Source of the DNA: Rhodothermales bacterium
GTDB taxonomy: Bacteria; Bacteroidota; Rhodothermia; Rhodothermales; VXPQ01
Length of the DNA: 64,000 nucleotides
Assembly: GCA_951812335.1 (NCBI GenBank)
Contig: OX638293.1
Span: 2,120,731-2,184,730 of the forward strand
Direction: 5' to 3'
The notes under the pieces were generated by a model that was not told where the DNA came from, did not search any database, and saw nothing but the letters and a program-made list of their open reading frames with translations. Position numbers and translations under genes: made by a program. Below, piece after piece: positions 1 through 64,000 of the stretch. The first letter of the stretch is position 1. Every line of letters begins with the position of its first letter.

Positions 1-476
1 TCGTCCAGCGTGGTACGCTCTTCCTCAGGAATTGCCGCAATACCTGCATAGCTGGCGCCCAGAATCCGGACTGCTTCGCCCGTTTCGTCGATCCGCTCGC
101 GCAGCGTGTCCAGATCGACATGCAGCGACGGGACGGAAAGGCCGACCTCGTCGAGCAGGCCCCGCAGAGCCTCCGGCTTCATGCCGAAATAGCCGCTGAT
201 GCCGAACCCCAGTTGCGGCGTCAGTGCCGCCCACATTTCATGCACGGCGGGCACACTGAACGGGTACGGCCCGTAGATTTCTATCTCCTTGTAGCCCATG
301 TCGGCCAAAAGACGCATGGTTCCCTCAAAATCCTCTTCGAGGAGATGAGGAATGGAAAACAGGCCGAGGCCCACACGCTCTACGAGCGCCGCTTTAGGGG
401 TGGAGGAACATCCCGTAACGTACAGGCCGGCGCCGCCGACGCCCAGCAGACTAAAAAAAGAACGACGATCGATCAT
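1..476 (-). CDS. sugar phosphate isomerase/epimerase (xylose-isomerase-like TIM barrel), 5' part only; gene continues past window start
   Basis: Not in ORF track because it runs off the edge. Hand translation from ATG at 476 (minus) gives MIDRRSFFSLLGVGGAGLYVTGCSS (twin-arginine RRSFF, lipobox-like VTGC). It continues GLFSIPHLLEEDFEGTMRLLADMGYKEIEIYGPYPF, a typical N-terminus of AP-endonuclease-2/xylose-isomerase-like TIM barrels. Confidence 0.6.
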   Translation of the reverse strand, partial: MIDRRSFFSLLGVGGAGLYVTGCSSTPKAALVERVGLGLFSIPHLLEEDFEGTMRLLADMGYKEIEIYGPYPFSVPAVHEMWAALTPQLGFGISGYFGMKPEALRGLLDEVGLSVPSLHVDLDTLRERIDETGEAVRILGASYAGIAAIPEEERTTLD

Positions 477-531
477 GGATTGGGAGATCAGGTTGCGGAA
501 GTAGCGGCAAACGGGGGTATCGGGAAGATTT

Positions 532-1002
532 TTATTCCTCGTCCAGTACAAGAGGCGCCGCGCCATACAAGTGGGTAAACCGGATGCAATGAATGACAAC
601 GGATCGAAACGGGCGGATATCGAGGTCCGTTTCCAGGTCATAGGTCTGAGCGCCTGATCTCGACTGCAATTCGTCCACGACATGGGCGCCCGTCACCATC
701 ACATTGTCGTTGTCGGCTTCGGCCATGCCGGTTGGCGTAAGCACTACGTGCAGATCCGGTCCCCAGTCCGTCCGGAACGTTTCCGACAGAACAAGGCGGA
801 GCCCCTCGCCGGCGTCCTCGATCCGGTACGCGCCGCTTGTCTCCTGGCCGCCCTTGTCCGTGAACGATCCGGAGGCGATAATATCTGCCGGCTCGGCTAT
901 TTCATCCGCGGAGGCACTCGCGCCCCCGCCGCATGCGGCAAGCGCAAGACAGGCCCCGTACACAAGTATCGAAAAGAGGATTCCGGAAGAACGGTGTTTC
1001 AT
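532..1002 (-). CDS. DM13-domain lipoprotein (putative)
   Basis: 156-aa ORF with signal peptide and lipobox LALAAC-GGG. The segment GSFTDKGGQETSGAYRIED..LVLSETFRTDWGPDLHVVL resembles DM13 domains. Confidence 0.5.
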   Translation of the reverse strand: MKHRSSGILFSILVYGACLALAACGGGASASADEIAEPADIIASGSFTDKGGQETSGAYRIEDAGEGLRLVLSETFRTDWGPDLHVVLTPTGMAEADNDNVMVTGAHVVDELQSRSGAQTYDLETDLDIRPFRSVVIHCIRFTHLYGAAPLVLDEE

Positions 1003-1018
1003 GACGACTATACGCTAA

Positions 1019-1059
1019 GGATACGCCGATTAAGTCCGCAAAGCTCAGGGGCTGCGAGG
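1019..1059 (+). repeat. degenerate, truncated copy of the 5' end of the 190-nt intergenic element
   Basis: ggatacgccgattaagtccgcaaagctcaggggctgcgagg matches the first ~41 nt of the elements at 20037 and 63096. It lies 17 nt upstream of the DM13 gene start. Confidence 0.6.
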
Positions 1060-1388
1060 AGCACTTCACGCAGCCCATCGCCGGATGGTTCCGGACGGGA
1101 AGCTGCCGAATTGCTTCGATAATACGGGTTCGCACAATAACAAGCGAACGGATCGACAGCCGGAGCCGCGGCGCCGGAGGGATAGTACCGGCGCCCCCGA
1201 CACCGGGAGCGATGGCGTGGAGAGGCCCGGGCCTTAACGATATGCAGCATGCCAGGCGAACAGAACCCGATCCGTATGCAACAAGGAGCATTTTTTCGTC
1301 TTGTTCGTATCGTACGGTCGTACGCAGGCGACAGCCTCCCTATGTCTCAGTCCATATACTATAAGAACTTATAAAAAATTTTAATTAA

Positions 1389-2252
1389 ATGACTGAATCT
1401 GTTGCCCAGGAGGGCGTTACCCGGTTATATCTATGTACGGATGGCCCGCTTCTCGAAACGGACGGGCGCTTCTTTTCTATCCGGGACACCAGCTGGGACG
1501 ACCTCTTCAACGATCCCGCGCTGGGCGAGCGGCTTGCACAGTACGCCCGCAATGCCCGGGAAACCGAGCCGCCTCGCCCGGAGGATCTGCTTGCCACCAT
1601 CGGGCGTCAGGAGATCTGGGCCGCCGGGGTGACCTACTGGCGCAGCAGGACGGCCCGCATGGCGGAATCCGAAGAGACCGCCGATGCATACGACCGGGTA
1701 TACAATGCGGCGCGCCCCGAGATTTTCTTCAAGGCTACGCCGCACCGGGTAGCGGGCCCGGGCCAGGCCGTACGTATCCGCCGGGATACATGCTGGAGCG
1801 TACCGGAACCGGAACTGGCCGTGGCCATCAACGCAGCCGGCGAAGCGTTCGGATACGCCATCGGCAACGACATGAGCGCACGGGACATAGAGGGAGAGAA
1901 TCCGCTGTACCTGCCGCAAGCCAAGGTATACGACCAGTGCTGCGGGCTGGGGCCGTGCATCCTCGTTTCCGAAGAACCGCCGGGACCGGATACGTCGATC
2001 CGGCTGGTCGTGGAACGCAGCGGCGCTGTCGCCTTCGACGACGCAACGACGCTCAGCGAACTGCGGCGTTCGATCGGAGAACTGGTTACCTACCTGTTTC
2101 GCGACAACTCCTTCCCCGACGGTTGTTTCCTTCTTACCGGAACCGGTGTCGTGCCGCCCGACGACTTTTCCCTGGCGCCAGGAGATCGTATCCGGATCGC
2201 CATCGACCCCATCGGCGTGCTGGAAAACTACGTCGTACAGGACGCCGCATAG
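1389..2252 (+). CDS. fumarylacetoacetate hydrolase (FAH) family protein, 2-keto-3-deoxy-pentonate dehydratase-like
   Basis: 287-aa ORF. The C-terminal FAH fold signature GNDMSARDIEGENPLYLPQAKVYDQCCGLGPCI is present. An AT-rich promoter-like stretch lies just upstream. Confidence 0.75.
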   Translation: MTESVAQEGVTRLYLCTDGPLLETDGRFFSIRDTSWDDLFNDPALGERLAQYARNARETEPPRPEDLLATIGRQEIWAAGVTYWRSRTARMAESEETADAYDRVYNAARPEIFFKATPHRVAGPGQAVRIRRDTCWSVPEPELAVAINAAGEAFGYAIGNDMSARDIEGENPLYLPQAKVYDQCCGLGPCILVSEEPPGPDTSIRLVVERSGAVAFDDATTLSELRRSIGELVTYLFRDNSFPDGCFLLTGTGVVPPDDFSLAPGDRIRIAIDPIGVLENYVVQDAA

Positions 2253-2261
2253 GCCGCACAC

Positions 2262-4202
2262 TCAGACATCCAGCGCGTCCGCATCCGCGGCGTGGTTCAT
2301 GATGAAGCGGAACCGCGCAGAGGCGTCCTTTCCCATGAGGTCCGCGATCGTGCGCTCGGTGCCGAGCCGCTCCTCCTCGTGGATGCACACTTGCAACAAC
2401 ATGCGCTTCTCGGGATCGAGAGTCGTTTCCCGGAGCGTTGAGGGCATCATTTCTCCGAGGCCTTTGAAGCGCTGCACCATGACGTTGCGGCGTCCTTTCT
2501 CTCCCCGCTCGATCTTGCGCAGAATGCGATCCTTGTCGGCCTCGTCGAGCGCCCACCAGGTGTCCTTGCCCGCATCCAGCCTGTACAGCGGAGGCTGCGC
2601 GATGTACGCGAACCCCTCCGTGATCAGTGGGCGCATGTACCGGTAGAAAAACGTCAGGAGCAACGTGGCGATGTGGTGCCCGTCGGAATCCGCGTCCATG
2701 AGCAGGATGACCTTGTGGTAGCGGAGGCGGGTCAGATCGATCTCGTCCCCCATGCCGCAGCCCAGCGCCTTGACCACGTTCGAAAGCTCCTTATTCTCCC
2801 GCACCTTGTTCGCTGCGTGCTGCTCCGCATTGAGCACCTTGCCGCGCAGCGGCAGCACCGCCTGAAATGCGCGGTCCCTCCCCTGCTTGGCCGACCCCCC
2901 GGCGGAATCTCCTTCCACAATGAACAGTTCGCTTTGGACCGGATCGGTCGAGGAACAGTCCGCCAGTTTACCGGGCAGATTGAGCCGGTGGCTGATGTTT
3001 GTCTTCCGGCGGACGTCGCGGGCGGCAGTGCGCGAGGCGCGGCGGGCCTTCGCGGACTGTATGACGCGCGCGGCGATGGCCTCCCCCGTCGTGGGATGCG
3101 CATTCAGAAACCGCTCCAGCTCGAGGCGCATGGCGCCGGCAACAACCGGGCGGGCGCTCGGGTTGTTCAGTTTTTCCTTGGTCTGCCCCTGAAACTGCGG
3201 CTCTATCATGAACAGATTCAGGATAGCTACAAGCCCTTCCCGAATATCGTCCGCCGAAATGTCGAGGTTCTTCGGCAGCAGCTCGTGCGTTTCCATGTAG
3301 GCGCGTACGGCGCTGCGCACCGCATCGCGGAATCCCTGCTCATGGGCGCCTCCTTCCTCCGTGGGAATACCGTTGACGAAGGACCGGACATGTTCGCGGG
3401 GCGCCTCCGTCCACTGCAGCGCCACCTCCACACGGGCGCCGTCCGTCATGTCTTGCTGGCGCACCAGGAACTGCTCCTCGTGTACGGGCCGCTCGCCCAG
3501 CCCCTTCACCCGTTCGGTCAGAAACTCCGAAATCCCTCCCTCATGGCGGTATTCGCGACGGACGCCGGTAATCCCGTTCCTGAATACGATGCACAGCGCG
3601 GCATTCAGGTAGGTCTTTATTTCAAGACTCTGGCCGATGGCCTCGGCGTCGAACGCCACGGACTCGAAAATGTCCGGATCGGGCCGAAAATGGATCGACG
3701 TGCCGGTCCCGCGGCCGTTTTCGCGCACCTTGCGCACCGTGGCAAGCGGAACGCCCCGTTCGTAGCGCTGCTCCCATACGGCGCCGTCGCGACGGACCGT
3801 CACCGTCATTTCCTCCGAAAGGGCATTCACGACCGATGCGCCCACGCCGTGCAGCCCCCCTGACGCGATATAATTCGTCTGGTCGAATTTTCCGCCCGCG
3901 TGCAAGGTCGTCATGATGAGTTGCAGAGCGGATATCTTTTTCGAGGGGTGGATGTCTACCGGGATACCCCGCCCGTTGTCCGACACCGTGACGCTGCGCC
4001 CATCCTCGTGGAGCGTCACCTCGATGTGAGACGCATAGCCGTTGGTGGCCTCGTCCACCGCGTTGTCGACGATCTCCCAAAGCAGGTGATGCAGGCCCGC
4101 CTTGCCCGTGCCGCCCACGTACATCCCCGGACGCTTGCGCACCGGGTCCAGCCCTTCGAGGACCTGGATATCGGCGCCCGTATATGTCCGTACTTCGCTC
4201 AT
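2262..4202 (-). CDS. parE: type IIA topoisomerase subunit B, most likely topoisomerase IV ParE
   Basis: 646 aa with GHKL ATPase N-terminus ([33 protein letters not shown]) and TOPRIM ([20 protein letters not shown]). It overlaps the partner A-subunit gene by 4 nt. Confidence 0.7.
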
Positions 4203-6517
4203 ATCCGTATTTCCACCGGTTCGGGAACGATCCGGGCCACATGGCCCCGCCTGATAATGGCTTTGCCCCTGTTGCCGCGCCGGGAAACCTCGAATTTGGT
4301 GGTGCGCACCGTCTCGATGCGCCCCCGGCTCGTTTCGATCTTGAGGCCGTCGCGGGCCGCGCTGGAGAGCGTGCAGCCGAGTACACGGTCGTCCGCGCCG
4401 AGACGCATGGCGATAACCCCTTTCGCTGCGCTCTTGAACACAGGAATCTGGGAAGCGGGGAAAATGAGCACATACCCGGCGCCGGAGGCCATGCAGACGT
4501 TTTCGTCTCCGGCCGCCGGTTCGGCGCCGACCGCTTCGCCCCCGTTTTCCAGTTTGATGTAGGTCCGCCCTTTTCGGGTCGAGGGCTCCGCAAAACCGTC
4601 CAGCGGCATACGCACGGCCTGCCCCCCGGAAGTGATCGCCACGAGGAGCGGCTCCGTTCGGGCAGGGGCGTGTCCGTTCTTCGGAAACAGTTCCGGCTCG
4701 ACGTCCGGCTCGGCGATCGGCCTGGGAAGCGCCCGTTCGTCGAACGAAACGACCCCGACGACATGCTCCTTATCCGAGAAATCGAAGAATTTCTGGATAG
4801 GATCTCCGTACCCGGTCGTGTTCGGCAATGTGTCTGCACGAAGCGAATAACACCGCCCGAAGTTGGTGAAGAAACCCACTGCTCCGCGGGTGGAGGCGGG
4901 CAATATCCAGCCCACGCCGTCGCCCTCCCGGACGCGGATGCTGTCGATATCCGTGTACGTGCGCTGACGCTTGATCCATCCGTCCCGCGTCACGATGGCG
5001 TAGCAGTCCTCGGCGACGATATAATCCTCGGCGGCGTATTCGATGACCTTATCCGGGCCAGCTATGTGCGTCTTGCGGTCTGTGCCGAATGCAGCGGCCG
5101 TCGCCCGGATTTCGGCGCGCACGAGCCCCCACTGCTTGTCCTCCGAAGCGAGGATGGCGCGTACGTCCGCGGCGCGCGCCAGTTTGTCTTCCAGTTCCCG
5201 GCGGATTTCCTCGATCTCCATCCGGGCCAGTCTGTAGAGTTTTATTTCGAGGATGGCGTCGGCCTGCTCTTGGTCGAGCGCAAACCGGTGCATGAGCCGC
5301 GCGGCCGCATCTTTCCGATCCGCGGATGCACGGATAAGCCGGATGGCTTCGTCGAGGGCGTCGAACAGTTTCTCGAAACCGCGCAGGATGTGAATGCGCC
5401 GTTCGAGTTTTTCGAGCGCGTAGCGGAGGCGGCGTACTACGACCTCCAGACGAAAGGTCAGAAAGGCTCGCAGCGCTTCAGCGAGATTGACCTTCTTCGG
5501 AGCGGGGATCAGCGGGTTCTCCGTCGGCACGAGGCACGTCATATCGACGTGGTAACGCTTTTGCAGGTCGGTGTGGCGGAGCAGGTACGCGATGGCCGCT
5601 TCCGGATCGGCGCCCCGCCGAAGCTCCAGCACCACGCGGATGTCTTCCGTCGATTCGTCGCGTACGTCGGAGAGTTGCGGCACCCGTTCGTTGACGATGT
5701 GCTCGGCGATCTTCTCCACGAGAGCGGCCTTATTGACCATGTAGGGAACGGAGGTAATCACGATTCGGCTTTTCCCTTCCATGCCGTAGTCGCCGCGCAA
5801 TTCCACAGCCCCCTCCCCGTTCCGGTGTATCCCCAGTAACTCGGCGGGCGTGTTCAGAATGCGTCCGGCGGTAGGGAAATCCGGTCCCGGCACGCGCTGC
5901 GCCAATTCCTCGACGGGCGCTTCCGGGTGATCGATCAGGTGGACCAGCGCATCCGTCACCTCTCGCAGATTATGCGGGGGGATTTTCGTGGCCATGCCGA
6001 CAGCGATCCCGTCCGCTCCGTTGACGAGGAGATTCGGGATGCGAGACGGGAGCACCACGGGCTCGTCGTAACTGCCGTCGAAATTGGGCCGGAAATCCAC
6101 AGTGTTCTGCCGGATTTCCTCCAGCATTTCCACGGCCAGCGCACGCAGCCTGACCTCGGTATAGCGCATGGCGGCAGGGTTGTCCCCGTCGATGGAGCCG
6201 AAGTTGCCGTGCCCGTCCACCAGCGGGTCGCGCAGGGAGAAGTCCTGGGCCATCCGCACCATCGCATCGTAAATGGCCGTGTCGCCGTGGGGGTGGTACT
6301 TGCCCATCACTTCGCCCACGACCGCTGCGCTCTTGCGGTACCGGGCGTCGGGGGTAAGCCGCAGGTTGGCGTACATGGCGTACAGAATGCGCCGTTGCAC
6401 GGGCTTGAGGCCGTCGCGGATATCCGGCAGGGCGCGGCTCATGATGACGGACAGCGCGTAGCTCAGATAGCGCTCCCGGGTCGTTTCCTGCAGGGATATG
6501 GTTTCGACGATAGGCAT
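4199..6517 (-). CDS. parC: type IIA topoisomerase subunit A, most likely topoisomerase IV ParC
   Basis: 772 aa with N-terminus [19 protein letters not shown] and catalytic-Tyr region AAMRYTE. It is shorter than typical GyrA. No GyrA-box (QRRGGKG-like) is visible in the first C-terminal-domain blade ([21 protein letters not shown]). Confidence 0.7.
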
Positions 6518-6845
6518 TGGAGGATGCTTTACAGGGCGCTAAAGGGGTGCGGGGCGGGATTCGGTTTCAATAACGGATATAATATTATAAAATATTGCGA
6601 GCATTCGTGGTCATCGTTTCCCTGCACCATAACGGCGTTCCTCACGAGCAAGCGCCCGAATCAGGCGGCCATCCCGGCAATAACGGCTCCATGAGTGGAA
6701 AGGTACGAATTAGGAAGCGGAAATTCCAGTGGGGAAAGCGGATTCGTCGCTGCCGTTTTTTGCATCGTCGCTCCGGAGTTCCAGGCATCGCCTGGCGCCG
6801 AAACTGGCGGAAACGGGAAGATTGCGACTGCTTGCACCCCATTTA

Positions 6846-6857
6846 GGATACTCTGAT
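6846..6857 (+). repeat. solo copy of 12-nt motif GGATACTCTGAT
   Basis: Exact 12-mer, 13 nt downstream of the gpsA stop. Confidence 0.7.
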
Positions 6858-6869
6858 CCAAACAACCCC

Positions 6870-7874
6870 CTACCCCTCCTGCTTCAACCCCCGCGCCATG
6901 AGTCCCTCGACAGCATCCCGGGGCGTCATCCCCTCGAAAAGAATACGGTAAACGGCTTCGGTGATAGGCATCTCGACATCGTACCGGCCCGCAAGCCGGT
7001 ACACCGAATCGGCTGTGCTCATGCCTTCCGCCACCATGTTCATTTCCTTTCGGATAGCTTCCGGACTGGCGCCCTGACCGATGCGTTCTCCGACATACCG
7101 GTTGCGGCTATACCGGCTCATGCAGGTAACCACCAGATCGCCGAGTCCGGCAAGGCCCGCAAATGTACTCTCTCTGGCGCCCATCGCAAGGCCCAGCCGC
7201 TGGATTTCCGCCAACCCTCGCGTCACAATGGCGGATTTGGTGTTGTCGCCATATCCGAGCCCGTCTCCGATGCCGGCCGCCAGCGCCATGACATTCTTTA
7301 CGGAACTGGCGATCTCGACGCCCAGCAAGTCGGGATTGCGGTACACCCGGAAGCGCGGCGCAGCAAATACGGACTGTATTTCCTCCACGGTATCCTCGGA
7401 ATGGGCGGCGGCCACAACCGTGGTGGGTTTCTCCTGCGCAACTTCCTCGGCATGGCTGGGGCCGGACAGCACCCCCAGCCGCTCCGGCGGTACGGACTGC
7501 AGCACATCGGCAAGCACGCTCGTCGTCGTATACAGCGAGCCGATCTCAATGCCCTTGGCCACCGATACGTAGACCAGATCGTCCCTGGTCTCGCCCCGTA
7601 CCTGCATGGCGCAGGCGCGCACGGCCTGTGCCGGCATGGCGAAAACCCACATGTCGCGGTCCTGCACGGCTGACCGGATATCCGACGTAATGGAAATGCT
7701 GTCCGGAAGCAGCGCGGTCGACAGATAGGCAGGATTATGCCGCGTACGGCGCATGGCCTCGGCAGCCTCCGAGCGCCTGGCCCATAGCACGACATCGTGG
7801 CCCAATTTTGCAAGCAGAATAGCAAGGGCCGTCCCCCAGCTACCCGCTCCCAACATGGCAATGCGTCTGGTCAC
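6870..7874 (-). CDS. gpsA: NAD(P)H-dependent glycerol-3-phosphate dehydrogenase
   Basis: 334 aa with Rossmann start IAMLGAGSWGTALAILLA and overall GpsA-like sequence. It sits downstream of plsY. Confidence 0.9.
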   Translation of the reverse strand: MTRRIAMLGAGSWGTALAILLAKLGHDVVLWARRSEAAEAMRRTRHNPAYLSTALLPDSISITSDIRSAVQDRDMWVFAMPAQAVRACAMQVRGETRDDLVYVSVAKGIEIGSLYTTTSVLADVLQSVPPERLGVLSGPSHAEEVAQEKPTTVVAAAHSEDTVEEIQSVFAAPRFRVYRNPDLLGVEIASSVKNVMALAAGIGDGLGYGDNTKSAIVTRGLAEIQRLGLAMGARESTFAGLAGLGDLVVTCMSRYSRNRYVGERIGQGASPEAIRKEMNMVAEGMSTADSVYRLAGRYDVEMPITEAVYRILFEGMTPRDAVEGLMARGLKQEG

Positions 7875-7889
7875 AACGACGCCCTCTCG

Positions 7890-8573
7890 CTACAACTCGC
7901 CACGGCCTTTCATGCCCTGCGCCGGACGGAAGGAACGAATCCGATTCTCCGTTCCGCTGAACAATCGGCGTATGTTGGTCCGGTGCGCAAGAACAATGCT
8001 CACCGTGATCGCAATCCCGAAAACGAGCAGGCTCGGATCGACCCGTTCGATGTCGAATACATAGCGCCGAATGGCCACCACGGACGGGAAGGCCGCCGCC
8101 GCCGAAAGCGAGGCTACCGAAACGTACCGTGAAGAAAGAAGCACGATCAGGAAGATGGCCAGCGTAATCCCCATGGTGGCCGGCGTCAGGGCAAACAGTA
8201 CCCCGGCAGCGGTGTTTACGCCCTTGCCTCCCCGGAAACCCGCCCACACCGGATACATATGTCCAATAATCGCCGCCACGCCAGCCAGAAGCCGTACGAC
8301 TACTTCCATTTGCCAGACGGCGAACCCCGCAGGAAGCGCATCCAGCCGGAGCGATGCAATAACGCCGGCGGCCAGCAGCCCCTTGCCCAGATCCACGAAC
8401 GAGGCAAGCACGCCCGCTTTCCATCCGAGCACCCGGAAAACGTTCGTCGCTCCGGCGTTACGGCTTCCGTGCAAACGGATATCCACGCCGTGCATCCACT
8501 GGCCTACCCAGACACTGCCGGGTATGGAGCCCGCCAGATAACTCAGGATCAGAATAACGGCAAGAGACAGCAT
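7890..8573 (-). CDS. plsY: glycerol-3-phosphate acyltransferase PlsY
   Basis: ORF 7890..8663 contains YLAGSIPGSVWVG..HGSRNAGATNVFRVLG, the PlsY signature. The likely true start is the internal Met (MLSLAVILIL) at 8573, giving 227 aa. Confidence 0.85.
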   Translation of the reverse strand: MLSLAVILILSYLAGSIPGSVWVGQWMHGVDIRLHGSRNAGATNVFRVLGWKAGVLASFVDLGKGLLAAGVIASLRLDALPAGFAVWQMEVVVRLLAGVAAIIGHMYPVWAGFRGGKGVNTAAGVLFALTPATMGITLAIFLIVLLSSRYVSVASLSAAAAFPSVVAIRRYVFDIERVDPSLLVFGIAITVSIVLAHRTNIRRLFSGTENRIRSFRPAQGMKGRGEL

Positions 8574-8884
8574 GACACGAAGAAGGTAAGAATTGCTTCG
8601 GGTATGTGTGAACACGCCGGACGCCCTTACAGGTTTCCGGAGAAGCGCAAGAAGGCTTGCCAATTTAGGCGTTCAACTGCTTCGCAGTCGTCGTTTTTCC
8701 GGAAATTATATCCCGGTAACGTCTGGAAATGGATCCGCTGCCAATGCCCTCTTCTATAGACAATGGGACGTAATGAAGAAATGGTAAATCATAGCGAAAT
8801 CCCTGAAGCCCCCGCAACGGCCACCCTCGCGAATGGGCATGATGCGGCCGATGAAACATAGGCTAACATACCGGAAAGGCGCCG

Positions 8885-8944
8885 AAATTACTCCAAAAAG
8901 GTATGGAAAAGGTATAAAAAAGGTATATAAATTACTCAAAAAGG
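8885..8944. promoter_or_regulatory. helically phased direct repeats (3 x AAAGGTAT at 11-bp spacing) flanked by AAATTACTC(C)AAAAAGG repeats, upstream of plsY-gpsA
   Basis: AAAGGTAT occurs at 8897, 8908 and 8919. AAATTACTCCAAAAAGG occurs at 8885 and AAATTACTCAAAAAGG at 8929. The patch is AT-rich in a GC-rich genome. Confidence 0.35.
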
Positions 8945-8990
8945 GCCCGGAAGCGCGCAAGCTCCTCGTGTAAACGGTGGAGATCGTCCG

Positions 8991-9458
8991 TCACGACGAC
9001 TGCGAAACGGAGGCGCCTCCACCCTCGCAGTACGCCTTCACGGCATCCATGTCCACCGCAATCGCCTTGGCGACGACGCCCTTGATGAGCGGCGCCATCA
9101 GGCGCGACAGGATCCTGTATGGACGCGCGTCCATCACCATGTCGAGCCGGGTGCCGCCGCCATCGCCCAATGGGGTCACCGTGAACACCGTGTCCCAGAT
9201 CGTCCCGCCCTCGTCCGATACCATGCGGACTCGCTCGTTCGCCACGAACTCGGTAACCTCGATTTCCGTGGTCGCTTCCCTGCTCCGCATCACACGTGTT
9301 TCCCGGAACCGGGCTCCCACGCCAACCCTTTGGTCGGTCAGGAACTCCACGCGCACCAGGTGCGGCACGGCCTCGCTGTAGTTGGAGATATCGGACACAG
9401 TCGAAAAGACCATTTCGGGGGCGGCGTCTATGGCTCGACTCACTACGGTTCGGGGCAT
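8991..9458 (-). CDS. SRPBCC (START/polyketide-cyclase-like) family protein
   Basis: ORF 8991..9614 overlaps the upstream gene. The internal start MPRTVVSRAIDAAPEMVFSTVSDISNYSEAVPHL at 9458 gives 155 aa with an SRPBCC-like N-terminus. Confidence 0.5.
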   Translation of the reverse strand: MPRTVVSRAIDAAPEMVFSTVSDISNYSEAVPHLVRVEFLTDQRVGVGARFRETRVMRSREATTEIEVTEFVANERVRMVSDEGGTIWDTVFTVTPLGDGGGTRLDMVMDARPYRILSRLMAPLIKGVVAKAIAVDMDAVKAYCEGGGASVSQSS

Positions 9459-9498
9459 CGTCGTTGGATTTGTTTCTATCGCTCCGGGGTGTTCCCCT

Positions 9499-10698
9499 TC
9501 ACACCCGATCCAGCGCCTGTACAAGATCCGCCGCGATGTCCTCCGGGTGTTCGATGCCCACCGAAATCCGCACCAGGTTGTCGCCGATACCCAGCTGCGC
9601 GCGCCGCTTTTCACCGATGTTTTTGTGCGTCGTGGTGGCCGGATGCGTCATCAGCGAGTGTACGTCGCCGAGACTCGTCGCCCGGATCACCAGCCGCAAA
9701 GCATTGGCGAACCGGAAAACGGCGGCCTTATCGGCGTCGCGTATTTCGAAACTCACCATGCCGCCGTACAAGGTATCGCCGTCGGGACCGCGGCTGAACA
9801 GCCTCCCTGCGACCGCTTTGTCGGGATGGCTGTCGAGCCCTGGATAATGCACTACCTCGACCCGGGGATGCGCTTCGAGTACCTGCGCCACATGCAAGGC
9901 ATTGCGGGAATGTTCTTCCATGCGTATTGGCAGCGTCTTGATGCCCCGCATGGTCAAAAACGAGTGAAAAGGACCGAGATTCGGACCCAGGTGGCGACCC
10001 AGCTCCTGCATCCAGTCCGCATGGGCCGCACGACATACCGTCACCCCACCCAGCACATCCGCATGACCGGCAAGGTACTTGGTGGCGCTGTGCATGAGGA
10101 TATCGGCCCCAACATCGAACGGGCGGCTCAGAACAGGCGTGGTGAACGTCGCGTCCACCACCACAGGCACGCCATGTCGTTTAGCCATAGTGCAGATGGA
10201 ATCCAGGGGCGTTACCCTGACAAGCGGATTCGAAGCAGTCTCCACGAGGATGCACCCCGTGTCGCTTTGCGCAAGCGCCGCTTCGAACGCCTCTATATCG
10301 CAAGGATCCGCATAGCGAGTCATCACTTCCTGCTGTTCCATGAGTTGCAGAAGCTGGAAGGTTTCCCCAAAAAGCACTTCCGCCGTCAGAATGGAAGCAG
10401 GACGATCCCTGAGCGCCGTAAGCAGGGCGATGTGCAAGGCCGCCATGCCCGAACTGCACGCCAGCGCACTGTCGCCTCCCTCCAGTGCAGCCACCTGGCG
10501 TTGCAGAGCGGCCGCAGTCGGATTTCCGTAGCGCTGGTAGACGAAGCCTTCCATTTCCCCGTTGGCGACCGCTGTCATGTCAGCCGCCCGCCGGTAATGG
10601 AAACTGGCCGCCATTTCGAGAGCAGGCGCCGAGGGAGTGTACGGCGTATCTCCACGCTCCGGCATACACCCGTGAATGGCAAGCGTACTCTGTTTCAT
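9499..10698 (-). CDS. Cys/Met-metabolism PLP-dependent enzyme (cystathionine gamma-synthase/beta-lyase/sulfhydrylase family), paralog 2
   Basis: 399 aa with PLP-lysine motif HSATKYLAGH and N-terminal STLAIHG. There is a 4-nt overlap with the upstream paralog. Confidence 0.85.
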   Translation of the reverse strand: MKQSTLAIHGCMPERGDTPYTPSAPALEMAASFHYRRAADMTAVANGEMEGFVYQRYGNPTAAALQRQVAALEGGDSALACSSGMAALHIALLTALRDRPASILTAEVLFGETFQLLQLMEQQEVMTRYADPCDIEAFEAALAQSDTGCILVETASNPLVRVTPLDSICTMAKRHGVPVVVDATFTTPVLSRPFDVGADILMHSATKYLAGHADVLGGVTVCRAAHADWMQELGRHLGPNLGPFHSFLTMRGIKTLPIRMEEHSRNALHVAQVLEAHPRVEVVHYPGLDSHPDKAVAGRLFSRGPDGDTLYGGMVSFEIRDADKAAVFRFANALRLVIRATSLGDVHSLMTHPATTTHKNIGEKRRAQLGIGDNLVRISVGIEHPEDIAADLVQALDRV

Positions 10699-11873
10699 AC
10701 GGTTTCCAGCGCTTGTTCGAGGTCTGCAAGAATATCGTCGATGTCTTCCGCGCCGATGGACAGGCGGACCAACCCGTCCGTGATGCCCAGTTGCGCCCGG
10801 CGTTCGGGCGAGAGCATCCGGTGCGTAGCACTGGCCGGGTGCAACGCCAGCGTGGCCAGATCCCCAATGCTGGCCGACGTAGCGGCAAGGCGCAGCCGGT
10901 CCAAAAAAGCGTAGGCCCCCTCCTGCCCGCCGCGTACATCGACGCCTACGGCGCCGCCTGCCTGTCCCGCAGGGAACAGTCTCGCTACGACTTCTCCGTC
11001 CGGGTGATCCGGATTTCCCGGATACAGGATCCGCTCGATGGCCGGATGCCCGGTCAACTCCTTAGCCACTAGCCGGGCGTTTTCGCAGTGCCGTCTCATG
11101 CGCAGCGATAGCGTCTTGATCCCCCGCATGACCAAAAACGCCTCGAACGGCCCCGGATTGGGGCCGAGGCGCCGGTACACTTGTCCGAGCGCTTCGCGAT
11201 GCTCTTCCTGGGCAACCACTGCGCCCGCCAGTACATCCCCGTGACCTGCAAGGTACTTGGTAGCGCTGTGGATGACCATGTCGGCGCCATGCTCCATGGG
11301 TTTCAGGAGCAGGGGCGTGAACGTGTTGTCCACGAGAAAAAGCGCGCCGGCGTCGTGGGCAATCTCTGCGAGACGGTCCAGATCCGCGACACGCAGACAC
11401 GGGTTGGACAATGTCTCCATGATGAGCAGGGCGGGGCGGGTTTCGCGCACGGCTTCGTGCACCGCCTCCAGGTCGCAAAAGTCGCAGAACCGAACATCGA
11501 TCCCCGACGGCCTCAGTACGCTTGAGAGCAGTTCGAGACTACCTCCATAGAGCACATCGGCGGCCACAATCGACCGACGGCGATCCAGGAGCGCTGTCAT
11601 GATAGCGAGGTGCACCGCCCCCATACCAGAAGCTGTGGCGAACGCTCCGTCCATGCCTTCGAGCATGGCGATCTGCTCTTCGAGCGCTCCTGCACTGGGG
11701 TTGCTTATCCGCGAGTACACCTCTCCGGTGCGTTCCTCTGCGAACACCTCGGCAAGGTCCTCTATGCGTTCGTAGAAGAAACTCGACGAAGAATAGACAG
11801 GGGTCGCCACAGGGATATAGTCGCCGAGCCGCTTGCGGTCACCGGCGTGCACCAGCGAGGTCTGGAGCTTCAT
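10695..11873 (-). CDS. Cys/Met-metabolism PLP-dependent enzyme (cystathionine gamma-synthase/beta-lyase/sulfhydrylase family), paralog 1
   Basis: 392 aa with HSATKYLAGH and TSLVHAG, collinear with the neighbouring paralog. Confidence 0.85.
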   Translation of the reverse strand: MKLQTSLVHAGDRKRLGDYIPVATPVYSSSSFFYERIEDLAEVFAEERTGEVYSRISNPSAGALEEQIAMLEGMDGAFATASGMGAVHLAIMTALLDRRRSIVAADVLYGGSLELLSSVLRPSGIDVRFCDFCDLEAVHEAVRETRPALLIMETLSNPCLRVADLDRLAEIAHDAGALFLVDNTFTPLLLKPMEHGADMVIHSATKYLAGHGDVLAGAVVAQEEHREALGQVYRRLGPNPGPFEAFLVMRGIKTLSLRMRRHCENARLVAKELTGHPAIERILYPGNPDHPDGEVVARLFPAGQAGGAVGVDVRGGQEGAYAFLDRLRLAATSASIGDLATLALHPASATHRMLSPERRAQLGITDGLVRLSIGAEDIDDILADLEQALETV

Positions 11874-11878
11874 CCGCC

Positions 11879-12748
11879 CTATCTGACAAGCGTCATGGTT
11901 TTTGTCAGTGCCTTGGCGCCGCGGCCGATCGTCAGGCGGTAGAGGTAGTTTCCGGTCGGCAATCCCCCGGCGTCGAACCTGGCCCTGTGCTCCCCTTGCG
12001 GCAGTACGGAATCCACGAGGATTGCGACAAGTCTGCCGGCCATATCGTACACTTCAAGGCGGACGGGACCGGACTCGTCCAGATAATAGACAATCTCCGT
12101 GGACGGATTGAACGGGTTCGGATAGTTCTGGGCCAGCGTAGAGGTTTCGGGAAGCTCGTCCGCACGATCGACGGACGTGCTTGCCCTAACGTTATCTACA
12201 CTTGGCGCCTTTGCGAAGATAATGGAAACCGTACCCTCATCCGGAGTTATTCGGTCAATTAACGGAGCAAAGGCGGCATATTTCGGCGGGAGCAGCGATA
12301 CAAGGGGCTTAATCGTGTCTATGAATGCATTTATCGCACCGATCTCCATCACAAGAGTCATATCGGCATCGCCATCGAATGTATAATGAGAACGTAATGG
12401 AGGAAGAGTCGCCAGAAGAGGTATTGTTAACGTAAGGGTATCTGCCGCCTCGTCTACCTCAAAGGCAATCAATCTCTGAATCGATATGTCGTCTGCCCAT
12501 ATATCGTGGGTCAGTGAAAGATACACGTCGAGCGAATCGCCGCCAGGATATTCCCGGAATGTGATGAAGCCCGTATTCAGGTATGCTTCTATATTCCCGG
12601 ATCTGTCCCCCGAATCGTCCCGTATCTCCGATAGTTCCCAGGTTCCCGCCAACCTTTCCTTATCGGACAGGGTCTGCGCAAAGGCGGACCATGATACCGA
12701 TAACATGACAGGCAGCGTTATCAAAAAAGCAAGCGATTTCCTGATCAT
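11879..12748 (-). CDS. secreted protein of unknown function with T9SS C-terminal sorting domain (paralog A)
   Basis: 289 aa with signal peptide (..WSAFAQ) and C-terminus NYPNPFNPSTEIVYYL..LEVYDMAGRLV..YLYRLTIG..KTMTLVR, a type-A T9SS CTD. The N-domain has a lipocalin-like GTWEL motif. Confidence 0.8.
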   Translation of the reverse strand: MIRKSLAFLITLPVMLSVSWSAFAQTLSDKERLAGTWELSEIRDDSGDRSGNIEAYLNTGFITFREYPGGDSLDVYLSLTHDIWADDISIQRLIAFEVDEAADTLTLTIPLLATLPPLRSHYTFDGDADMTLVMEIGAINAFIDTIKPLVSLLPPKYAAFAPLIDRITPDEGTVSIIFAKAPSVDNVRASTSVDRADELPETSTLAQNYPNPFNPSTEIVYYLDESGPVRLEVYDMAGRLVAILVDSVLPQGEHRARFDAGGLPTGNYLYRLTIGRGAKALTKTMTLVR

Positions 12749-12949
12749 GGCTTTCGGATCCTAATGTGTGATCGATCCAAACGGATGGGAATCCTTCGGC
12801 GTAACGCCCTGCCCGGACAAATGCCCAATGTTTTCCCCGCCCTGCATGGCAGTCCCTCAGGGAAAATACCACAGTGCAAGAAGGGTTGCAAAGCAAGTGC
12901 ACAACTTTTCACGCCGCTTTCCGGGCTTTAGTCGGACCGCACACCGTAT

Positions 12950-13127
12950 GGCAACGAACAAATATTCCCGATGTTCCGGAGTTGTTCGCGAAGGCTCTCA
13001 AGAATGCACGGCGCGATTCCGCCTCCCTTGCCGGCTTCGTCATTCCTTTCCGGCTCGACGGCAGCAGCCCCATTCCGGGATCGAACGTGCGACGCAAATC
13101 GTCTTCCCGGGAAGATATCCTGAATCG
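12950..13127 (-). pseudogene. dead duplicate of the purM 3' end (about 180 nt)
   Basis: DNA aligns with purM 14246-14425, for example gttgttcgcgaaggctctcaagaatgcacggcgcgattccgcctcccttgccggc versus gttgttcgcgaaggttctcaaggatgcgcacggcgcgatccgcctcgcttgccggc. There is a ~20-nt insertion and frameshifts. ORF 12909..13097 retains RRTFDPGMGLL versus purM RRTFNLGMGLL. Confidence 0.8.
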
Positions 13128-13171
13128 ATAAGATAAAGAAACGGGGGCTCTTTTCTCATATCCATATACCC

Positions 13172-14011
13172 CTATCTGACAAGCGTCATGGTTTTTGTCA
13201 GTGTCCTGGCGCCGTTTCCGATGGTCAGACGGTATACGTAGGTTCCGGTCGGCAACCCCCTCGCGTCGAACAGGCCCCTGTGCTCCCCTGGCGGCAGTAC
13301 GGTATCCACAAGGGTTGCGATACGTTTGCCGGCCATATCGAACACTTCAAGGCGTACGGGACCGGACTCGTCCAGATAATAGATTATCTCCGTGGACGGA
13401 TTGAACGGGTTCGGGTAGTTCTGGGCCAGCGTCGAGGTTCCGGGAAGCTCGCCCGCACGATCGACGGACGTTACCCCCTTGCCTTCGACACGTGCGAAGG
13501 TAAAGGAAGCCGTACCGACATAGGGATCCAATTCGTCAAGTATCGGAACGAGGCCCGCCGCCCCAACCAATGATGCAAAAGGCTTAATCCCTTCTATAAA
13601 TCCATTTATAACAAGGCTGTCCATGACAAACGTCACCCGGATATCGCTGTCGAAGACATAATGAGAAGGTATATCGCCTGCCAATGTTACTGCTCTAAGG
13701 GTATCCACCGCCTCGTCTACCTCAAATGCAAGCAAACCCGTAACCGAGATGTCCTCTGTCGATATATCGTCCTTGGGCGAAAAAAACAAGTTGAGTGAAT
13801 CGCCTTGCGGCGTTTCAAGGAATGTCATAGTGCCCAGGTCCAGGTATTTGTCTATTTCGCCGGACCGGTCCCCCGAATCGTCCTGGATCGCCGATAATTG
13901 CCAGGTTCCCAGCAACATTTCTCTATCGGACAGGGTCTGCGCAAATGCGGACCAAGGCGATAGGAGCATAACGGATAGTGCGATCAAAAAAGCAAGCGAT
14001 CTGCTAGTCAT
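13172..14011 (-). CDS. secreted protein of unknown function with T9SS C-terminal sorting domain (paralog B)
   Basis: 279 aa with signal peptide, the same architecture and a near-identical CTD (NYPNPFNPSTEIIYYL..YVYRLTIG..KTMTLVR). It is a tandem paralog of 11879..12748. Confidence 0.8.
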   Translation of the reverse strand: MTSRSLAFLIALSVMLLSPWSAFAQTLSDREMLLGTWQLSAIQDDSGDRSGEIDKYLDLGTMTFLETPQGDSLNLFFSPKDDISTEDISVTGLLAFEVDEAVDTLRAVTLAGDIPSHYVFDSDIRVTFVMDSLVINGFIEGIKPFASLVGAAGLVPILDELDPYVGTASFTFARVEGKGVTSVDRAGELPGTSTLAQNYPNPFNPSTEIIYYLDESGPVRLEVFDMAGKRIATLVDTVLPPGEHRGLFDARGLPTGTYVYRLTIGNGARTLTKTMTLVR

Positions 14012-14200
14012 GGTTTTCCGTCTCGATGTGTTGCCAAACAGGGAAAACGCACGGAGCCCTGTGCCGCAACGCGCTTCTCCGGCAAGTGCTTGTCATTCAT
14101 TGTCATTGTCCATGGTTGGACTATTGCGCCAATATAGCGCATCGAAAGAGAATTGCAAAGGAGGGGCGCATACCGGGCAAGGAACAACGAGCGCCCCTTA

Positions 14201-14212
14201 ATCAGAGTATCC
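14201..14212 (-). repeat. solo copy of 12-nt motif GGATACTCTGAT (inverted)
   Basis: Exact reverse complement atcagagtatcc, 31 nt downstream of the purM stop. Confidence 0.7.
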
Positions 14213-14242
14213 TTAAACAGTGACTCCGCCCCGCCAACCCGT

Positions 14243-15241
14243 TTACAGCGAACGAATTCTCCCGATCTTCCGGGGTTGTTCGCGAAGGTTCTCAAGGATG
14301 CGCACGGCGCGATCCGCCTCGCTTGCCGGCACGACGGCAAGCAGCCCCATCCCAAGATTGAACGTGCGGCGCAAATCGTCTTCCGGGACATCTCCGAGAT
14401 CCCGGATCAACTGGAAAAGAGGCGGGCGCTCCCAGGCATCGTAGTCGATGTCGAAGGTCAGGCCGTCCGGGATAATGCGCGGCGTATTGCCGGGAATGCC
14501 GCCTCCCGTAACGTGTACGAAACCCCGCCCCACCCCTTGTTCGAGCAGGGCGCGGATAGGCCTGAGGTAGGACCGGTGTACAGCGAGCAGCGCCTCGCCG
14601 ACACTCGCCCCGCCCAGTTCCTCCGGGCAATCCCCGGGATCGAAATGCGAAAACAACACGGTGCGGGCCAGCGAATAGCCGTTCGTATGCAGGCCGGTCG
14701 AGGGCAGGCCCAGCAGTACATCCCCCGCCTCGATGGCCGATCCGTCGACGATCTGCGCCTTTTCGACCACGCCCACGATAGCGCCGGCGAGATCGTACTC
14801 GCCCTTGCTGTAGAGACCCGGCATTTCCGCCGTCTCTCCTCCGATCAGCGCACACTCGTTCTCCTTGCATGCGATCGCCATGCCCCGAACCACCGATTCC
14901 GCCACATCCGGATCGAGCGTGCCCGTCGAGAAATAATCCAGAAAGAACAGCGGCCGGGCCCCGCACACGGCGATATCGTTTACGCAGTGGTTGACCAGGT
15001 CCTGGCCCACGGTGTCGTGGCGGCCCGTACGGAACGCCACCTTGAGTTTCGTGCCGACCCCATCCACCGAGGAGACGAGCAGCGGGCGATCGTACCCGTC
15101 GCCCAGTTCGAAAAATGCGCCGAATGCGCCGATATCCGCAGCTACACCCCTCGTGAAGGTCTCCCGCACGAGCGGTTTGATCCGGCGCAAGGTTTCTTTG
15201 CCTGCGTCGATGTCTACCCCGGCGTCGCGATACGTAGTCAT
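14243..15241 (-). CDS. purM: phosphoribosylformylglycinamidine cyclo-ligase (AIR synthetase)
   Basis: 332 aa with YRDAGVDIDAG and SSVDGVGTKLKVAF, typical PurM motifs. Confidence 0.9.
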   Translation of the reverse strand: MTTYRDAGVDIDAGKETLRRIKPLVRETFTRGVAADIGAFGAFFELGDGYDRPLLVSSVDGVGTKLKVAFRTGRHDTVGQDLVNHCVNDIAVCGARPLFFLDYFSTGTLDPDVAESVVRGMAIACKENECALIGGETAEMPGLYSKGEYDLAGAIVGVVEKAQIVDGSAIEAGDVLLGLPSTGLHTNGYSLARTVLFSHFDPGDCPEELGGASVGEALLAVHRSYLRPIRALLEQGVGRGFVHVTGGGIPGNTPRIIPDGLTFDIDYDAWERPPLFQLIRDLGDVPEDDLRRTFNLGMGLLAVVPASEADRAVRILENLREQPRKIGRIRSL

Positions 15242-15256
15242 TACTTTTTTCTGAAG

Positions 15257-16120
15257 TTATCCGCGTGAACGGAAGGTGGTGCGCCCGAACCTCGCCTGAA
15301 TACGGACCTGCATCCGGCTTCGGGTCGAAAGCGCAATCGGCCTGGCCCATACATCGTACTCACGCCGACGAATTTCGTGCAGAACTTCCAGCGCACCCAG
15401 CCACCACCGCTTGAACGCAGCGGCCTTGCGGCGCGGCAATTCGAGAGCAAGAGGCTCGGCCAATGCAAAAGCGTTCTTGGCCCGAATGGTTTGCTTCCAC
15501 AAAAGCCGTTTCATGGATTCGTCCACCCGCCCCTCGAGTAGTTGCTCGCGCGAAACGCCGTGCCGGACAAGATCGGTCTCGGGAATAAAACAACGTCCTT
15601 CGGCCACATCGCGTTTCAGAGCCATAAGACGACCCGTCCAGAAAAACCCGCGAGCCAATTCGTCAATGTAGTTGCGCTGCCACGATCCGAAGATGCCTGC
15701 AAGGTGGGCAAGCAGGCGGGCATGCGGAAAAATCCATTGAGCCATGAAATCGTTGACCGCGCGGTCGTCCGGAAAACGTGCAGGCCCCGCCCATACCCGG
15801 GCCGCCGATACCTGCTCGGCCAGCAAGGCGCGAGGCAATCCTTCCGCCTCGCAAGTGGCAAGCGCCTGGTTCGCCACAACCTCCGGGACGACACGGAGCG
15901 GCTTACCCACCATAATACGATCAGATTCCTCGTCGAAAAAGGCGTCGGCAGGAGACCCGGACGGCGAAGCGGACGGTAAGGCAAGCAACAAGGCGGGCCG
16001 GGCAAGCGCCTGGTGAAAATTCCATAGGGCCTGGGCATGGGGAAGTTGCTTCCGGTTCCAGCCATCGAGGTAGAATGGCATGGGCAGGGAATCCGGGATA
16101 TCGGGTGAAGAAACCGGCAA
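15257..16120 (-). CDS. squalene/phytoene synthase-like protein with degenerate second Asp-rich motif
   Basis: 287 aa. LMALKRDVAEGRCFIPETDLVRHGVSREQL aligns with the phytoene synthase region NIxRDVxEDxxxGRxYLPxExLxxxGV, but the DxxED motif reads DVAEG with a short deletion. Confidence 0.5.
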   Translation of the reverse strand: MPVSSPDIPDSLPMPFYLDGWNRKQLPHAQALWNFHQALARPALLLALPSASPSGSPADAFFDEESDRIMVGKPLRVVPEVVANQALATCEAEGLPRALLAEQVSAARVWAGPARFPDDRAVNDFMAQWIFPHARLLAHLAGIFGSWQRNYIDELARGFFWTGRLMALKRDVAEGRCFIPETDLVRHGVSREQLLEGRVDESMKRLLWKQTIRAKNAFALAEPLALELPRRKAAAFKRWWLGALEVLHEIRRREYDVWARPIALSTRSRMQVRIQARFGRTTFRSRG

Positions 16121-16165
16121 GGAAAAGGATGTATTGTTTTCGGTGCGGTTGCCGATCTTACTATA

Positions 16166-16207
16166 GGATACTCTGATTAAGTCCGCAAAGCTCAGAGGCT
16201 GAGAGGG
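16166..16207 (+). repeat. truncated copy (first 42 nt) of the 190-nt intergenic element
   Basis: ggatactctgattaagtccgcaaagctcagaggctgagaggg, 7 nt downstream of the thrC stop. Confidence 0.75.
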
Positions 16208-16213
16208 ATCGCA

Positions 16214-17524
16214 CTATGCCACAAGATACGGACGCAAGGCCTCAACAGAGGGTGCTATTTCCTCGAATGCCGTACCCTGCGCCCCGATCGCCGCCAGCCG
16301 GTCGGGCGCATCCGGTTCGAAACCGAGTGCAGCATGCACCGTCTCGGGAAACTTGGCCGGATGCGCCGTAGCAAGCACCACAACCGGCTCCTGCAGCGCA
16401 CCGAGTTCGCGCTGACGGCGTACCGCTTCGAGGCCCACCGCCGTATGCGGATCGGCCACATAACCGGTGGCCTCGTAGACCCGCCGCATGGATGCAACCG
16501 TATCTTCGTCGAGCACACGCTCCGCACGTATCAGCCGCTGCATAGTTGGACGATCCAGCAAGGCCTGGAGCCTTTCGAAATTGCTGGGCGCACCGACATC
16601 CATCGCATTGGAAAGGGTTCGAATCGTGGGTGCGAAACCGGCGTCTTTTCCGGATAGAAAGCGGGGGAAAAAGTCGTTGGCGTTGTGCGCCGCAAGAAAA
16701 CCCGCTACCGGCAACCCGGACAAGTGCGCAAGCACTCCCCCCGTCAGGTTGCCGAGGTTGCCGCTCGGCACGCAAAACCACGGTTTTTCTGCAGGGACCC
16801 GGCTCGCCGCGAGCACATAATACATCATCTGCGGCAGTAACCGGCCGACATTGATGGAATTGGCGGAAGAAAGGCCTGCCCCGGCGAACGCCGGATGCAC
16901 AAACGCTTCTTTCGCAATGCGCTGGCAGTCGTCGAAATCCCCGGCTACGCGCAGCGACTGTACGCCCGGCCTTGCTGCAATCAATTGCTGTTCTTGTACC
17001 CGGCTTACCTTGTCCTTCGAATAGAGCAGTACGACCCGGATCCGCTCCTGTCCGGCGAACCCGTCGGCCACGGCGCTGCCCGTATCGCCCGATGTGGCCA
17101 CAAGGATCGTCGCCCTTTCGCTCCGCTGCTCCAGAAAATAACCCATCCAGCGAGCCATGGTCCGCGCCCCGAAATCCTTGAAGGAGAGCGTAGGGCCATG
17201 AAACAGTTCCAGTACGAAGGTATCGCTCCACGGCCCACCCTCCGTTGGAGCAAGTGGCACGATAGGTACTGGAAAATCGAATGCATCCCGGACAATGCGT
17301 TCCTGATCGGGAGCGGGAATTTCCTCGCCGACCCAGCCTTCGAATACCTTGCAGGCCATGTTCGGGAGCGTATCTCCCTCGAATATGCGCGCAAAGGATA
17401 TGCGAGGTGGATTTTGGGGCACATACAAGCCCCCGTCGGGCGCCAGACCTCGCAAGAGCGCATCCCCAAACGATACGGTTTCCGTATCCGGCGTACTGCG
17501 CGTGCTGCGGTAAGGAGTCGGCAT
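16214..17524 (-). CDS. thrC: threonine synthase
   Basis: ORF 16214..17581. The likely start is MPTPYRSTRS at 17524 (436 aa), 7 nt after the thrB stop. The PLP site FHGPTLSFKDFGA is present. Confidence 0.9.
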   Translation of the reverse strand: MPTPYRSTRSTPDTETVSFGDALLRGLAPDGGLYVPQNPPRISFARIFEGDTLPNMACKVFEGWVGEEIPAPDQERIVRDAFDFPVPIVPLAPTEGGPWSDTFVLELFHGPTLSFKDFGARTMARWMGYFLEQRSERATILVATSGDTGSAVADGFAGQERIRVVLLYSKDKVSRVQEQQLIAARPGVQSLRVAGDFDDCQRIAKEAFVHPAFAGAGLSSANSINVGRLLPQMMYYVLAASRVPAEKPWFCVPSGNLGNLTGGVLAHLSGLPVAGFLAAHNANDFFPRFLSGKDAGFAPTIRTLSNAMDVGAPSNFERLQALLDRPTMQRLIRAERVLDEDTVASMRRVYEATGYVADPHTAVGLEAVRRQRELGALQEPVVVLATAHPAKFPETVHAALGFEPDAPDRLAAIGAQGTAFEEIAPSVEALRPYLVA

Positions 17525-17531
17525 GAACTCG

Positions 17532-18503
17532 CTACGCGGGCTGTTGCACGCGCACGTTGTGCTCCACCATATCGACGACACCCGTATCGTTCACTTCGGC
17601 TACCACGCCTTCGGCCTCGACCCGCTCGGATACGCTTGCCGCCAGCATGGCGTCCCGTATCGAAACGGCTTGTTCCGCGGAGGGCGCAAGGGCAAACATA
17701 GCCGGCCCCGAACCGGTCAGCGCACATCCGAACGCACCGGCTTCGAGGGCAGCGCTCCGTACGGCACGATAACAGGGCACCAGAGAAGCTCGCACCGGCT
17801 CCACCAGGCGATCCCGCATCATGCACTGCCCGACGGTTTCCCAATCGCCACACCGGTATGCATCCACCAGAAACGCCAATTCGGAAGCGTTGCCGGCAGC
17901 GTCCTTGAGCGGTACACGATCCGGCAACATCTCGCGGGCCTGCCTGGTGAACACCTGCACCGCAGGAAGAATAAGGGCAATATGAAGCGAACCGGGCAGT
18001 TCTATACGCCGGTAGCGAGAGGCATCGCTCGACGAAACCAGAATAAGCCCCCCCAGCAATGCGGGAAGCGCATTATCCCCATGCCGCCCGCCGGAAGCGA
18101 TATCTTCAGCCTCGAGTACAGCCTCGATAAGAGCTTCTTTTCCGAAAGGCCGCCCGAAAAGCATGTTCACGGCCCAGGCGCCGGCCACCGCGCTGGCTGC
18201 AGAGCCACCGATACCGGATCCGAGCGGAATCCCTTTCGTGAGCGTAAGCTCTACTCCTTCGTCCGTGCCGAGCAAATCCAACACCCCCTTTGCCGCAATG
18301 ACCGCGGTGTTCTTTGCGGAATCCTCGAGCACCTCCCAGGGCACGGCGCCCGGCTCATGCTTGAGCCGGATACCAGGGTATTCCGTACGGCGCGCCCGAA
18401 TCACATCGCCGATCCCGGAAATGCACAAACCAAGCGCATCGAACCCCGGTCCGAGATTGGACAAGGAAGCCGGGCCAAAAACATTTATATGACGAAATGG
18501 CAT
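17532..18503 (-). CDS. thrB: homoserine kinase
   Basis: 323 aa with GHMP kinase motif GIPLGSGIGGSAASAVA and N-terminus FGPASLSNLGPGFDALG. Confidence 0.9.
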   Translation of the reverse strand: MPFRHINVFGPASLSNLGPGFDALGLCISGIGDVIRARRTEYPGIRLKHEPGAVPWEVLEDSAKNTAVIAAKGVLDLLGTDEGVELTLTKGIPLGSGIGGSAASAVAGAWAVNMLFGRPFGKEALIEAVLEAEDIASGGRHGDNALPALLGGLILVSSSDASRYRRIELPGSLHIALILPAVQVFTRQAREMLPDRVPLKDAAGNASELAFLVDAYRCGDWETVGQCMMRDRLVEPVRASLVPCYRAVRSAALEAGAFGCALTGSGPAMFALAPSAEQAVSIRDAMLAASVSERVEAEGVVAEVNDTGVVDMVEHNVRVQQPA

Positions 18504-18566
18504 GTGAATTTTTACCTTATATTAAAGGGTATAAAGCCTTGTTATAGAACGCTTTATCGTAAAAAT

Positions 18567-20036
18567 TCAGTGTATTCTCGGGAGATCGCCTTCACCTTTT
18601 GCGGGTAGCTCTGTCGCTTCCTCGCGCAGAAACACATCCACGCCGCGAGCCGCTTCCCGCCCTTCCGCGATGGCCCATACTACCAGCGACTGTCCCCTAC
18701 GCATATCTCCCGCCGCAAACACGCCGGGGCGCGACGACATGTAGTTTGCGTCCGTCCGGACATTGCCCCGTTCGTCCAACTCGATACCCAGTTGGGCAAT
18801 AACGCCATCCGGCTCCGGCCCTGCATAGCCAACCGCAAGAAGCACGAGATCGGCCGGCCACAGGTGCTCGGAATTCGGCTGCTCTACGAATCGCATGCGC
18901 CCGGAAGCGTCCTGTTTCGGTAACACGCTAACCGTACGCAGTTCCTGAACGAACCCGTCGTCGCCGCTGAATTCCTTTGTCAGTACACTCCAGTGACGAT
19001 CCACCCCCTCTTCGTGAGATGTACTCGTCTGGAAAACCATGGGCATGAAAGGCCAGGGTTGATGGGGCGGCCGATCCTCAGGCGGCGTCGGAAGCAATTC
19101 GAACTGTGTGACGGATTTTGCGCCCTGCCTGTTGGCGGTACCCACACAATCGCTTCCCGTATCGCCGCCGCCTATCACAATAATATCCTTGCCGGCAGCA
19201 GTGATCGGCTCAACATGATCCATGACGTCGCCCGCATTGATCTTGTTCTGCCTCCAAAGATAATCCCATGCGAAATGGATACCGGCCAACTCCCGGCCCG
19301 GAACCGGCATGTCGCGCGGCTTCGTAGCTCCTCCGGTAAGTACCACGGCGCAAAAGTCGTCGAGAGCCGTCACAGGGTAATTTTTGCCCACTTCGGCACT
19401 CGTCACGAACTCGACCCCTTCCTCGCACATCACATCGATCCGGCGATCCACAATCCATTTCTCAAGCTTGAAATCCGGGATACCGTAGCGAAGCAGCCCG
19501 CCGATGCGGTCATCCCTTTCAAATACGGTAACCGAATGACCCGCCTTGTTGAGCTGATCCGCGGCAGCAAGCCCGGCGGGACCCGATCCTACCACAGCCA
19601 CTTTCCTCCCCGTTCTTACTGCCGGTGGATGCGGCGCATACCAGTTCTCCTTCCAGGCCCTGTCGGAAATGCTTTTTTCAATCTGCTCGATCGTTACCGG
19701 CGGCTCGTTGATGCCGAGCACACAGGCCGATTCACACGGAGCGGGGCATATTCTTCCCGTAAACTCCGGGAAATTGTTCGTCGCGCGCAGCCTACCGAAC
19801 GCCGCTTCCCATTCGCCCTGGTACACCAGATCGTTCCAGTCCGGAATGATGTTGCCGAGCGGACACCCGGCCTGACAGAAAGGCACCCCGCAATCCATGC
19901 AACGCGCAGCCTGCCGCTTCACCTTCCGGACAGGAAGCTCCAGATACACATCGCGATAGTCGCGCTTGCGTTCCTCCACCGGGCGCCGGGGAGCCAGCTC
20001 CCGGGGATATTCCATAAATCCCGTTATTTTACCCAT
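18567..20036 (-). CDS. gltD: glutamate synthase (NADPH) small subunit
   Basis: ORF 18567..20177. The start at MGKITGFMEY (20036) gives 489 aa. It has the Fe-S cluster region CMDCGVPFCQ..GCPLGN and FAD/NAD fold VAVVGSGPAGLAAA. Confidence 0.9.
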   Translation of the reverse strand: MGKITGFMEYPRELAPRRPVEERKRDYRDVYLELPVRKVKRQAARCMDCGVPFCQAGCPLGNIIPDWNDLVYQGEWEAAFGRLRATNNFPEFTGRICPAPCESACVLGINEPPVTIEQIEKSISDRAWKENWYAPHPPAVRTGRKVAVVGSGPAGLAAADQLNKAGHSVTVFERDDRIGGLLRYGIPDFKLEKWIVDRRIDVMCEEGVEFVTSAEVGKNYPVTALDDFCAVVLTGGATKPRDMPVPGRELAGIHFAWDYLWRQNKINAGDVMDHVEPITAAGKDIIVIGGGDTGSDCVGTANRQGAKSVTQFELLPTPPEDRPPHQPWPFMPMVFQTSTSHEEGVDRHWSVLTKEFSGDDGFVQELRTVSVLPKQDASGRMRFVEQPNSEHLWPADLVLLAVGYAGPEPDGVIAQLGIELDERGNVRTDANYMSSRPGVFAAGDMRRGQSLVVWAIAEGREAARGVDVFLREEATELPAKGEGDLPRIH

Positions 20037-20291
20037 GGATGCTCTGATTAAATTCGCAAAGCTCAGAGGCTGAGAGAGGTGCGCTGGCAAGGAATGACGA
20101 AGCAATGTGGCAGGCCCCACATAATGAGGAATGACACGGCCAGCGTGCCCCTCTCTGCCTCCCGAAGGGCGCTTCACGTCCGCGACGCCCCGAATTCGCA
20201 GTGTTTCCCGCTGATTTCAACGATGGAATCATGATGTCCTGTACACGCGAAAGTGAAAGTGCTGAGCAAAGTGGTTTTGATCAGAGTATCC
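20037..20291 (+). mobile_element. MITE-like insertion: 190-nt conserved core (20037-20226, copy A) bounded by 12-nt inverted repeats
   Basis: The left end ggatgctctgat (20037-20048) matches the reverse complement of the right end atcagagtatcc (20280-20291) at 11 of 12 positions. The flanks are acccat (20031-20036) and acctat (20292-20297), a possible 6-bp target duplication. It occupies the whole gltB-gltD spacer and has no conserved ORF. Confidence 0.55.
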
Positions 20292-20323
20292 ACCTATACT
20301 TCCGATCCCTTGCAAACCCCCGT

Positions 20324-23300
20324 CTATACGACGGCATGTTCCGGCATAATCGCTTGCCCCGCTTCTTCCTCCAGCCTGAGGAGAGCATTCCGATATTCGA
20401 CCGGCATGATCTTGATGAATTCTTCCAGCGAGGCCTCCCAGTTTTCAAGAACCCATTCCGCCACGGAGCTGTCCGTAAAGCGATAGTGTTTTTCCACCAT
20501 CGCATGCAGTTCCTCCATGTCGGCAGGATCTTCCACCCTTTCGATATCCACCATTTTGCCGTTGCAACGCAACGTCCTGAACTCCAGGGTGCCGTCGAGC
20601 ACGTACGCCACGCCTCCGCTCATGCCCGCTGCAAAATTGCGCCCGGTGGGGCCAAGCACCACCATGCGACCGCCGGTCATATACTCGCATCCGTGATCGC
20701 CGAGGCCTTCGACTACGGCATGCACGCCGCTGTTGCGAACGCCGAAACGTTCGCCGGCCCGTCCGCGCACGAACACTTCCCCGCTCGTGGCGCCATACAG
20801 CGCCACATTGCCAATAATGATGTTGCTATGCGCATCGTACCCGGCATTTTCCGGCGGCTGGACGATCAGGCGAGAGCCGGAAAGCCCCTTGCCGAAATAA
20901 TCGTTCGCATCGCCCCTCAGGCGGACGGTAATGCCTGCGGCCCCAAAGGCGAAGAAGCTCTGCCCGCCGGAGCCGGTCATGTTGATACGGATCGTATCCT
21001 CAGGAAGTCGCCCGCCCGGATACCGCTTGCTCACCTCGGCGGAGAGCAACGTTCCGACCGTCCGGTTGACATTCCGAATAGCGATGTCGAATTCAACAGG
21101 GGTCTTCGTTTCGAGCGCCGGACGAGCCCTTTCGATCAGGCGATGATCCAGCGCCTTGTCGATGCCGTGATCCTGCTCCGTTGTACGGAATTTGCGCAGC
21201 GCTTCGGGAATCTCTGGCTTCACGAGAATCGGGGAAAGGTCCAGATACCTGGCCTTCCAATGATCGATACCGGGGCGAACTCTCAACCGCTGAACCTGTC
21301 CGGTCATTTCCTCCACCGTGCGGAATCCAAGACGGGCCATGATCTGGCGCAATTCTTCCGCGACAAAGTGGAAATAATTGATCACATCTTCCGGCTGCCC
21401 TTCGAATTTCTTCCGAAGCTCCGGATCCTGAGTGGCAATACCGACGGGACATGTGTTCAGGTGGCATTTACGCATCATGATGCAGCCTATCGCCACCAGC
21501 GGCGCCGTCGAGAAGCCGAATTCGTCCGCGCCCAGCAGACATGCGACCGCCACATCGAGCCCGGTCTTGAGTTGCCCGTCGCATTCCACTCGAATGCGGC
21601 TCCGGAGCCCATTCCGGACAAGCACCTGATGCGTTTCCGACAAGCCAAGCTCCCAAGGCAGCCCTGCGTGCATGATGGAGGTTTGCGGAGAAGCGCCGGT
21701 CCCTCCGTCGTGGCCCGAAATCAACACAAGGTCGGCCTTGCCTTTCGCCACACCGGCAGCGACCGTACCTACGCCCACCTCGGAGACAAGCTTGACCGTA
21801 ACCCGTGCATCCGGGTTCGAATTCTTGAGATCGTGGATCAACTGCGCCAGATCCTCGATCGAATAAATGTCGTGGTGCGGAGGCGGGGAAATGAGGCCTA
21901 CATACGGAGTCGAATGGCGCGTCTTCGCAATCCACGGGTATACCTTTTCTCCCGGCAATTGTCCGCCTTCCCCCGGCTTGGCCCCCTGGGCCATCTTGAT
22001 CTGAATCTCGTCGGCGCTCGTCAGGTAGTCGATGGTCACGCCAAAACGCCCCGACGCCACCTGCTTGATCGCACTCCGCTTTTCACTGCGGCGATCATAC
22101 CGCTCCGGGTCCTCGCCCCCTTCGCCCGTGTTGCTTTTGCCCCCGAGGCGATTCATGGCGATGGCGAGCGTCTCGTGGGTTTCCTTCGAAATGGACCCGT
22201 ACGACATGGCGCCCGTCTTGAACCGCTTGACGATCTCCGTCCACGGCTCCACCTCATCAAGCGGTACGGGTGTTGACCCCTCTTCGTCGAGCACGAGCAA
22301 ACCGCGCAAGGTGCCGAGCTGCCTGGTTTGATCGTTGATCTGCCGGGAATACTCCTCGTAGGTGGAAGCTTCTCCGGAACGCACTGCTTGCTGCAGGCGC
22401 GCGATCGTCATGGGGTTGAATAAATGGTGTTCCCCGTTGCGCCGCCAGAGATAACGCCCGCCCGGATCCAAGCCCTTAGAAAAAACAAGGTGGACATCCG
22501 GCCAGGCCTGACGATGACGCATCATCGTCTCCTCGGCAACCGTATCGAGGTCGATACCGCCTATTCGACTCGCCGTACCCGTGAAATACCGGTCGATGAG
22601 ATCCTGCGCCAGACCGACCGCCTCGAAAATTTGCGCGCCTCGGTAACTCTGCACCGTGGAAATGCCCATTTTCGACATCACCTTCAGAATCCCCTTCCCG
22701 ACCGACTCCATGTAGCCGACCCTTGCCTCGGTGTTGGAAATCTTTTCTCCTTCCAGCAAGCGTTCGATCACCTGCAAAGCCAGCCACGGATTTACGGCAT
22801 CGGCGCCGTATCCGATAAGTGTGCAGAAATGATGCACCTCCCGAGGTTCCCCGCTTTCAACCACGATGGAAGCGCGGGTGCGAAGACCCTTGCTAATCAG
22901 GCGATGATGTACAGCGCCCGTAGCAAGCAATGCCGGCATAGGCGCCAGGTCCGGGCCGGCCGCCCGATCCGACAATACCAGTACAGACCAACCTTCGCGC
23001 ACCAGTCGCTCCGCCTCTTTGCACAGATGGTCGAGCGCCTTGCGAAGCCCCTCTCCGCCGCTACCGGCATCGAATACAATGTCGATCTTCTTCGTCTTCA
23101 ATTCCTCGATTCCCGAATTCGGGAGACGCGCAAGGTCCCGATCCGACAAAATCGGCTGCTTCAGAATCAGTTTGCGGCAATGCTGCGGCGTCTCTTTGAA
23201 AAGATCGCGCTCGGACCCCAGTTGCGTGAACAGGGATGTCACCATCTCTTCGCGGATAGCGTCGAGCGGAGGATTCGTTACCTGGGCAAACAGCTGACGA

Positions 23301-24856
23301 AAATAGTCGTACAGGAGACGCGACTTATCCGACAGTACGGCGAGGGGCGTATCGTCTCCCATCGAACCGAGTGCCTCCTTGCCATGCAACCCCATGGGCC
23401 TCATGAGTAGACGCTCGTCTTCGAGCGTGTAGCCGAACATTTTCTCCCGGACATGGAGCTCTTCGGGAGAATACCGTGCCGGTCTCCCGTAATCCGGCAA
23501 ATCCTGGAGGCGTACGGCGTGATCCCGGAGCCACTCTATATAGGGGCGGCGGGTAGCCAGCGTTTGCTTGATTTCCTCGTCTTCAATGACCCGGTGCTCT
23601 TCCAGATCGACCAGAAACATCTTGCCGGGCTGCAATCGCCCCTTCGACACCACGTCGGCCGGATCCGTATCGAGAACCCCCGTCTCGGAGGCAAGAATGA
23701 CCAGGCCGTCTTTCGTGACCGTAAACCTGGAGGGGCGCAAACCGTTGCGATCGAGAATAGCGCCAATGTACCGACCGTCCGTAAAGGGCAACACGGCCGG
23801 GCCGTCCCACGGCTCTATCAAACAGGAATGGTACTCGTAAAAGGCGCGCTTGTCCTCGCTCATCTCCCGGGTATACTCCCAGGCTTCCGGCACCAGCATC
23901 ATCATGGCGTGCGGAAGCGAACGACCCGTGAAGTACAACAATTCGAGCGCATTATCGAGAATTGCCGAATCGCTGGCGCCCTCGGTCAGTATGGGCAAGA
24001 GCTTCTTCATGTCATCACCGAAGAGCTCCGACTCGAACAGCGACTGCCGGGCATTCATCCAGTTGAAATTGCCCCGGAGCGTGTTGATCTCGCCGTTGTG
24101 ACACAAAAAGCGGAAAGGCTGCGCCAGCGGCCATTTCGGGAGCGTATTCGTCGAAAATCGCGCATGCACCATCGCAAGCGCGCTCTTCATGCGAGGATCG
24201 ATCAGGTCGGTATAAAATCGGGGCAAGTCCTCGGACAACAACATCCCCTTATACACGATCGTGCGCGAGGATAGCGAGGGAATATAAAATTCGCTCGTCC
24301 GCGGTATATCCGCCCCTGCTACGGTATGTTCGACGACTTTGCGGATGACATACAGTTTGCGCTCGAACGCATCCTGATCCACTGTTTGCTTCCCACACCC
24401 TACAAGCACCTGCCAGAGTTCGGGCTGCATTTCTGCGGCGGCTTCCCCCACCGAATCCGGACAAATCGGTACGTGGCGCCATCCGAGAAATTCTTGCCCT
24501 TCCGCCCGAACGGTTTTCTCGACGATATTCCTGCAAAATGTCTGCGTACCGGCGTCCCGGGGTAAAAAAACCATGCCGGCCGCATACTTTCCCGGGGCAC
24601 GTACGCCGGCGCCGAGTTCTTTCAGCACGGGCGCTAAAAACTCGTGCGGCATCTGAAGAAGAATACCCGTTCCGTCGCTTGTCCGGTCATCGCATCCGCA
24701 TGCCCCGCGATGCACCAGATTGTTCAGCATTTCCAGCCCCTTCTGCACAATATCGTGGACGGGCTCGTTCTGCACATTGCAAACGAAACCGACGCCGCAT
24801 GCGTCGTGCTCGTAAAACGAATCGTAAAGGCCTTCGCGGATACGTGGTAACTGCAT
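20324..24856 (-). CDS. gltB: glutamate synthase large subunit
   Basis: 1510 aa with Ntn-amidotransferase start ..[14 protein letters not shown]/3Fe-4S central domains, and a C-terminal GXGXG beta-helix region. Confidence 0.95.
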
Positions 24857-24880
24857 AATGCTTCGGTACTTCGCCCTTCT

Positions 24881-26518
24881 TCAATCCTGCTGAACGAGGG
24901 CTTCCTTCATGGAGTGGATCGGCTTGGCGCCTTTTCGCATCAACGCATATCGGATGCCGTCTGCGATAGCCTGCCAACTTGCTTCCAGGATGTTGGTGGA
25001 AACGCCCACCGTATTCCATGTCTCGTTCCTGTTCTTATGCTCAACAAGCACGCGGACATACGCCGCCGTGCCGTCTTCGGGGCTCACCACGCGCACCTTG
25101 TAATCGGCGAGATGCATCTCTTCAAGACCCGGATAAAAGGCGATCAATACGCCGCGCAACGCGTTCGACAAGGCATCTACCGGGCCCACGCCTTCGGCCA
25201 CGAGCAATTCCCTTCGGCCATCGACGCGAAGCGCTACCGTCGCCTGGGTGGCATCCGCACCCGCATCGCTGAGCTCACTCTGAACCCGGAGTCGCTCCAG
25301 GGAAAAGAACTCTGCTTCCTCGCCTTGAATCTGCCGGAGCAGCAATTCGAACGAAGCTTCGGCGCCCTCGAATTCGTACCCGAGATGCTCAAGATCCTTG
25401 ATGCGCTTTACGGCGCGCGCCGCCTCGTCCGCTTCACCCAGATCAAGCCCCAACTCCTGTGCCTTGTAGCGAACGTTGCTGCGCCCGGATAAATCGGACA
25501 CGAGCACCCGACGCTTGTTGCCGACCTGTTCGGGCATGAGATGCTCGTACGCGGCCGGCTCCTTCATTACCGCCGACACATGGATGCCGCCTTTGTGGGC
25601 GAATGCACTCCGACCCACATACGCCGACCGCCCTACCGGATCGAGGTTCGCCACCTCGTATACGAAATGCGAGAGATCCGTGAGTTCACGCATTCTATCC
25701 GGTGCAACGCACGAGTATCCGAGTTTGAGCTGGAGTCCCGGGACAATCGCGGTCAGATCCGCGTTGCCACAGCGTTCTCCGATACCATTGATGGTCCCCT
25801 GCACATGCCGGGCGCCGGCCTGCACCGCCATGATCGAATTGGCCGCAGCACATCCGGAGTCATTGTGCGCATGAATGCCGAGCTTCGCTTCGAATCGGCC
25901 CGCTACATCCCCCACGATCCGGCCCAGCGTGCCTGGCAGCGTACCTCCGTTCGTATCGCACAGAACCAACGCGTCCGCACCCGCCGAAGCAGCGGCCTCC
26001 AGTGTTTCCAGCGCATAGACCCGGTCGTTCAGGTGCCCGTCGAAAAAATGCTCTGCATCGTATACCACATGCTTGCCGTGCTCCTTCAGGTACTCTACGG
26101 ACGAGCGGATCAGCTCAAGGTTTTCCTCCCCGGTTACACCCAGAGCCACTTCCACATGGAGCGTCCAGCTTTTGCCGAAGAGGGAAACCACCGGAGTATC
26201 CGCTGCCAGCATGGCCTGCAGGTTAGGATCGTCCTCCGGAGCATACTGTACGCGGCGCGTGGAGCCAAAAGCACAGATGCGCGCCTGCGCCCAATCCACA
26301 TCCCGCGCCAATTCAAAAAATTCCTGGTCTTTCGGATTTGAGCCGGGCCACCCCCCCTCGATAATACCAATGCCGAAACGGTCAAGACGTTTTGCGATCC
26401 GCAACTTGTCGCGGGCTGTCAGCGAAACGTGCTCGCCTTGCGTACCGTCGCGAAGCGTCGTGTCGAAGAGCTCCACAAGGACCGGTTCGTCGGCATGTTC
26501 TGACATGAAGGTATCCAT
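24881..26518 (-). CDS. cimA: (R)-citramalate synthase (LeuA-related, TIGR00977-type)
   Basis: ORF 24881..26635. The start must lie after the leuD stop (26592), so MDTFMSEH at 26518 is likely. LFDTTLRDGTQGEHVSL, GGWPGSNPKDQEFF, AFGSTRR and YDAEHFFDGH match Geobacter-type CimA as I recall it. Confidence 0.75.
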   Translation of the reverse strand: MDTFMSEHADEPVLVELFDTTLRDGTQGEHVSLTARDKLRIAKRLDRFGIGIIEGGWPGSNPKDQEFFELARDVDWAQARICAFGSTRRVQYAPEDDPNLQAMLAADTPVVSLFGKSWTLHVEVALGVTGEENLELIRSSVEYLKEHGKHVVYDAEHFFDGHLNDRVYALETLEAAASAGADALVLCDTNGGTLPGTLGRIVGDVAGRFEAKLGIHAHNDSGCAAANSIMAVQAGARHVQGTINGIGERCGNADLTAIVPGLQLKLGYSCVAPDRMRELTDLSHFVYEVANLDPVGRSAYVGRSAFAHKGGIHVSAVMKEPAAYEHLMPEQVGNKRRVLVSDLSGRSNVRYKAQELGLDLGEADEAARAVKRIKDLEHLGYEFEGAEASFELLLRQIQGEEAEFFSLERLRVQSELSDAGADATQATVALRVDGRRELLVAEGVGPVDALSNALRGVLIAFYPGLEEMHLADYKVRVVSPEDGTAAYVRVLVEHKNRNETWNTVGVSTNILEASWQAIADGIRYALMRKGAKPIHSMKEALVQQD

Positions 26519-26591
26519 TTTGACTGCTGATTGCCCGTTTCGGCATCGCTCGTAGCGACAGCTCATAGCGGGCCACACCCTGTTCGATGCG

Positions 26592-27155
26592 TCAGGTCGG
26601 CATAAATCCAGCTTGTCTTGCGAATTCGAAAACATTGCCCGCTTTCAGTATCTCGGCCACGTCCCCAAGGGGTTTGAGGAGAAATTCCTCTCCTGTCGTG
26701 CGGTTGGCGAGCTTGCCGAGCGTCGTGTCGATTTCGAGGAAATCGCCCGTACGCACACGTTCGACCAACCGCTCGATCGACTCGAATGGAACGATAAACC
26801 CTCCGTCCACCGCATTGCGATAAAAGATGCGGGCGTAACTCTCAGCCACAACGGCAGTGCATCCGGCTTCCTGCAACGCAAACGGAGCATGCTCCCGCGA
26901 AGACCCGCACCCGAAGTTCGAACCGCCCACCACGATCGCATAGGCGCTTCGAAATGTATCGTCCCTGGTAAAAGGCCGGGTCCCGTAAGGAAGTCCTTGC
27001 TGACCTTGCGGCACGCCACTGAGCGCATAGCGCCCGTAATACTTGCGCTCTTCCGGGTCGGACAGACTGTATACAAGGTGCTCCGCCGGGATGATTTGAT
27101 CCGTATCGATAGCGTCCCCTACTACGTAGGCCGCACCCCTGATCGTCTTGTTCAT
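26592..27155 (-). CDS. leuD: 3-isopropylmalate dehydratase small subunit (type 2)
   Basis: The internal start MNKTIRGAAYVVGDAIDTDQIIP at 27155 forms an ATGA overlap with the leuC stop. The motif GSNFGCGSSREHA is present. Confidence 0.85.
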   Translation of the reverse strand: MNKTIRGAAYVVGDAIDTDQIIPAEHLVYSLSDPEERKYYGRYALSGVPQGQQGLPYGTRPFTRDDTFRSAYAIVVGGSNFGCGSSREHAPFALQEAGCTAVVAESYARIFYRNAVDGGFIVPFESIERLVERVRTGDFLEIDTTLGKLANRTTGEEFLLKPLGDVAEILKAGNVFEFARQAGFMPT

Positions 27156-28444
27156 ACCAGCACCTCGCGAGGATCCGTAATGACTCCGGAAAGCGCCGAG
27201 GCCGCCACCGTGTAGGGAGACGCCAGATACACCGAAGCGTTCTTGCTGCCCATGCGCCCGGGAAAATTTCGGTTCGTGGTGGAGATTACGACTTCCGTGC
27301 CGTGTGTCCTCCCGAACGTGTCCGACGGTCCGCCAAGGCACGCTGCGCAGGAAGCCTGACCGAGTTTGCAACCGGATCGTTCGAATATCTCGTACAACGT
27401 GTCGCCTTCGACCCTCGTCGTGTGTAACTGCTTGCCGATCCAGGTCGTCGCCGGCACGATGTAGGTGTCGACGACCACCTCTTGCCCCCGAAGGATGCCC
27501 GCCGCCGCCACGAAATCCTCCAGCTTACCGCCGGTGCAACTACCGACGTACGCACGATCCAGGCGCGTCCCGGCAACTTCCGATACCGTCGCCCGGTTGT
27601 CCGGGCTGTGCGGCTTCGCCACAAGTGGTTCAATGTCCTCGACGCGGTAGGTCTTGAGCGTATGATACCGGGAATCCTGATCGCCGTAGACAGGCTCAAA
27701 CTCCCTATCGGTGCGCGCCCGTACATATTCGAAGGTTTTTTCGTCGGCAGGAATGATCCCGTTCTTCCCTCCCGCTTCGATCGCCATGTTCGTTAACGTC
27801 ATGCGCTCGTGGACCGGCAGGTCGTAGACGGCTTCTCCGTCGAATTCGAGCGCGCGGTATGTGCCCCCATCCGTTCCGATATCGCCGATGACCTGCAAGA
27901 TCAGATCCTTCGCCATCAGGTACGGCGGGAGAGACCCCTCGAACACGAATCGCATCGTTTCGGGAACCTTGAGCCAGAGCTTGCCGGTACCCATGATAAG
28001 CGCAGCGTCCGTGTTGCCCACCCCTGTCGAGAACATGCCGAATGCACCGGAAGTGCACGTGTGACTGTCCGTACCGATCAACAGAGAACCCGGCAGGTTG
28101 AATCCTTCCTCGGCCAACGCCATGTGGCACACGCCCTTGTAACTCGGCGTACCCGGATCATAGTAATACGGGAGATCGTGCTCGGCGACAAAGGCCCGAA
28201 GCAACTCCACATTGCGGTTTGCGTGGTGGTTCTTCGTAAAAATGTAGTGATCGGGAATGATCACCAGTTTCTCCTTGTCCCACGGCGCCGCATCGGCTCC
28301 GAATTCGCGGCGGAAGATATCGATGGTCGGGGGGCCGCACACATCGTGCGTCATGAGGATATCCACATCCACCCAGATGTTATCTCCGGGCGCCACCCGA
28401 TCCCGACCCGCGTGCCGCGCCAGTATTTTCTCCGTAATCGTCAT
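27152..28444 (-). CDS. leuC: 3-isopropylmalate dehydratase large subunit (type 2, aconitase family)
   Basis: 430 aa with MTITEKILARHAG, MTHDVCGP, GTDSHTCT and GSCTGG Fe-S ligand motifs. Confidence 0.9.
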   Translation of the reverse strand: MTITEKILARHAGRDRVAPGDNIWVDVDILMTHDVCGPPTIDIFRREFGADAAPWDKEKLVIIPDHYIFTKNHHANRNVELLRAFVAEHDLPYYYDPGTPSYKGVCHMALAEEGFNLPGSLLIGTDSHTCTSGAFGMFSTGVGNTDAALIMGTGKLWLKVPETMRFVFEGSLPPYLMAKDLILQVIGDIGTDGGTYRALEFDGEAVYDLPVHERMTLTNMAIEAGGKNGIIPADEKTFEYVRARTDREFEPVYGDQDSRYHTLKTYRVEDIEPLVAKPHSPDNRATVSEVAGTRLDRAYVGSCTGGKLEDFVAAAGILRGQEVVVDTYIVPATTWIGKQLHTTRVEGDTLYEIFERSGCKLGQASCAACLGGPSDTFGRTHGTEVVISTTNRNFPGRMGSKNASVYLASPYTVAASALSGVITDPREVLV

Positions 28445-30051
28445 GCTACGCCTCCCTCGAACGAACTCATGATGCCATTGCCGACAAAGGTCATGTTCTC
28501 CTCGTCGGATCGCCAGGTTTCCAGATTATTGAGCGCATCGATGTAGGCATCCGCAGATGCGCGAATCACATCCGTGTTTTGCGCCTGCCCTCTGAAAAAG
28601 GCCCCGCTTTCCCGTATGAGTACCGTCACTTCGCCAATGGCGCCAGTCCCCTCGGAAACGGATCGAATAGAGTAGCTTTCCAGTTTGCGCGAACTGCCGA
28701 GCGCATGATTAATGGCGCGATACACAGCATCTACAGGGCCATCGCCCGTCCCCTGCGCGGTCAACCGCTTCTCGGCAGCAACACTGAACACCTCCACCTC
28801 TGCCTTCGGCCGCTTGCCGGTGGCAACCGTAACGGACAGATTATCCAGCCGGTAATGCTGTAAAACCGCATGCTCCGCATTCCCCTGCACAAGGTGAATC
28901 AGATCCGCATCGTGAATTTCTTTCTTGCGATCCGCAAGGCGAACAAATAACTGGTAGAGCGTGTCCTTGCGGGAATCATCGACATGCAAACCCATCCGCT
29001 TCAGGCGACTGAAAAAGCCGTGGCGTCCGGAATGTCGCCCCAAGCGTATTTGTTCGCTCGTCTGGCCCACATCCTCCGCCTGCATGATTTCATAGGTATC
29101 CCGGCGCTTCAGTACGCCATGCTGGTGAATGCCTGCTTCGTGGCTAAAGGCGTTGCGCCCCACAATAGCCTTGTTCGGCGGCACCGGAAATCCCGTCGCC
29201 ACCGACACCATGCGGCTCGTTTCCGCAAGATGCGTAGCCTCGATATCTGTGTCGACGCCGAATTGCTCGTGCCGGACCCGCAGCGCCATCACTACTTCCT
29301 CAAGCGCGGCATTACCGGCCCGCTCGCCAATGCCGTTGATCGTACACTCGATCTGCCGTGCGCCCGCGCGCACGGCAGCGATGGAATTGGCCACGGCAAA
29401 GCCAAGATCGTCGTGACAGTGCGTCGAGAGCACCACATTCTTCGTCGAGCGTACACCCTTGCGAACAGCCTCGAACATGCGTGCATATTCGGTGGGCGTA
29501 CAATAGCCGGTCGTATCCGGAATGTTGATGGTGGTGGCGCCCTCCTCGATCGCTGCAGCAATCACCTCGCACAAAAAACCGTGGTCCGTGCGTCCCGCAT
29601 CCTCCGTGCTGAATTCTATATCGTCGGTATACGTCCGCGCGAGTTGTACGGCTTCGCGAGCCATCCGCACGACGTTCCGGCGTTTCTCCGGGAGCGTTTT
29701 GCCGTACCTGTCGCTGCCGAACTTGGCATCTATGTGAATGTCGCTGGTGGCGATAAACGTATGAATCCTTGTCCGTTCACCCCCGGACAGTGACTTGCCG
29801 GCGGCATGCACATCGTTTTCAAGTGCACGGGCAAGCGCACAGATCACAGGACCTTGTACATCGCGCACGATACTGGCCACAGCCTCGAACTGGGCCGGAG
29901 ACGAGATCGGGAAGCCGGCTTCGATCACGCCTGCATTCAGTTTTACAAGTTGCCGGGCGATGCGGACCTTCTCATGAATCGTCATGGATGCGCCCGGCGC
30001 CTGCTCGCCGTCGCGCAACGTCGTATCGAATATGGTTACTTTGTCTTTCAT
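28441..30051 (-). CDS. leuA: 2-isopropylmalate synthase
   Basis: 536 aa with IFDTTLRDGEQAPGASM, HCHDDLGFAVANS and a C-terminal LeuA dimer/regulatory domain. Confidence 0.85.
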   Translation of the reverse strand: MKDKVTIFDTTLRDGEQAPGASMTIHEKVRIARQLVKLNAGVIEAGFPISSPAQFEAVASIVRDVQGPVICALARALENDVHAAGKSLSGGERTRIHTFIATSDIHIDAKFGSDRYGKTLPEKRRNVVRMAREAVQLARTYTDDIEFSTEDAGRTDHGFLCEVIAAAIEEGATTINIPDTTGYCTPTEYARMFEAVRKGVRSTKNVVLSTHCHDDLGFAVANSIAAVRAGARQIECTINGIGERAGNAALEEVVMALRVRHEQFGVDTDIEATHLAETSRMVSVATGFPVPPNKAIVGRNAFSHEAGIHQHGVLKRRDTYEIMQAEDVGQTSEQIRLGRHSGRHGFFSRLKRMGLHVDDSRKDTLYQLFVRLADRKKEIHDADLIHLVQGNAEHAVLQHYRLDNLSVTVATGKRPKAEVEVFSVAAEKRLTAQGTGDGPVDAVYRAINHALGSSRKLESYSIRSVSEGTGAIGEVTVLIRESGAFFRGQAQNTDVIRASADAYIDALNNLETWRSDEENMTFVGNGIMSSFEGGVA

Positions 30052-30207
30052 TGGAGGAATTCCTCGACGGTTCCTTTTACAAGTAGTGCGTAGGGGCTAT
30101 TGCACGCGCCCGATGCGTCGACGACAGGAAGTCGTCCCGCCCATGCTGCGTCGGGCGCCTTGTAAGTCGAAGAAAATCAACATGGCCAATCTGTACAATA
30201 TGGCGTG

Positions 30208-31329
30208 TCATGCAGCCACCTCCACCTTCTGCTGCCTGCCGGCAGCCAGCCGCATACGGTCGGCGATACACGCGCCCATCTCCTCGGTGGACACGATCCT
30301 GCAACCCTCTTCCTGCATATCCGCCGTTCGTACGCCTACAGAGAGGGTCTCGCTCACAGCCTCGCGAATTGCCGCTGACGCATCCGCCTCGCCCAGTTCC
30401 TCAAGCATCATCGCGGCGCTCAGCACAGCGGCCACGGGATTAGCCTTCCCTTCACCAGCAATGTCGGGAGCGCTACCGTGCACCGGCTCGAACAATCCTG
30501 TGGAACCCCCTACCGAAGCCGACGGAAGCAAACCGAGCGAACCCGGTAACGTCGCGGCCAGATCGGAGAGAATATCGCCAAAAAGGTTTGCTGTCACCAC
30601 CACATCGAAGTCCAATGGGCGTCGCACGATCTGCATGGCGGCGTTGTCGATATACAAATGCTCCAGTTCTATGTCGGGATAGCCGGCGCTATGCACCTGT
30701 GTCACGACATCGTTCCAAAGTTGGGATACCTCAAGTACGTTGGCCTTATCCACCGATGTGACCCGTCCACGACGACGACGCGCCCAGGTAAACGCCACAT
30801 GAGCGATACGCTCTATTTCCGCTTGCGAGTAACGCATCGTGTTGAGGGCTTCCTGGCCCTGCGTTCCCTCGACAGGTCCCTTCGGCTCTGCGAAATAAAT
30901 CCCGCCGGTCAATTCACGCACGATCATCATATCCGTACCCGCAACAACCTCTCGCCTGAGCGGCGAAGCATCCGCCAGAAAATTCGGCACGGCCACCGGA
31001 CGCAGATTCGCATACACGCCGAGCGTCCTGCGCAGACCCAGCAGACCGGTCTCCGGACGAAGGTCTCCATGAAGATCGTCCCAGGCAGGCCCTCCAACAG
31101 CCCCAAGCAACACGGCATCCGATTCGAGGCAGGCTATTGCCGTAACTTCCGGCAATGGCGTACCGAACGCATCGATGGCGCTCCCCCCTATGAGAAACTC
31201 TTCGGACGCCACGGCGAAACCGAACCGGTCGCCCGCCTCCGCAAGGATACGGAGCGCCTCGCGGGTAACTTCCGGCCCAACGCCGTCCCCCGGTAAACAG
31301 GCGATACGGTATGTCCTCTGACCAGACAA
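30208..31329 (-). CDS. leuB: 3-isopropylmalate dehydrogenase
   Basis: 373 aa with IACLPGDGVGPEV and NLFGDILSD motifs. Confidence 0.9.
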   Translation of the reverse strand: MSGQRTYRIACLPGDGVGPEVTREALRILAEAGDRFGFAVASEEFLIGGSAIDAFGTPLPEVTAIACLESDAVLLGAVGGPAWDDLHGDLRPETGLLGLRRTLGVYANLRPVAVPNFLADASPLRREVVAGTDMMIVRELTGGIYFAEPKGPVEGTQGQEALNTMRYSQAEIERIAHVAFTWARRRRGRVTSVDKANVLEVSQLWNDVVTQVHSAGYPDIELEHLYIDNAAMQIVRRPLDFDVVVTANLFGDILSDLAATLPGSLGLLPSASVGGSTGLFEPVHGSAPDIAGEGKANPVAAVLSAAMMLEELGEADASAAIREAVSETLSVGVRTADMQEEGCRIVSTEEMGACIADRMRLAAGRQQKVEVAA

Positions 31330-31332
31330 AAT

Positions 31333-32349
31333 CTATACGGCTTGCGCTTCTTCTTTTGGTTCGCCGCGCAGCCAACTCATCATGCCACGCAGGCGTTTGC
31401 CGATCTTTTCGATCGGATGCTCCCTGGACCTGCCGCGCAAGGCAAGCAATTGCTTGCCCCCGGCTTCATTCTCCGCAATCCATTCTTCGGCAAATGTTCC
31501 GTCCTGTATTTCGGCGAGAATCTTCCGCATACGCTTGCGAGCCGAGGCATCGATGACCCGCGGGCCGCGCGTGTAATTCCCGTACTCGGCCGTATCGCTG
31601 ATCGAGTAATTCATGTATTCCAGCCCGCCGTCGTAAATCAGATCGACAATGAGCTTGAGTTCGTGCAGACACTCGAAATACGCCAGCTCGGGAGGATACC
31701 CGGCTTCGGTCAGCGTTTCGAAACCGGCCTTGATGAGCTCTTCCGCGCCGCCGCAGAGTACAGCCTGTTCCCCGAAGAGGTCGGTTTCCGTTTCATCCTT
31801 GAAGGTGGTTTCGATAACCCCTGCCCGGATGCCGCCTATGCCTTCCGCATAACTCAGCGCCATATCCAGTGCAGCGCCCGATGCGTCCTGTGCGACAGCC
31901 ACCAGGCAAGGCACCCCCTTGCCCTCCTCGAATACGCGGCGCGCCAGGTGGCCCGGCGATTTGGGAGCCACCATGAACACATCGACCCCTTCCGGCGGCG
32001 TGATCTGACCATAGTGAATGTTGAAACCGTGGCCGAAAACCAGGGACTTGCCCGGCGTCATATGCTCGGCCATGTGGGCCTCGTACACCTGCTTCTGATG
32101 CTGGTCCGGCACCAGCATCACAACAAGATCGCCCCATGCGGTCGCGTCGGAGATACTCATGACGCGCAGGCCCCTGGCGGCGGCTTCCGCGCGCGACGAG
32201 GAACCCTCGCGCAGCCCGACCGCCACCTCAACGCCGCTGTCATGCAGGTTCAGGGCATGGGCATGCCCCTGGCTTCCGTATCCTATGACGGCGACGCGCC
32301 GCGACCGTACGAGATCGGGATTGGCCCGATAGTGAACGTTAACTCCCAT
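31333..32349 (-). CDS. ilvC: ketol-acid reductoisomerase (class I)
   Basis: ORF 31333..32418. The class-I N-terminus fits a start at [35 protein letters not shown] (32349), giving 338 aa. Confidence 0.9.
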
Positions 32350-32414
32350 CTTTGTGCTATGCTCGTTTGCGGGTGATATATACGGGCTGCTTTCGCCCCT
32401 TATGAATAACCGAC

Positions 32415-32993
32415 TCAATCGCCGAAAAGCAGTGCTCGTTTCATGGCCACGCGGCCACTCCGCGCAATTTCCTCAATCCCGTAACGGTTTATCATCCCGA
32501 TGAAGGCATTGATCTTCTTGGTGGGGCCGGCGAGTTCGAAGGTCATCGTGTCCGTCGTGATATCCACAACCTTGCCATTGAAAATCTTGAGCGTATCGAG
32601 CAGTTCGACACGGTTGTCGGAGGTATACGAGACCTTCAGCAGGCACAACTCGCGCTCGACGTACTCCTCCGATGTCAGATCCGCCACATCCAGCACATCG
32701 ACCAACCGGTTCAGTTGACGATTCACCTGTGCAATGATGCGGTCTTCGCCTGTCGTGACGATGGTCATGCGGGAAACCGAGGGTTCATCTGTTTCTCCGA
32801 CCGTCACGCTTTCGAGATTGAAGCCGCGGGCAGAGAACAAATTGATGACGCGGTTCAGCGCCCCGATCGAATTCTCGAGCAAAACGGCAATGATATGCCG
32901 GTGGCGGCGCGCTTGCTCGCCCGGCCCGATGGGTTCTCCCTGGGCCTTCTTCCGGAAAATCTGTTGCGCGGTCAGTGTGTCGTGCTCATTCAT
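32415..32993 (-). CDS. ilvN: acetolactate synthase small (regulatory) subunit
   Basis: 192 aa with ACT domain [32 protein letters not shown]. Confidence 0.85.
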
Positions 32994-33017
32994 GGCGACT
33001 TCCTTATGGAATGTTCG

Positions 33018-34820
33018 TCATACGAAGGCGTCAGGCGTCAGGCGCTTCGTGATCATTTCGTTGGTAGAGGCGCCCGCAGGCACCATCGGGAATACCATTT
33101 CCTCTTTGGTGACACGAAATTCCATCACGGCAGGACGATCGGTCACGGCCCATGCCTTCCGGATAACCTCATCGACTTCGTCCGGAGTCTCCGCTCGCAG
33201 GCCCACACAGTTATGCGCCTCTGCAAGCTTGACGAAGTCCGGATTGGTATCGGACAGATCGGTATGGCTGAAGCGCTCTTCGTGGAACAACTCCTGCCAT
33301 TGCCGCACCATGCCGAGAAAATTATTGTTTATGATGACCACCTTGATCGGCAGCCCGTGCGCGGCGGCGACACATAGTTCCTGTGCGTTCATGATAAAGC
33401 CCCCATCGCCGCTGATCGAAACAACCGTCTTGTGCGGCATGCCGAAGGCGGCGCCCATTGCTGCCGGGAAACAAAAACCCATCGTGCCGAGGCCGCCCGA
33501 CGTAATGTGCGTGCGCGCATGCAAGAACCGTAAATACTGGGCCGCCCACATCTGATGCTGGCCCACATCCGTCACCACGATCGCTTCCCCTTGCGTATGG
33601 CGCCGAAGGCGCTCGAGTACATACTGCGCACGAAGGCGCCCGTCCACCTGATCGTAGATCAGCGGGCATTCTTCTTTCCAGGCCTCCACCTGTTCGAGCC
33701 ATTCCCCGGTATTACACGACTCAACGAGCGGCTCAAGACGCGTGAGCGCATCGAGTACATCCCCCACAATGGCGCAATCCACATAAACATTTTTGGAGAT
33801 CGAGGAGGGATCGATATCGATATGGACGATCTTCGCATGCGGCGCCCAGGATTCGAGCTTACCCGTCACCCGGTCGTCAAACCGCGCTCCGACAGCGATC
33901 AACAGATCGGAATTCTGCACCGCCATGTTGGCGTACCATGTGCCATGCATACCGAGCATACCCACCGAAAGCTCGTCGTTCTCGGGGAACGCTCCGAGTC
34001 CGTGCAGCGTGGTTGTGACCGGAATGCGCGCCTTCCGGGCAATCCGGGTCAACACATCCGATCCATTCGAATTCACGGCGCCGCCCCCCACATAGAACAG
34101 GGGCTTCTTCGCCTCGGCAATCATGGCCGCGGCACGCCGGATCTTGGCCTCATCGCCCTTGTCCTTGAAGCGATAGCCACGCAGGTTGACCTCTTTAGGG
34201 TATTCGAATTCGGTTTCGGCCAGAAGCACGTCCTTGGGCAAATCCACGACGACGGGGCCGGGCCGCCCCGTCCGGGCAATGTAATACGCCTTCTTCACAG
34301 CCGGGGCCAAATCCCGCACATCGCGCACGAGGAAGCTATGCTTCGTGATACTGCGGGTGATGCCGATCGTATCGCATTCCTGAAACGCATCGTTCCCGAT
34401 GAGTTGGGTCGGCACTTGCCCGGTGAAAACGACAATGGGCACCGAATCCATATACGCGTCCGCAATGCCGGTCACCGTGTTGGTGGCACCGGGTCCGCTG
34501 GTTACAAGCACCGTACCCACCTTGCCTGTCGCCTTGGCGTATCCCTCGGCAGCGTGGGCGCCGCCTTGCTCATGACGCACCAGCACATGCTTGAAATTCG
34601 GCTTGATGCGAGCCATCTCGTCATAGATTTTGATGACGGCTCCGCCAGGATGACCGAACACCACCTCTACGCCCTCTGCATCCAGCGAACGCAGAAAAAT
34701 CTCCGCACCGCTCATGCGTTGTGCGCCGTTAACCGACGGCGCATGTTGCGGTATGCTGCTTACTTGCCTATCAGGCATTGATTCCGACCGGTTTTTTTCC
34801 TTCGTTATTTGGCGCTCCAA
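33018..34820 (-). CDS. ilvB: acetolactate synthase large subunit (ThDP-dependent)
   Basis: 600-aa ORF with SGAEIFLRSLDAEGVEVVFGHPGG and ThDP motif GGLGTMGFCFPAAMGA..GDGGF..NN. The start is uncertain; alternatives are Met at 34778 or 34718. Confidence 0.9.
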   Translation of the reverse strand: MERQITKEKNRSESMPDRQVSSIPQHAPSVNGAQRMSGAEIFLRSLDAEGVEVVFGHPGGAVIKIYDEMARIKPNFKHVLVRHEQGGAHAAEGYAKATGKVGTVLVTSGPGATNTVTGIADAYMDSVPIVVFTGQVPTQLIGNDAFQECDTIGITRSITKHSFLVRDVRDLAPAVKKAYYIARTGRPGPVVVDLPKDVLLAETEFEYPKEVNLRGYRFKDKGDEAKIRRAAAMIAEAKKPLFYVGGGAVNSNGSDVLTRIARKARIPVTTTLHGLGAFPENDELSVGMLGMHGTWYANMAVQNSDLLIAVGARFDDRVTGKLESWAPHAKIVHIDIDPSSISKNVYVDCAIVGDVLDALTRLEPLVESCNTGEWLEQVEAWKEECPLIYDQVDGRLRAQYVLERLRRHTQGEAIVVTDVGQHQMWAAQYLRFLHARTHITSGGLGTMGFCFPAAMGAAFGMPHKTVVSISGDGGFIMNAQELCVAAAHGLPIKVVIINNNFLGMVRQWQELFHEERFSHTDLSDTNPDFVKLAEAHNCVGLRAETPDEVDEVIRKAWAVTDRPAVMEFRVTKEEMVFPMVPAGASTNEMITKRLTPDAFV

Positions 34821-34879
34821 CGAACGGCTCGTACGATGCGCAGGCCATGCACGGGTAACAAGCCGTACGTATAGACTTG

Positions 34880-34909
34880 TTAAAATACGAACCGCTGGCT
34901 TCAGCGTTC
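34880..34909 (-). terminator. candidate attenuator/terminator hairpin upstream of ilvB
   Basis: The minus strand reads GAACGCTG-AAGC-CAGCgGTTC followed by GTATTTTAA. This is an 8-bp stem with one bulge and a short U-run, 60 nt upstream of the longest ilvB ORF start. Confidence 0.3.
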
Positions 34910-35033
34910 AGGTGCGTTTCTTCGAAAGCGTGCATGGGCATCTTGTTAACGTGCGGCGTGAAGGCCAATCCTTCACTGTCCGATTGATGCCATCATGCAT
35001 ACTGGAGAGGTGCGAAGGATCGGCCGGTCCCGG

Positions 35034-35180
35034 CTAAACCGTAATAATAATGAGACCGGGAAGGAAGAGAACAACCGACGCCGGCTGCCCGTCGGCAACG
35101 CATGCCGCTCCCCGCAGGACACGAGAAATTTCCCTGCCTGCGCGCCGAAGCGCTATCCGTTTGCGGGAGTGTTGCGTCAT
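35034..35180 (-). promoter_or_regulatory. candidate ilv-leu leader peptide ORF (48 aa; in-frame alternative ATG at 35192)
   Basis: Hand translation gives MTQHSRKRIALRRAGREISRVLRGAACVADGQPASVVLFLPGLIIITV*. Nine of the last 13 codons are Val, Leu or Ile, including ATT ATT ATT. The stop is embedded in a CCCGGTC..GACCGGG hairpin. Confidence 0.35.
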
Positions 35181-35223
35181 GGTCCGAGCCATAGTTGGTC
35201 TGCCCTATGCCTTATGTATCCGT

Positions 35224-35237
35224 AACGTATATACGTT
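35224..35237. promoter_or_regulatory. perfect 14-bp palindrome AACGTATATACGTT in the ilvB upstream region
   Basis: Read directly from the sequence. It is flanked by the direct repeat TCCGTAACG (35219 and 35264). Confidence 0.3.
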
Positions 35238-35452
35238 CTCTACCCGTCGAACGATCCGTAACGAGAGCGACACGCCGTACGGAACAAGTAATTCGGATAT
35301 AACAGGGCAACTAACGCTTAACGCTACAGGCTATATAATAACGCGATTTTGGACGAACCTATCAAGTGAAAAACCGGATGCTTTGTAAGTTCTTCATTGC
35401 GAAAATACCCGCCCCCATTGCTTCACAAACACTTCATGCCCTGTAACGGGCT

Positions 35453-35496
35453 AAAAAAGCGCTTTTTTTAAAACAAGGCATTCGGGAAAGCGCTTT
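35453..35496. promoter_or_regulatory. two AAAGCGCTTT-core palindromes 31 bp apart in the divergent ilvB/porin intergenic region
   Basis: AAAAAAGCGCTTTTTT at 35453-35468 and AAAGCGCTTT at 35487-35496. Confidence 0.3.
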
Positions 35497-35749
35497 TATC
35501 CGGATCATCTATTGAAGTATTGGGGGTTTATTTCCTACTTTAATAAGGTATTTTAGTAAAAAATCTTCGCTTATCGGCGAAAAACAACGTTGCTTGACAA
35601 GAACTGAACTCGCTCCGGAAATGTGACATGGCGTTGCTCCTTGCGGCCTGTCCTTTTTCAACGGGGGCCGCGAACGCGATCCGTTCGACCCCTCGCCGAA
35701 CAACCCTGTATCCAGACAGCATCACAAACAACCACACCGGTTATCCGTC

Positions 35750-36478
35750 ATGAAGAAACTTCTTACCATCCTTGCCCTGGCGTTCGCCCTTTCCTGGTCC
35801 CTGCCGGCTTCCGCGCAGGAATTCAGTTTCGGCGCCGATATCGTAAGCCGTTATGTATGGAGAGGCGTCGATTTTGGTGAATCCGCCAGTGTCCAGCCCG
35901 CACTCACCTTCAGTTCCGGCGGATTGGAGATAGGAACCTGGGCGTCGTACGCCACGAATCCCGGTTCGGCCGACGCGAACGAGCACGACCTGTGGATCGG
36001 GTATTCGGCCGGGGCCTTTTCCGTAGGGATTACCGACTATTACTTCCCCAATGCCACACACGATGACCACGATCACGACCACGATGAAGATGAAGAAGAG
36101 CTCATCGGGTTCTTCAACTTTAGCGGCGACGGCGAAGGGGGGCACTGGATCGAGCCGTATGTCTCGTTCAATGGCACGGATTCTTTTCCGGTGACGCTCT
36201 ATGCCGCATACATGGCCCACAACGATGTGGATAATTCGCTGTATCTCAATGCATCGGTACCTTTCGCCGTAGGCGGAGTGGAGATGTCGTTCGGAATCGG
36301 CGCTTCCGCTGGAGAGAGCGCGTTCTATGGAACCGATGGGTTCAGCATCATTGACATGGCGCTGGGCGCCTCCAAAAGCATCCCGATCACAGACAAGTTC
36401 GAGCTGCCTGTAAGCGTCTCGTACATACTGAATCCCACGGACGAAAAGAGCTTCCTCGTTTTTGGAATTTCCTTGTAG
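35750..36478 (+). CDS. TorF-family-like outer-membrane beta-barrel (putative porin) with His/Asp-rich loop
   Basis: 242 aa with signal peptide ..LPASAQ. FSFGADIVSRYVWRGVDFG resembles TIGR02001/TorF-type barrels. Alternating beta-strand pattern throughout. The loop is HDDHDHDHDEDEEE (36059-36100). Confidence 0.5.
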   Translation: MKKLLTILALAFALSWSLPASAQEFSFGADIVSRYVWRGVDFGESASVQPALTFSSGGLEIGTWASYATNPGSADANEHDLWIGYSAGAFSVGITDYYFPNATHDDHDHDHDEDEEELIGFFNFSGDGEGGHWIEPYVSFNGTDSFPVTLYAAYMAHNDVDNSLYLNASVPFAVGGVEMSFGIGASAGESAFYGTDGFSIIDMALGASKSIPITDKFELPVSVSYILNPTDEKSFLVFGISL

Positions 36479-36624
36479 TCCGTGCGAAAGTCCTCGCTGT
36501 CCAGGCAGGTTATCGCGAGGAATACACAGAAGGGCCCCGGTACCGTACAGGCGCCGGGGCCTTTCGTCATGTATCGGGGCAGGAGAATCGCTGCCCGTGG
36601 CCCCATCCCCCTGCCTCCGTTCCC

Positions 36625-37365
36625 TTACGCCAGCCCTTCGTATCGTTCGGAAAGGCGCTGGAGCATTGCGCGGGTCCGCATCGCGCCTGCGCTTTCCCGC
36701 CGCATATCCGCGACAAGTCGTTTCAGATCGTCGAACGTATCCACATCGTACCATTGCGGAAGCGTCTGCAACGAAGCGCCGCATGAGGCAACGCGGGCCG
36801 CGGTCTGTTCGAAAACAGCCTCGTGGCTGTAGGTCATCCCTTCGAATATCTCAGGAAACGATTCGTTCATCCCGATCAGGTAAAATCCTCCGTCCCCGGT
36901 GGGACCAAGCACGACGGCGCCCTGCCTTCCAAGAAGCGAAAAACCCTCCTGTATCCATTCGGAAGGCAGCGTGGGATGATCTGTCCCGATCAGGATAACG
37001 CGGCGGCGCCCTGCAGCGAACGTTTCCTCGAAAGCCTGCTGCATGCGCTCTCCGAGGCCCTCCCCCCTTTGGCGAAATACGTTCTCCCCGACCCATTGGG
37101 CGTACATATTCCCCTGTTGGGAGTACATATCCCCCTGTCGGGAGTACATATCCCCCTGTCGGGCTGGCATGCCGCTACCCGGCGACTCGTCAAGCGCCAG
37201 ATACAGGCGAAGCGTCACCCCTAGGCCTTGGTACCGATCCAGCGCATCCTTCAGAAAAGCTCCATAGAGACGGGCGGCATCCTCCGGAGAAAGCGGCGGC
37301 GTCAGGCGGGTTTTGACCTGGCCGGGAACCGGAAGTTTTGCAAACACGACGAGGGCGGCGCTCAT
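36625..37365 (-). CDS. DUF2064/TIGR04282-family glycosyltransferase-like protein
   Basis: 246 aa with N-terminus LVVFAKLPVPGQVKTRLTP and later VILIGTDHPTLP, typical of DUF2064. It overlaps the upstream cysteine desulfurase gene by 4 nt. Confidence 0.65.
   Translation of the reverse strand: MSAALVVFAKLPVPGQVKTRLTPPLSPEDAARLYGAFLKDALDRYQGLGVTLRLYLALDESPGSGMPARQGDMYSRQGDMYSQQGNMYAQWVGENVFRQRGEGLGERMQQAFEETFAAGRRRVILIGTDHPTLPSEWIQEGFSLLGRQGAVVLGPTGDGGFYLIGMNESFPEIFEGMTYSHEAVFEQTAARVASCGASLQTLPQWYDVDTFDDLKRLVADMRRESAGAMRTRAMLQRLSERYEGLA
37098..37160. repeat. in-frame 3 x 21-bp tandem repeat inside the DUF2064 gene
   Basis: The units are gggcgtacatattcccctgtt, gggagtacatatccccctgtc and gggagtacatatccccctgtc. 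They encode RQGDMYS-RQGDMYS-QQGNMYA. Confidence 0.9.
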
Positions 37366-38519
37366 GAGCTTTCGGGCATGCGGATCATCCGGCGCAAGAC
37401 GCGATCAAGCGCTTCGATAGCTCGTTCCACGTCTTCGTGCGTCGTGTTCCTGCCCACCGAAAAACGCAGGAAGGCCGCCGCGGTGTCGCGATCCATCCCC
37501 ATGGCCATCAGTACATGGCTGGGCTCGAGGGCGCCGCTCGTACATGCGGAGCCGGCGGATACGCAGATGTTTTCCATATCCATGTTCAGGAGCAGCATTT
37601 CCCCGTCTATGGGTCGGTCGTTTACGGGCGGAACCACCACACCGAGAATATGCGGCGCCGCTTCGTCGGAATCGGAAGGGGTAACGATGCGGACCGTTGC
37701 CCCGGCCACGGCTTGTATGCCGGTTCGGAGCCGGTCTCGCATCGCTTCGGCATGCCGCTTGCGGGATTCCCCTTCGTCAAAGGCAAGTTCCAGCGCTTTG
37801 GCAAAGCCGGCAATGGCCGCCACATTTTCCGTGCCCGCCCGACGCCCGCGTTCCTGCTTGCCCCCCCGGAGCACAGGCCCCACATCGATCCCGCCGCGTA
37901 CGAACAAGGCGCCAATGCCCTTCGGGCCATAAAACTTGTGTCCCGAGAGCGTCGTCAGATCCGCTGCGGGGAACATGGCGTAGCCCACCGTCTGCACCGC
38001 ATCGCAGTGGAATATCAGGCCCTTCGCATGGCATATCTCGGCGATTCCGCGAACCGGCGACAGGGCGCCCGTCTCGTTGTTCGCATGCATGATGGAAACA
38101 AGCGTCACCCCGGCGCAGGCCTCGCTGTCAAGCGCCCGGGCGATGTCCTCAGCCGAGACGGCGCCGAACCTGCCGGGCGTCAACATATGCACGGTCCTGC
38201 CGAAAGATTGCAAGGCTTCCCCGGAACGAAGCACCGATTCGTGCTCGGCGGCACAGGTCAGCACACCGCCGGATGCGGCCCCAAGCGCCATGTTGTTGGA
38301 CTCCGTGCCCCCGCTCGTGAAAACAATCTCTCCCGGTTCGGCGCCCAGAAGGGCCGCCACCTTTTCGCGACATTCCTCGACCGCGAAACGCGCCTGCCTG
38401 CCCAGGGCATGCACCGAAGAGGCATTGCCGAACTGCTCCCCGAAGAAAGGCTGCATGGCCTCGAGCACGCGCGCGTCAAGCGGCGTCGTGGCGGCATGAT
38501 CGAGGTAGACGGGATGCAT
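37362..38519 (-). CDS. cysteine desulfurase (NifS/IscS class)
   Basis: 385 aa with YLDHAATTP, PLP-lysine SGHKFYGPKG and active-site SAGSACTSG. Confidence 0.85.
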   Translation of the reverse strand: MHPVYLDHAATTPLDARVLEAMQPFFGEQFGNASSVHALGRQARFAVEECREKVAALLGAEPGEIVFTSGGTESNNMALGAASGGVLTCAAEHESVLRSGEALQSFGRTVHMLTPGRFGAVSAEDIARALDSEACAGVTLVSIMHANNETGALSPVRGIAEICHAKGLIFHCDAVQTVGYAMFPAADLTTLSGHKFYGPKGIGALFVRGGIDVGPVLRGGKQERGRRAGTENVAAIAGFAKALELAFDEGESRKRHAEAMRDRLRTGIQAVAGATVRIVTPSDSDEAAPHILGVVVPPVNDRPIDGEMLLLNMDMENICVSAGSACTSGALEPSHVLMAMGMDRDTAAAFLRFSVGRNTTHEDVERAIEALDRVLRRMIRMPESS

Positions 38520-38647
38520 AATGCGGGTGGTTCGTGGGCGCCAGGGTGGAACATGTCAAAATACCCTTTTACCGAATCGGATTCATAGCCTGTTTCCATA
38601 TTGTCCGACGCATGGAATCCCGGACGGTGTGCGGTATATTACGAGCT

Positions 38648-39967
38648 ATGGACAAACTTATCATAGAAGGCGGACATGCGCTCTCCGGCTCCCTGTCTGT
38701 GAGCGGCTCCAAGAATACGGCGCTGCCGCTGATGGCGGCTGCGCTCCTTGCAGACGGCACGTCCGTGCTGTCCCGTATTCCCAACCTGCGAGACGTCAAG
38801 ACCTTTGCGCACGTTTTGCGTATCTCCGGGGCCGCTGTCCAATTCGACGCAGCCCGGAACGAAATGACGGTGGACGCAAGCGGGGTAAACTACCCGGAAG
38901 CCCCCTACGAACTGGTGAAGAAGATGCGTGCCTCCTTCTACATGCTTGGCGCGCTGCTGGGGCGCTGCGGCCATGCCCGCGTGTCGCTTCCGGGAGGATG
39001 CGCCTGGGGGCCGCGCCCCGTGGATCTGCACCTCAAGGGTATGGAAGCTTTGGGTGCGGACATTCGCCTCGATCACGGATATGTCGTAGCGGAAGCAAAA
39101 GGAGGACGCCTGAACGGAGGAACATTCCGCATGAATCCGTCCAGTGTGGGAGCAACGATCAATCTCTTGTTGGCCTCTGTCACGGCGCGAGGCGCATCCC
39201 GAATCGAGCATGCCGCTCGCGAACCGGATGTCGTGGTATTCGGGGAAATGCTCCAAAAAATGGGCGCCAGTATTAAGGGACTCGGAACGGATACGATCGA
39301 CATCGAAGGCGTGCATACACTGTCTCCAGTGAATTTTCATAATGCGCCGGACCGTATCGAACTGGGCACCTTTATGATCGCCGCGGCCATTGCGGGAAAG
39401 CCGGGCCAGCCCGTTCGTATCACGAACGCGGCTCCCGAACACCTTGGAGACGCCTTCGTCGATGCGTTTACGCAAACAGGCGCAGGCTACGAGCCGGGGG
39501 ACGACTACATAGATGTTACCGCCCCGGACAAACTCCTGCCCGTATCCATAGAAACCGGCGTATATCCAGGCTTCCCTACTGATTTACAGGCCCAATGGAC
39601 CGTCCTGCTGGCCCAGGCGTCCGGCAATGCACGGGTCCGTGACACCGTATATTTCGACCGATTCAAACATATTCCCGAGTTGCACCGGATGGGAGCAAAC
39701 GCTATCGTCGTGCAGAACGAAGTCTTTATCGCCGGAGGGAATCACTTGCAGGGAGCAACGGTGATGAGCACCGACCTGCGGGCCGGAGTGTCCCTGGTAT
39801 TGGCCGGCATGGTTGCCGAAGGTGAAACGCATGTGCTGCGCGTCTATCACCTTGATCGGGGATATGAAAACCTGGATGGTAAATTGGCCGATGCAGGCAT
39901 CGCCATCCGGCGCGTGCAGTACGACGAGTTTGCCGACCCGTCCATTAAAGAGCCTATCGCCGGATAA
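38648..39967 (+). CDS. murA: UDP-N-acetylglucosamine 1-carboxyvinyltransferase
   Basis: ORF 38534..39967. The conserved N-terminus begins at MDKLIIEGGHALSGSLSVSGSKNTALPLMAAALLA (38648), giving 439 aa. Confidence 0.9.
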   Translation: MDKLIIEGGHALSGSLSVSGSKNTALPLMAAALLADGTSVLSRIPNLRDVKTFAHVLRISGAAVQFDAARNEMTVDASGVNYPEAPYELVKKMRASFYMLGALLGRCGHARVSLPGGCAWGPRPVDLHLKGMEALGADIRLDHGYVVAEAKGGRLNGGTFRMNPSSVGATINLLLASVTARGASRIEHAAREPDVVVFGEMLQKMGASIKGLGTDTIDIEGVHTLSPVNFHNAPDRIELGTFMIAAAIAGKPGQPVRITNAAPEHLGDAFVDAFTQTGAGYEPGDDYIDVTAPDKLLPVSIETGVYPGFPTDLQAQWTVLLAQASGNARVRDTVYFDRFKHIPELHRMGANAIVVQNEVFIAGGNHLQGATVMSTDLRAGVSLVLAGMVAEGETHVLRVYHLDRGYENLDGKLADAGIAIRRVQYDEFADPSIKEPIAG

Positions 39968-40298
39968 GCGCAGGCACAGGCCCTTTCGCACCCGGCGATC
40001 TGTTGAACCGCTGTGGGTGGCTTATGGCGCAACACGCCTACCCGCCGATTGATCCTTGTTTTTATATAACCTCCATGCGTTCCCCTTTCGCAATTTTACG
40101 AAACGTATTCACCATAACTCCCTTGCCGCCAACCAAAAAAGAAGTGGAGGCGAAACGCCGGGAATCCGGTAGGCGAATCGTTGCCAGGGGCTTCTCCGGC
40201 AACGCGTTGATGTAGCAGGGCAGGTACGTTACACGGGAAGAACTCGAAGAGGAGCGCAATAGCGCCCTGTTATTTCCTGGCGCAGTCTTTCGGTCGAG

Positions 40299-41033
40299 TT
40301 AAAAAAACCCAAAGGAAAGCCCCAGTTTGTAAACAAACCGGTTTTTGGTATGAGAAATACGCTCCACCATAAAATGATGAATGTACTTCTGCGCTTCTGT
40401 AGTAACCGCCAGCCTGTTGCCGACGGGAACCGCTACGCGTAGACCGACTTCCAAGGCCTTGAAGCGTTCGTGATAATTTCTACCCCAATAACCGTCTACA
40501 AAATCATGGTCGTAAAAAAAGTCAAGCGTGCAATGGGAAATGGGAATTCTGCTCTCTGTGCACATGTAGGAAATGTCTATATGATCACCACTAGCAGAGT
40601 GCCAGGATAGGCCGCTGAACAGGCTCAGGGAAACAAGAGGAATTTGTGTAGAGACCACGTACAAGCGGACTCCGGCAATATGGCTGCTATGAGAATAGAC
40701 GGGAATAGGGCATGGAGGTTCTTCCGGCGGACCACAAAGTCCGTAAGGGGCCCTACTACTCCTATCCTCACGCACTTCATCGTCCCAATACCCCCAGTGT
40801 AGGCCACCCTCTAAGAAAATCCCGCGGGCGATCGAAAAAGGCCGGCTCGTAATTTGCACTTCCCGATAGAATTCGTAGAGGGATTGGCCCTCATCCTCAG
40901 GCTGAAAATTTCGGATGTCCCCGCCCTGCACGGATACATTCAACCGGGGAGAGTGCGCTGTTTGCGCCGTTGCCGAGGATGTCAACAGGATACAGCCGGC
41001 AAGTAGCAGGGTATAACGCGGCATATGGATCAC
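40299..41033 (-). CDS. hypothetical outer-membrane beta-barrel protein
   Basis: 244 aa with signal peptide ..SSATAQ and C-terminus ..YKLGLSFGFF (terminal Phe, OMP-like). Local G+C is visibly low (39% in a 100-nt spot count). Confidence 0.45.
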   Translation of the reverse strand: MIHMPRYTLLLAGCILLTSSATAQTAHSPRLNVSVQGGDIRNFQPEDEGQSLYEFYREVQITSRPFSIARGIFLEGGLHWGYWDDEVREDRSSRAPYGLCGPPEEPPCPIPVYSHSSHIAGVRLYVVSTQIPLVSLSLFSGLSWHSASGDHIDISYMCTESRIPISHCTLDFFYDHDFVDGYWGRNYHERFKALEVGLRVAVPVGNRLAVTTEAQKYIHHFMVERISHTKNRFVYKLGLSFGFF

Positions 41034-41060
41034 CGTTGAGTAATGTCGTACGAAGGCAGC

Positions 41061-42995
41061 TTATTTGAGCAAGGTCATACGCCTGGTTTGCACGAAGGAC
41101 CCTGCCTCGATCCGATAGAGATAGATTCCACTGGGCAGGCCCGTTGCATCCCACCTCGCTTCATGGTAACCGGCTCCCAGGGTCTTATCGAGAAGGCGTT
41201 CCACCTCGCGTCCCATCACATCGTAGACAATGAGTGAAACCGCCGAGGCCTCCGGCAAAGTAAATCGGATCTCCGTAGACGGATTGAAGGGATTCGGGTA
41301 GTTACTCGCCAGCGCGTACGTCTCCTGCAGAGCCGTCAACGACGAATTCTGCGACGCCTCGCCGGCCGTTTGCTTGTACAATGGGCCCTCCGGCGGGCCC
41401 TCCGGGTCGTGGGGCGATCCATACTCCGTGACCAAGATCTCCTTGTAAACAGTCATTGGGATACGGCGGCCGTCGTCGGTGACGGTGAGCTTGAGGCGAT
41501 GCGAACTGTTGAAGCTGCTTGTGAAGCTGCGACCGCCGCCAGCAGAGCCCCAACCATTGCAGGGGACTTCCCGTATACCCAGCGGAGCATTATTATCGCA
41601 GTGCCGCATCTTGCTCCACCGGTAGCTGTAAGGCGGCCGGCCGCCTGACGCATAGGCTGTCCAGGTGGCTTGTTGGCCTGCAGCTAAATAATCCGGACCC
41701 GAGATCGACACCGACGAAAGCGGGGGCGGCGTTCGAAAATTAGCCATCGTAGAGGCGGTATTTCGAAGCTTCTGTGCGACGTTGTTATTGCTGGTGCCCG
41801 TTGCTATGCCATTATAGGATACACTGGGATTTGAGAACCGTTGAATTCGATTACCTAGACGCCCTAGCGCGTGCATGATCGTCCAGTTATAGCCTCCTCC
41901 ACTGATCGCCCATCCGTATCCGTGGGCGCTTCCGGGCGCGTCGTCACACGCGTGGCCATAAATTGAGCATTGCTGGTGATGTGCTCCTTGAAGGTGACCG
42001 ATTTCGTGTGCGAAAGTGAATCTTCCTGTAGCATGCTCAGCCTCTACGACCGCATAAGCATAACTATTCGACGGGCCGATGGCTCGCACTCTGCCGTATG
42101 TGCCGCCATTTTCATAGTTTCCATCGGTTAACAAGACTACCACGTCAGCAGACCAGGTATTGCGTAAGTTATTCGCTTCCCAGTTACTTGCCAGACTGTT
42201 CACGGTCGCTCCACTATTGCTAGTTTCCTGGAAATTGATGAGGCTCATAGTGCGAATACGGTGGATATTGAGTTGACTGCTTGTGATGCCGCTGTTTCGG
42301 TATGCTGTCCTCGCTTGATCGATGCCCGTTATTGCGGTATTGAAAATGTTTCCTACGGCCCTAGAGGCATCGTCCGTGTAAAGCACCAATACGTCGAGCG
42401 TCACATTGCTCGAACCCGTCTTTTGCAAAGCCGGCCGAGGAGATTCATCTTGCCTCTCCCCGTCATTCGCATCCGGAGGCGTGTCATCACCCATTGGAAA
42501 CCGGCTCATATCCACGGTGATCAGGGCATGCAGGCCGCCTCCCAGAGGTTCGATTTTATACCATTGGCCTCCTTCCAAATCGATAACCCCTGTGACCTCT
42601 CCAGGGCTTTGAACCAGAACTACACTGCCCTTTCCCGAAAGCAGTCTCCCGCGCCAGAGATAGGTGTCGGGGGGATGATGCTCTTCGCCAGCTTGCTCAG
42701 CGACGAATTCCTCATCTCGGCTCGGAAGATTGATCACAAGCTTGCCTCTACGAAAAGCCGGAAGGAGATCGTCGATGCGCACCAGTTCGATGTGTCCCGA
42801 CGTTTCCTGTTGTTCGAACGTGCGGAATTTTCGCTCCTGCTCGGCATTTAATGCTTGTTGCTTCCCGGCAAAAGGCGCAAAAAGCCTGTCTTGAGCCAGT
42901 AGGCTGCTGCTCGGAAGGACAAATAACGCCAAGAGCGTCAGGACAACAAAACGTCCGCGCGAAAAGATAGCTGTGGTCATTGCCGTTACCTTCAT
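41061..42995 (-). CDS. secreted metzincin (reprolysin/M12B-like) zinc protease with T9SS C-terminal sorting domain
   Basis: ORF 41061..43457, but it overlaps the upstream gene. The signal-peptide start is MKVTAMTTAIFSRGRFVVLTLLALFVL at 42995 (644 aa). The zinc site is HEIGHLQGAHH (HExxHxxGxxH). The CTD is NYPNPFNPSTEIRF..IYLYRIEAG..RRMTLLK. Confidence 0.75.
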   Translation of the reverse strand: MKVTAMTTAIFSRGRFVVLTLLALFVLPSSSLLAQDRLFAPFAGKQQALNAEQERKFRTFEQQETSGHIELVRIDDLLPAFRRGKLVINLPSRDEEFVAEQAGEEHHPPDTYLWRGRLLSGKGSVVLVQSPGEVTGVIDLEGGQWYKIEPLGGGLHALITVDMSRFPMGDDTPPDANDGERQDESPRPALQKTGSSNVTLDVLVLYTDDASRAVGNIFNTAITGIDQARTAYRNSGITSSQLNIHRIRTMSLINFQETSNSGATVNSLASNWEANNLRNTWSADVVVLLTDGNYENGGTYGRVRAIGPSNSYAYAVVEAEHATGRFTFAHEIGHLQGAHHQQCSIYGHACDDAPGSAHGYGWAISGGGYNWTIMHALGRLGNRIQRFSNPSVSYNGIATGTSNNNVAQKLRNTASTMANFRTPPPLSSVSISGPDYLAAGQQATWTAYASGGRPPYSYRWSKMRHCDNNAPLGIREVPCNGWGSAGGGRSFTSSFNSSHRLKLTVTDDGRRIPMTVYKEILVTEYGSPHDPEGPPEGPLYKQTAGEASQNSSLTALQETYALASNYPNPFNPSTEIRFTLPEASAVSLIVYDVMGREVERLLDKTLGAGYHEARWDATGLPSGIYLYRIEAGSFVQTRRMTLLK

Positions 42996-43269
42996 GGGTA
43001 CTGCCGGATAAAATGAGAAAAAGGCGCCCTGTAGCGAAAGGAGCAAATCGGCTACTCCACACCTCCATGCAGCGCGAAAAAAATAATGCGCCCCCATTGG
43101 GCGCATTATTGGATGATAGGACGGGATATGGGCATTATCAAGCCCCTTAGAAAAAATCCGGTTGATCGCGGAATATTCACGATCGTGGCCTGATCCTTGG
43201 CCGGACAAGGAAGCGCCAATTTGTAAACCGTGTTCCGTTCGTCCCCGCCTGTTTGCAGGATGCGGAGCG

Positions 43270-44208
43270 TCACGAAGAAGAAAGCACCTGGTCCATTCGG
43301 CGAGCGATTTCTTCGAGCCGCTCACGCCCCCCTCCTGGAATTTCTGCGGTGGCCCAGCCGGTAAAACCAATGTCCGCCAAGTGCTTGCGAACGGCGGACC
43401 AGTTGACATCTCCTTCGCCGAGCGGAACGCGGAAACCGGCGTACATCCCTTCCTCATTGCGCTTCTGACGGCTGAACTCCTTCACATCCAGCTTGAGAAT
43501 GCGGTCGCCGAGAATGCGAATCCAGTGCTCCGGCCAGCCGAACGTGACCACGTTGCCGATATCGAAATACGCCCCGATCCAACCGCTTTCGAATTCGTCG
43601 ATGTACCGGACAAATTCGAGCGGGCTCATCAGGAAATTATTCCAGACGTTCTCGATAGCAATACGGACGCCCAATGAACGGGCTTCCGGCAGGGCCTTGC
43701 GAATTTCGGCCTGCGAACGCCGCCATGCATCGTCGTAGGAAACGTTTTCCTGGACGACAGCGGGTACGAGCAATACCGTGGAGGCGCCGTAGGCCGCTGC
43801 ATCGTTAAGAGCAATGCGGAGCCCCTCCAACCCTTCTTCCCGGATAGCGGGGTCCGGATCCGAGAGCGTCTTGTTCCAGTGCACCATGTCCACTACCCCG
43901 TGAATCGGCAAGCCAACTGCATGGGAAGCCGCAACCACTTCTTCCTGCACCAGATCGTTCGGACTGCCCATTTCCACCCCGTCGAATCCCAGCTCCGAAA
44001 GCAACATGAATTTGTCCCGGACGGAGCCCTCCGCATGCACCATATCGTACTTCACGGCTTTGGAGATCCCCGGCATGGATGTACGGGAAGGCGAACGCGT
44101 CGTGACACGGGAGGATGCACCCATCGTGAAGCCGGGAACAGTACCTGTAAAGCCTGCGACGCCGCCCGAAGCGGCTCCCAGCATACCCAGAAAATGTCGT
44201 CTGTCCAT
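43270..44208 (-). CDS. Tat-exported sugar phosphate isomerase/epimerase (xylose-isomerase-like TIM barrel)
   Basis: 312 aa with Tat motif MDRRHFLGMLGAASG. ELGFDGVEM, IAIENVWNNF and FDIGNV are typical of the family. Confidence 0.75.
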   Translation of the reverse strand: MDRRHFLGMLGAASGGVAGFTGTVPGFTMGASSRVTTRSPSRTSMPGISKAVKYDMVHAEGSVRDKFMLLSELGFDGVEMGSPNDLVQEEVVAASHAVGLPIHGVVDMVHWNKTLSDPDPAIREEGLEGLRIALNDAAAYGASTVLLVPAVVQENVSYDDAWRRSQAEIRKALPEARSLGVRIAIENVWNNFLMSPLEFVRYIDEFESGWIGAYFDIGNVVTFGWPEHWIRILGDRILKLDVKEFSRQKRNEEGMYAGFRVPLGEGDVNWSAVRKHLADIGFTGWATAEIPGGGRERLEEIARRMDQVLSSS

Positions 44209-44232
44209 AGTGTGTAGCGAGTTGCTATGGTG

Positions 44233-45555
44233 TTACTCGCCTGCACTGGCGAGGAACGATCGATTGAGACGGGTACGCCCTGGCGCCGGCACCGGCGCGG
44301 GAGGCATATCTCCAAAAGACAGCGTGTTCGGTACCAGATCCATATCGGCGGTCAGCATATCCTCCCAGGTCAGTTGCTGCCCCGTGTAGGCGCTCTCGCG
44401 TCCAAGCACGGCAATCATGGTGCTGTCCGCTATCTGGCGCGTCTCGTTGACAGGCTGTCCCGCCCGAATGGCTGCAATAAGGTCCGTATGCTCGACCACA
44501 TAGGCATTGTTGCCCTTTTCGGAGCGGCGGAAAAGCACGCCCCCGTCGTGCGAGCGTATGATCGAACTGTCAGGATGCAGATCGGCTACCCCTTTCGTGC
44601 CGACGATGCGGTTCGTAACGCGCCCGGTAGCCCCCTCGAACTGGCGGCACTTCGCCTCTACGCGGACATCGCCGGAAAAAGCATATTCCACCGAAAAGTG
44701 GTCGTAAATGTGTCCGTAGGAAGGATCGACGCGCGAAAGGCGCCCGCCCATACCGATGGCGCGCTCGGGTACCTGCCCCATAACCCACTGGATGACGTCG
44801 AGGTTATGCACGAACTGCTCCACGATGTGGTCCCCTGAAAGCCAGGTGAAGTAATACCAGTTCCGGCATTGCCATTCCATATCCGACATACCGGGAAGAC
44901 GCGGGCGCAGCCAGATGGGACCCGTCATGTAATAGGCATAGGCGCCCGTGATCTCGCCGATCAGTCCCCCGTGAATCTCGGCCACGGCGTCCATGAAGCT
45001 GGGCTGGCGGCGGTAGAGCGTACCCGCCACCACGGAAAGCCCCCTCTCGTCGGCTAATTCGCCCGCCTCAACGATCGACCGGTATCCGGCCACATCGACC
45101 TGCGTGGGCTTTTCCATGAACACATGCTTGCCGGATTCGACCGCGTAGCGGAACTGCACAGGACGAAATCCCGGCGGCGTGGCGAGAATTACATATTCCA
45201 CATCGCTGTCGATCACGTGCCGGTAGTTGTCGAACCCGGTGAACGTGCGTTCGTCCGTCACATTGAGTCGGTCGCCGATATGCTCCTGCAGGCGCCGCCG
45301 GGAATCTTCCAGCCGGTCTTCAAAGAGATCGCCCATGGCGTACACCTCGATTCCCTCTGCCGCCTCGACGGCATTCACTGCAGCGCCCGTGCCGCGTCCG
45401 CCACACCCGACCAGACCGACCCGCATGGCGTCCGACCCCGCCGCCCAGGCGAAATTCCCGGAACGCATGAGCGCAGAGGCGCCCGCTGCTGCTGCCGATG
45501 ACTGGATGAACCTGCGCCGGGTCAACCCGGTGTTTCGTACGTTCGTGTCCTCCAT
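44233..45555 (-). CDS. Tat-exported Gfo/Idh/MocA-family oxidoreductase
   Basis: 440 aa with Tat motif TRRRFIQSSAAAAGA and Rossmann RVGLVGCGGRGTGA. Confidence 0.8.
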   Translation of the reverse strand: MEDTNVRNTGLTRRRFIQSSAAAAGASALMRSGNFAWAAGSDAMRVGLVGCGGRGTGAAVNAVEAAEGIEVYAMGDLFEDRLEDSRRRLQEHIGDRLNVTDERTFTGFDNYRHVIDSDVEYVILATPPGFRPVQFRYAVESGKHVFMEKPTQVDVAGYRSIVEAGELADERGLSVVAGTLYRRQPSFMDAVAEIHGGLIGEITGAYAYYMTGPIWLRPRLPGMSDMEWQCRNWYYFTWLSGDHIVEQFVHNLDVIQWVMGQVPERAIGMGGRLSRVDPSYGHIYDHFSVEYAFSGDVRVEAKCRQFEGATGRVTNRIVGTKGVADLHPDSSIIRSHDGGVLFRRSEKGNNAYVVEHTDLIAAIRAGQPVNETRQIADSTMIAVLGRESAYTGQQLTWEDMLTADMDLVPNTLSFGDMPPAPVPAPGRTRLNRSFLASAGE

Positions 45556-45682
45556 TGCTTTTTCCCGGTTGGTATATGGTTGCGCACATCGCCACGCTCA
45601 TGCCGCAATATAACCGGGCGGAAGCATTGTTGCCGGAACAAAAGGCGACCGAAGGCCGAGTCGGCGGCAGGACATGAAACCA

Positions 45683-48600
45683 TCAGAACAATGCGCTCAT
45701 CTGGATTTGCATCGTGTGGATGACCGGCGCGGCGGCAGGCGCGCGCCCATCGTACGAAAAAGTCGCCCGGAGGTATTGGTTCACGGTGTAGCGGGCGCGG
45801 AAAGACCACAAACTCGACCAGCCGGGGCCCCTGCCGTCCGTCAATTCAAACCGGGCCAGACCGAGAGCCTCGCCATCGAGCCGCACGCGGGCGACTTCTG
45901 CGCGCAAGGTGGTCTGCAGTTTCCGAGGAATCGTATACCGGAGTTCCGCCGGGGCTTTCAGAATTTGTGCGCTACGCGCGCCGAAATCATCCTTTTTTCG
46001 CCCGTACGAGGCAGAGGTTATCACCTGCACACGGTCCGAAACAGCATAGGAAACCTCCGGCTCCAGGCGAAATCCGGACACGTCATAGCGGCGCGAAGCA
46101 AAGGCGTCGCTCGCAAGACGATCCTGCTCGCCGGCAACCACGGCCCGCAGCCCCCAGTTCGGCCCCGGACGCCAGCGCCCTTCCATGCGCCAGCCGTCCA
46201 CAAACCGTTCCTCCTGACCGGCAGCAAGCTCGCTCAGGCTGCGAAGCCGGTTCAAGGAAAGGTCCAATCCGTAATCCGGACTGGATCGAAACAGGAAAAT
46301 GTCCTGCCCCAGACGGAATCGCCCGTTCATCGTGTGTTCGGCATTCCGGAATCGGTTCAGGTCCAGCAGGTATATGGATGTGGTGTTCGGATCTCTCGTT
46401 TTTTCCTGCACTTCGATCACGGTCCGCGCCGCGACATGCGACAGCCTTCGTTTCCAGCGGTTGTCCGAACGGCCCCATACCCGCTGCGGATCCAGTTCCA
46501 GCCGGATACGGCTCCGGACGTTCACTACGGATACAAGCGTATCCGAGGGAATGTAGGTTCGCACGTAGGAACCCTCGTTCGGCAACCGTTCCGGAAGCAG
46601 TTCGTCGATCTGTACAAGGCCGTCCTCGTTTCCGTCCTCCCAAACGAATTGCCCGATCTCGGGGCCGGTACGTATGTATATCTCCTGCAAGACAGGCGAG
46701 CGCTCCGTCATGCCATCGTACAACACATTCGCCTGGACAGCCCGGGAAAACGGGCGCCACACCCCGCTGAGTTTCAACAAGACGGACTCGGCGTCCTTCC
46801 TGTTCTGTTCTATGCGGAAGCGCTCGGTGAACCGCCGCGCGCGAAAACCGACGCTTCCTTCCGCGTCCAGCACGGAAGAAGGCCGCCACTCGAACGTCGT
46901 GCGTCCGGTCCATGAAGCGGCGGCCGGCTTCACGCTGCCCGCAATCCAGTTGTCCTCCACGCGGCGTTCGACAAAAGTCGCCACCCCGAAGGCGCCGTCT
47001 TTCCAGGCCAGACCCGGACGCACCTCCAGAAACCGAAACGACGGACGCAGCAGACTGTCCGCTCCGACCGCCTCCTGCATCCGATCTTCGTGCTCGAATT
47101 CGATACGCGGCGACAGTCGCCCGCCGCCCAACGGATACTCCATGGAACCCGATTGCCGGAACCACCGGCCTCGTTCGTCCGCTACCGAATCGTTGGCGGT
47201 AATTGCCTCGGCCCGGTAATCGAGCCGGGGCAGCCTGCCTTCATGCACCGCCACATAGGCTGCGCGGCGATCCGCCTCGAACCCATCCCCCAACGCAATC
47301 CGCCCCAATTCGCCCCGCACATTCGAATCCTCAAGAAAATCGAATCGCAGATTGCCTTCATCGATCGTCTCATCCGCTGCAAGACTGCCGACGCCGGGAT
47401 TACGCCGGGACGTTATATTCCACCGGCGCTCGAATTCAACCGGGCGGATTCGATCGAACGCAGCGAAAGAGGAGGCCACATGCCTGCGGCGCATTTCTCC
47501 GGACAACCGGACGCCGCCAAGAGAAGACGGCTTCAGGCGTACGCCGGCAAGCACGGCGTCCCCGATATCGTCGGAGGCGTCCAGCGTGGACAAACGATTC
47601 CCGTCATTCAAGCTGCGGCCCCACTCGCCGAACACTTCGAAAGCGGGTATGGGCGAGAAGGCGCCCCGCATATCGATCATGCGGTGCATTTCGGGCTTGG
47701 GAAGAAGACGCACCGGAAGGTAACTCCCCATACCAGGCCCACGATACTCGTACAGAATACCGTTGACGGCCCGGCCCGTGCGCTCGTAACTGCCGAGTCC
47801 TTCGCCTACATGCGTGAATCGCACGCGAAACACGGCTTCCGAAGGGAGAGGCGCCCGGTCAAGCGCCACATATATCGTATCGACTCCAGGCCGAATCTCC
47901 CTGCGGTACTGAATGTACGGCGCTTCCGGATCGAACTCGACGCGCTGAGCCGCTCCGGCAATAGCCATCCCGTCGCCTGCATTCGCAAGCGCCAGAGAAT
48001 CCTCCGCGCCGAATCCGAATTCCTCGCTGAAATCCCGGCTGTCCGCCTCCCGGATCACCGAAATCCCGAATCGACCGGACATGCCGCGCTCCGTCGTTTC
48101 GGGATGTTGAAGGAAATTCATCTCCATTTCAACCCCGGCAAGCGTCCGCGTGAACCGGCTCGTCGAATACTGAAATTCGACCTTGATGCGCATATCCGCC
48201 GTCACAATGAGATTCGACGTAAAGGAAATCTCTGCGGTGGCGTAGTCGATGACGTAATCGTTCGTCTCGCCTCGAACGAGACGCTGCCCATCCACGAAAA
48301 CGGTTTCGGAACCGGGCACGACAAGCACGAATCGCTCGCCCTCCGCCCCTTCAAGCCGGTAGGGCCCCTGTACGCCGTCAAGCGGCTCTATCTCCTGCGA
48401 CCGAAACAACCCCCGGGTCACGGCCCCCGACGCCTTGACCCGGCCCCCGATCCTGCTCCCGTCGGGCAGCGAAGCGATCACGGAGACGCCCTGCAACCTT
48501 CTGGAAAACGCGCTGAATTCGCCGGAAGCGAACCGGAGGTCGAAATCGCCCAATTCCGCCCGCGCATGGGGTACGTCCAGGCCGATAAACACGCGATCGA

Positions 48601-49198
48601 ATTCCTCGATACGCTGCGTAGTGCCCTCCGGAAGGATCGGCGTATTCTCGTCGGTAAGCACAGCCTGCACATGAACCTGGTCGGAAAGAGGACCGGAAAG
48701 CTGCATGCGAAGCCCGGATTCAAGCGTTACGTCGCGGTTGTTGCCGACAAGCATGCCCCGGGTGATCGATCCATGGTGTTGCAAACCGGATGTAGCAGGA
48801 AGCAACCGGAGGGGGTCTTCCCCGCCGCCGGGGGGAACGCCTTCCGCCTGCTCGTCGGCCCGCTCTTCCGCCAACTCATGGCGACGATACAAATCCCGAA
48901 AACGAAACGGCAACGTGCGGTATTCGATCACCAACTCCTCTATTCCGGACACATCGTTCACCCGAAGGCGAGCATAGCGATAGTCGAGCCGGTAGCGCGT
49001 CGTATCGAGCGCTACGCCATCGGCCAGCACCCGCTCCGATCCCGGAAGTACGATGGGGATCAGTTGAAACGGCTGGATCGCCGACACATCCAGCGTGTCG
49101 CGCCGGAATATCTCCGGCGCAGGCGCTGCTTCCTGGGCGCGCCCTTGCGCCGCAAAAAATGTCAACGCGATACCCGTCGCAACGAGTCGAACAATCAT
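45683..49198 (-). CDS. very large outer-membrane protein of unknown function (predicted beta-barrel)
   Basis: 1171 aa with signal peptide ..AAQGRAQ and C-terminal ..IQMSALF (terminal Phe). It is rich in alternating R/Y/F/D beta-strand-like segments. I recognised no family motif. Confidence 0.5.
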   Translation of the reverse strand: MIVRLVATGIALTFFAAQGRAQEAAPAPEIFRRDTLDVSAIQPFQLIPIVLPGSERVLADGVALDTTRYRLDYRYARLRVNDVSGIEELVIEYRTLPFRFRDLYRRHELAEERADEQAEGVPPGGGEDPLRLLPATSGLQHHGSITRGMLVGNNRDVTLESGLRMQLSGPLSDQVHVQAVLTDENTPILPEGTTQRIEEFDRVFIGLDVPHARAELGDFDLRFASGEFSAFSRRLQGVSVIASLPDGSRIGGRVKASGAVTRGLFRSQEIEPLDGVQGPYRLEGAEGERFVLVVPGSETVFVDGQRLVRGETNDYVIDYATAEISFTSNLIVTADMRIKVEFQYSTSRFTRTLAGVEMEMNFLQHPETTERGMSGRFGISVIREADSRDFSEEFGFGAEDSLALANAGDGMAIAGAAQRVEFDPEAPYIQYRREIRPGVDTIYVALDRAPLPSEAVFRVRFTHVGEGLGSYERTGRAVNGILYEYRGPGMGSYLPVRLLPKPEMHRMIDMRGAFSPIPAFEVFGEWGRSLNDGNRLSTLDASDDIGDAVLAGVRLKPSSLGGVRLSGEMRRRHVASSFAAFDRIRPVEFERRWNITSRRNPGVGSLAADETIDEGNLRFDFLEDSNVRGELGRIALGDGFEADRRAAYVAVHEGRLPRLDYRAEAITANDSVADERGRWFRQSGSMEYPLGGGRLSPRIEFEHEDRMQEAVGADSLLRPSFRFLEVRPGLAWKDGAFGVATFVERRVEDNWIAGSVKPAAASWTGRTTFEWRPSSVLDAEGSVGFRARRFTERFRIEQNRKDAESVLLKLSGVWRPFSRAVQANVLYDGMTERSPVLQEIYIRTGPEIGQFVWEDGNEDGLVQIDELLPERLPNEGSYVRTYIPSDTLVSVVNVRSRIRLELDPQRVWGRSDNRWKRRLSHVAARTVIEVQEKTRDPNTTSIYLLDLNRFRNAEHTMNGRFRLGQDIFLFRSSPDYGLDLSLNRLRSLSELAAGQEERFVDGWRMEGRWRPGPNWGLRAVVAGEQDRLASDAFASRRYDVSGFRLEPEVSYAVSDRVQVITSASYGRKKDDFGARSAQILKAPAELRYTIPRKLQTTLRAEVARVRLDGEALGLARFELTDGRGPGWSSLWSFRARYTVNQYLRATFSYDGRAPAAAPVIHTMQIQMSALF

Positions 49199-50127
49199 TC
49201 CGAAAGCGCAAGCAGATACACGCGCTGCGCTCCCAGAACGTACAGGCTTCCATCCGTTCCCGCAGCGACGTCCACGATGTGCGTATCCATATCGATCTCA
49301 AGACGGCGCTCGAAGCGCCCGATCTCATCATATACCACCAGGCTATGTGCAAGCACCGCGTACACCCTCTCGCCAGTCGCAACCACAGCGCAAAGCTCCG
49401 AAAGCCCGACGCCCATCGTACGCACAAACGTTCCGTACTGGTCATAGACCATCAGGGATTTTGCGCCGCGATCCGCCACATACAGCAACCTGTTTGCACC
49501 GATGGCAATATCCACCGGTTCGACAAGCACGCCTCGTCCGGGGCCTATATCTCCAATAACTCCTGCGGGGCGGCGATCCTGATCCCACTTGCGGACCACC
49601 CCCCGATCCATGTCCACCGCAAAGATTTCGTTCGCCGAAGAAGTAGCCACGGCTACGGGAATACCGGAGGAATAATCGACGACTGCTTCGTCCCGCCTGC
49701 GGTACGTTACACGGGCTGAAACGTCCTCGCCGGTTCGCATCAGCGGAACGGCGCCGAGATATGCCCCGGAGCGCGAGAATATTTGAATACGCCGATTCCC
49801 GGCGTCGGCCACATATAGCACCAGCCCATTCGTCGGATCGACGCCGACGGGATCGTCGAATGCTCCTTCTTTCGATCCGGGCCCGCCAAGCACTGAAAGA
49901 CGTTCCCCGTGCTCGTTCATCGTATATACGACATCGCGGCCTGCGTCAGCCACATAGATAACACCGAAGGGATCCATGCCGATAGCGCGGGCATCGACAA
50001 AATCCGGTCCCGAAAGGGGTGTTGCCCGGAGCGTATCCGCCGGCTGAGCAATGGCCTGGCCGGCGCCCGAAACAAGCACGCCAAACATGCCCAGCGCCCC
50101 AAACGCCATAGCGAGCGGACGCATCAT
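49195..50127 (-). CDS. secreted NHL-repeat beta-propeller protein
   Basis: 310 aa with a signal peptide. YVAD-type blades recur (IYVADAGRDVV, LYVADAGNRRIQIF, LYVADRGAKSLMVY). It has 4-nt overlaps with both neighbours. Confidence 0.65.
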   Translation of the reverse strand: MMRPLAMAFGALGMFGVLVSGAGQAIAQPADTLRATPLSGPDFVDARAIGMDPFGVIYVADAGRDVVYTMNEHGERLSVLGGPGSKEGAFDDPVGVDPTNGLVLYVADAGNRRIQIFSRSGAYLGAVPLMRTGEDVSARVTYRRRDEAVVDYSSGIPVAVATSSANEIFAVDMDRGVVRKWDQDRRPAGVIGDIGPGRGVLVEPVDIAIGANRLLYVADRGAKSLMVYDQYGTFVRTMGVGLSELCAVVATGERVYAVLAHSLVVYDEIGRFERRLEIDMDTHIVDVAAGTDGSLYVLGAQRVYLLALSE

Positions 50128-51431
50128 GACGGACGCAGCCCCTTTTTACCGATGTCTCGCCGAAACTGCATGTGTTCGAAAGAAATGTGACCCACCGCTT
50201 CGTATGCACGATCCAACGCCGCCCGGAGATCGCGGCCAAGCCCTGTAACGCCGAGCACACGCCCGCCGGATGTAACGGTATCGCTTCCCCTCCCTGGAAC
50301 GTCATCCTCCTTTAGGCTCGGTGCGGTGCCTCCATGAAACACCAGGACGTCACGGTGCGCTGCCGCCTGTTCCAACCCCTCGATCGCAAAACCCGTTTCG
50401 TAGCGTCCCGGATACCCACCGGATGCCAGGACGACGCACGCCGCCGCACCACTCCTCATGGACAGCGCCGAACCCCTGAGCGCCCCCCGGGCCGTCGCCT
50501 CAAACAAATCCAGGGCGTCGTCGGCAAGAAGAGGGAGCACCACCTGGGCCTCGGGATCCCCAAAGCGGCAATTGTATTCGACCACTTCAGGTCCTTCTTC
50601 CGTAATCATCAGTCCACAGTACAGTACGCCCCGGTACGGATACCCTTCCGCTGCCATGCCGTGCAATGTAGGGGCAACGACCCGGTTGCGTACGGCACGC
50701 AAGATGTCGTCCGTTACGATCGGAACGGGTGCGTAGGCTCCCATCCCGCCGGTATTCGGCCCCACATCTCCCTCGCCAATGCGTTTGTGATCCTGCGCCG
50801 GAGCAAACAACAGGTATTCCTTCCCATCCGATAAGGCGAAGACGCTTGCTTCCTCTCCGGTCATATATTCCTCGACTACGACTTCTTCACCCGCCGCGCC
50901 GAACGCCCGCTCGCGCAACATGAACGCAAGCGTTTCGAGCGCCTCGTCCACGGTAGCGCATACAACAGCTCCCTTGCCGGCCGCCAGACCGCTTGCTTTT
51001 ACCACAATGGGAGCGCCGCATTCCTTGACATAGGTCGCCGCCTCATCGTAATCGCTTGCTCCGAATGTCCGGTGACGCGCCGTAGGAATGTCGTGCCGCT
51101 GCATGAACGCCTTGGCAAATGCCTTCGACCCCTCAAGACGAGCGGCTGCCGCACTCGGCCCCATAATCGCCAACCCCTCTTGTTCAAAACGATCCGCAAT
51201 GCCCAGCACCAGCGGCTGTTCGGGCCCCACAACCGTCAGATCGATCTGCTCAGTGCGTGCAAAACGAACAAGATTTTCGATGTCGTCCGCACGAACGGGT
51301 ACGATCGAGGCAATTTCACGGATACCCGCATTTCCCGGAGCTACAAATATTTTATGAACCCCTCCCGATCGGGACAGGCTATGAGCAATAGCATGCTCGC
51401 GGCCCCCGCCGCCGACAACGAGTATGCGCAT
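50124..51431 (-). CDS. purD: phosphoribosylamine-glycine ligase
   Basis: ORF 50124..51542. The conserved start is MRILVVGGGGREHAIAHSL at 51431 (435 aa). It has the ATP-grasp body. Confidence 0.9.
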   Translation of the reverse strand: MRILVVGGGGREHAIAHSLSRSGGVHKIFVAPGNAGIREIASIVPVRADDIENLVRFARTEQIDLTVVGPEQPLVLGIADRFEQEGLAIMGPSAAAARLEGSKAFAKAFMQRHDIPTARHRTFGASDYDEAATYVKECGAPIVVKASGLAAGKGAVVCATVDEALETLAFMLRERAFGAAGEEVVVEEYMTGEEASVFALSDGKEYLLFAPAQDHKRIGEGDVGPNTGGMGAYAPVPIVTDDILRAVRNRVVAPTLHGMAAEGYPYRGVLYCGLMITEEGPEVVEYNCRFGDPEAQVVLPLLADDALDLFEATARGALRGSALSMRSGAAACVVLASGGYPGRYETGFAIEGLEQAAAHRDVLVFHGGTAPSLKEDDVPGRGSDTVTSGGRVLGVTGLGRDLRAALDRAYEAVGHISFEHMQFRRDIGKKGLRPS

Positions 51432-51513
51432 AAGAGCGTTTTTTCCTGTTGCAAAAACTCTTCCGTGAAGGAGCAAACGTGAGGCGCCATACCTTATGCC
51501 TCTCCTTATCCAT

Positions 51514-54174
51514 TCAATCCAGCAACCGCCGCAGCGCATCAAGTTGCTGCAAGGCCTCGAGCGGCGTCATCCGATCCGTATCCAGCGCTCCCAGACTCTC
51601 CTTGAGCGCTTCCCCTACGGGATCCGTTTTTCTATCGAAAAGAGACATCTGAAACTGCTCGACGGAAGCCATTGGCATATCCCTGGGAGAAGGTTTGAAC
51701 GCCCGAATATCGCCTTCCTGCATCGTATCGACGCTCGTATGCCGGCTTTCCAGTCGCTCGAGGATTTGGCGCGCCCGGACAATGACCGGTTCGGGAAGCC
51801 CTGCCATGCGCGCTACTTCGATACCGAACGAATGGTCTGCGCCCTCCGGAGCCAGCTTGCGCAAAAAAATCACGCGGCCTGCATGCTCTTCCACACGTAT
51901 GCATGCGGTGCGCACACGATCGTATCGATTCGCCAGTTCGTTCAGTTCGTGATAGTGCGTGGCGAACAAGGTGCGGGCAGCGACATCTTCGCGCTCATGC
52001 AAGTACTCCACCAGTGCCCAGGCGATGGACAAGCCGTCGAATGTGCTGGTGCCGCGTCCCACTTCGTCAAGTAAAATGAGCGAGCGCGGCGTTGCATTGT
52101 TCAAAATGTTTGCGGTCTCGTTCATCTCGACCAGGAAAGTACTTTCCCCTTCGGCAAGGTTGTCGGAAGCCCCAACCCTCGTGAATATCCGATCCACAAT
52201 GCCGATGCGGGCAGATTCCGCCGGAACGAAAGAACCGGCCTGGGCAAGGAGCACAATCAACCCCGTTTGCCGCAACACAACGCTTTTTCCGGCCATGTTC
52301 GGGCCGGTAATGAGAATAATCTGGGCGCCGTCAGGGTCCAGGTAGATGGAATTCGGAATGAAAGGCTCGCCGGCAGGCAAGGCCTGCTCCACAACCGGAT
52401 GCCGACCCCCTTCGATTTCAAGTGTTCGCCCATCGTGTACCTCGGGCCGAACATAGCCGAAACGTACAGCCGCATCGGCCAGCGCCACATAGCAATCCAC
52501 CATGCCCAGCACTTTTGCATTGCGTTGCAAGGCTTCGGTATATTCGGCGACAGCCATGCGCAACTCGGCAAAGAGGTTCGCTTCGATCGTATCGATGCGT
52601 TCCTCGGCGGTCAGGATTTTTTCCTCGTATTCCTTCAGCTCCTGTACGATGTAGCGTTCCGCACCGACCAGGGTCTGTTTGCGGATATAATCGTCCGGCA
52701 CCTTGTCCTTGTGCGTGTTGGTAACCTCGAGGTAATACCCAAAGACCTTGTTGAAACCGACCTTGAGCGAGGAAATACCCGTTCGTTCGATCTCTTTCTT
52801 CTGCATCTCGACCAGCCAGTCCTTGCCCGAGCGGGCAATCCGGCGTAAGGTATCCAGTTCCTCGTTGTAGCCGTCCCGGATCAACCCGCCTCTACCTGGA
52901 CCGACAGGCGGATCGTCCACAATAGCCCGATCGATCAGATCGATCAGATCGGTATGCACGGTAAGTTGCGCGCCCGCTTCCCGGAGTGCATCGCACGTAC
53001 AATCTTCTCTGGAAGAAAGGAGCAGTTTGATTGCAGGAAGCTGCCGAAGCGCCAGTTTGACGGCCACCATATCCCGCGGCGTAGCCCGGCCCGTAGCAAT
53101 ACGGACAGCAAGGCGTTCCAGATCGCCCATTTGCTCCAGCTCTTCGCCCATTTGCGTGCGAAGCGTGCGCGACCGGAAAAAATTCTCGACGGCGTCGAGT
53201 CGACGCTCGATGGCTGCAAGCTCGCGCAAGGGGCGCACCAGCCATCGCCGGAGCTGCCGCCCTCCCATGGGCGTTTGGGTCCGGTCAAGAATGCTCACAA
53301 GCGTATCCTCCCGGCCCTGGTCGCGAAGGGGTACAACCAATTCCATATTCCGCTTCGTTTGCGGATCCAGCGTCATATGGCTGGCGCTGTCGTACGGAAC
53401 GATCTTGCGAACATGCAAGAGCCGGCCTTTCTGCGTTTCACCGAGATAATGCATCACGGCGCCGGCAGCGATCGTTCCAAGCCGCAAGGAATCGACTCCG
53501 AAGCCTTTCAGCGAATGCGTACCGAAATGATTCAACAGGGTTTGGCGGGCAAAATCGTACCCGAAGACCCAATCCTCGACCGGCGTCACCACAAACGAAC
53601 CACGAGGAATATCATCCCGGTGACCCCGAGCAACAAGCACCTCGGCAGGCTGGATGGCCTGAACAAAACCAGGCAATGCTTCTATATCTCCCTCGCTGGC
53701 GAAAAATTCGCCGGTGGACGCATCAAGAAAGGCAACCCCAACGCGCCCACTATCCGGCCAAACCGCTGCCAGATAATTGGATTGCTTCGGATCGAGCAGG
53801 TTGTCGTCGAAATAGACGCCGGGGGTAACAACCTCTACGACATCGCGCTTTACAATCGTTTTGGCCTGTCCCGGGTCTTCCGTTTGCTCGCAAACGGCTA
53901 CCCGAAAACCGGCCTCGACAAGCTTCGGCAGATAGGTATTCAGCGCGTGATGGGGAAAACCCGCAAGAGGAACATCGTACGCCTTACCGTTGGAGCGTTT
54001 GGTCAGGGCGATACCAAGGGTCTTGCTGAGTTGCTTCGCATCTTCGTCGAACGTCTCGAAGAAATCCCCCATCCTGAAGAGAAGGAGCGCTTGCGGATGC
54101 TGTGCTTTTATGGCGTAATACTGCCGCATGAGCGGCGTCCGCCCCTTGTTCTCTTCGCTGCGCATCTCCGTCAC
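51514..54174 (-). CDS. mutS: DNA mismatch repair protein MutS
   Basis: 886 aa with TPLMRQYYAIKAQHPQALLLFRMGDFFETF and Walker A ITGPNMAGKS. Confidence 0.95.
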   Translation of the reverse strand: MTEMRSEENKGRTPLMRQYYAIKAQHPQALLLFRMGDFFETFDEDAKQLSKTLGIALTKRSNGKAYDVPLAGFPHHALNTYLPKLVEAGFRVAVCEQTEDPGQAKTIVKRDVVEVVTPGVYFDDNLLDPKQSNYLAAVWPDSGRVGVAFLDASTGEFFASEGDIEALPGFVQAIQPAEVLVARGHRDDIPRGSFVVTPVEDWVFGYDFARQTLLNHFGTHSLKGFGVDSLRLGTIAAGAVMHYLGETQKGRLLHVRKIVPYDSASHMTLDPQTKRNMELVVPLRDQGREDTLVSILDRTQTPMGGRQLRRWLVRPLRELAAIERRLDAVENFFRSRTLRTQMGEELEQMGDLERLAVRIATGRATPRDMVAVKLALRQLPAIKLLLSSREDCTCDALREAGAQLTVHTDLIDLIDRAIVDDPPVGPGRGGLIRDGYNEELDTLRRIARSGKDWLVEMQKKEIERTGISSLKVGFNKVFGYYLEVTNTHKDKVPDDYIRKQTLVGAERYIVQELKEYEEKILTAEERIDTIEANLFAELRMAVAEYTEALQRNAKVLGMVDCYVALADAAVRFGYVRPEVHDGRTLEIEGGRHPVVEQALPAGEPFIPNSIYLDPDGAQIILITGPNMAGKSVVLRQTGLIVLLAQAGSFVPAESARIGIVDRIFTRVGASDNLAEGESTFLVEMNETANILNNATPRSLILLDEVGRGTSTFDGLSIAWALVEYLHEREDVAARTLFATHYHELNELANRYDRVRTACIRVEEHAGRVIFLRKLAPEGADHSFGIEVARMAGLPEPVIVRARQILERLESRHTSVDTMQEGDIRAFKPSPRDMPMASVEQFQMSLFDRKTDPVGEALKESLGALDTDRMTPLEALQQLDALRRLLD

Positions 54175-54177
54175 GAA

Positions 54178-56520
54178 TTATTCATGTCCTTTCGTGCTAT
54201 CGAAGGCCGGCATACTTAGAGCCGAAATACCGTCCCCTCCTTGCGAATCGGCGCCGGACAAGAGTTCGGATACAATGCGATCTGCGCCATACATATGCTC
54301 CAGTACCTCCATGACGCCCCGGGCGTCGACAGACACTGCACGTCCCTGTTCGTCCAGATACACATAAGCGTTTCGGAGAGCGTCAATATTGCTATCGAAC
54401 ACGACGCCCACGACACGGAGCTCCTTGTCGAGAAGCGGCGAACCGGAATTTCCGCCCGTGATGTCGTTGGTCGTGACCAGATTAACCGCTGTGGAACGGT
54501 CCAGCGAATCCGGCGGTTGGAGCCACCGATCCGGCAAGTCCCAATCGGTATCTTTGCCGCCGTACGAATAATAATGATCGTACATCCCGAACAAGGTGGT
54601 ATGGGGCGGCGCTGTCGTGCCGTTATATGGATATCCCGCCACGACCCCGTCGGCGATGCGGAGCGAAAACGTCGCGTCCGGGGGTATCTGCGCACCGTAC
54701 AGTGCAAAACGAGCAAGAGACAACATAGCATTTAGTTCCTGCTCCCTCCTGTCGAGTCCGGATATCTGTTGCTGGATCGACAAAAATAGTGGGGTCACAG
54801 CCTGCGCCATCTCTTCCGCCGGATCGCCGCTGCCAAGAAAGCCTTCCTCAAGTAACGCAGCGTATTGTGCAGAATCGCGCAAGGCCGTGCCGGAAAGCAT
54901 CCGATCGGCGGCCTCTTCGGGGGTCTGCCCTTGCAACAGACGGTTCACAGTCGGGTCGTTTTCACCGAGGTAGCGCAAAAATTCGTGCAGGCGCATTGCC
55001 AGCATGCGCTTCTCCAGTTCCAGGGGCCAGTCTTCTATGTCAAGCGCATCCTCCAGCATGTCTTCGATTTCGTCTGCCGGCATACCCCGCTGCCGCATCA
55101 GACCGATAATGTATCCGTAAGCGGCCCGGGCGAGCACATGCGAATCGAAGGCTGTCGCACCGAAAAACAGAAATGCACTGTTCCGATCCGCCATAGCTTC
55201 CTTCGAACGTTGCAAACGCGCGATCTCATCGATCGCTTGGCCGTATTTCTCCTGTAAAGAGTCCACGGCGGCGATCTCTGCAATCAGCTTTCCTTCCGTC
55301 GCCATTCGGCGCGTTATCAGCAGCGAATCGCGCAATCCGGCCAGTTCCCCTTCATTCTTTTTAAACTGATTCGATATCTGATGCCAGGCGTTGCGCAGCT
55401 CGTATTTCCGATCCGGCTCCTCTTCCTCGGCCATGTACTCCTCCAGAATCCGCATCCGATTTCCCAGCGCATCAAGCGCCGCAGGTAACATATAATCGCG
55501 CTCGAACTCCAGTTGCCCGACGGTTTCGAGGCGGCTGGTCGTACCTGGATTGCCTACCACAAAGACCGCTTCGCCCTCCTGCGCCCCGTCCTTGTCCCAG
55601 GCAAAATAATGCGGGGTATGCAAGGGCTTCCCTTCCTCGTCGTAGGCACGGAAAAAACTGAAATCGAAGCTATACCGGGGGTACGTGAAGTTGTCCGGGT
55701 CCCCCCCGAAGGCGCCGATCGACAATTCCGGTGCAAATACCAGCCGGATATCGTCATAACGGCGAAACGTATAGGCCGAATACCGCCCGCCGTGGTAGAG
55801 TTCGACAACCTGTACCGTCAAAAGCGAATCCCTGCCCTGAGCCTTATCGTTCATGCGCTCCTCGATGCGTTCCATCCTCCTTTCGCGCGCCGCCGCCGAA
55901 CGGTCGTCGCTATTCATGGCCCGCTCGCCCCGGCGCTGCCTCCTGCGGGGCGCAGTATCTCCATCGTCCGAAGGCCGAACGAGGCCGTAAACCTCCTCCG
56001 TAACATCCTCAATGGCCACCAGTTGATCCACATACAGATCTTCAACCTTACGCTCTGCCCCGATCGAATCCGCATAAAATCCGTTATCGAGCAACGCCTC
56101 CCCCTCGCGCGTCACATCCGCAACGCTCTCCCGCGCGCAATGGTGGTTCGTAAGAACGAGCCCATGCGGAGATACGAAAGAGGCCGAACAATTCGGAAGC
56201 CGGAGCGCCCCGAGACGGGCTCGAGCGAACCAGGCGGAGTCCGGCCTGAATCCATAAGCTTCTTCGAAATAATCGACCGGCGGATCCTCGAACGTCCACA
56301 TCTTTCCCGTATCGAATCGCCCGATCTCGATATCGACCGATAGAGAAACCTGGCTCGCCTCTTCTTCCACCGGATGTAAAGGAGCCGTTATCGCGACCGG
56401 CTCCGTCGTACCGGGACGCTCCACGACGGAAACAACCTGGCTGCTTCCGCTGCACCCCGCCCATACGAAAAGAAGCAGCATTGCCGCCGCCGACCGCTTC
56501 CTGCAAACATTCATGAACAT
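54178..56520 (-). CDS. S46-family dipeptidyl-peptidase lipoprotein (Ser at specificity position, DPP11-like?)
   Basis: 780 aa with lipobox VWAGC, ASFVSPHGLVLTNHHC (catalytic His) and TNDITGGNSGSP (catalytic Ser). The residue 18 positions after the catalytic Ser is Ser (VVFDSNID). Confidence 0.8.
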   Translation of the reverse strand: MFMNVCRKRSAAAMLLLFVWAGCSGSSQVVSVVERPGTTEPVAITAPLHPVEEEASQVSLSVDIEIGRFDTGKMWTFEDPPVDYFEEAYGFRPDSAWFARARLGALRLPNCSASFVSPHGLVLTNHHCARESVADVTREGEALLDNGFYADSIGAERKVEDLYVDQLVAIEDVTEEVYGLVRPSDDGDTAPRRRQRRGERAMNSDDRSAAARERRMERIEERMNDKAQGRDSLLTVQVVELYHGGRYSAYTFRRYDDIRLVFAPELSIGAFGGDPDNFTYPRYSFDFSFFRAYDEEGKPLHTPHYFAWDKDGAQEGEAVFVVGNPGTTSRLETVGQLEFERDYMLPAALDALGNRMRILEEYMAEEEEPDRKYELRNAWHQISNQFKKNEGELAGLRDSLLITRRMATEGKLIAEIAAVDSLQEKYGQAIDEIARLQRSKEAMADRNSAFLFFGATAFDSHVLARAAYGYIIGLMRQRGMPADEIEDMLEDALDIEDWPLELEKRMLAMRLHEFLRYLGENDPTVNRLLQGQTPEEAADRMLSGTALRDSAQYAALLEEGFLGSGDPAEEMAQAVTPLFLSIQQQISGLDRREQELNAMLSLARFALYGAQIPPDATFSLRIADGVVAGYPYNGTTAPPHTTLFGMYDHYYSYGGKDTDWDLPDRWLQPPDSLDRSTAVNLVTTNDITGGNSGSPLLDKELRVVGVVFDSNIDALRNAYVYLDEQGRAVSVDARGVMEVLEHMYGADRIVSELLSGADSQGGDGISALSMPAFDSTKGHE

Positions 56521-56535
56521 GGCGAAAAAGGCATA

Positions 56536-56547
56536 ATCAGAGTATCC
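56536..56547 (-). repeat. solo copy of 12-nt motif GGATACTCTGAT (inverted)
   Basis: Exact atcagagtatcc in the 31-nt spacer between the two S46 genes. Confidence 0.7.
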
Positions 56548-56551
56548 TTAA

Positions 56552-58807
56552 CTATTCGGACAGGATGGCGTCGGCCTCTTCTTCGGTTTCCGCGAAAAGC
56601 CCCCCTGTCGTCTCCAGAACAAGGCGGTCCGCATCGTACATGTCGTCGAGCGCCTCGAGAATACCGCGGGCATCGACCGAAATGCTTCGCGCTCGGGCCG
56701 TCAAATAAATAAAATCCCCGGAGAGACTCTCGATATTTCCGTCAAACAGAAGACCTGCAAGGCGCAATTCCGGATCGATTACAGGAGATCCCGAATTCCC
56801 GCCGATCGTATCGTTGGTGGAAACGAAATTCAGAGGGGTACGCAATTCGAAATTTCCTGGCGGGGTCAACCAGCGCGTCGGGATATCCCACGGCGTGTCC
56901 GGACCGTACGAATAATAGTGGTCATACAACCCGTAATACGTCGTATAAGGAGGCGCCGCCGTACCGTTATATGGATAGCCCTGTACGACTCCGTCGGCTA
57001 TGCGCAGCGAAAATGTAGCGTCCGGAGGCGTCTCCACACCGTACACCGCATACCGGGCACGCCCGATCTGCTGCGCAAGGGCCTGTTCCTCGACGGCAAG
57101 CGCCGCCATGGCGCCACGATACGCCATCAACTTCCCAACTATGGCGTCAACGACTTGTATGGCGGGATCGGCTTCCGCGATGGAGCCGGCTTGCAACGCT
57201 TCTATGGTAGCAGCCGCTTCCGTCAGCATCGAATGCTCGACCACATGCTGCGCGGCCTCTTCAGGAGAACGCTCGCCAAGTATATCGACGACAAGAGCAC
57301 TCTCCGGACCGAAACGATCCGACAGGGTTTGGAACCGTGCAGCAAGAAACGCAGCCTGCAACGCCGCCGGTTGATCCTCGATCAGAGCAAGTTGCCCCTG
57401 CACATTGTCCTGCATGTTTTGCGGTGCATCCGCCAGTCCGGCATATTCATGCAGGACAAGAGCGCGGCGAAGCACCGAAGCACCGAGAGAGGAGGCCGGA
57501 TTCAACGCAAGAAATGCCCTGAACGCATCCCCGTACGCGCGCTTTTCTTCCTGGACTTCGCGCATCCGCCCGATGAGGTCGCCATATTGCTCGTTGAGTA
57601 CCGGCGTCTCTGCGATCGCTTTCATGAACTGCTCCTCGGCATCCATGCGACGTGCTATCACCACGGGGTCATTCAGCGCCTTCACGCGGCCCGTGTACAA
57701 TTTGCGGGCATTCCGTAACGAAAAAATCCGATTGACGAGTGCATCCTGGCTTTCCGAAGGCGTCTCGACCAGCAACGCCTCCAATGCCGCAAGGCGCGTT
57801 TCGATCAGGTCGAGAAGAGCAGGTTCCTGCACATCGCGCCGGAACGTCAACTCTGCGACGGTAGACAGCCGGAACGTGGACCCTGGATTACCAATCACAA
57901 AAACGGGGTCTCCTGCCTTTACCCCCTTGTTAGTCATGGGAAAGTAGTAACTGACTTCAAGTGGTTTGTCTTTTTCGTATACACGAAAAAGAGCAATGTC
58001 CAGCGTATGGCGAGGATAGGTGAAATTATCGGGATCCCCTCCGAAAAACCCGATCCTCAACTCAGGAATGAGCACAAGCCGGAGGTCGGTATAACGGCGA
58101 AAAACGTATGCGGACAGCAGCGCCCCGTTGTAAATGGAAATAATCTCTACATGATGCCCAGGTCCCGCTTCCGCTTCGATGCGCCCCTGCACCTCGTCGA
58201 TTACTTCCTGCCGCATCCGCTCGCGTCCGGCATCGTCCGCAGCGCCAACAATGGCAGCTTCCACTTCAGGAGTAATATCCCGGATATCGACCAACTGGTC
58301 GGCCCACATGCCATTAACCAGGCGTTCCTCGTCTAACGACCGGGCATAAAATCCGTCGTCAAGAATATGCTCGCCCTCCATTGCAACGCTGACGGCATGG
58401 CTGCGGGCGCAGTGATGATTCGTTAAAACAAGCCCGGTCGGCGACACAAAAGAGGCCGTACAGCCGGGAATCCGCAAGACGCCGAGCCTGGCATGCCGAA
58501 ACCACTCCTCGTCCGGCGTAAAATCATAGGTCTCTGCAAAATAATCGACAGGGGGATGATCGAATGTCCACATTTTCCCCTGGTCGAAACGCCCCGCACG
58601 GGCCATCGCAGAATCGACGCGCTGCACAGGCGCAGGCCGGAGCGGCTCATGAACCGGCACCGTTTCCGGGACTTCCGCGGGAGTCACCCTTGCAGCTTCG
58701 TCATCCGAAGCTACAGGGTCTTCAACAGCCTTGCTGCCAGCGCACCCGGCAAACAGCAAAAGAAAAAGTACCGAAAAACCCGGAATGAACTGAATGCGTT
58801 TATACAT
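56552..58807 (-). CDS. S46-family dipeptidyl-peptidase lipoprotein (Gly at specificity position, DPP7-like)
   Basis: 751 aa with lipobox LFAGC, ASFVSPTGLVLTNHHC and TNDTIGGNSGSP. The residue 18 positions after the catalytic Ser is Gly (LLFDGNIE). Confidence 0.8.
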   Translation of the reverse strand: MYKRIQFIPGFSVLFLLLFAGCAGSKAVEDPVASDDEAARVTPAEVPETVPVHEPLRPAPVQRVDSAMARAGRFDQGKMWTFDHPPVDYFAETYDFTPDEEWFRHARLGVLRIPGCTASFVSPTGLVLTNHHCARSHAVSVAMEGEHILDDGFYARSLDEERLVNGMWADQLVDIRDITPEVEAAIVGAADDAGRERMRQEVIDEVQGRIEAEAGPGHHVEIISIYNGALLSAYVFRRYTDLRLVLIPELRIGFFGGDPDNFTYPRHTLDIALFRVYEKDKPLEVSYYFPMTNKGVKAGDPVFVIGNPGSTFRLSTVAELTFRRDVQEPALLDLIETRLAALEALLVETPSESQDALVNRIFSLRNARKLYTGRVKALNDPVVIARRMDAEEQFMKAIAETPVLNEQYGDLIGRMREVQEEKRAYGDAFRAFLALNPASSLGASVLRRALVLHEYAGLADAPQNMQDNVQGQLALIEDQPAALQAAFLAARFQTLSDRFGPESALVVDILGERSPEEAAQHVVEHSMLTEAAATIEALQAGSIAEADPAIQVVDAIVGKLMAYRGAMAALAVEEQALAQQIGRARYAVYGVETPPDATFSLRIADGVVQGYPYNGTAAPPYTTYYGLYDHYYSYGPDTPWDIPTRWLTPPGNFELRTPLNFVSTNDTIGGNSGSPVIDPELRLAGLLFDGNIESLSGDFIYLTARARSISVDARGILEALDDMYDADRLVLETTGGLFAETEEEADAILSE

Positions 58808-58998
58808 GGTTTAAAAACCTGATCGGCAACGCACAAGAACGAAGGCCCGCCTGCATGTCGCCGCACGACTAACGGAGATACGCAATAGTTTCCTGATACA
58901 AAGAAGGCAACCTCAAAGATTCCTGACGGTGCGGAACTGTGTACAACAAAACGCTACGGGGCGAAAAATAGTATCGCGGAGAGGAAGCAACTCCTTAT

Positions 58999-59082
58999 GC
59001 GAAAGTGGCGGAACTGGCAGACGCGCCAGATTTAGGATCTGGTGGGGTAACACCCTTGGGGGTTCGAGTCCCCCCTTTCGCA
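58999..59082 (+). tRNA. tRNA-Leu (anticodon UAG), type II with long variable arm
   Basis: Hand-folded cloverleaf. Acceptor is GCGAAAG/CTTTCGC plus discriminator A. D arm is GCG..CGC. Anticodon stem CCAGA/TCTGG has loop TTTAGGA. Variable arm is GGGGTAACACCCT. T arm is GGGGG-TTCGAGT-CCCCC. CCA is not encoded. Confidence 0.9.
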
Positions 59083-59134
59083 CGCAATATTTTTTTCTGA
59101 TCCATCGACTCTTTCGGCAGGCAGGTCCCTGTCC

Positions 59135-60064
59135 TTATTCGAGGAGAGCCTGGTAGACGGACGTGTGAGACGGATCGAGTAGCGTAAGGTAGTCGTACGC
59201 CCGATTGCTCTCCTGCCAACCCTCGAATACAGCAGCCAGTTCGTTATACTTCGCCAGAAAGAAGAGATCGAGGGCATGCTGTCGGGAAACATCCTCGTAC
59301 AACATGTCAAGGTCGGAAAGCACTTGCAGAATGGCGTTGCGCGCCACATCGGGATTCACGAGAAAGCGATCGAGCCCGGCAAAGTGATAATCGAAATACG
59401 CCTTGCGCAACGGGCGCATACGGGGATCCAACACCTGCGTGATCAGACTGCCGCGCCCGGAGTCGGTACTGCCGAGCTCCGACCAACCCTGCCCCGACGC
59501 GGATTGCGCACGTTCCGTAATCCGGCGAGCCGTTTCGAAATACGGTGTGCCCCCGAGTTCGCTGAAGGTATCGTAGTCGTACCCCAGCATCATATATGCA
59601 TAAAAGTCGATGACCGAGGTCAATGGATCGTATTGTTCGAGATTGAACACGAGCGGCTGGCCCTGCGCATACCTGAATTGCCAGGATTCGTCGCTGAACT
59701 GAACGACTGTACTGTGCTGCATAGTGTTGTAGATCGGCCGGCGCGTCGCCACCACAAGCCGTGCATTGAAACTGGTCAGTGAGACTGCTTCCAGCACAAT
59801 CACATCCATAGTACACTCAATGCGTTCGTCCTCCCGGAACGTATCCTCCGTCCAGGAACGATCGTTCACATATTCTTCCATGCGCAACTCGAGATCTTCA
59901 AGAAATCCGAAGTCGGAGCCCGTCAGCGTACTGTAATTGAGCGAAACTACGCAGTTGAATTCCTGCGCAGAGGTTGGCTTCGGCGAAAAAAATAACGAAA
60001 AAAGAAGTAGCCCGACAACCGACGCCGTCGAAGAGGGGAGAAAACGCATCGAGGAAAAGGCCAT
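59135..60064 (-). CDS. DUF4835-like protein (PorD-like, T9SS-associated family)
   Basis: The 565-aa ORF is Arg/Ser-rich junk in its N-terminal half. The plausible gene starts at MAFSSMRFLPSSTASVVGLLLFSLFF (60064), giving 309 aa with a signal peptide. Its size and the QEFNCVVSLNYS..VIDFYAYMMLGYDYD pattern resemble DUF4835, from memory only. Confidence 0.5.
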   Translation of the reverse strand: MAFSSMRFLPSSTASVVGLLLFSLFFSPKPTSAQEFNCVVSLNYSTLTGSDFGFLEDLELRMEEYVNDRSWTEDTFREDERIECTMDVIVLEAVSLTSFNARLVVATRRPIYNTMQHSTVVQFSDESWQFRYAQGQPLVFNLEQYDPLTSVIDFYAYMMLGYDYDTFSELGGTPYFETARRITERAQSASGQGWSELGSTDSGRGSLITQVLDPRMRPLRKAYFDYHFAGLDRFLVNPDVARNAILQVLSDLDMLYEDVSRQHALDLFFLAKYNELAAVFEGWQESNRAYDYLTLLDPSHTSVYQALLE

Positions 60065-60313
60065 GTTCTTCCGTACGGGGATGCGGGTTTTTATGGCGAG
60101 ACGGAGTGCTCTATGCATACCGAAACGGGCTCGCTCTGTTTCCGGCGGACGGAATATAAGGAATAGAGTCATCGAGCCCGGGAACGTAATCGGGCGCCGG
60201 AAAAATTTTAAGGACAGGGTCACATATGACCCCGCACGGTGTCTGTGAAATAAAAACCCGTGCACTACGCCACTGCTTCCCCCCGCGTATATCGTGCCCA
60301 CTGCCTGAGCAGA

Positions 60314-61126
60314 ATGCTTTTGCTGCTCCTGGCGGCTCTGCCCGTAACGAACACACGCCAATCCGCTATGGGGCAGCCCGTGTTTTCGGGAGCACGAAGC
60401 GCTGCGCTCGGTGGAGCTTCGACGGCATTTCCGGATGACGCTGCAGGACAGGTCAATCCCGCTGCATGGGGACAGGCGGATACCCGGATCCTCGCGTTGC
60501 ACGGCGCTCAACTGTATGGATTGCCCGAACTCCGGTTTGCCGCTATACGGTTCGTTGTACCCTTCCGTAAGGGTACCGTCGCCGGGGGTATCTCGGCCTT
60601 CGGTTTCGACCTGTACAGGCATATGGTGCTGGACGCCGGGTTTGGAGGACGCTTCGGATTCGGAACACACCGGCAAGTTTATGTGGGCATGCGCGCCGCA
60701 TGGAACCAGGTGTACATGGCGAATTACGGACAAGCTGGCGCTATGGCCCTGACAGGAGGCGTACTGCTCCCGATTACGCCGTTCATTTCGCTGGGAGCCG
60801 TCGCATACAACCTGACCGCGGTTGCCGGCCACCTGCGCTCCGACCTGCGCCGACGGCTTGCTGTCGGTGCAATGTGGCGGCCCTCGGAAACATTCGCCAT
60901 GACGACGGATGTGGCCAAGGAAGTGCGCTCCCCTCTTTCCATTGCGGCCGGCATCGAAGTCCGGCTGACCGATGTACTGGCGTTGCGGGGAGGTATTGCA
61001 TCAGGGCCAAGACAGGCAAGCGGGGGAATCGGGCTGCGCCTTGCGTCCGTTCGCGCGGATTTCGCAGCACAGCGACACGAAATACTGGGATGGACGCCTT
61101 CCATGTCCTTTCTCTATTCCTGGTGA
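60314..61126 (+). CDS. small outer-membrane beta-barrel, PorQ/PorV/FadL-like N-terminal motif
   Basis: ORF 60260..61126. The signal-peptide start MLLLLLAALP is at 60314. The motif SGARSAALGGASTAFPDDAAGQVNPAAWG resembles the SARxxALGG..NPA motif of PorQ/PorV-type barrels. The gene ends 3 nt before the next gene. Confidence 0.45.
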   Translation: MLLLLLAALPVTNTRQSAMGQPVFSGARSAALGGASTAFPDDAAGQVNPAAWGQADTRILALHGAQLYGLPELRFAAIRFVVPFRKGTVAGGISAFGFDLYRHMVLDAGFGGRFGFGTHRQVYVGMRAAWNQVYMANYGQAGAMALTGGVLLPITPFISLGAVAYNLTAVAGHLRSDLRRRLAVGAMWRPSETFAMTTDVAKEVRSPLSIAAGIEVRLTDVLALRGGIASGPRQASGGIGLRLASVRADFAAQRHEILGWTPSMSFLYSW

Positions 61127-61129
61127 GGC

Positions 61130-63070
61130 ATGAAAACGGCAATCCTGCTAGCGTTTACGATGCAGGCCGCAAGCCCGCCCGTCGACACGACCGAAACGGC
61201 CCCGGTCATCGAAGCAGCTCTGGATATGCTGGAGGACGGATTGGAAGATTCCGCCTCGCTGCATGAAGCGATCGAATATGCCGCGCACCGGAAAATCCGG
61301 TTGGAAACAGCGTCGGCGGAAGCACTGCGCTCCATCCCCGGCATATCGGAAATGAACGTGCAGCGTATTCTCGCCTGGCGTTCATCGGGAAGAAAGATCG
61401 AAGAACCGGAATCCCTGTTGCGCGCCGGTCTGGACGAACACGCCGTCAGCATGTTGCTCCCCTTCGTTACGTTCCACCGCTCTCCTCGAACACGCCCTCG
61501 TATCCGTACAGATCTGGTACAGCGCTGGAACCGTCGTCTGGACATCGGCAAAGGATACCGACAAGATGCTCTCTCCGGCTATCTCGGATCCCCTGACGCC
61601 TTGCAGTGGCGCATCGGGATACGTATAGGAGAACATATCGCCACAGGCGTCATACTCGACAAGGATCCGGGAGAACCGATCCGATGGCATCCCCGGAGAA
61701 GACGATTCGGGGCTGATTTTGCAGCCCTGCACCTGGGCGTGGACAACAAGGGACCCTTCGAACGCATCGTAGCAGGCAATTATACGATCCAGGCGGGTGA
61801 AGGCCTCGCGGCGGGCCAAGGCTCTATAGGGTTCTCTTCGTTGCGTACGGCCTCCGTCGATCGGATCCTGCGGCCCCATGCCTCCGCGCGGGAACATGCC
61901 TATTTCAGAGGCCTGGCCATGCAATCGAAACCGCTTTACGGGGTATCTGTAGCGGGCTTCGTATCGTACGTACCGCTGGACGCCCGCGTCGATACCACCC
62001 TGGGCACATGGAGCCTGGCCTCCAACGGATATCACCGCACGCAAACCGAGTACGAAAGGCGGGGGCAAGCCAGAGAACGCACTGCAGGCGGGATAGCCAT
62101 GTTCCGACAGGGTTCCGCGTACGCCGGCGCGTTGTCTCTCCATACCGTGCACACGCTTGGCGTTTCCCGGAATATGCATGCCCTGTCGGTATTCGGCGGA
62201 TGGACAAGGCTCCGCTGGGAAGGCTCGTTCGAATTCGTCCCGAAACAGAGGCACGGATCCTTGACCGTCTCGTTTGCTCCCATCGAAAATGCCTCGGTAC
62301 ATTTTCGGACGCTAAAAACCACGTCGAACGGTCTGCGACCGCACACCCGCATCGGGGTAAATTCCCGCGGGGAAAGCTACCGGTACGCCGAATGGCTTGC
62401 CGAAAGCCATATCCGGCCTTTCAAAGCATGGGCAGCGACAGTACGGGTCCGGGAGCGAAAGCGCCCGTTAAACCTTCTCCCTAATGCACGTGATCGGTTC
62501 GTTGCGGGAATGGTCGAATACCGGCAATCGAACTGGTTCGCGCTGCATGTGCGTGCCCGGGCGCAAACATCCGAGGCGGCGACCCGCTGCCTCACCGGCC
62601 GCCTGCTGCTGCCCTGCTCAACCCGCGAACGCCGGCAATCCCTGCGGATACAGATCGAATACAGACATAGCGCTTCCCTTCGCTCCAGAACGCGCATCGA
62701 AACCGTCCGCGCCGAAGCGGAAGAAATGGCTACGGGGGTATTGGTATACCAGGATTTCAGGTGGAAACCCTGGTCGTTTATACAACTGGATATGCGGTAT
62801 GCCTTGTTCGATGCGGCAGATGCCTCTGCCCGGCTTTACATGTTCGAAAACGACGTGCTTTATGGATTCGGCGCTCCATCCTTCAACGGACGCGGCCGCC
62901 GGTGGTACATCCTGGCTCGTTTGCAAGCCTCCCGACGCCTGACGGTGCAATGGAAATTCGGCGCCACGCGCTACGAGGATGTGCGTTCTACCGGATCCGG
63001 GCGCGACGAAATCCCCGGAGGCCGCGTGCGAGAAATGAAGGTACTGGTCAGATGGAGGTTCGGGGCGTAA
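61130..63070 (+). CDS. ComEA-like helix-hairpin-helix domain fused to a large predicted outer-membrane beta-barrel
   Basis: 646 aa with a short signal peptide. Residues ~55-118 (ETASAEALRSIPGISEMNVQRILAWRSSGRKIEEPESLLRAGLDEHAVSMLLPFVTF) follow the ComEA (HhH)2 pattern NxASxEEL..PGIG...A..I..R. The remainder is Arg/aromatic-rich alternating strands ending VLVRWRFGA. Confidence 0.6.
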   Translation: MKTAILLAFTMQAASPPVDTTETAPVIEAALDMLEDGLEDSASLHEAIEYAAHRKIRLETASAEALRSIPGISEMNVQRILAWRSSGRKIEEPESLLRAGLDEHAVSMLLPFVTFHRSPRTRPRIRTDLVQRWNRRLDIGKGYRQDALSGYLGSPDALQWRIGIRIGEHIATGVILDKDPGEPIRWHPRRRRFGADFAALHLGVDNKGPFERIVAGNYTIQAGEGLAAGQGSIGFSSLRTASVDRILRPHASAREHAYFRGLAMQSKPLYGVSVAGFVSYVPLDARVDTTLGTWSLASNGYHRTQTEYERRGQARERTAGGIAMFRQGSAYAGALSLHTVHTLGVSRNMHALSVFGGWTRLRWEGSFEFVPKQRHGSLTVSFAPIENASVHFRTLKTTSNGLRPHTRIGVNSRGESYRYAEWLAESHIRPFKAWAATVRVRERKRPLNLLPNARDRFVAGMVEYRQSNWFALHVRARAQTSEAATRCLTGRLLLPCSTRERRQSLRIQIEYRHSASLRSRTRIETVRAEAEEMATGVLVYQDFRWKPWSFIQLDMRYALFDAADASARLYMFENDVLYGFGAPSFNGRGRRWYILARLQASRRLTVQWKFGATRYEDVRSTGSGRDEIPGGRVREMKVLVRWRFGA

Positions 63071-63095
63071 GCCCGAGCTGGTTTGCGCCAGTTCG

Positions 63096-63285
63096 GGATA
63101 CTCCGATCAAATCCGCAAAGCCCAGAGGCTGAGAGGGGTGCGCCGGCAAGAAATGGCGAAGCAGTGCGGCAGGCTCCGCATAATGAGGAATGACGCGGTC
63201 AGCGTGCCCCTCGCAACTTCCCGAAGGGCGCTTCCCGCCCGCGATGCCCCGGATCCGCAGTGTTTTCCGCTAATTTCAACGATTG
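63096..63285 (+). repeat. 190-nt intergenic element, copy B
   Basis: Gapless alignment to 20037-20226 with 163 of 190 positions identical, in the same orientation. It begins 26 nt after the stop of the HhH-barrel gene. No right-hand inverted repeat was found. Confidence 0.85.
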
Positions 63286-63341
63286 AAGTAGTTCCGTATC
63301 TATCCGATAGTTCACCCAAAACGAGGGCGGACACCCGAGTC

Positions 63342-63743
63342 TCAATTCGAGCAGATCGACTTTAGCACCTTGCGTCTTGTTATGAGCTTGTCGTGCCATG
63401 CCTGCGGCGAAATTTCCTCGTCGTCGAGATAGTACTCCCAATGATCGACGGTACCGCTCCGAGCTGCTACCGGGGGTTCTATATGCGCAATACGTTTCAG
63501 CTCGGGAGACATCCCCATCTGATGCACAAACGTGACCGTATGGTCGCCCATATAGCTTTCCTTGACGGATAGCCAGTTGTCACCGCATACATGACAGGTA
63601 TAAAAGCGCGTTTCCGAATTGCTGTCCCGGTCCGCCACCGAAGCATTCGGTTCGCTGTCTTCGTCGTCCCCAATGACATCCATCGGCACCATGCTGATGC
63701 TTCCGCATGCCTTGCATTGCAGTTTTTCCATGAATGGAATCAT
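63342..63743 (-). CDS. hypothetical zinc-ribbon protein
   Basis: ORF 63342..63893. The likely start is MIPFMEKLQCKACGS at 63743 (133 aa). Two CxxC pairs (CKACG, CHVCG) are separated by an acidic linker. No family recognised. Confidence 0.45.
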   Translation of the reverse strand: MIPFMEKLQCKACGSISMVPMDVIGDDEDSEPNASVADRDSNSETRFYTCHVCGDNWLSVKESYMGDHTVTFVHQMGMSPELKRIAHIEPPVAARSGTVDHWEYYLDDEEISPQAWHDKLITRRKVLKSICSN

Positions 63744-64000
63744 TGGCTGTTTCGAATGTACGCCTTGCCCATCCCCATGCCTGCGCAAACCCTTCCTGCT
63801 ATGACCATTGCACTTCGACGCAATGCATAAAACAGCATAGGCCCTCGTAATATACGGAAATAAGAAAAAAAAGTTGCGGGCAATAACGGACACGGATCAG
63901 GAATCTGTAAACATCTCGAACCGATATTTCCTGACGCCGATATTGTCCGACGAAGAGGATGGCAAACTAAACCGTATACATACAAACGCTCGGCGAAAGC

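Follow-up and report, generated by a model that had tools for sequence, protein, structure and literature searches.

A non-coding interspersed repeat of about 255 nt with a constrained single-stranded fold in sponge-associated Rhodothermales

Bacterial MITEs such as Correia/NEMIS in Neisseria, ERIC/IRU in enterobacteria, and RUP and BOX in Streptococcus pneumoniae measure about 100-300 nt and occur as tens to hundreds of intergenic copies, full-length as well as internally deleted, at A/T-rich sites near genes. Their features, together with those of REP/BIME, PATEs and the RNAs of HEARO/IscB, TnpB and IS110 elements, serve here as general background. The family described in this work resembles Correia, ERIC, RUP and BOX in being small and non-coding, in having terminal inverted repeats (TIRs), and in being able to fold end to end as a single strand. 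It was encountered in the window, by which we mean the whole stretch of 64,000 nt of Rhodothermales DNA that was analysed (58.7% G+C), where a first-pass annotation had pointed to an intergenic sequence of 190 nt present twice. These two sequences, named copies A and B, are a complete and a 3'-truncated (decayed) copy of a non-coding interspersed repeat of about 255 nt from sponge-associated Rhodothermales. The finding is real and beyond chance, and it represents not a lone new sRNA but a new repeat family of uncultured sponge symbionts.

The repeat unit and its distribution

The 190-nt pair, at 20037-20226 and 63096-63285, both on the + strand, aligns without a gap and with 27 differences, 23 of which are transitions (85.8% identity), just as first described, and a blastn self-comparison of the window places it far above chance (E = 4e-61). 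The 5' limit originally given for copy A stands, but the 3' limit does not, as the copy runs on to 20291. The similarity between the two copies stops near 20228 because copy B is truncated. An inverted copy of the first 16 nt of the element is found at 20276-20291, and therefore copy A is an element of 255 nt, at 20037-20291 (+), which covers nhmmer profile positions 3-259 and has 16-nt inverted boxes as termini, GGATACTCTGATYAAR ... YTTRATCAGAGTATCC. The box scan places the left terminal inverted repeat, GGATGCTCTGATTAAA, at 20037-20052 (+); the right one, at 20276-20291 (-), has the - strand sequence GGATACTCTGATCAAA and is the partner of the 5' box in helix P1 (see below). Copy A fills the gltB-gltD spacer, with its 5' end abutting the ATG of gltD (20034-20036, -) and its 3' end 32 nt from the gltB stop codon. 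The gene context had been read correctly, since Pfam gives glutamate synthase large subunit for 20324-24856 (-) and small subunit for 18567-20036 (-), and the gene ending at 63070, which copy B follows, has an HHH_3 domain.

Copy B (63096-63288, +; nhmmer E = 4e-60, profile positions 4-199) sits between the convergent genes 61130-63070 (+) and 63342-63893 (-). It is shortened by the last ~60 nt, retaining the 5' arm of P1, P2, and the 5' strand of P3, and lacking the 3' strand of P3 and the 3' box; no inverted box is present downstream of it.

The 16-nt sequence at the start of the element, GGATRCTCYGATYAAR, occurs eight times in the window with at most two mismatches, against 0.04 expected, and all eight occurrences are intergenic. 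Two of the further sites are 46-nt 5' stubs consisting of the box and the 5' module only, both detected by blastn, box scan, and the nhmmer profile. One, at 1019-1061 (+), lies 17 nt upstream of the start of gene 532-1002 (-); the other, at 16166-16209 (+), lies between thrC (16214-17581, -) and gene 15257-16120 (-) and has an orthologous stub in locus L018. The box scan also gives solitary boxes, at 6846-6861 (+, one mismatch) and 14197-14212 (-, no mismatch), both intergenic, and at 56532-56547 (-, one mismatch), where two - strand genes are 31 nt apart and the box accounts for most of that spacer. The perfect, inverted box at 14197-14212 and a degenerate one at 13973-13988 form the ends of a 240-nt spacer (13973-14212) whose interior does not match the family profile; the spacer is 87% conserved in L018 and may represent another type of element, or a pair of solo ends. 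Elsewhere in the window, an Rfam tRNA match (56.5 bits) at 58999-59082 (+) has a long variable arm and a T-run after the gene, and its anticodon loop, read by eye as UUUAGGA, suggests a tRNA-Leu(UAG). Clustering of the predicted proteins by blastp also gives two paralogous gene pairs, 24881-26635 / 28441-30051 and 11879-12748 / 13172-14011.

In a genome collection, a 27-nt pattern of the 5' module was found at 51 loci, in six Rhodothermales MAGs and in one contig of a Pseudomonadales bin. About 20 matches are spread round the chromosome OX638295.1 (2.8 Mb), and 12 are dispersed over OZ220746.1. The contig from the Pseudomonadales bin (L028, JANQSV010000048.1) and a contig from a Rhodothermales bin (L031) both carry the element, and their right flanks match at 100% identity over 250 nt, so that L028 was probably misbinned. 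In metagenomes, the box pattern occurs at no fewer than 120 loci, and nearly all of the matches listed come from sponges, in the WGS sets LXNI and LXNJ, which are the microbial metagenomes of Sarcotragus foetidus and Petrosia ficiformis (PMC5099237). The further copies that the first-pass annotation had suggested collecting thus exist by the dozen in Rhodothermales genomes and at these metagenome loci, and at least 58 of full length (26 from genomes, 32 from metagenomes) were assembled for analysis. A search for plasmid-borne relatives of the element found none, a look-up of records of the exact gltD or of the 183-aa neighbour protein returned none, and in the literature we found neither the box sequence in a relevant context nor MITEs in Rhodothermales.

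With these copies at hand, the view of a discrete 190-nt RNA gene in two copies has to be given up. What had been seen is the first three quarters of a dispersed, TIR-bounded repeat of ~255 nt, as indicated by the dozens of copies per genome, the truncated and deleted derivatives, and the sites that are occupied in one genome and empty in another. The indels among the copies are not multiples of three, so that there is no coding potential and no shared reading frame, as originally stated. The absence of a known RNA family was also borne out by an Rfam/Infernal-type check, in which the whole library gave no match to the element at the gathering score or at E <= 0.1 in the window and four metagenome loci; nor did these whole-library scans return any transposon-associated RNA family.

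Fold, covariation and strand polarity

The RNAalifold structure of the 26 full genome copies comprises three helices, whose positions are given here for the + strand of copy A. P1 brings the two ends of the element together: its 5' arm, at 20035-20064, combines two nucleotides of flank with the box and the 5' module TTCGCAAAGCTC, and pairs with 20264-20293, which includes the 3' module, the 3' box, and again two flanking nucleotides. It is 96-98% paired, and compensatory changes occur at box positions and in the flanking dinucleotide; inside the terminal boxes, the compensatory variants are GGACAC/GTGTCC, GAATAC/GTATTC, and GGAGAC/GTCTCC. P2 is a long hairpin (20066-20161) made up of the long helix noticed in the first pass and an apical hairpin (20105-20108/20119-20122), with pairs 42/131, 46/127, 47/126, 74/99, and 77/96 among those that covary. 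P3 is formed by GGCGCTTCAC (20168-20177) and GTGAAAGTGCT (20253-20263), with the consensus GGGCGCKTCAC paired with GTGAMGYGCT, and closes a variable 3' domain of ~75 nt; at its pair 150/237, 15 copies have UA and 9 have GC, and at its pair 153/233, 21 have AU and 3 have GC.

Two GGAATGAC boxes, at 20091-20098 and 20128-20135 (+), face each other across P2 and are nearly invariant in the 26 copies. In antiparallel arrangement they would give the series G-C, G.A, A.G, A-U, U-A, G.A, A.G, C-G. The loops and the GGAATGAC boxes are conserved to the same degree as the stems. A hammerhead-like CUGAUNA motif and a K-turn were considered for the boxes and rejected, as key positions misfit (by eye) and Rfam was negative.

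Pairs were counted on a 66-pair version of this structure. In the genome set (26 copies), 96.4% of the cells are paired and double changes are seen at 12 pairs (57 cells), with none of 500 shuffles reaching as high and slid controls at 32-46%. In the sponge-metagenome set (32 copies), which was gathered with a covariance model built from the genome set and whose structure-fitted alignment biases the counts towards that structure, the values are 93.9% paired and 20 pairs with double changes (73 cells), which again none of 500 shuffles equalled, with slid controls at 35-45%. A constrained single-strand structure, which had been suspected from two copies, is thus supported by covariation in both collections, the second alignment being structure-fitted. 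The apical hairpin (20105-20110/20117-20122), the GGAATGAC boxes, and the long helix with two adjacent G-U pairs are found where the first-pass annotation had placed them, and the long helix and the apical hairpin, both within P2, covary. Two other helices drawn there fared less well: the small hairpin CTCAG-AGG-CTGAG (20062-20074) and the 3' helix GGGCG/CGCCC are each ~90% paired, are without compensatory change, and do not outperform shuffles. The bases of these two local hairpins belong instead to the long-range covarying helices P1, P2, and P3.

The proposed preference for the + strand is also supported, as wobble counts, the tandem G.A loops, minimum free energy (MFE), z-score, and consensus fold all favour this strand. 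The helix cells hold 165 G-U against 22 A-C, and wobble is the majority state at seven sites, A-C at none. Polymorphic pairs move between GC, GU, and AU with A-C almost absent, as in pair 81/98 (AU 12, GC 10, GU 10, other 0) and pair 148/239 (GU 13, GC 11, AU 2). Of the 26 copies, 20 have the lower MFE on the + strand (mean -120.1 kcal/mol, against -112.5 kcal/mol on the - strand), and the fold of copy A has a z-score of -6.32 (+) against -3.57 (-). The RNAalifold consensus of the + strand has 59 pairs and an energy of -66.8 kcal/mol; that of the - strand has 47 pairs, lacks P3, and reaches -54.9 kcal/mol. All of these strand measures share the ancestry of the copies and are not independent trials. 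The minor, mostly copy-specific stem variants have no clear bias (by hand tally, ~21 sites gain G-U and ~15 gain A-C), which suggests that the polarity was fixed in the propagating lineage and not at each site.

A counter-example is given by the copies of L022 and L044, which lie at corresponding sites in two species and are six double compensatory pairs apart. This difference could reflect selection in place on a functional structure, and it could also have come about by gene conversion or independent insertion. The strand that folds could be RNA or single-stranded DNA, since the same signal would come from either.

Insertion junctions, decay and gene context

The gltD-proximal insertion is shared by the window, L018, and L047, with the identical flank tattttacccat. 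The flanks are ~92-93% identical, and copy A is therefore older than the divergence of at least three species. Immediately beyond the 3' box, the orthologous copies of the window (20292-20301) and of L047 (2046-2055) have 8-10 nt that are mutually reverse-complementary, ACCTATAC against ATATAGGTAC, which would be a small inversion or the remnant of an abutting box.

Other insertions are polymorphic, with four occupied/empty pairs between related genomes: L010 5792-6045 and L010 1098-1178 are absent from L002, L002 4914-5108 is absent from L010, and L005 5370-5632 is absent at window ~30178-30208. Two junctions are clean. In the first (L010 against L002), the empty site CTC-AA-CTTTG becomes CTC-AA-[core]-TT-AA-ATTTG when occupied; in the second (L002 against L010), TTG-TA-GCCGG becomes TTG-TA-[core]-TA-TA-GCCGG. 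In both, the occupied allele equals the core plus 4 nt in the arrangement X'-XY-core-rc(XY)-XY-Y'. Across the family, the nucleotides just outside the two ends are complementary in 40 of 46 elements (mean 24 and maximum 33 in 2000 shuffles) and the next ones out in 37 of 46 (mean 19, maximum 29, again 2000 shuffles). A repeat of the 5' dinucleotide at the 3' side, at an offset of 2, occurs in 17 of the 46 elements, where 8.8 would be expected. A simple TA duplication or a direct target duplication of 3-4 bp was also considered, and it does not fit the empty-site junctions, with their core plus 4 nt and complementary dinucleotide. We infer that insertion may involve a 2-bp duplication and a 2-nt addition templated by hairpin fold-back. 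To our knowledge, such hairpin-templated (fold-back fill-in) insertion has not been described for bacterial MITEs.

The 49 box pairs fall into length clusters of 244-257 nt (canonical), ~183-190 nt, and exactly 63 nt. The ~183-190-nt class is without profile positions 149-212 and the 63-nt class is reduced to the ends; each length class is found at several unrelated sites and in more than one genome. In truncated copies at many loci, including the two 5' stubs of the window, and in the 63-nt minis, the break nearly always falls at profile positions ~47-56, where the G+C-rich P2 stem has its foot, which suggests that these deletions may have been provoked by the hairpin. In L030 35-288, L023 3037-3124, and L016 6885-6938, the P2 hairpin is inverted as a whole relative to the rest, so that the GGAATGAC boxes read GTCATTCC; such flipped copies are rare (2-3 of ~60). 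Some other copies are nested or back to back. These truncations at the foot of P2, the inversions of P2, and the nested and back-to-back copies are DNA-level behaviour typical of palindromic repeats. In L090, two full copies in inverted orientation (12825-13078 and 14528-14781) flank ruvB (367 aa), in a composite-like arrangement without transposase.

All copies are intergenic, often with a start codon at a distance of 0-6 nt or a stop codon at 3-30 nt. In 28 of 40 cases the gene beside the 5' end points away from the element, and for ~11 of these 28 no more than 4 nt separate its start codon from the box. Element orientation does not track neighbouring transcription: among copies between tandem genes, 12 are antisense and 6 sense, and copy A is antisense to gltBD. 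In the window (20034-20052) and at ~10 other loci (e.g. L008, L022, L031, L044, and L047), the 5' box is 0-6 nt from the ATG of a gene that points away from the element, so that what stands immediately upstream of these genes is always ...TTAATCAGAGTATCC; nothing resembling a Shine-Dalgarno sequence precedes those ATGs. A consensus scan predicted neither a sigma-70-like promoter nor an intrinsic terminator in or beside copy A, nor an outward sigma-70-like site at the element ends, and the Bacteroidetes-type motif TTG-N19-TAnnTTTG is not enriched in the window. In a sponge metagenome (L143), a full + copy (4840-5093) is followed 6 nt on by a co-oriented RNase P class A RNA (5100-5514, 243 bits), which places the rnpB promoter inside or beyond the element.

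Readings of the family and comparison with known systems

We consider it probable that this family is a previously undescribed MITE-like (foldback-type) non-autonomous mobile element with a constrained single-stranded fold. The canonical copies are 244-257 nt long and non-coding, 49 elements have the 16-nt inverted boxes, and the copies are dispersed and show insertion polymorphism. The element would be moved in trans by an enzyme recognising the terminal boxes and would insert at A/T-rich dinucleotides within narrow intergenic spacers; the + strand fold might be needed for propagation, as a single-stranded intermediate, or for tolerance or usefulness after insertion. A cognate autonomous IS with matching terminal repeats was not found in 171 loci plus the window (~1.3 Mb), nor was a transposase between boxes or adjoining 5' stubs; this is weak evidence against a parent IS, as the scanned DNA consists of the surroundings of known copies only. 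More specifically, the ORFs between distant inverted boxes (L016, L024, L001, L042, L026, L046, L007, and L090) and those adjoining 5' stubs (L035, L043, and L004) include no transposase, and an all-against-all comparison of 349 flanking proteins gave no multi-copy transposase, the genes met in these checks being housekeeping genes only. Further observations speak against the MITE-like reading. The junctions are unusual and are not a simple direct target-site duplication. Compensatory changes inside terminal repeats are unexpected if a transposase reads each double-stranded end separately. The six double compensations between L022 and L044 could point to selection in place. Finally, conserved loops and GGAATGAC boxes are typical of functional RNA, which counts against a plain MITE.

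On a rival reading, the family would be a true multi-copy structured ncRNA, transcribed from the + strand; its three-way junction and purine-rich internal loops (tandem G.A, AAA/GAA) would serve for protein binding or have a function in cis, with dispersal as a secondary feature. Covariation in two separately collected copy sets, GC/GU/AU states with almost no A-C intermediates, nearly invariant unpaired boxes, the better fold of the + strand, the rarity of flipped P2 variants, and the six double compensations between L022 and L044 are all consistent with such an RNA. Nevertheless, the orientation of the copies ignores flanking transcription, with twice as many antisense as sense and copy A opposed to gltBD, and neither promoter nor terminator is predicted in or beside copy A. 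A promoter would have to sit in unrelated flanking DNA at every site, because P1 needs both termini. The many truncated and deleted copies, down to the 63-nt forms with ends only, and the unbiased minor stem variants (~21 G-U, ~15 A-C), which look like near-neutral decay in place, also argue against it. We therefore regard a structured ncRNA family as possible but rather unlikely.

The unexplained junction rule and the covariation within the terminal repeats may leave room for a more novel reading, to which we give little credence. The + strand three-way junction, with tandem G.A loops formed by the facing GGAATGAC boxes, would here be the functional unit of a mobile structured nucleic acid, either a protein-binding or catalytic RNA riding on a transposon or the single-stranded DNA substrate of an undescribed recombinase, and the flanking complementary dinucleotides would record insertion by hairpin-templated fold-back fill-in.

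A related proposal, that a palindromic element is moved as one specific DNA strand, as in IS200/IS605-derived PATEs, REP/RAYT, and integron attC, with the + hairpin as substrate, seems to us quite unlikely. Strand-specific tolerance of G-T and tandem G.A pairs as stable in DNA as in RNA would suit it, as would compensation that reaches the terminal repeats and the flanking dinucleotide, which fits recognition of a folded end-to-end stem, and junctions without a classical direct duplication. Against this, IS200/IS605-type elements show a replication-orientation bias, whereas in two complete chromosomes we observe no orientation bias of the copies relative to GC skew or replichore, orientations being mixed in both GC-skew domains. 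No HUH/Y1 (RAYT/TnpA) gene was seen in the fetched loci, and PATEs and REPs are not known to have 16-nt TIRs that pair end to end.

Very improbable is a host-domesticated intergenic module, like REP/BIME or ERIC, acting on the mRNA that contains it through processing, stability, or stop-start codon juxtaposition, for even if copies fill whole spacers of tightly packed genes with ~11 of 28 5' ends within 4 nt of a start and many 3' ends 3-30 nt from a stop, if the gltB-gltD insertion is kept in three species, and if P1 draws two flanks together, most operon mRNAs carry the worse-folding - strand, and eight + strand wobbles of copy A become A-C mismatches in the gltBD mRNA.

A MITE-like element thus remains our preferred reading, and it has practical consequences. 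A defined high-copy repeat family is now available for uncultured sponge-symbiont Rhodothermales, with relevance for annotation, assembly breaks, strain typing, and misbinned contigs, and the case illustrates how a mobile repeat can give rise to what looks, within one window, like a "novel structured RNA". The at least 58 full-length copies form a natural set of covarying stems, conserved loops, strand-specific wobbles, and unusual junctions, and the family makes it testable whether the structure of a bacterial MITE is selected for mobility, operon tolerance, or RNA function.

Compared with the known systems, the Rhodothermales element differs from Correia, ERIC, RUP, and BOX in having no sequence similarity to them, and it has no Rfam or literature match. 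Like HEARO/IscB omega-RNA, TnpB reRNA, and IS110 bridge RNA, it is multi-copy, structured, non-coding, 150-300 nt in length, and covarying, and travels with mobile DNA, but those RNAs adjoin the gene of a protein that belongs to the same element and makes use of them, whereas no ORF is associated with this one. It shares with REP/BIME-RAYT and the IS200/IS605-derived PATEs the palindromic, strand-specific nature of intergenic repeats in which the folded single strand matters and not the duplex; REPs, however, are units of 20-40 nt without long TIRs, and the Rhodothermales element has no RAYT/TnpA nearby and no replication-orientation bias. In Correia elements a fixed TA is duplicated, whereas here the flanking dinucleotide is variable and its complement is mirrored at the other end. 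It also differs from these hairpin MITEs in forming not a simple hairpin but a three-helix junction with conserved purine-rich loops, with compensatory changes and a + strand wobble bias over 58 copies.
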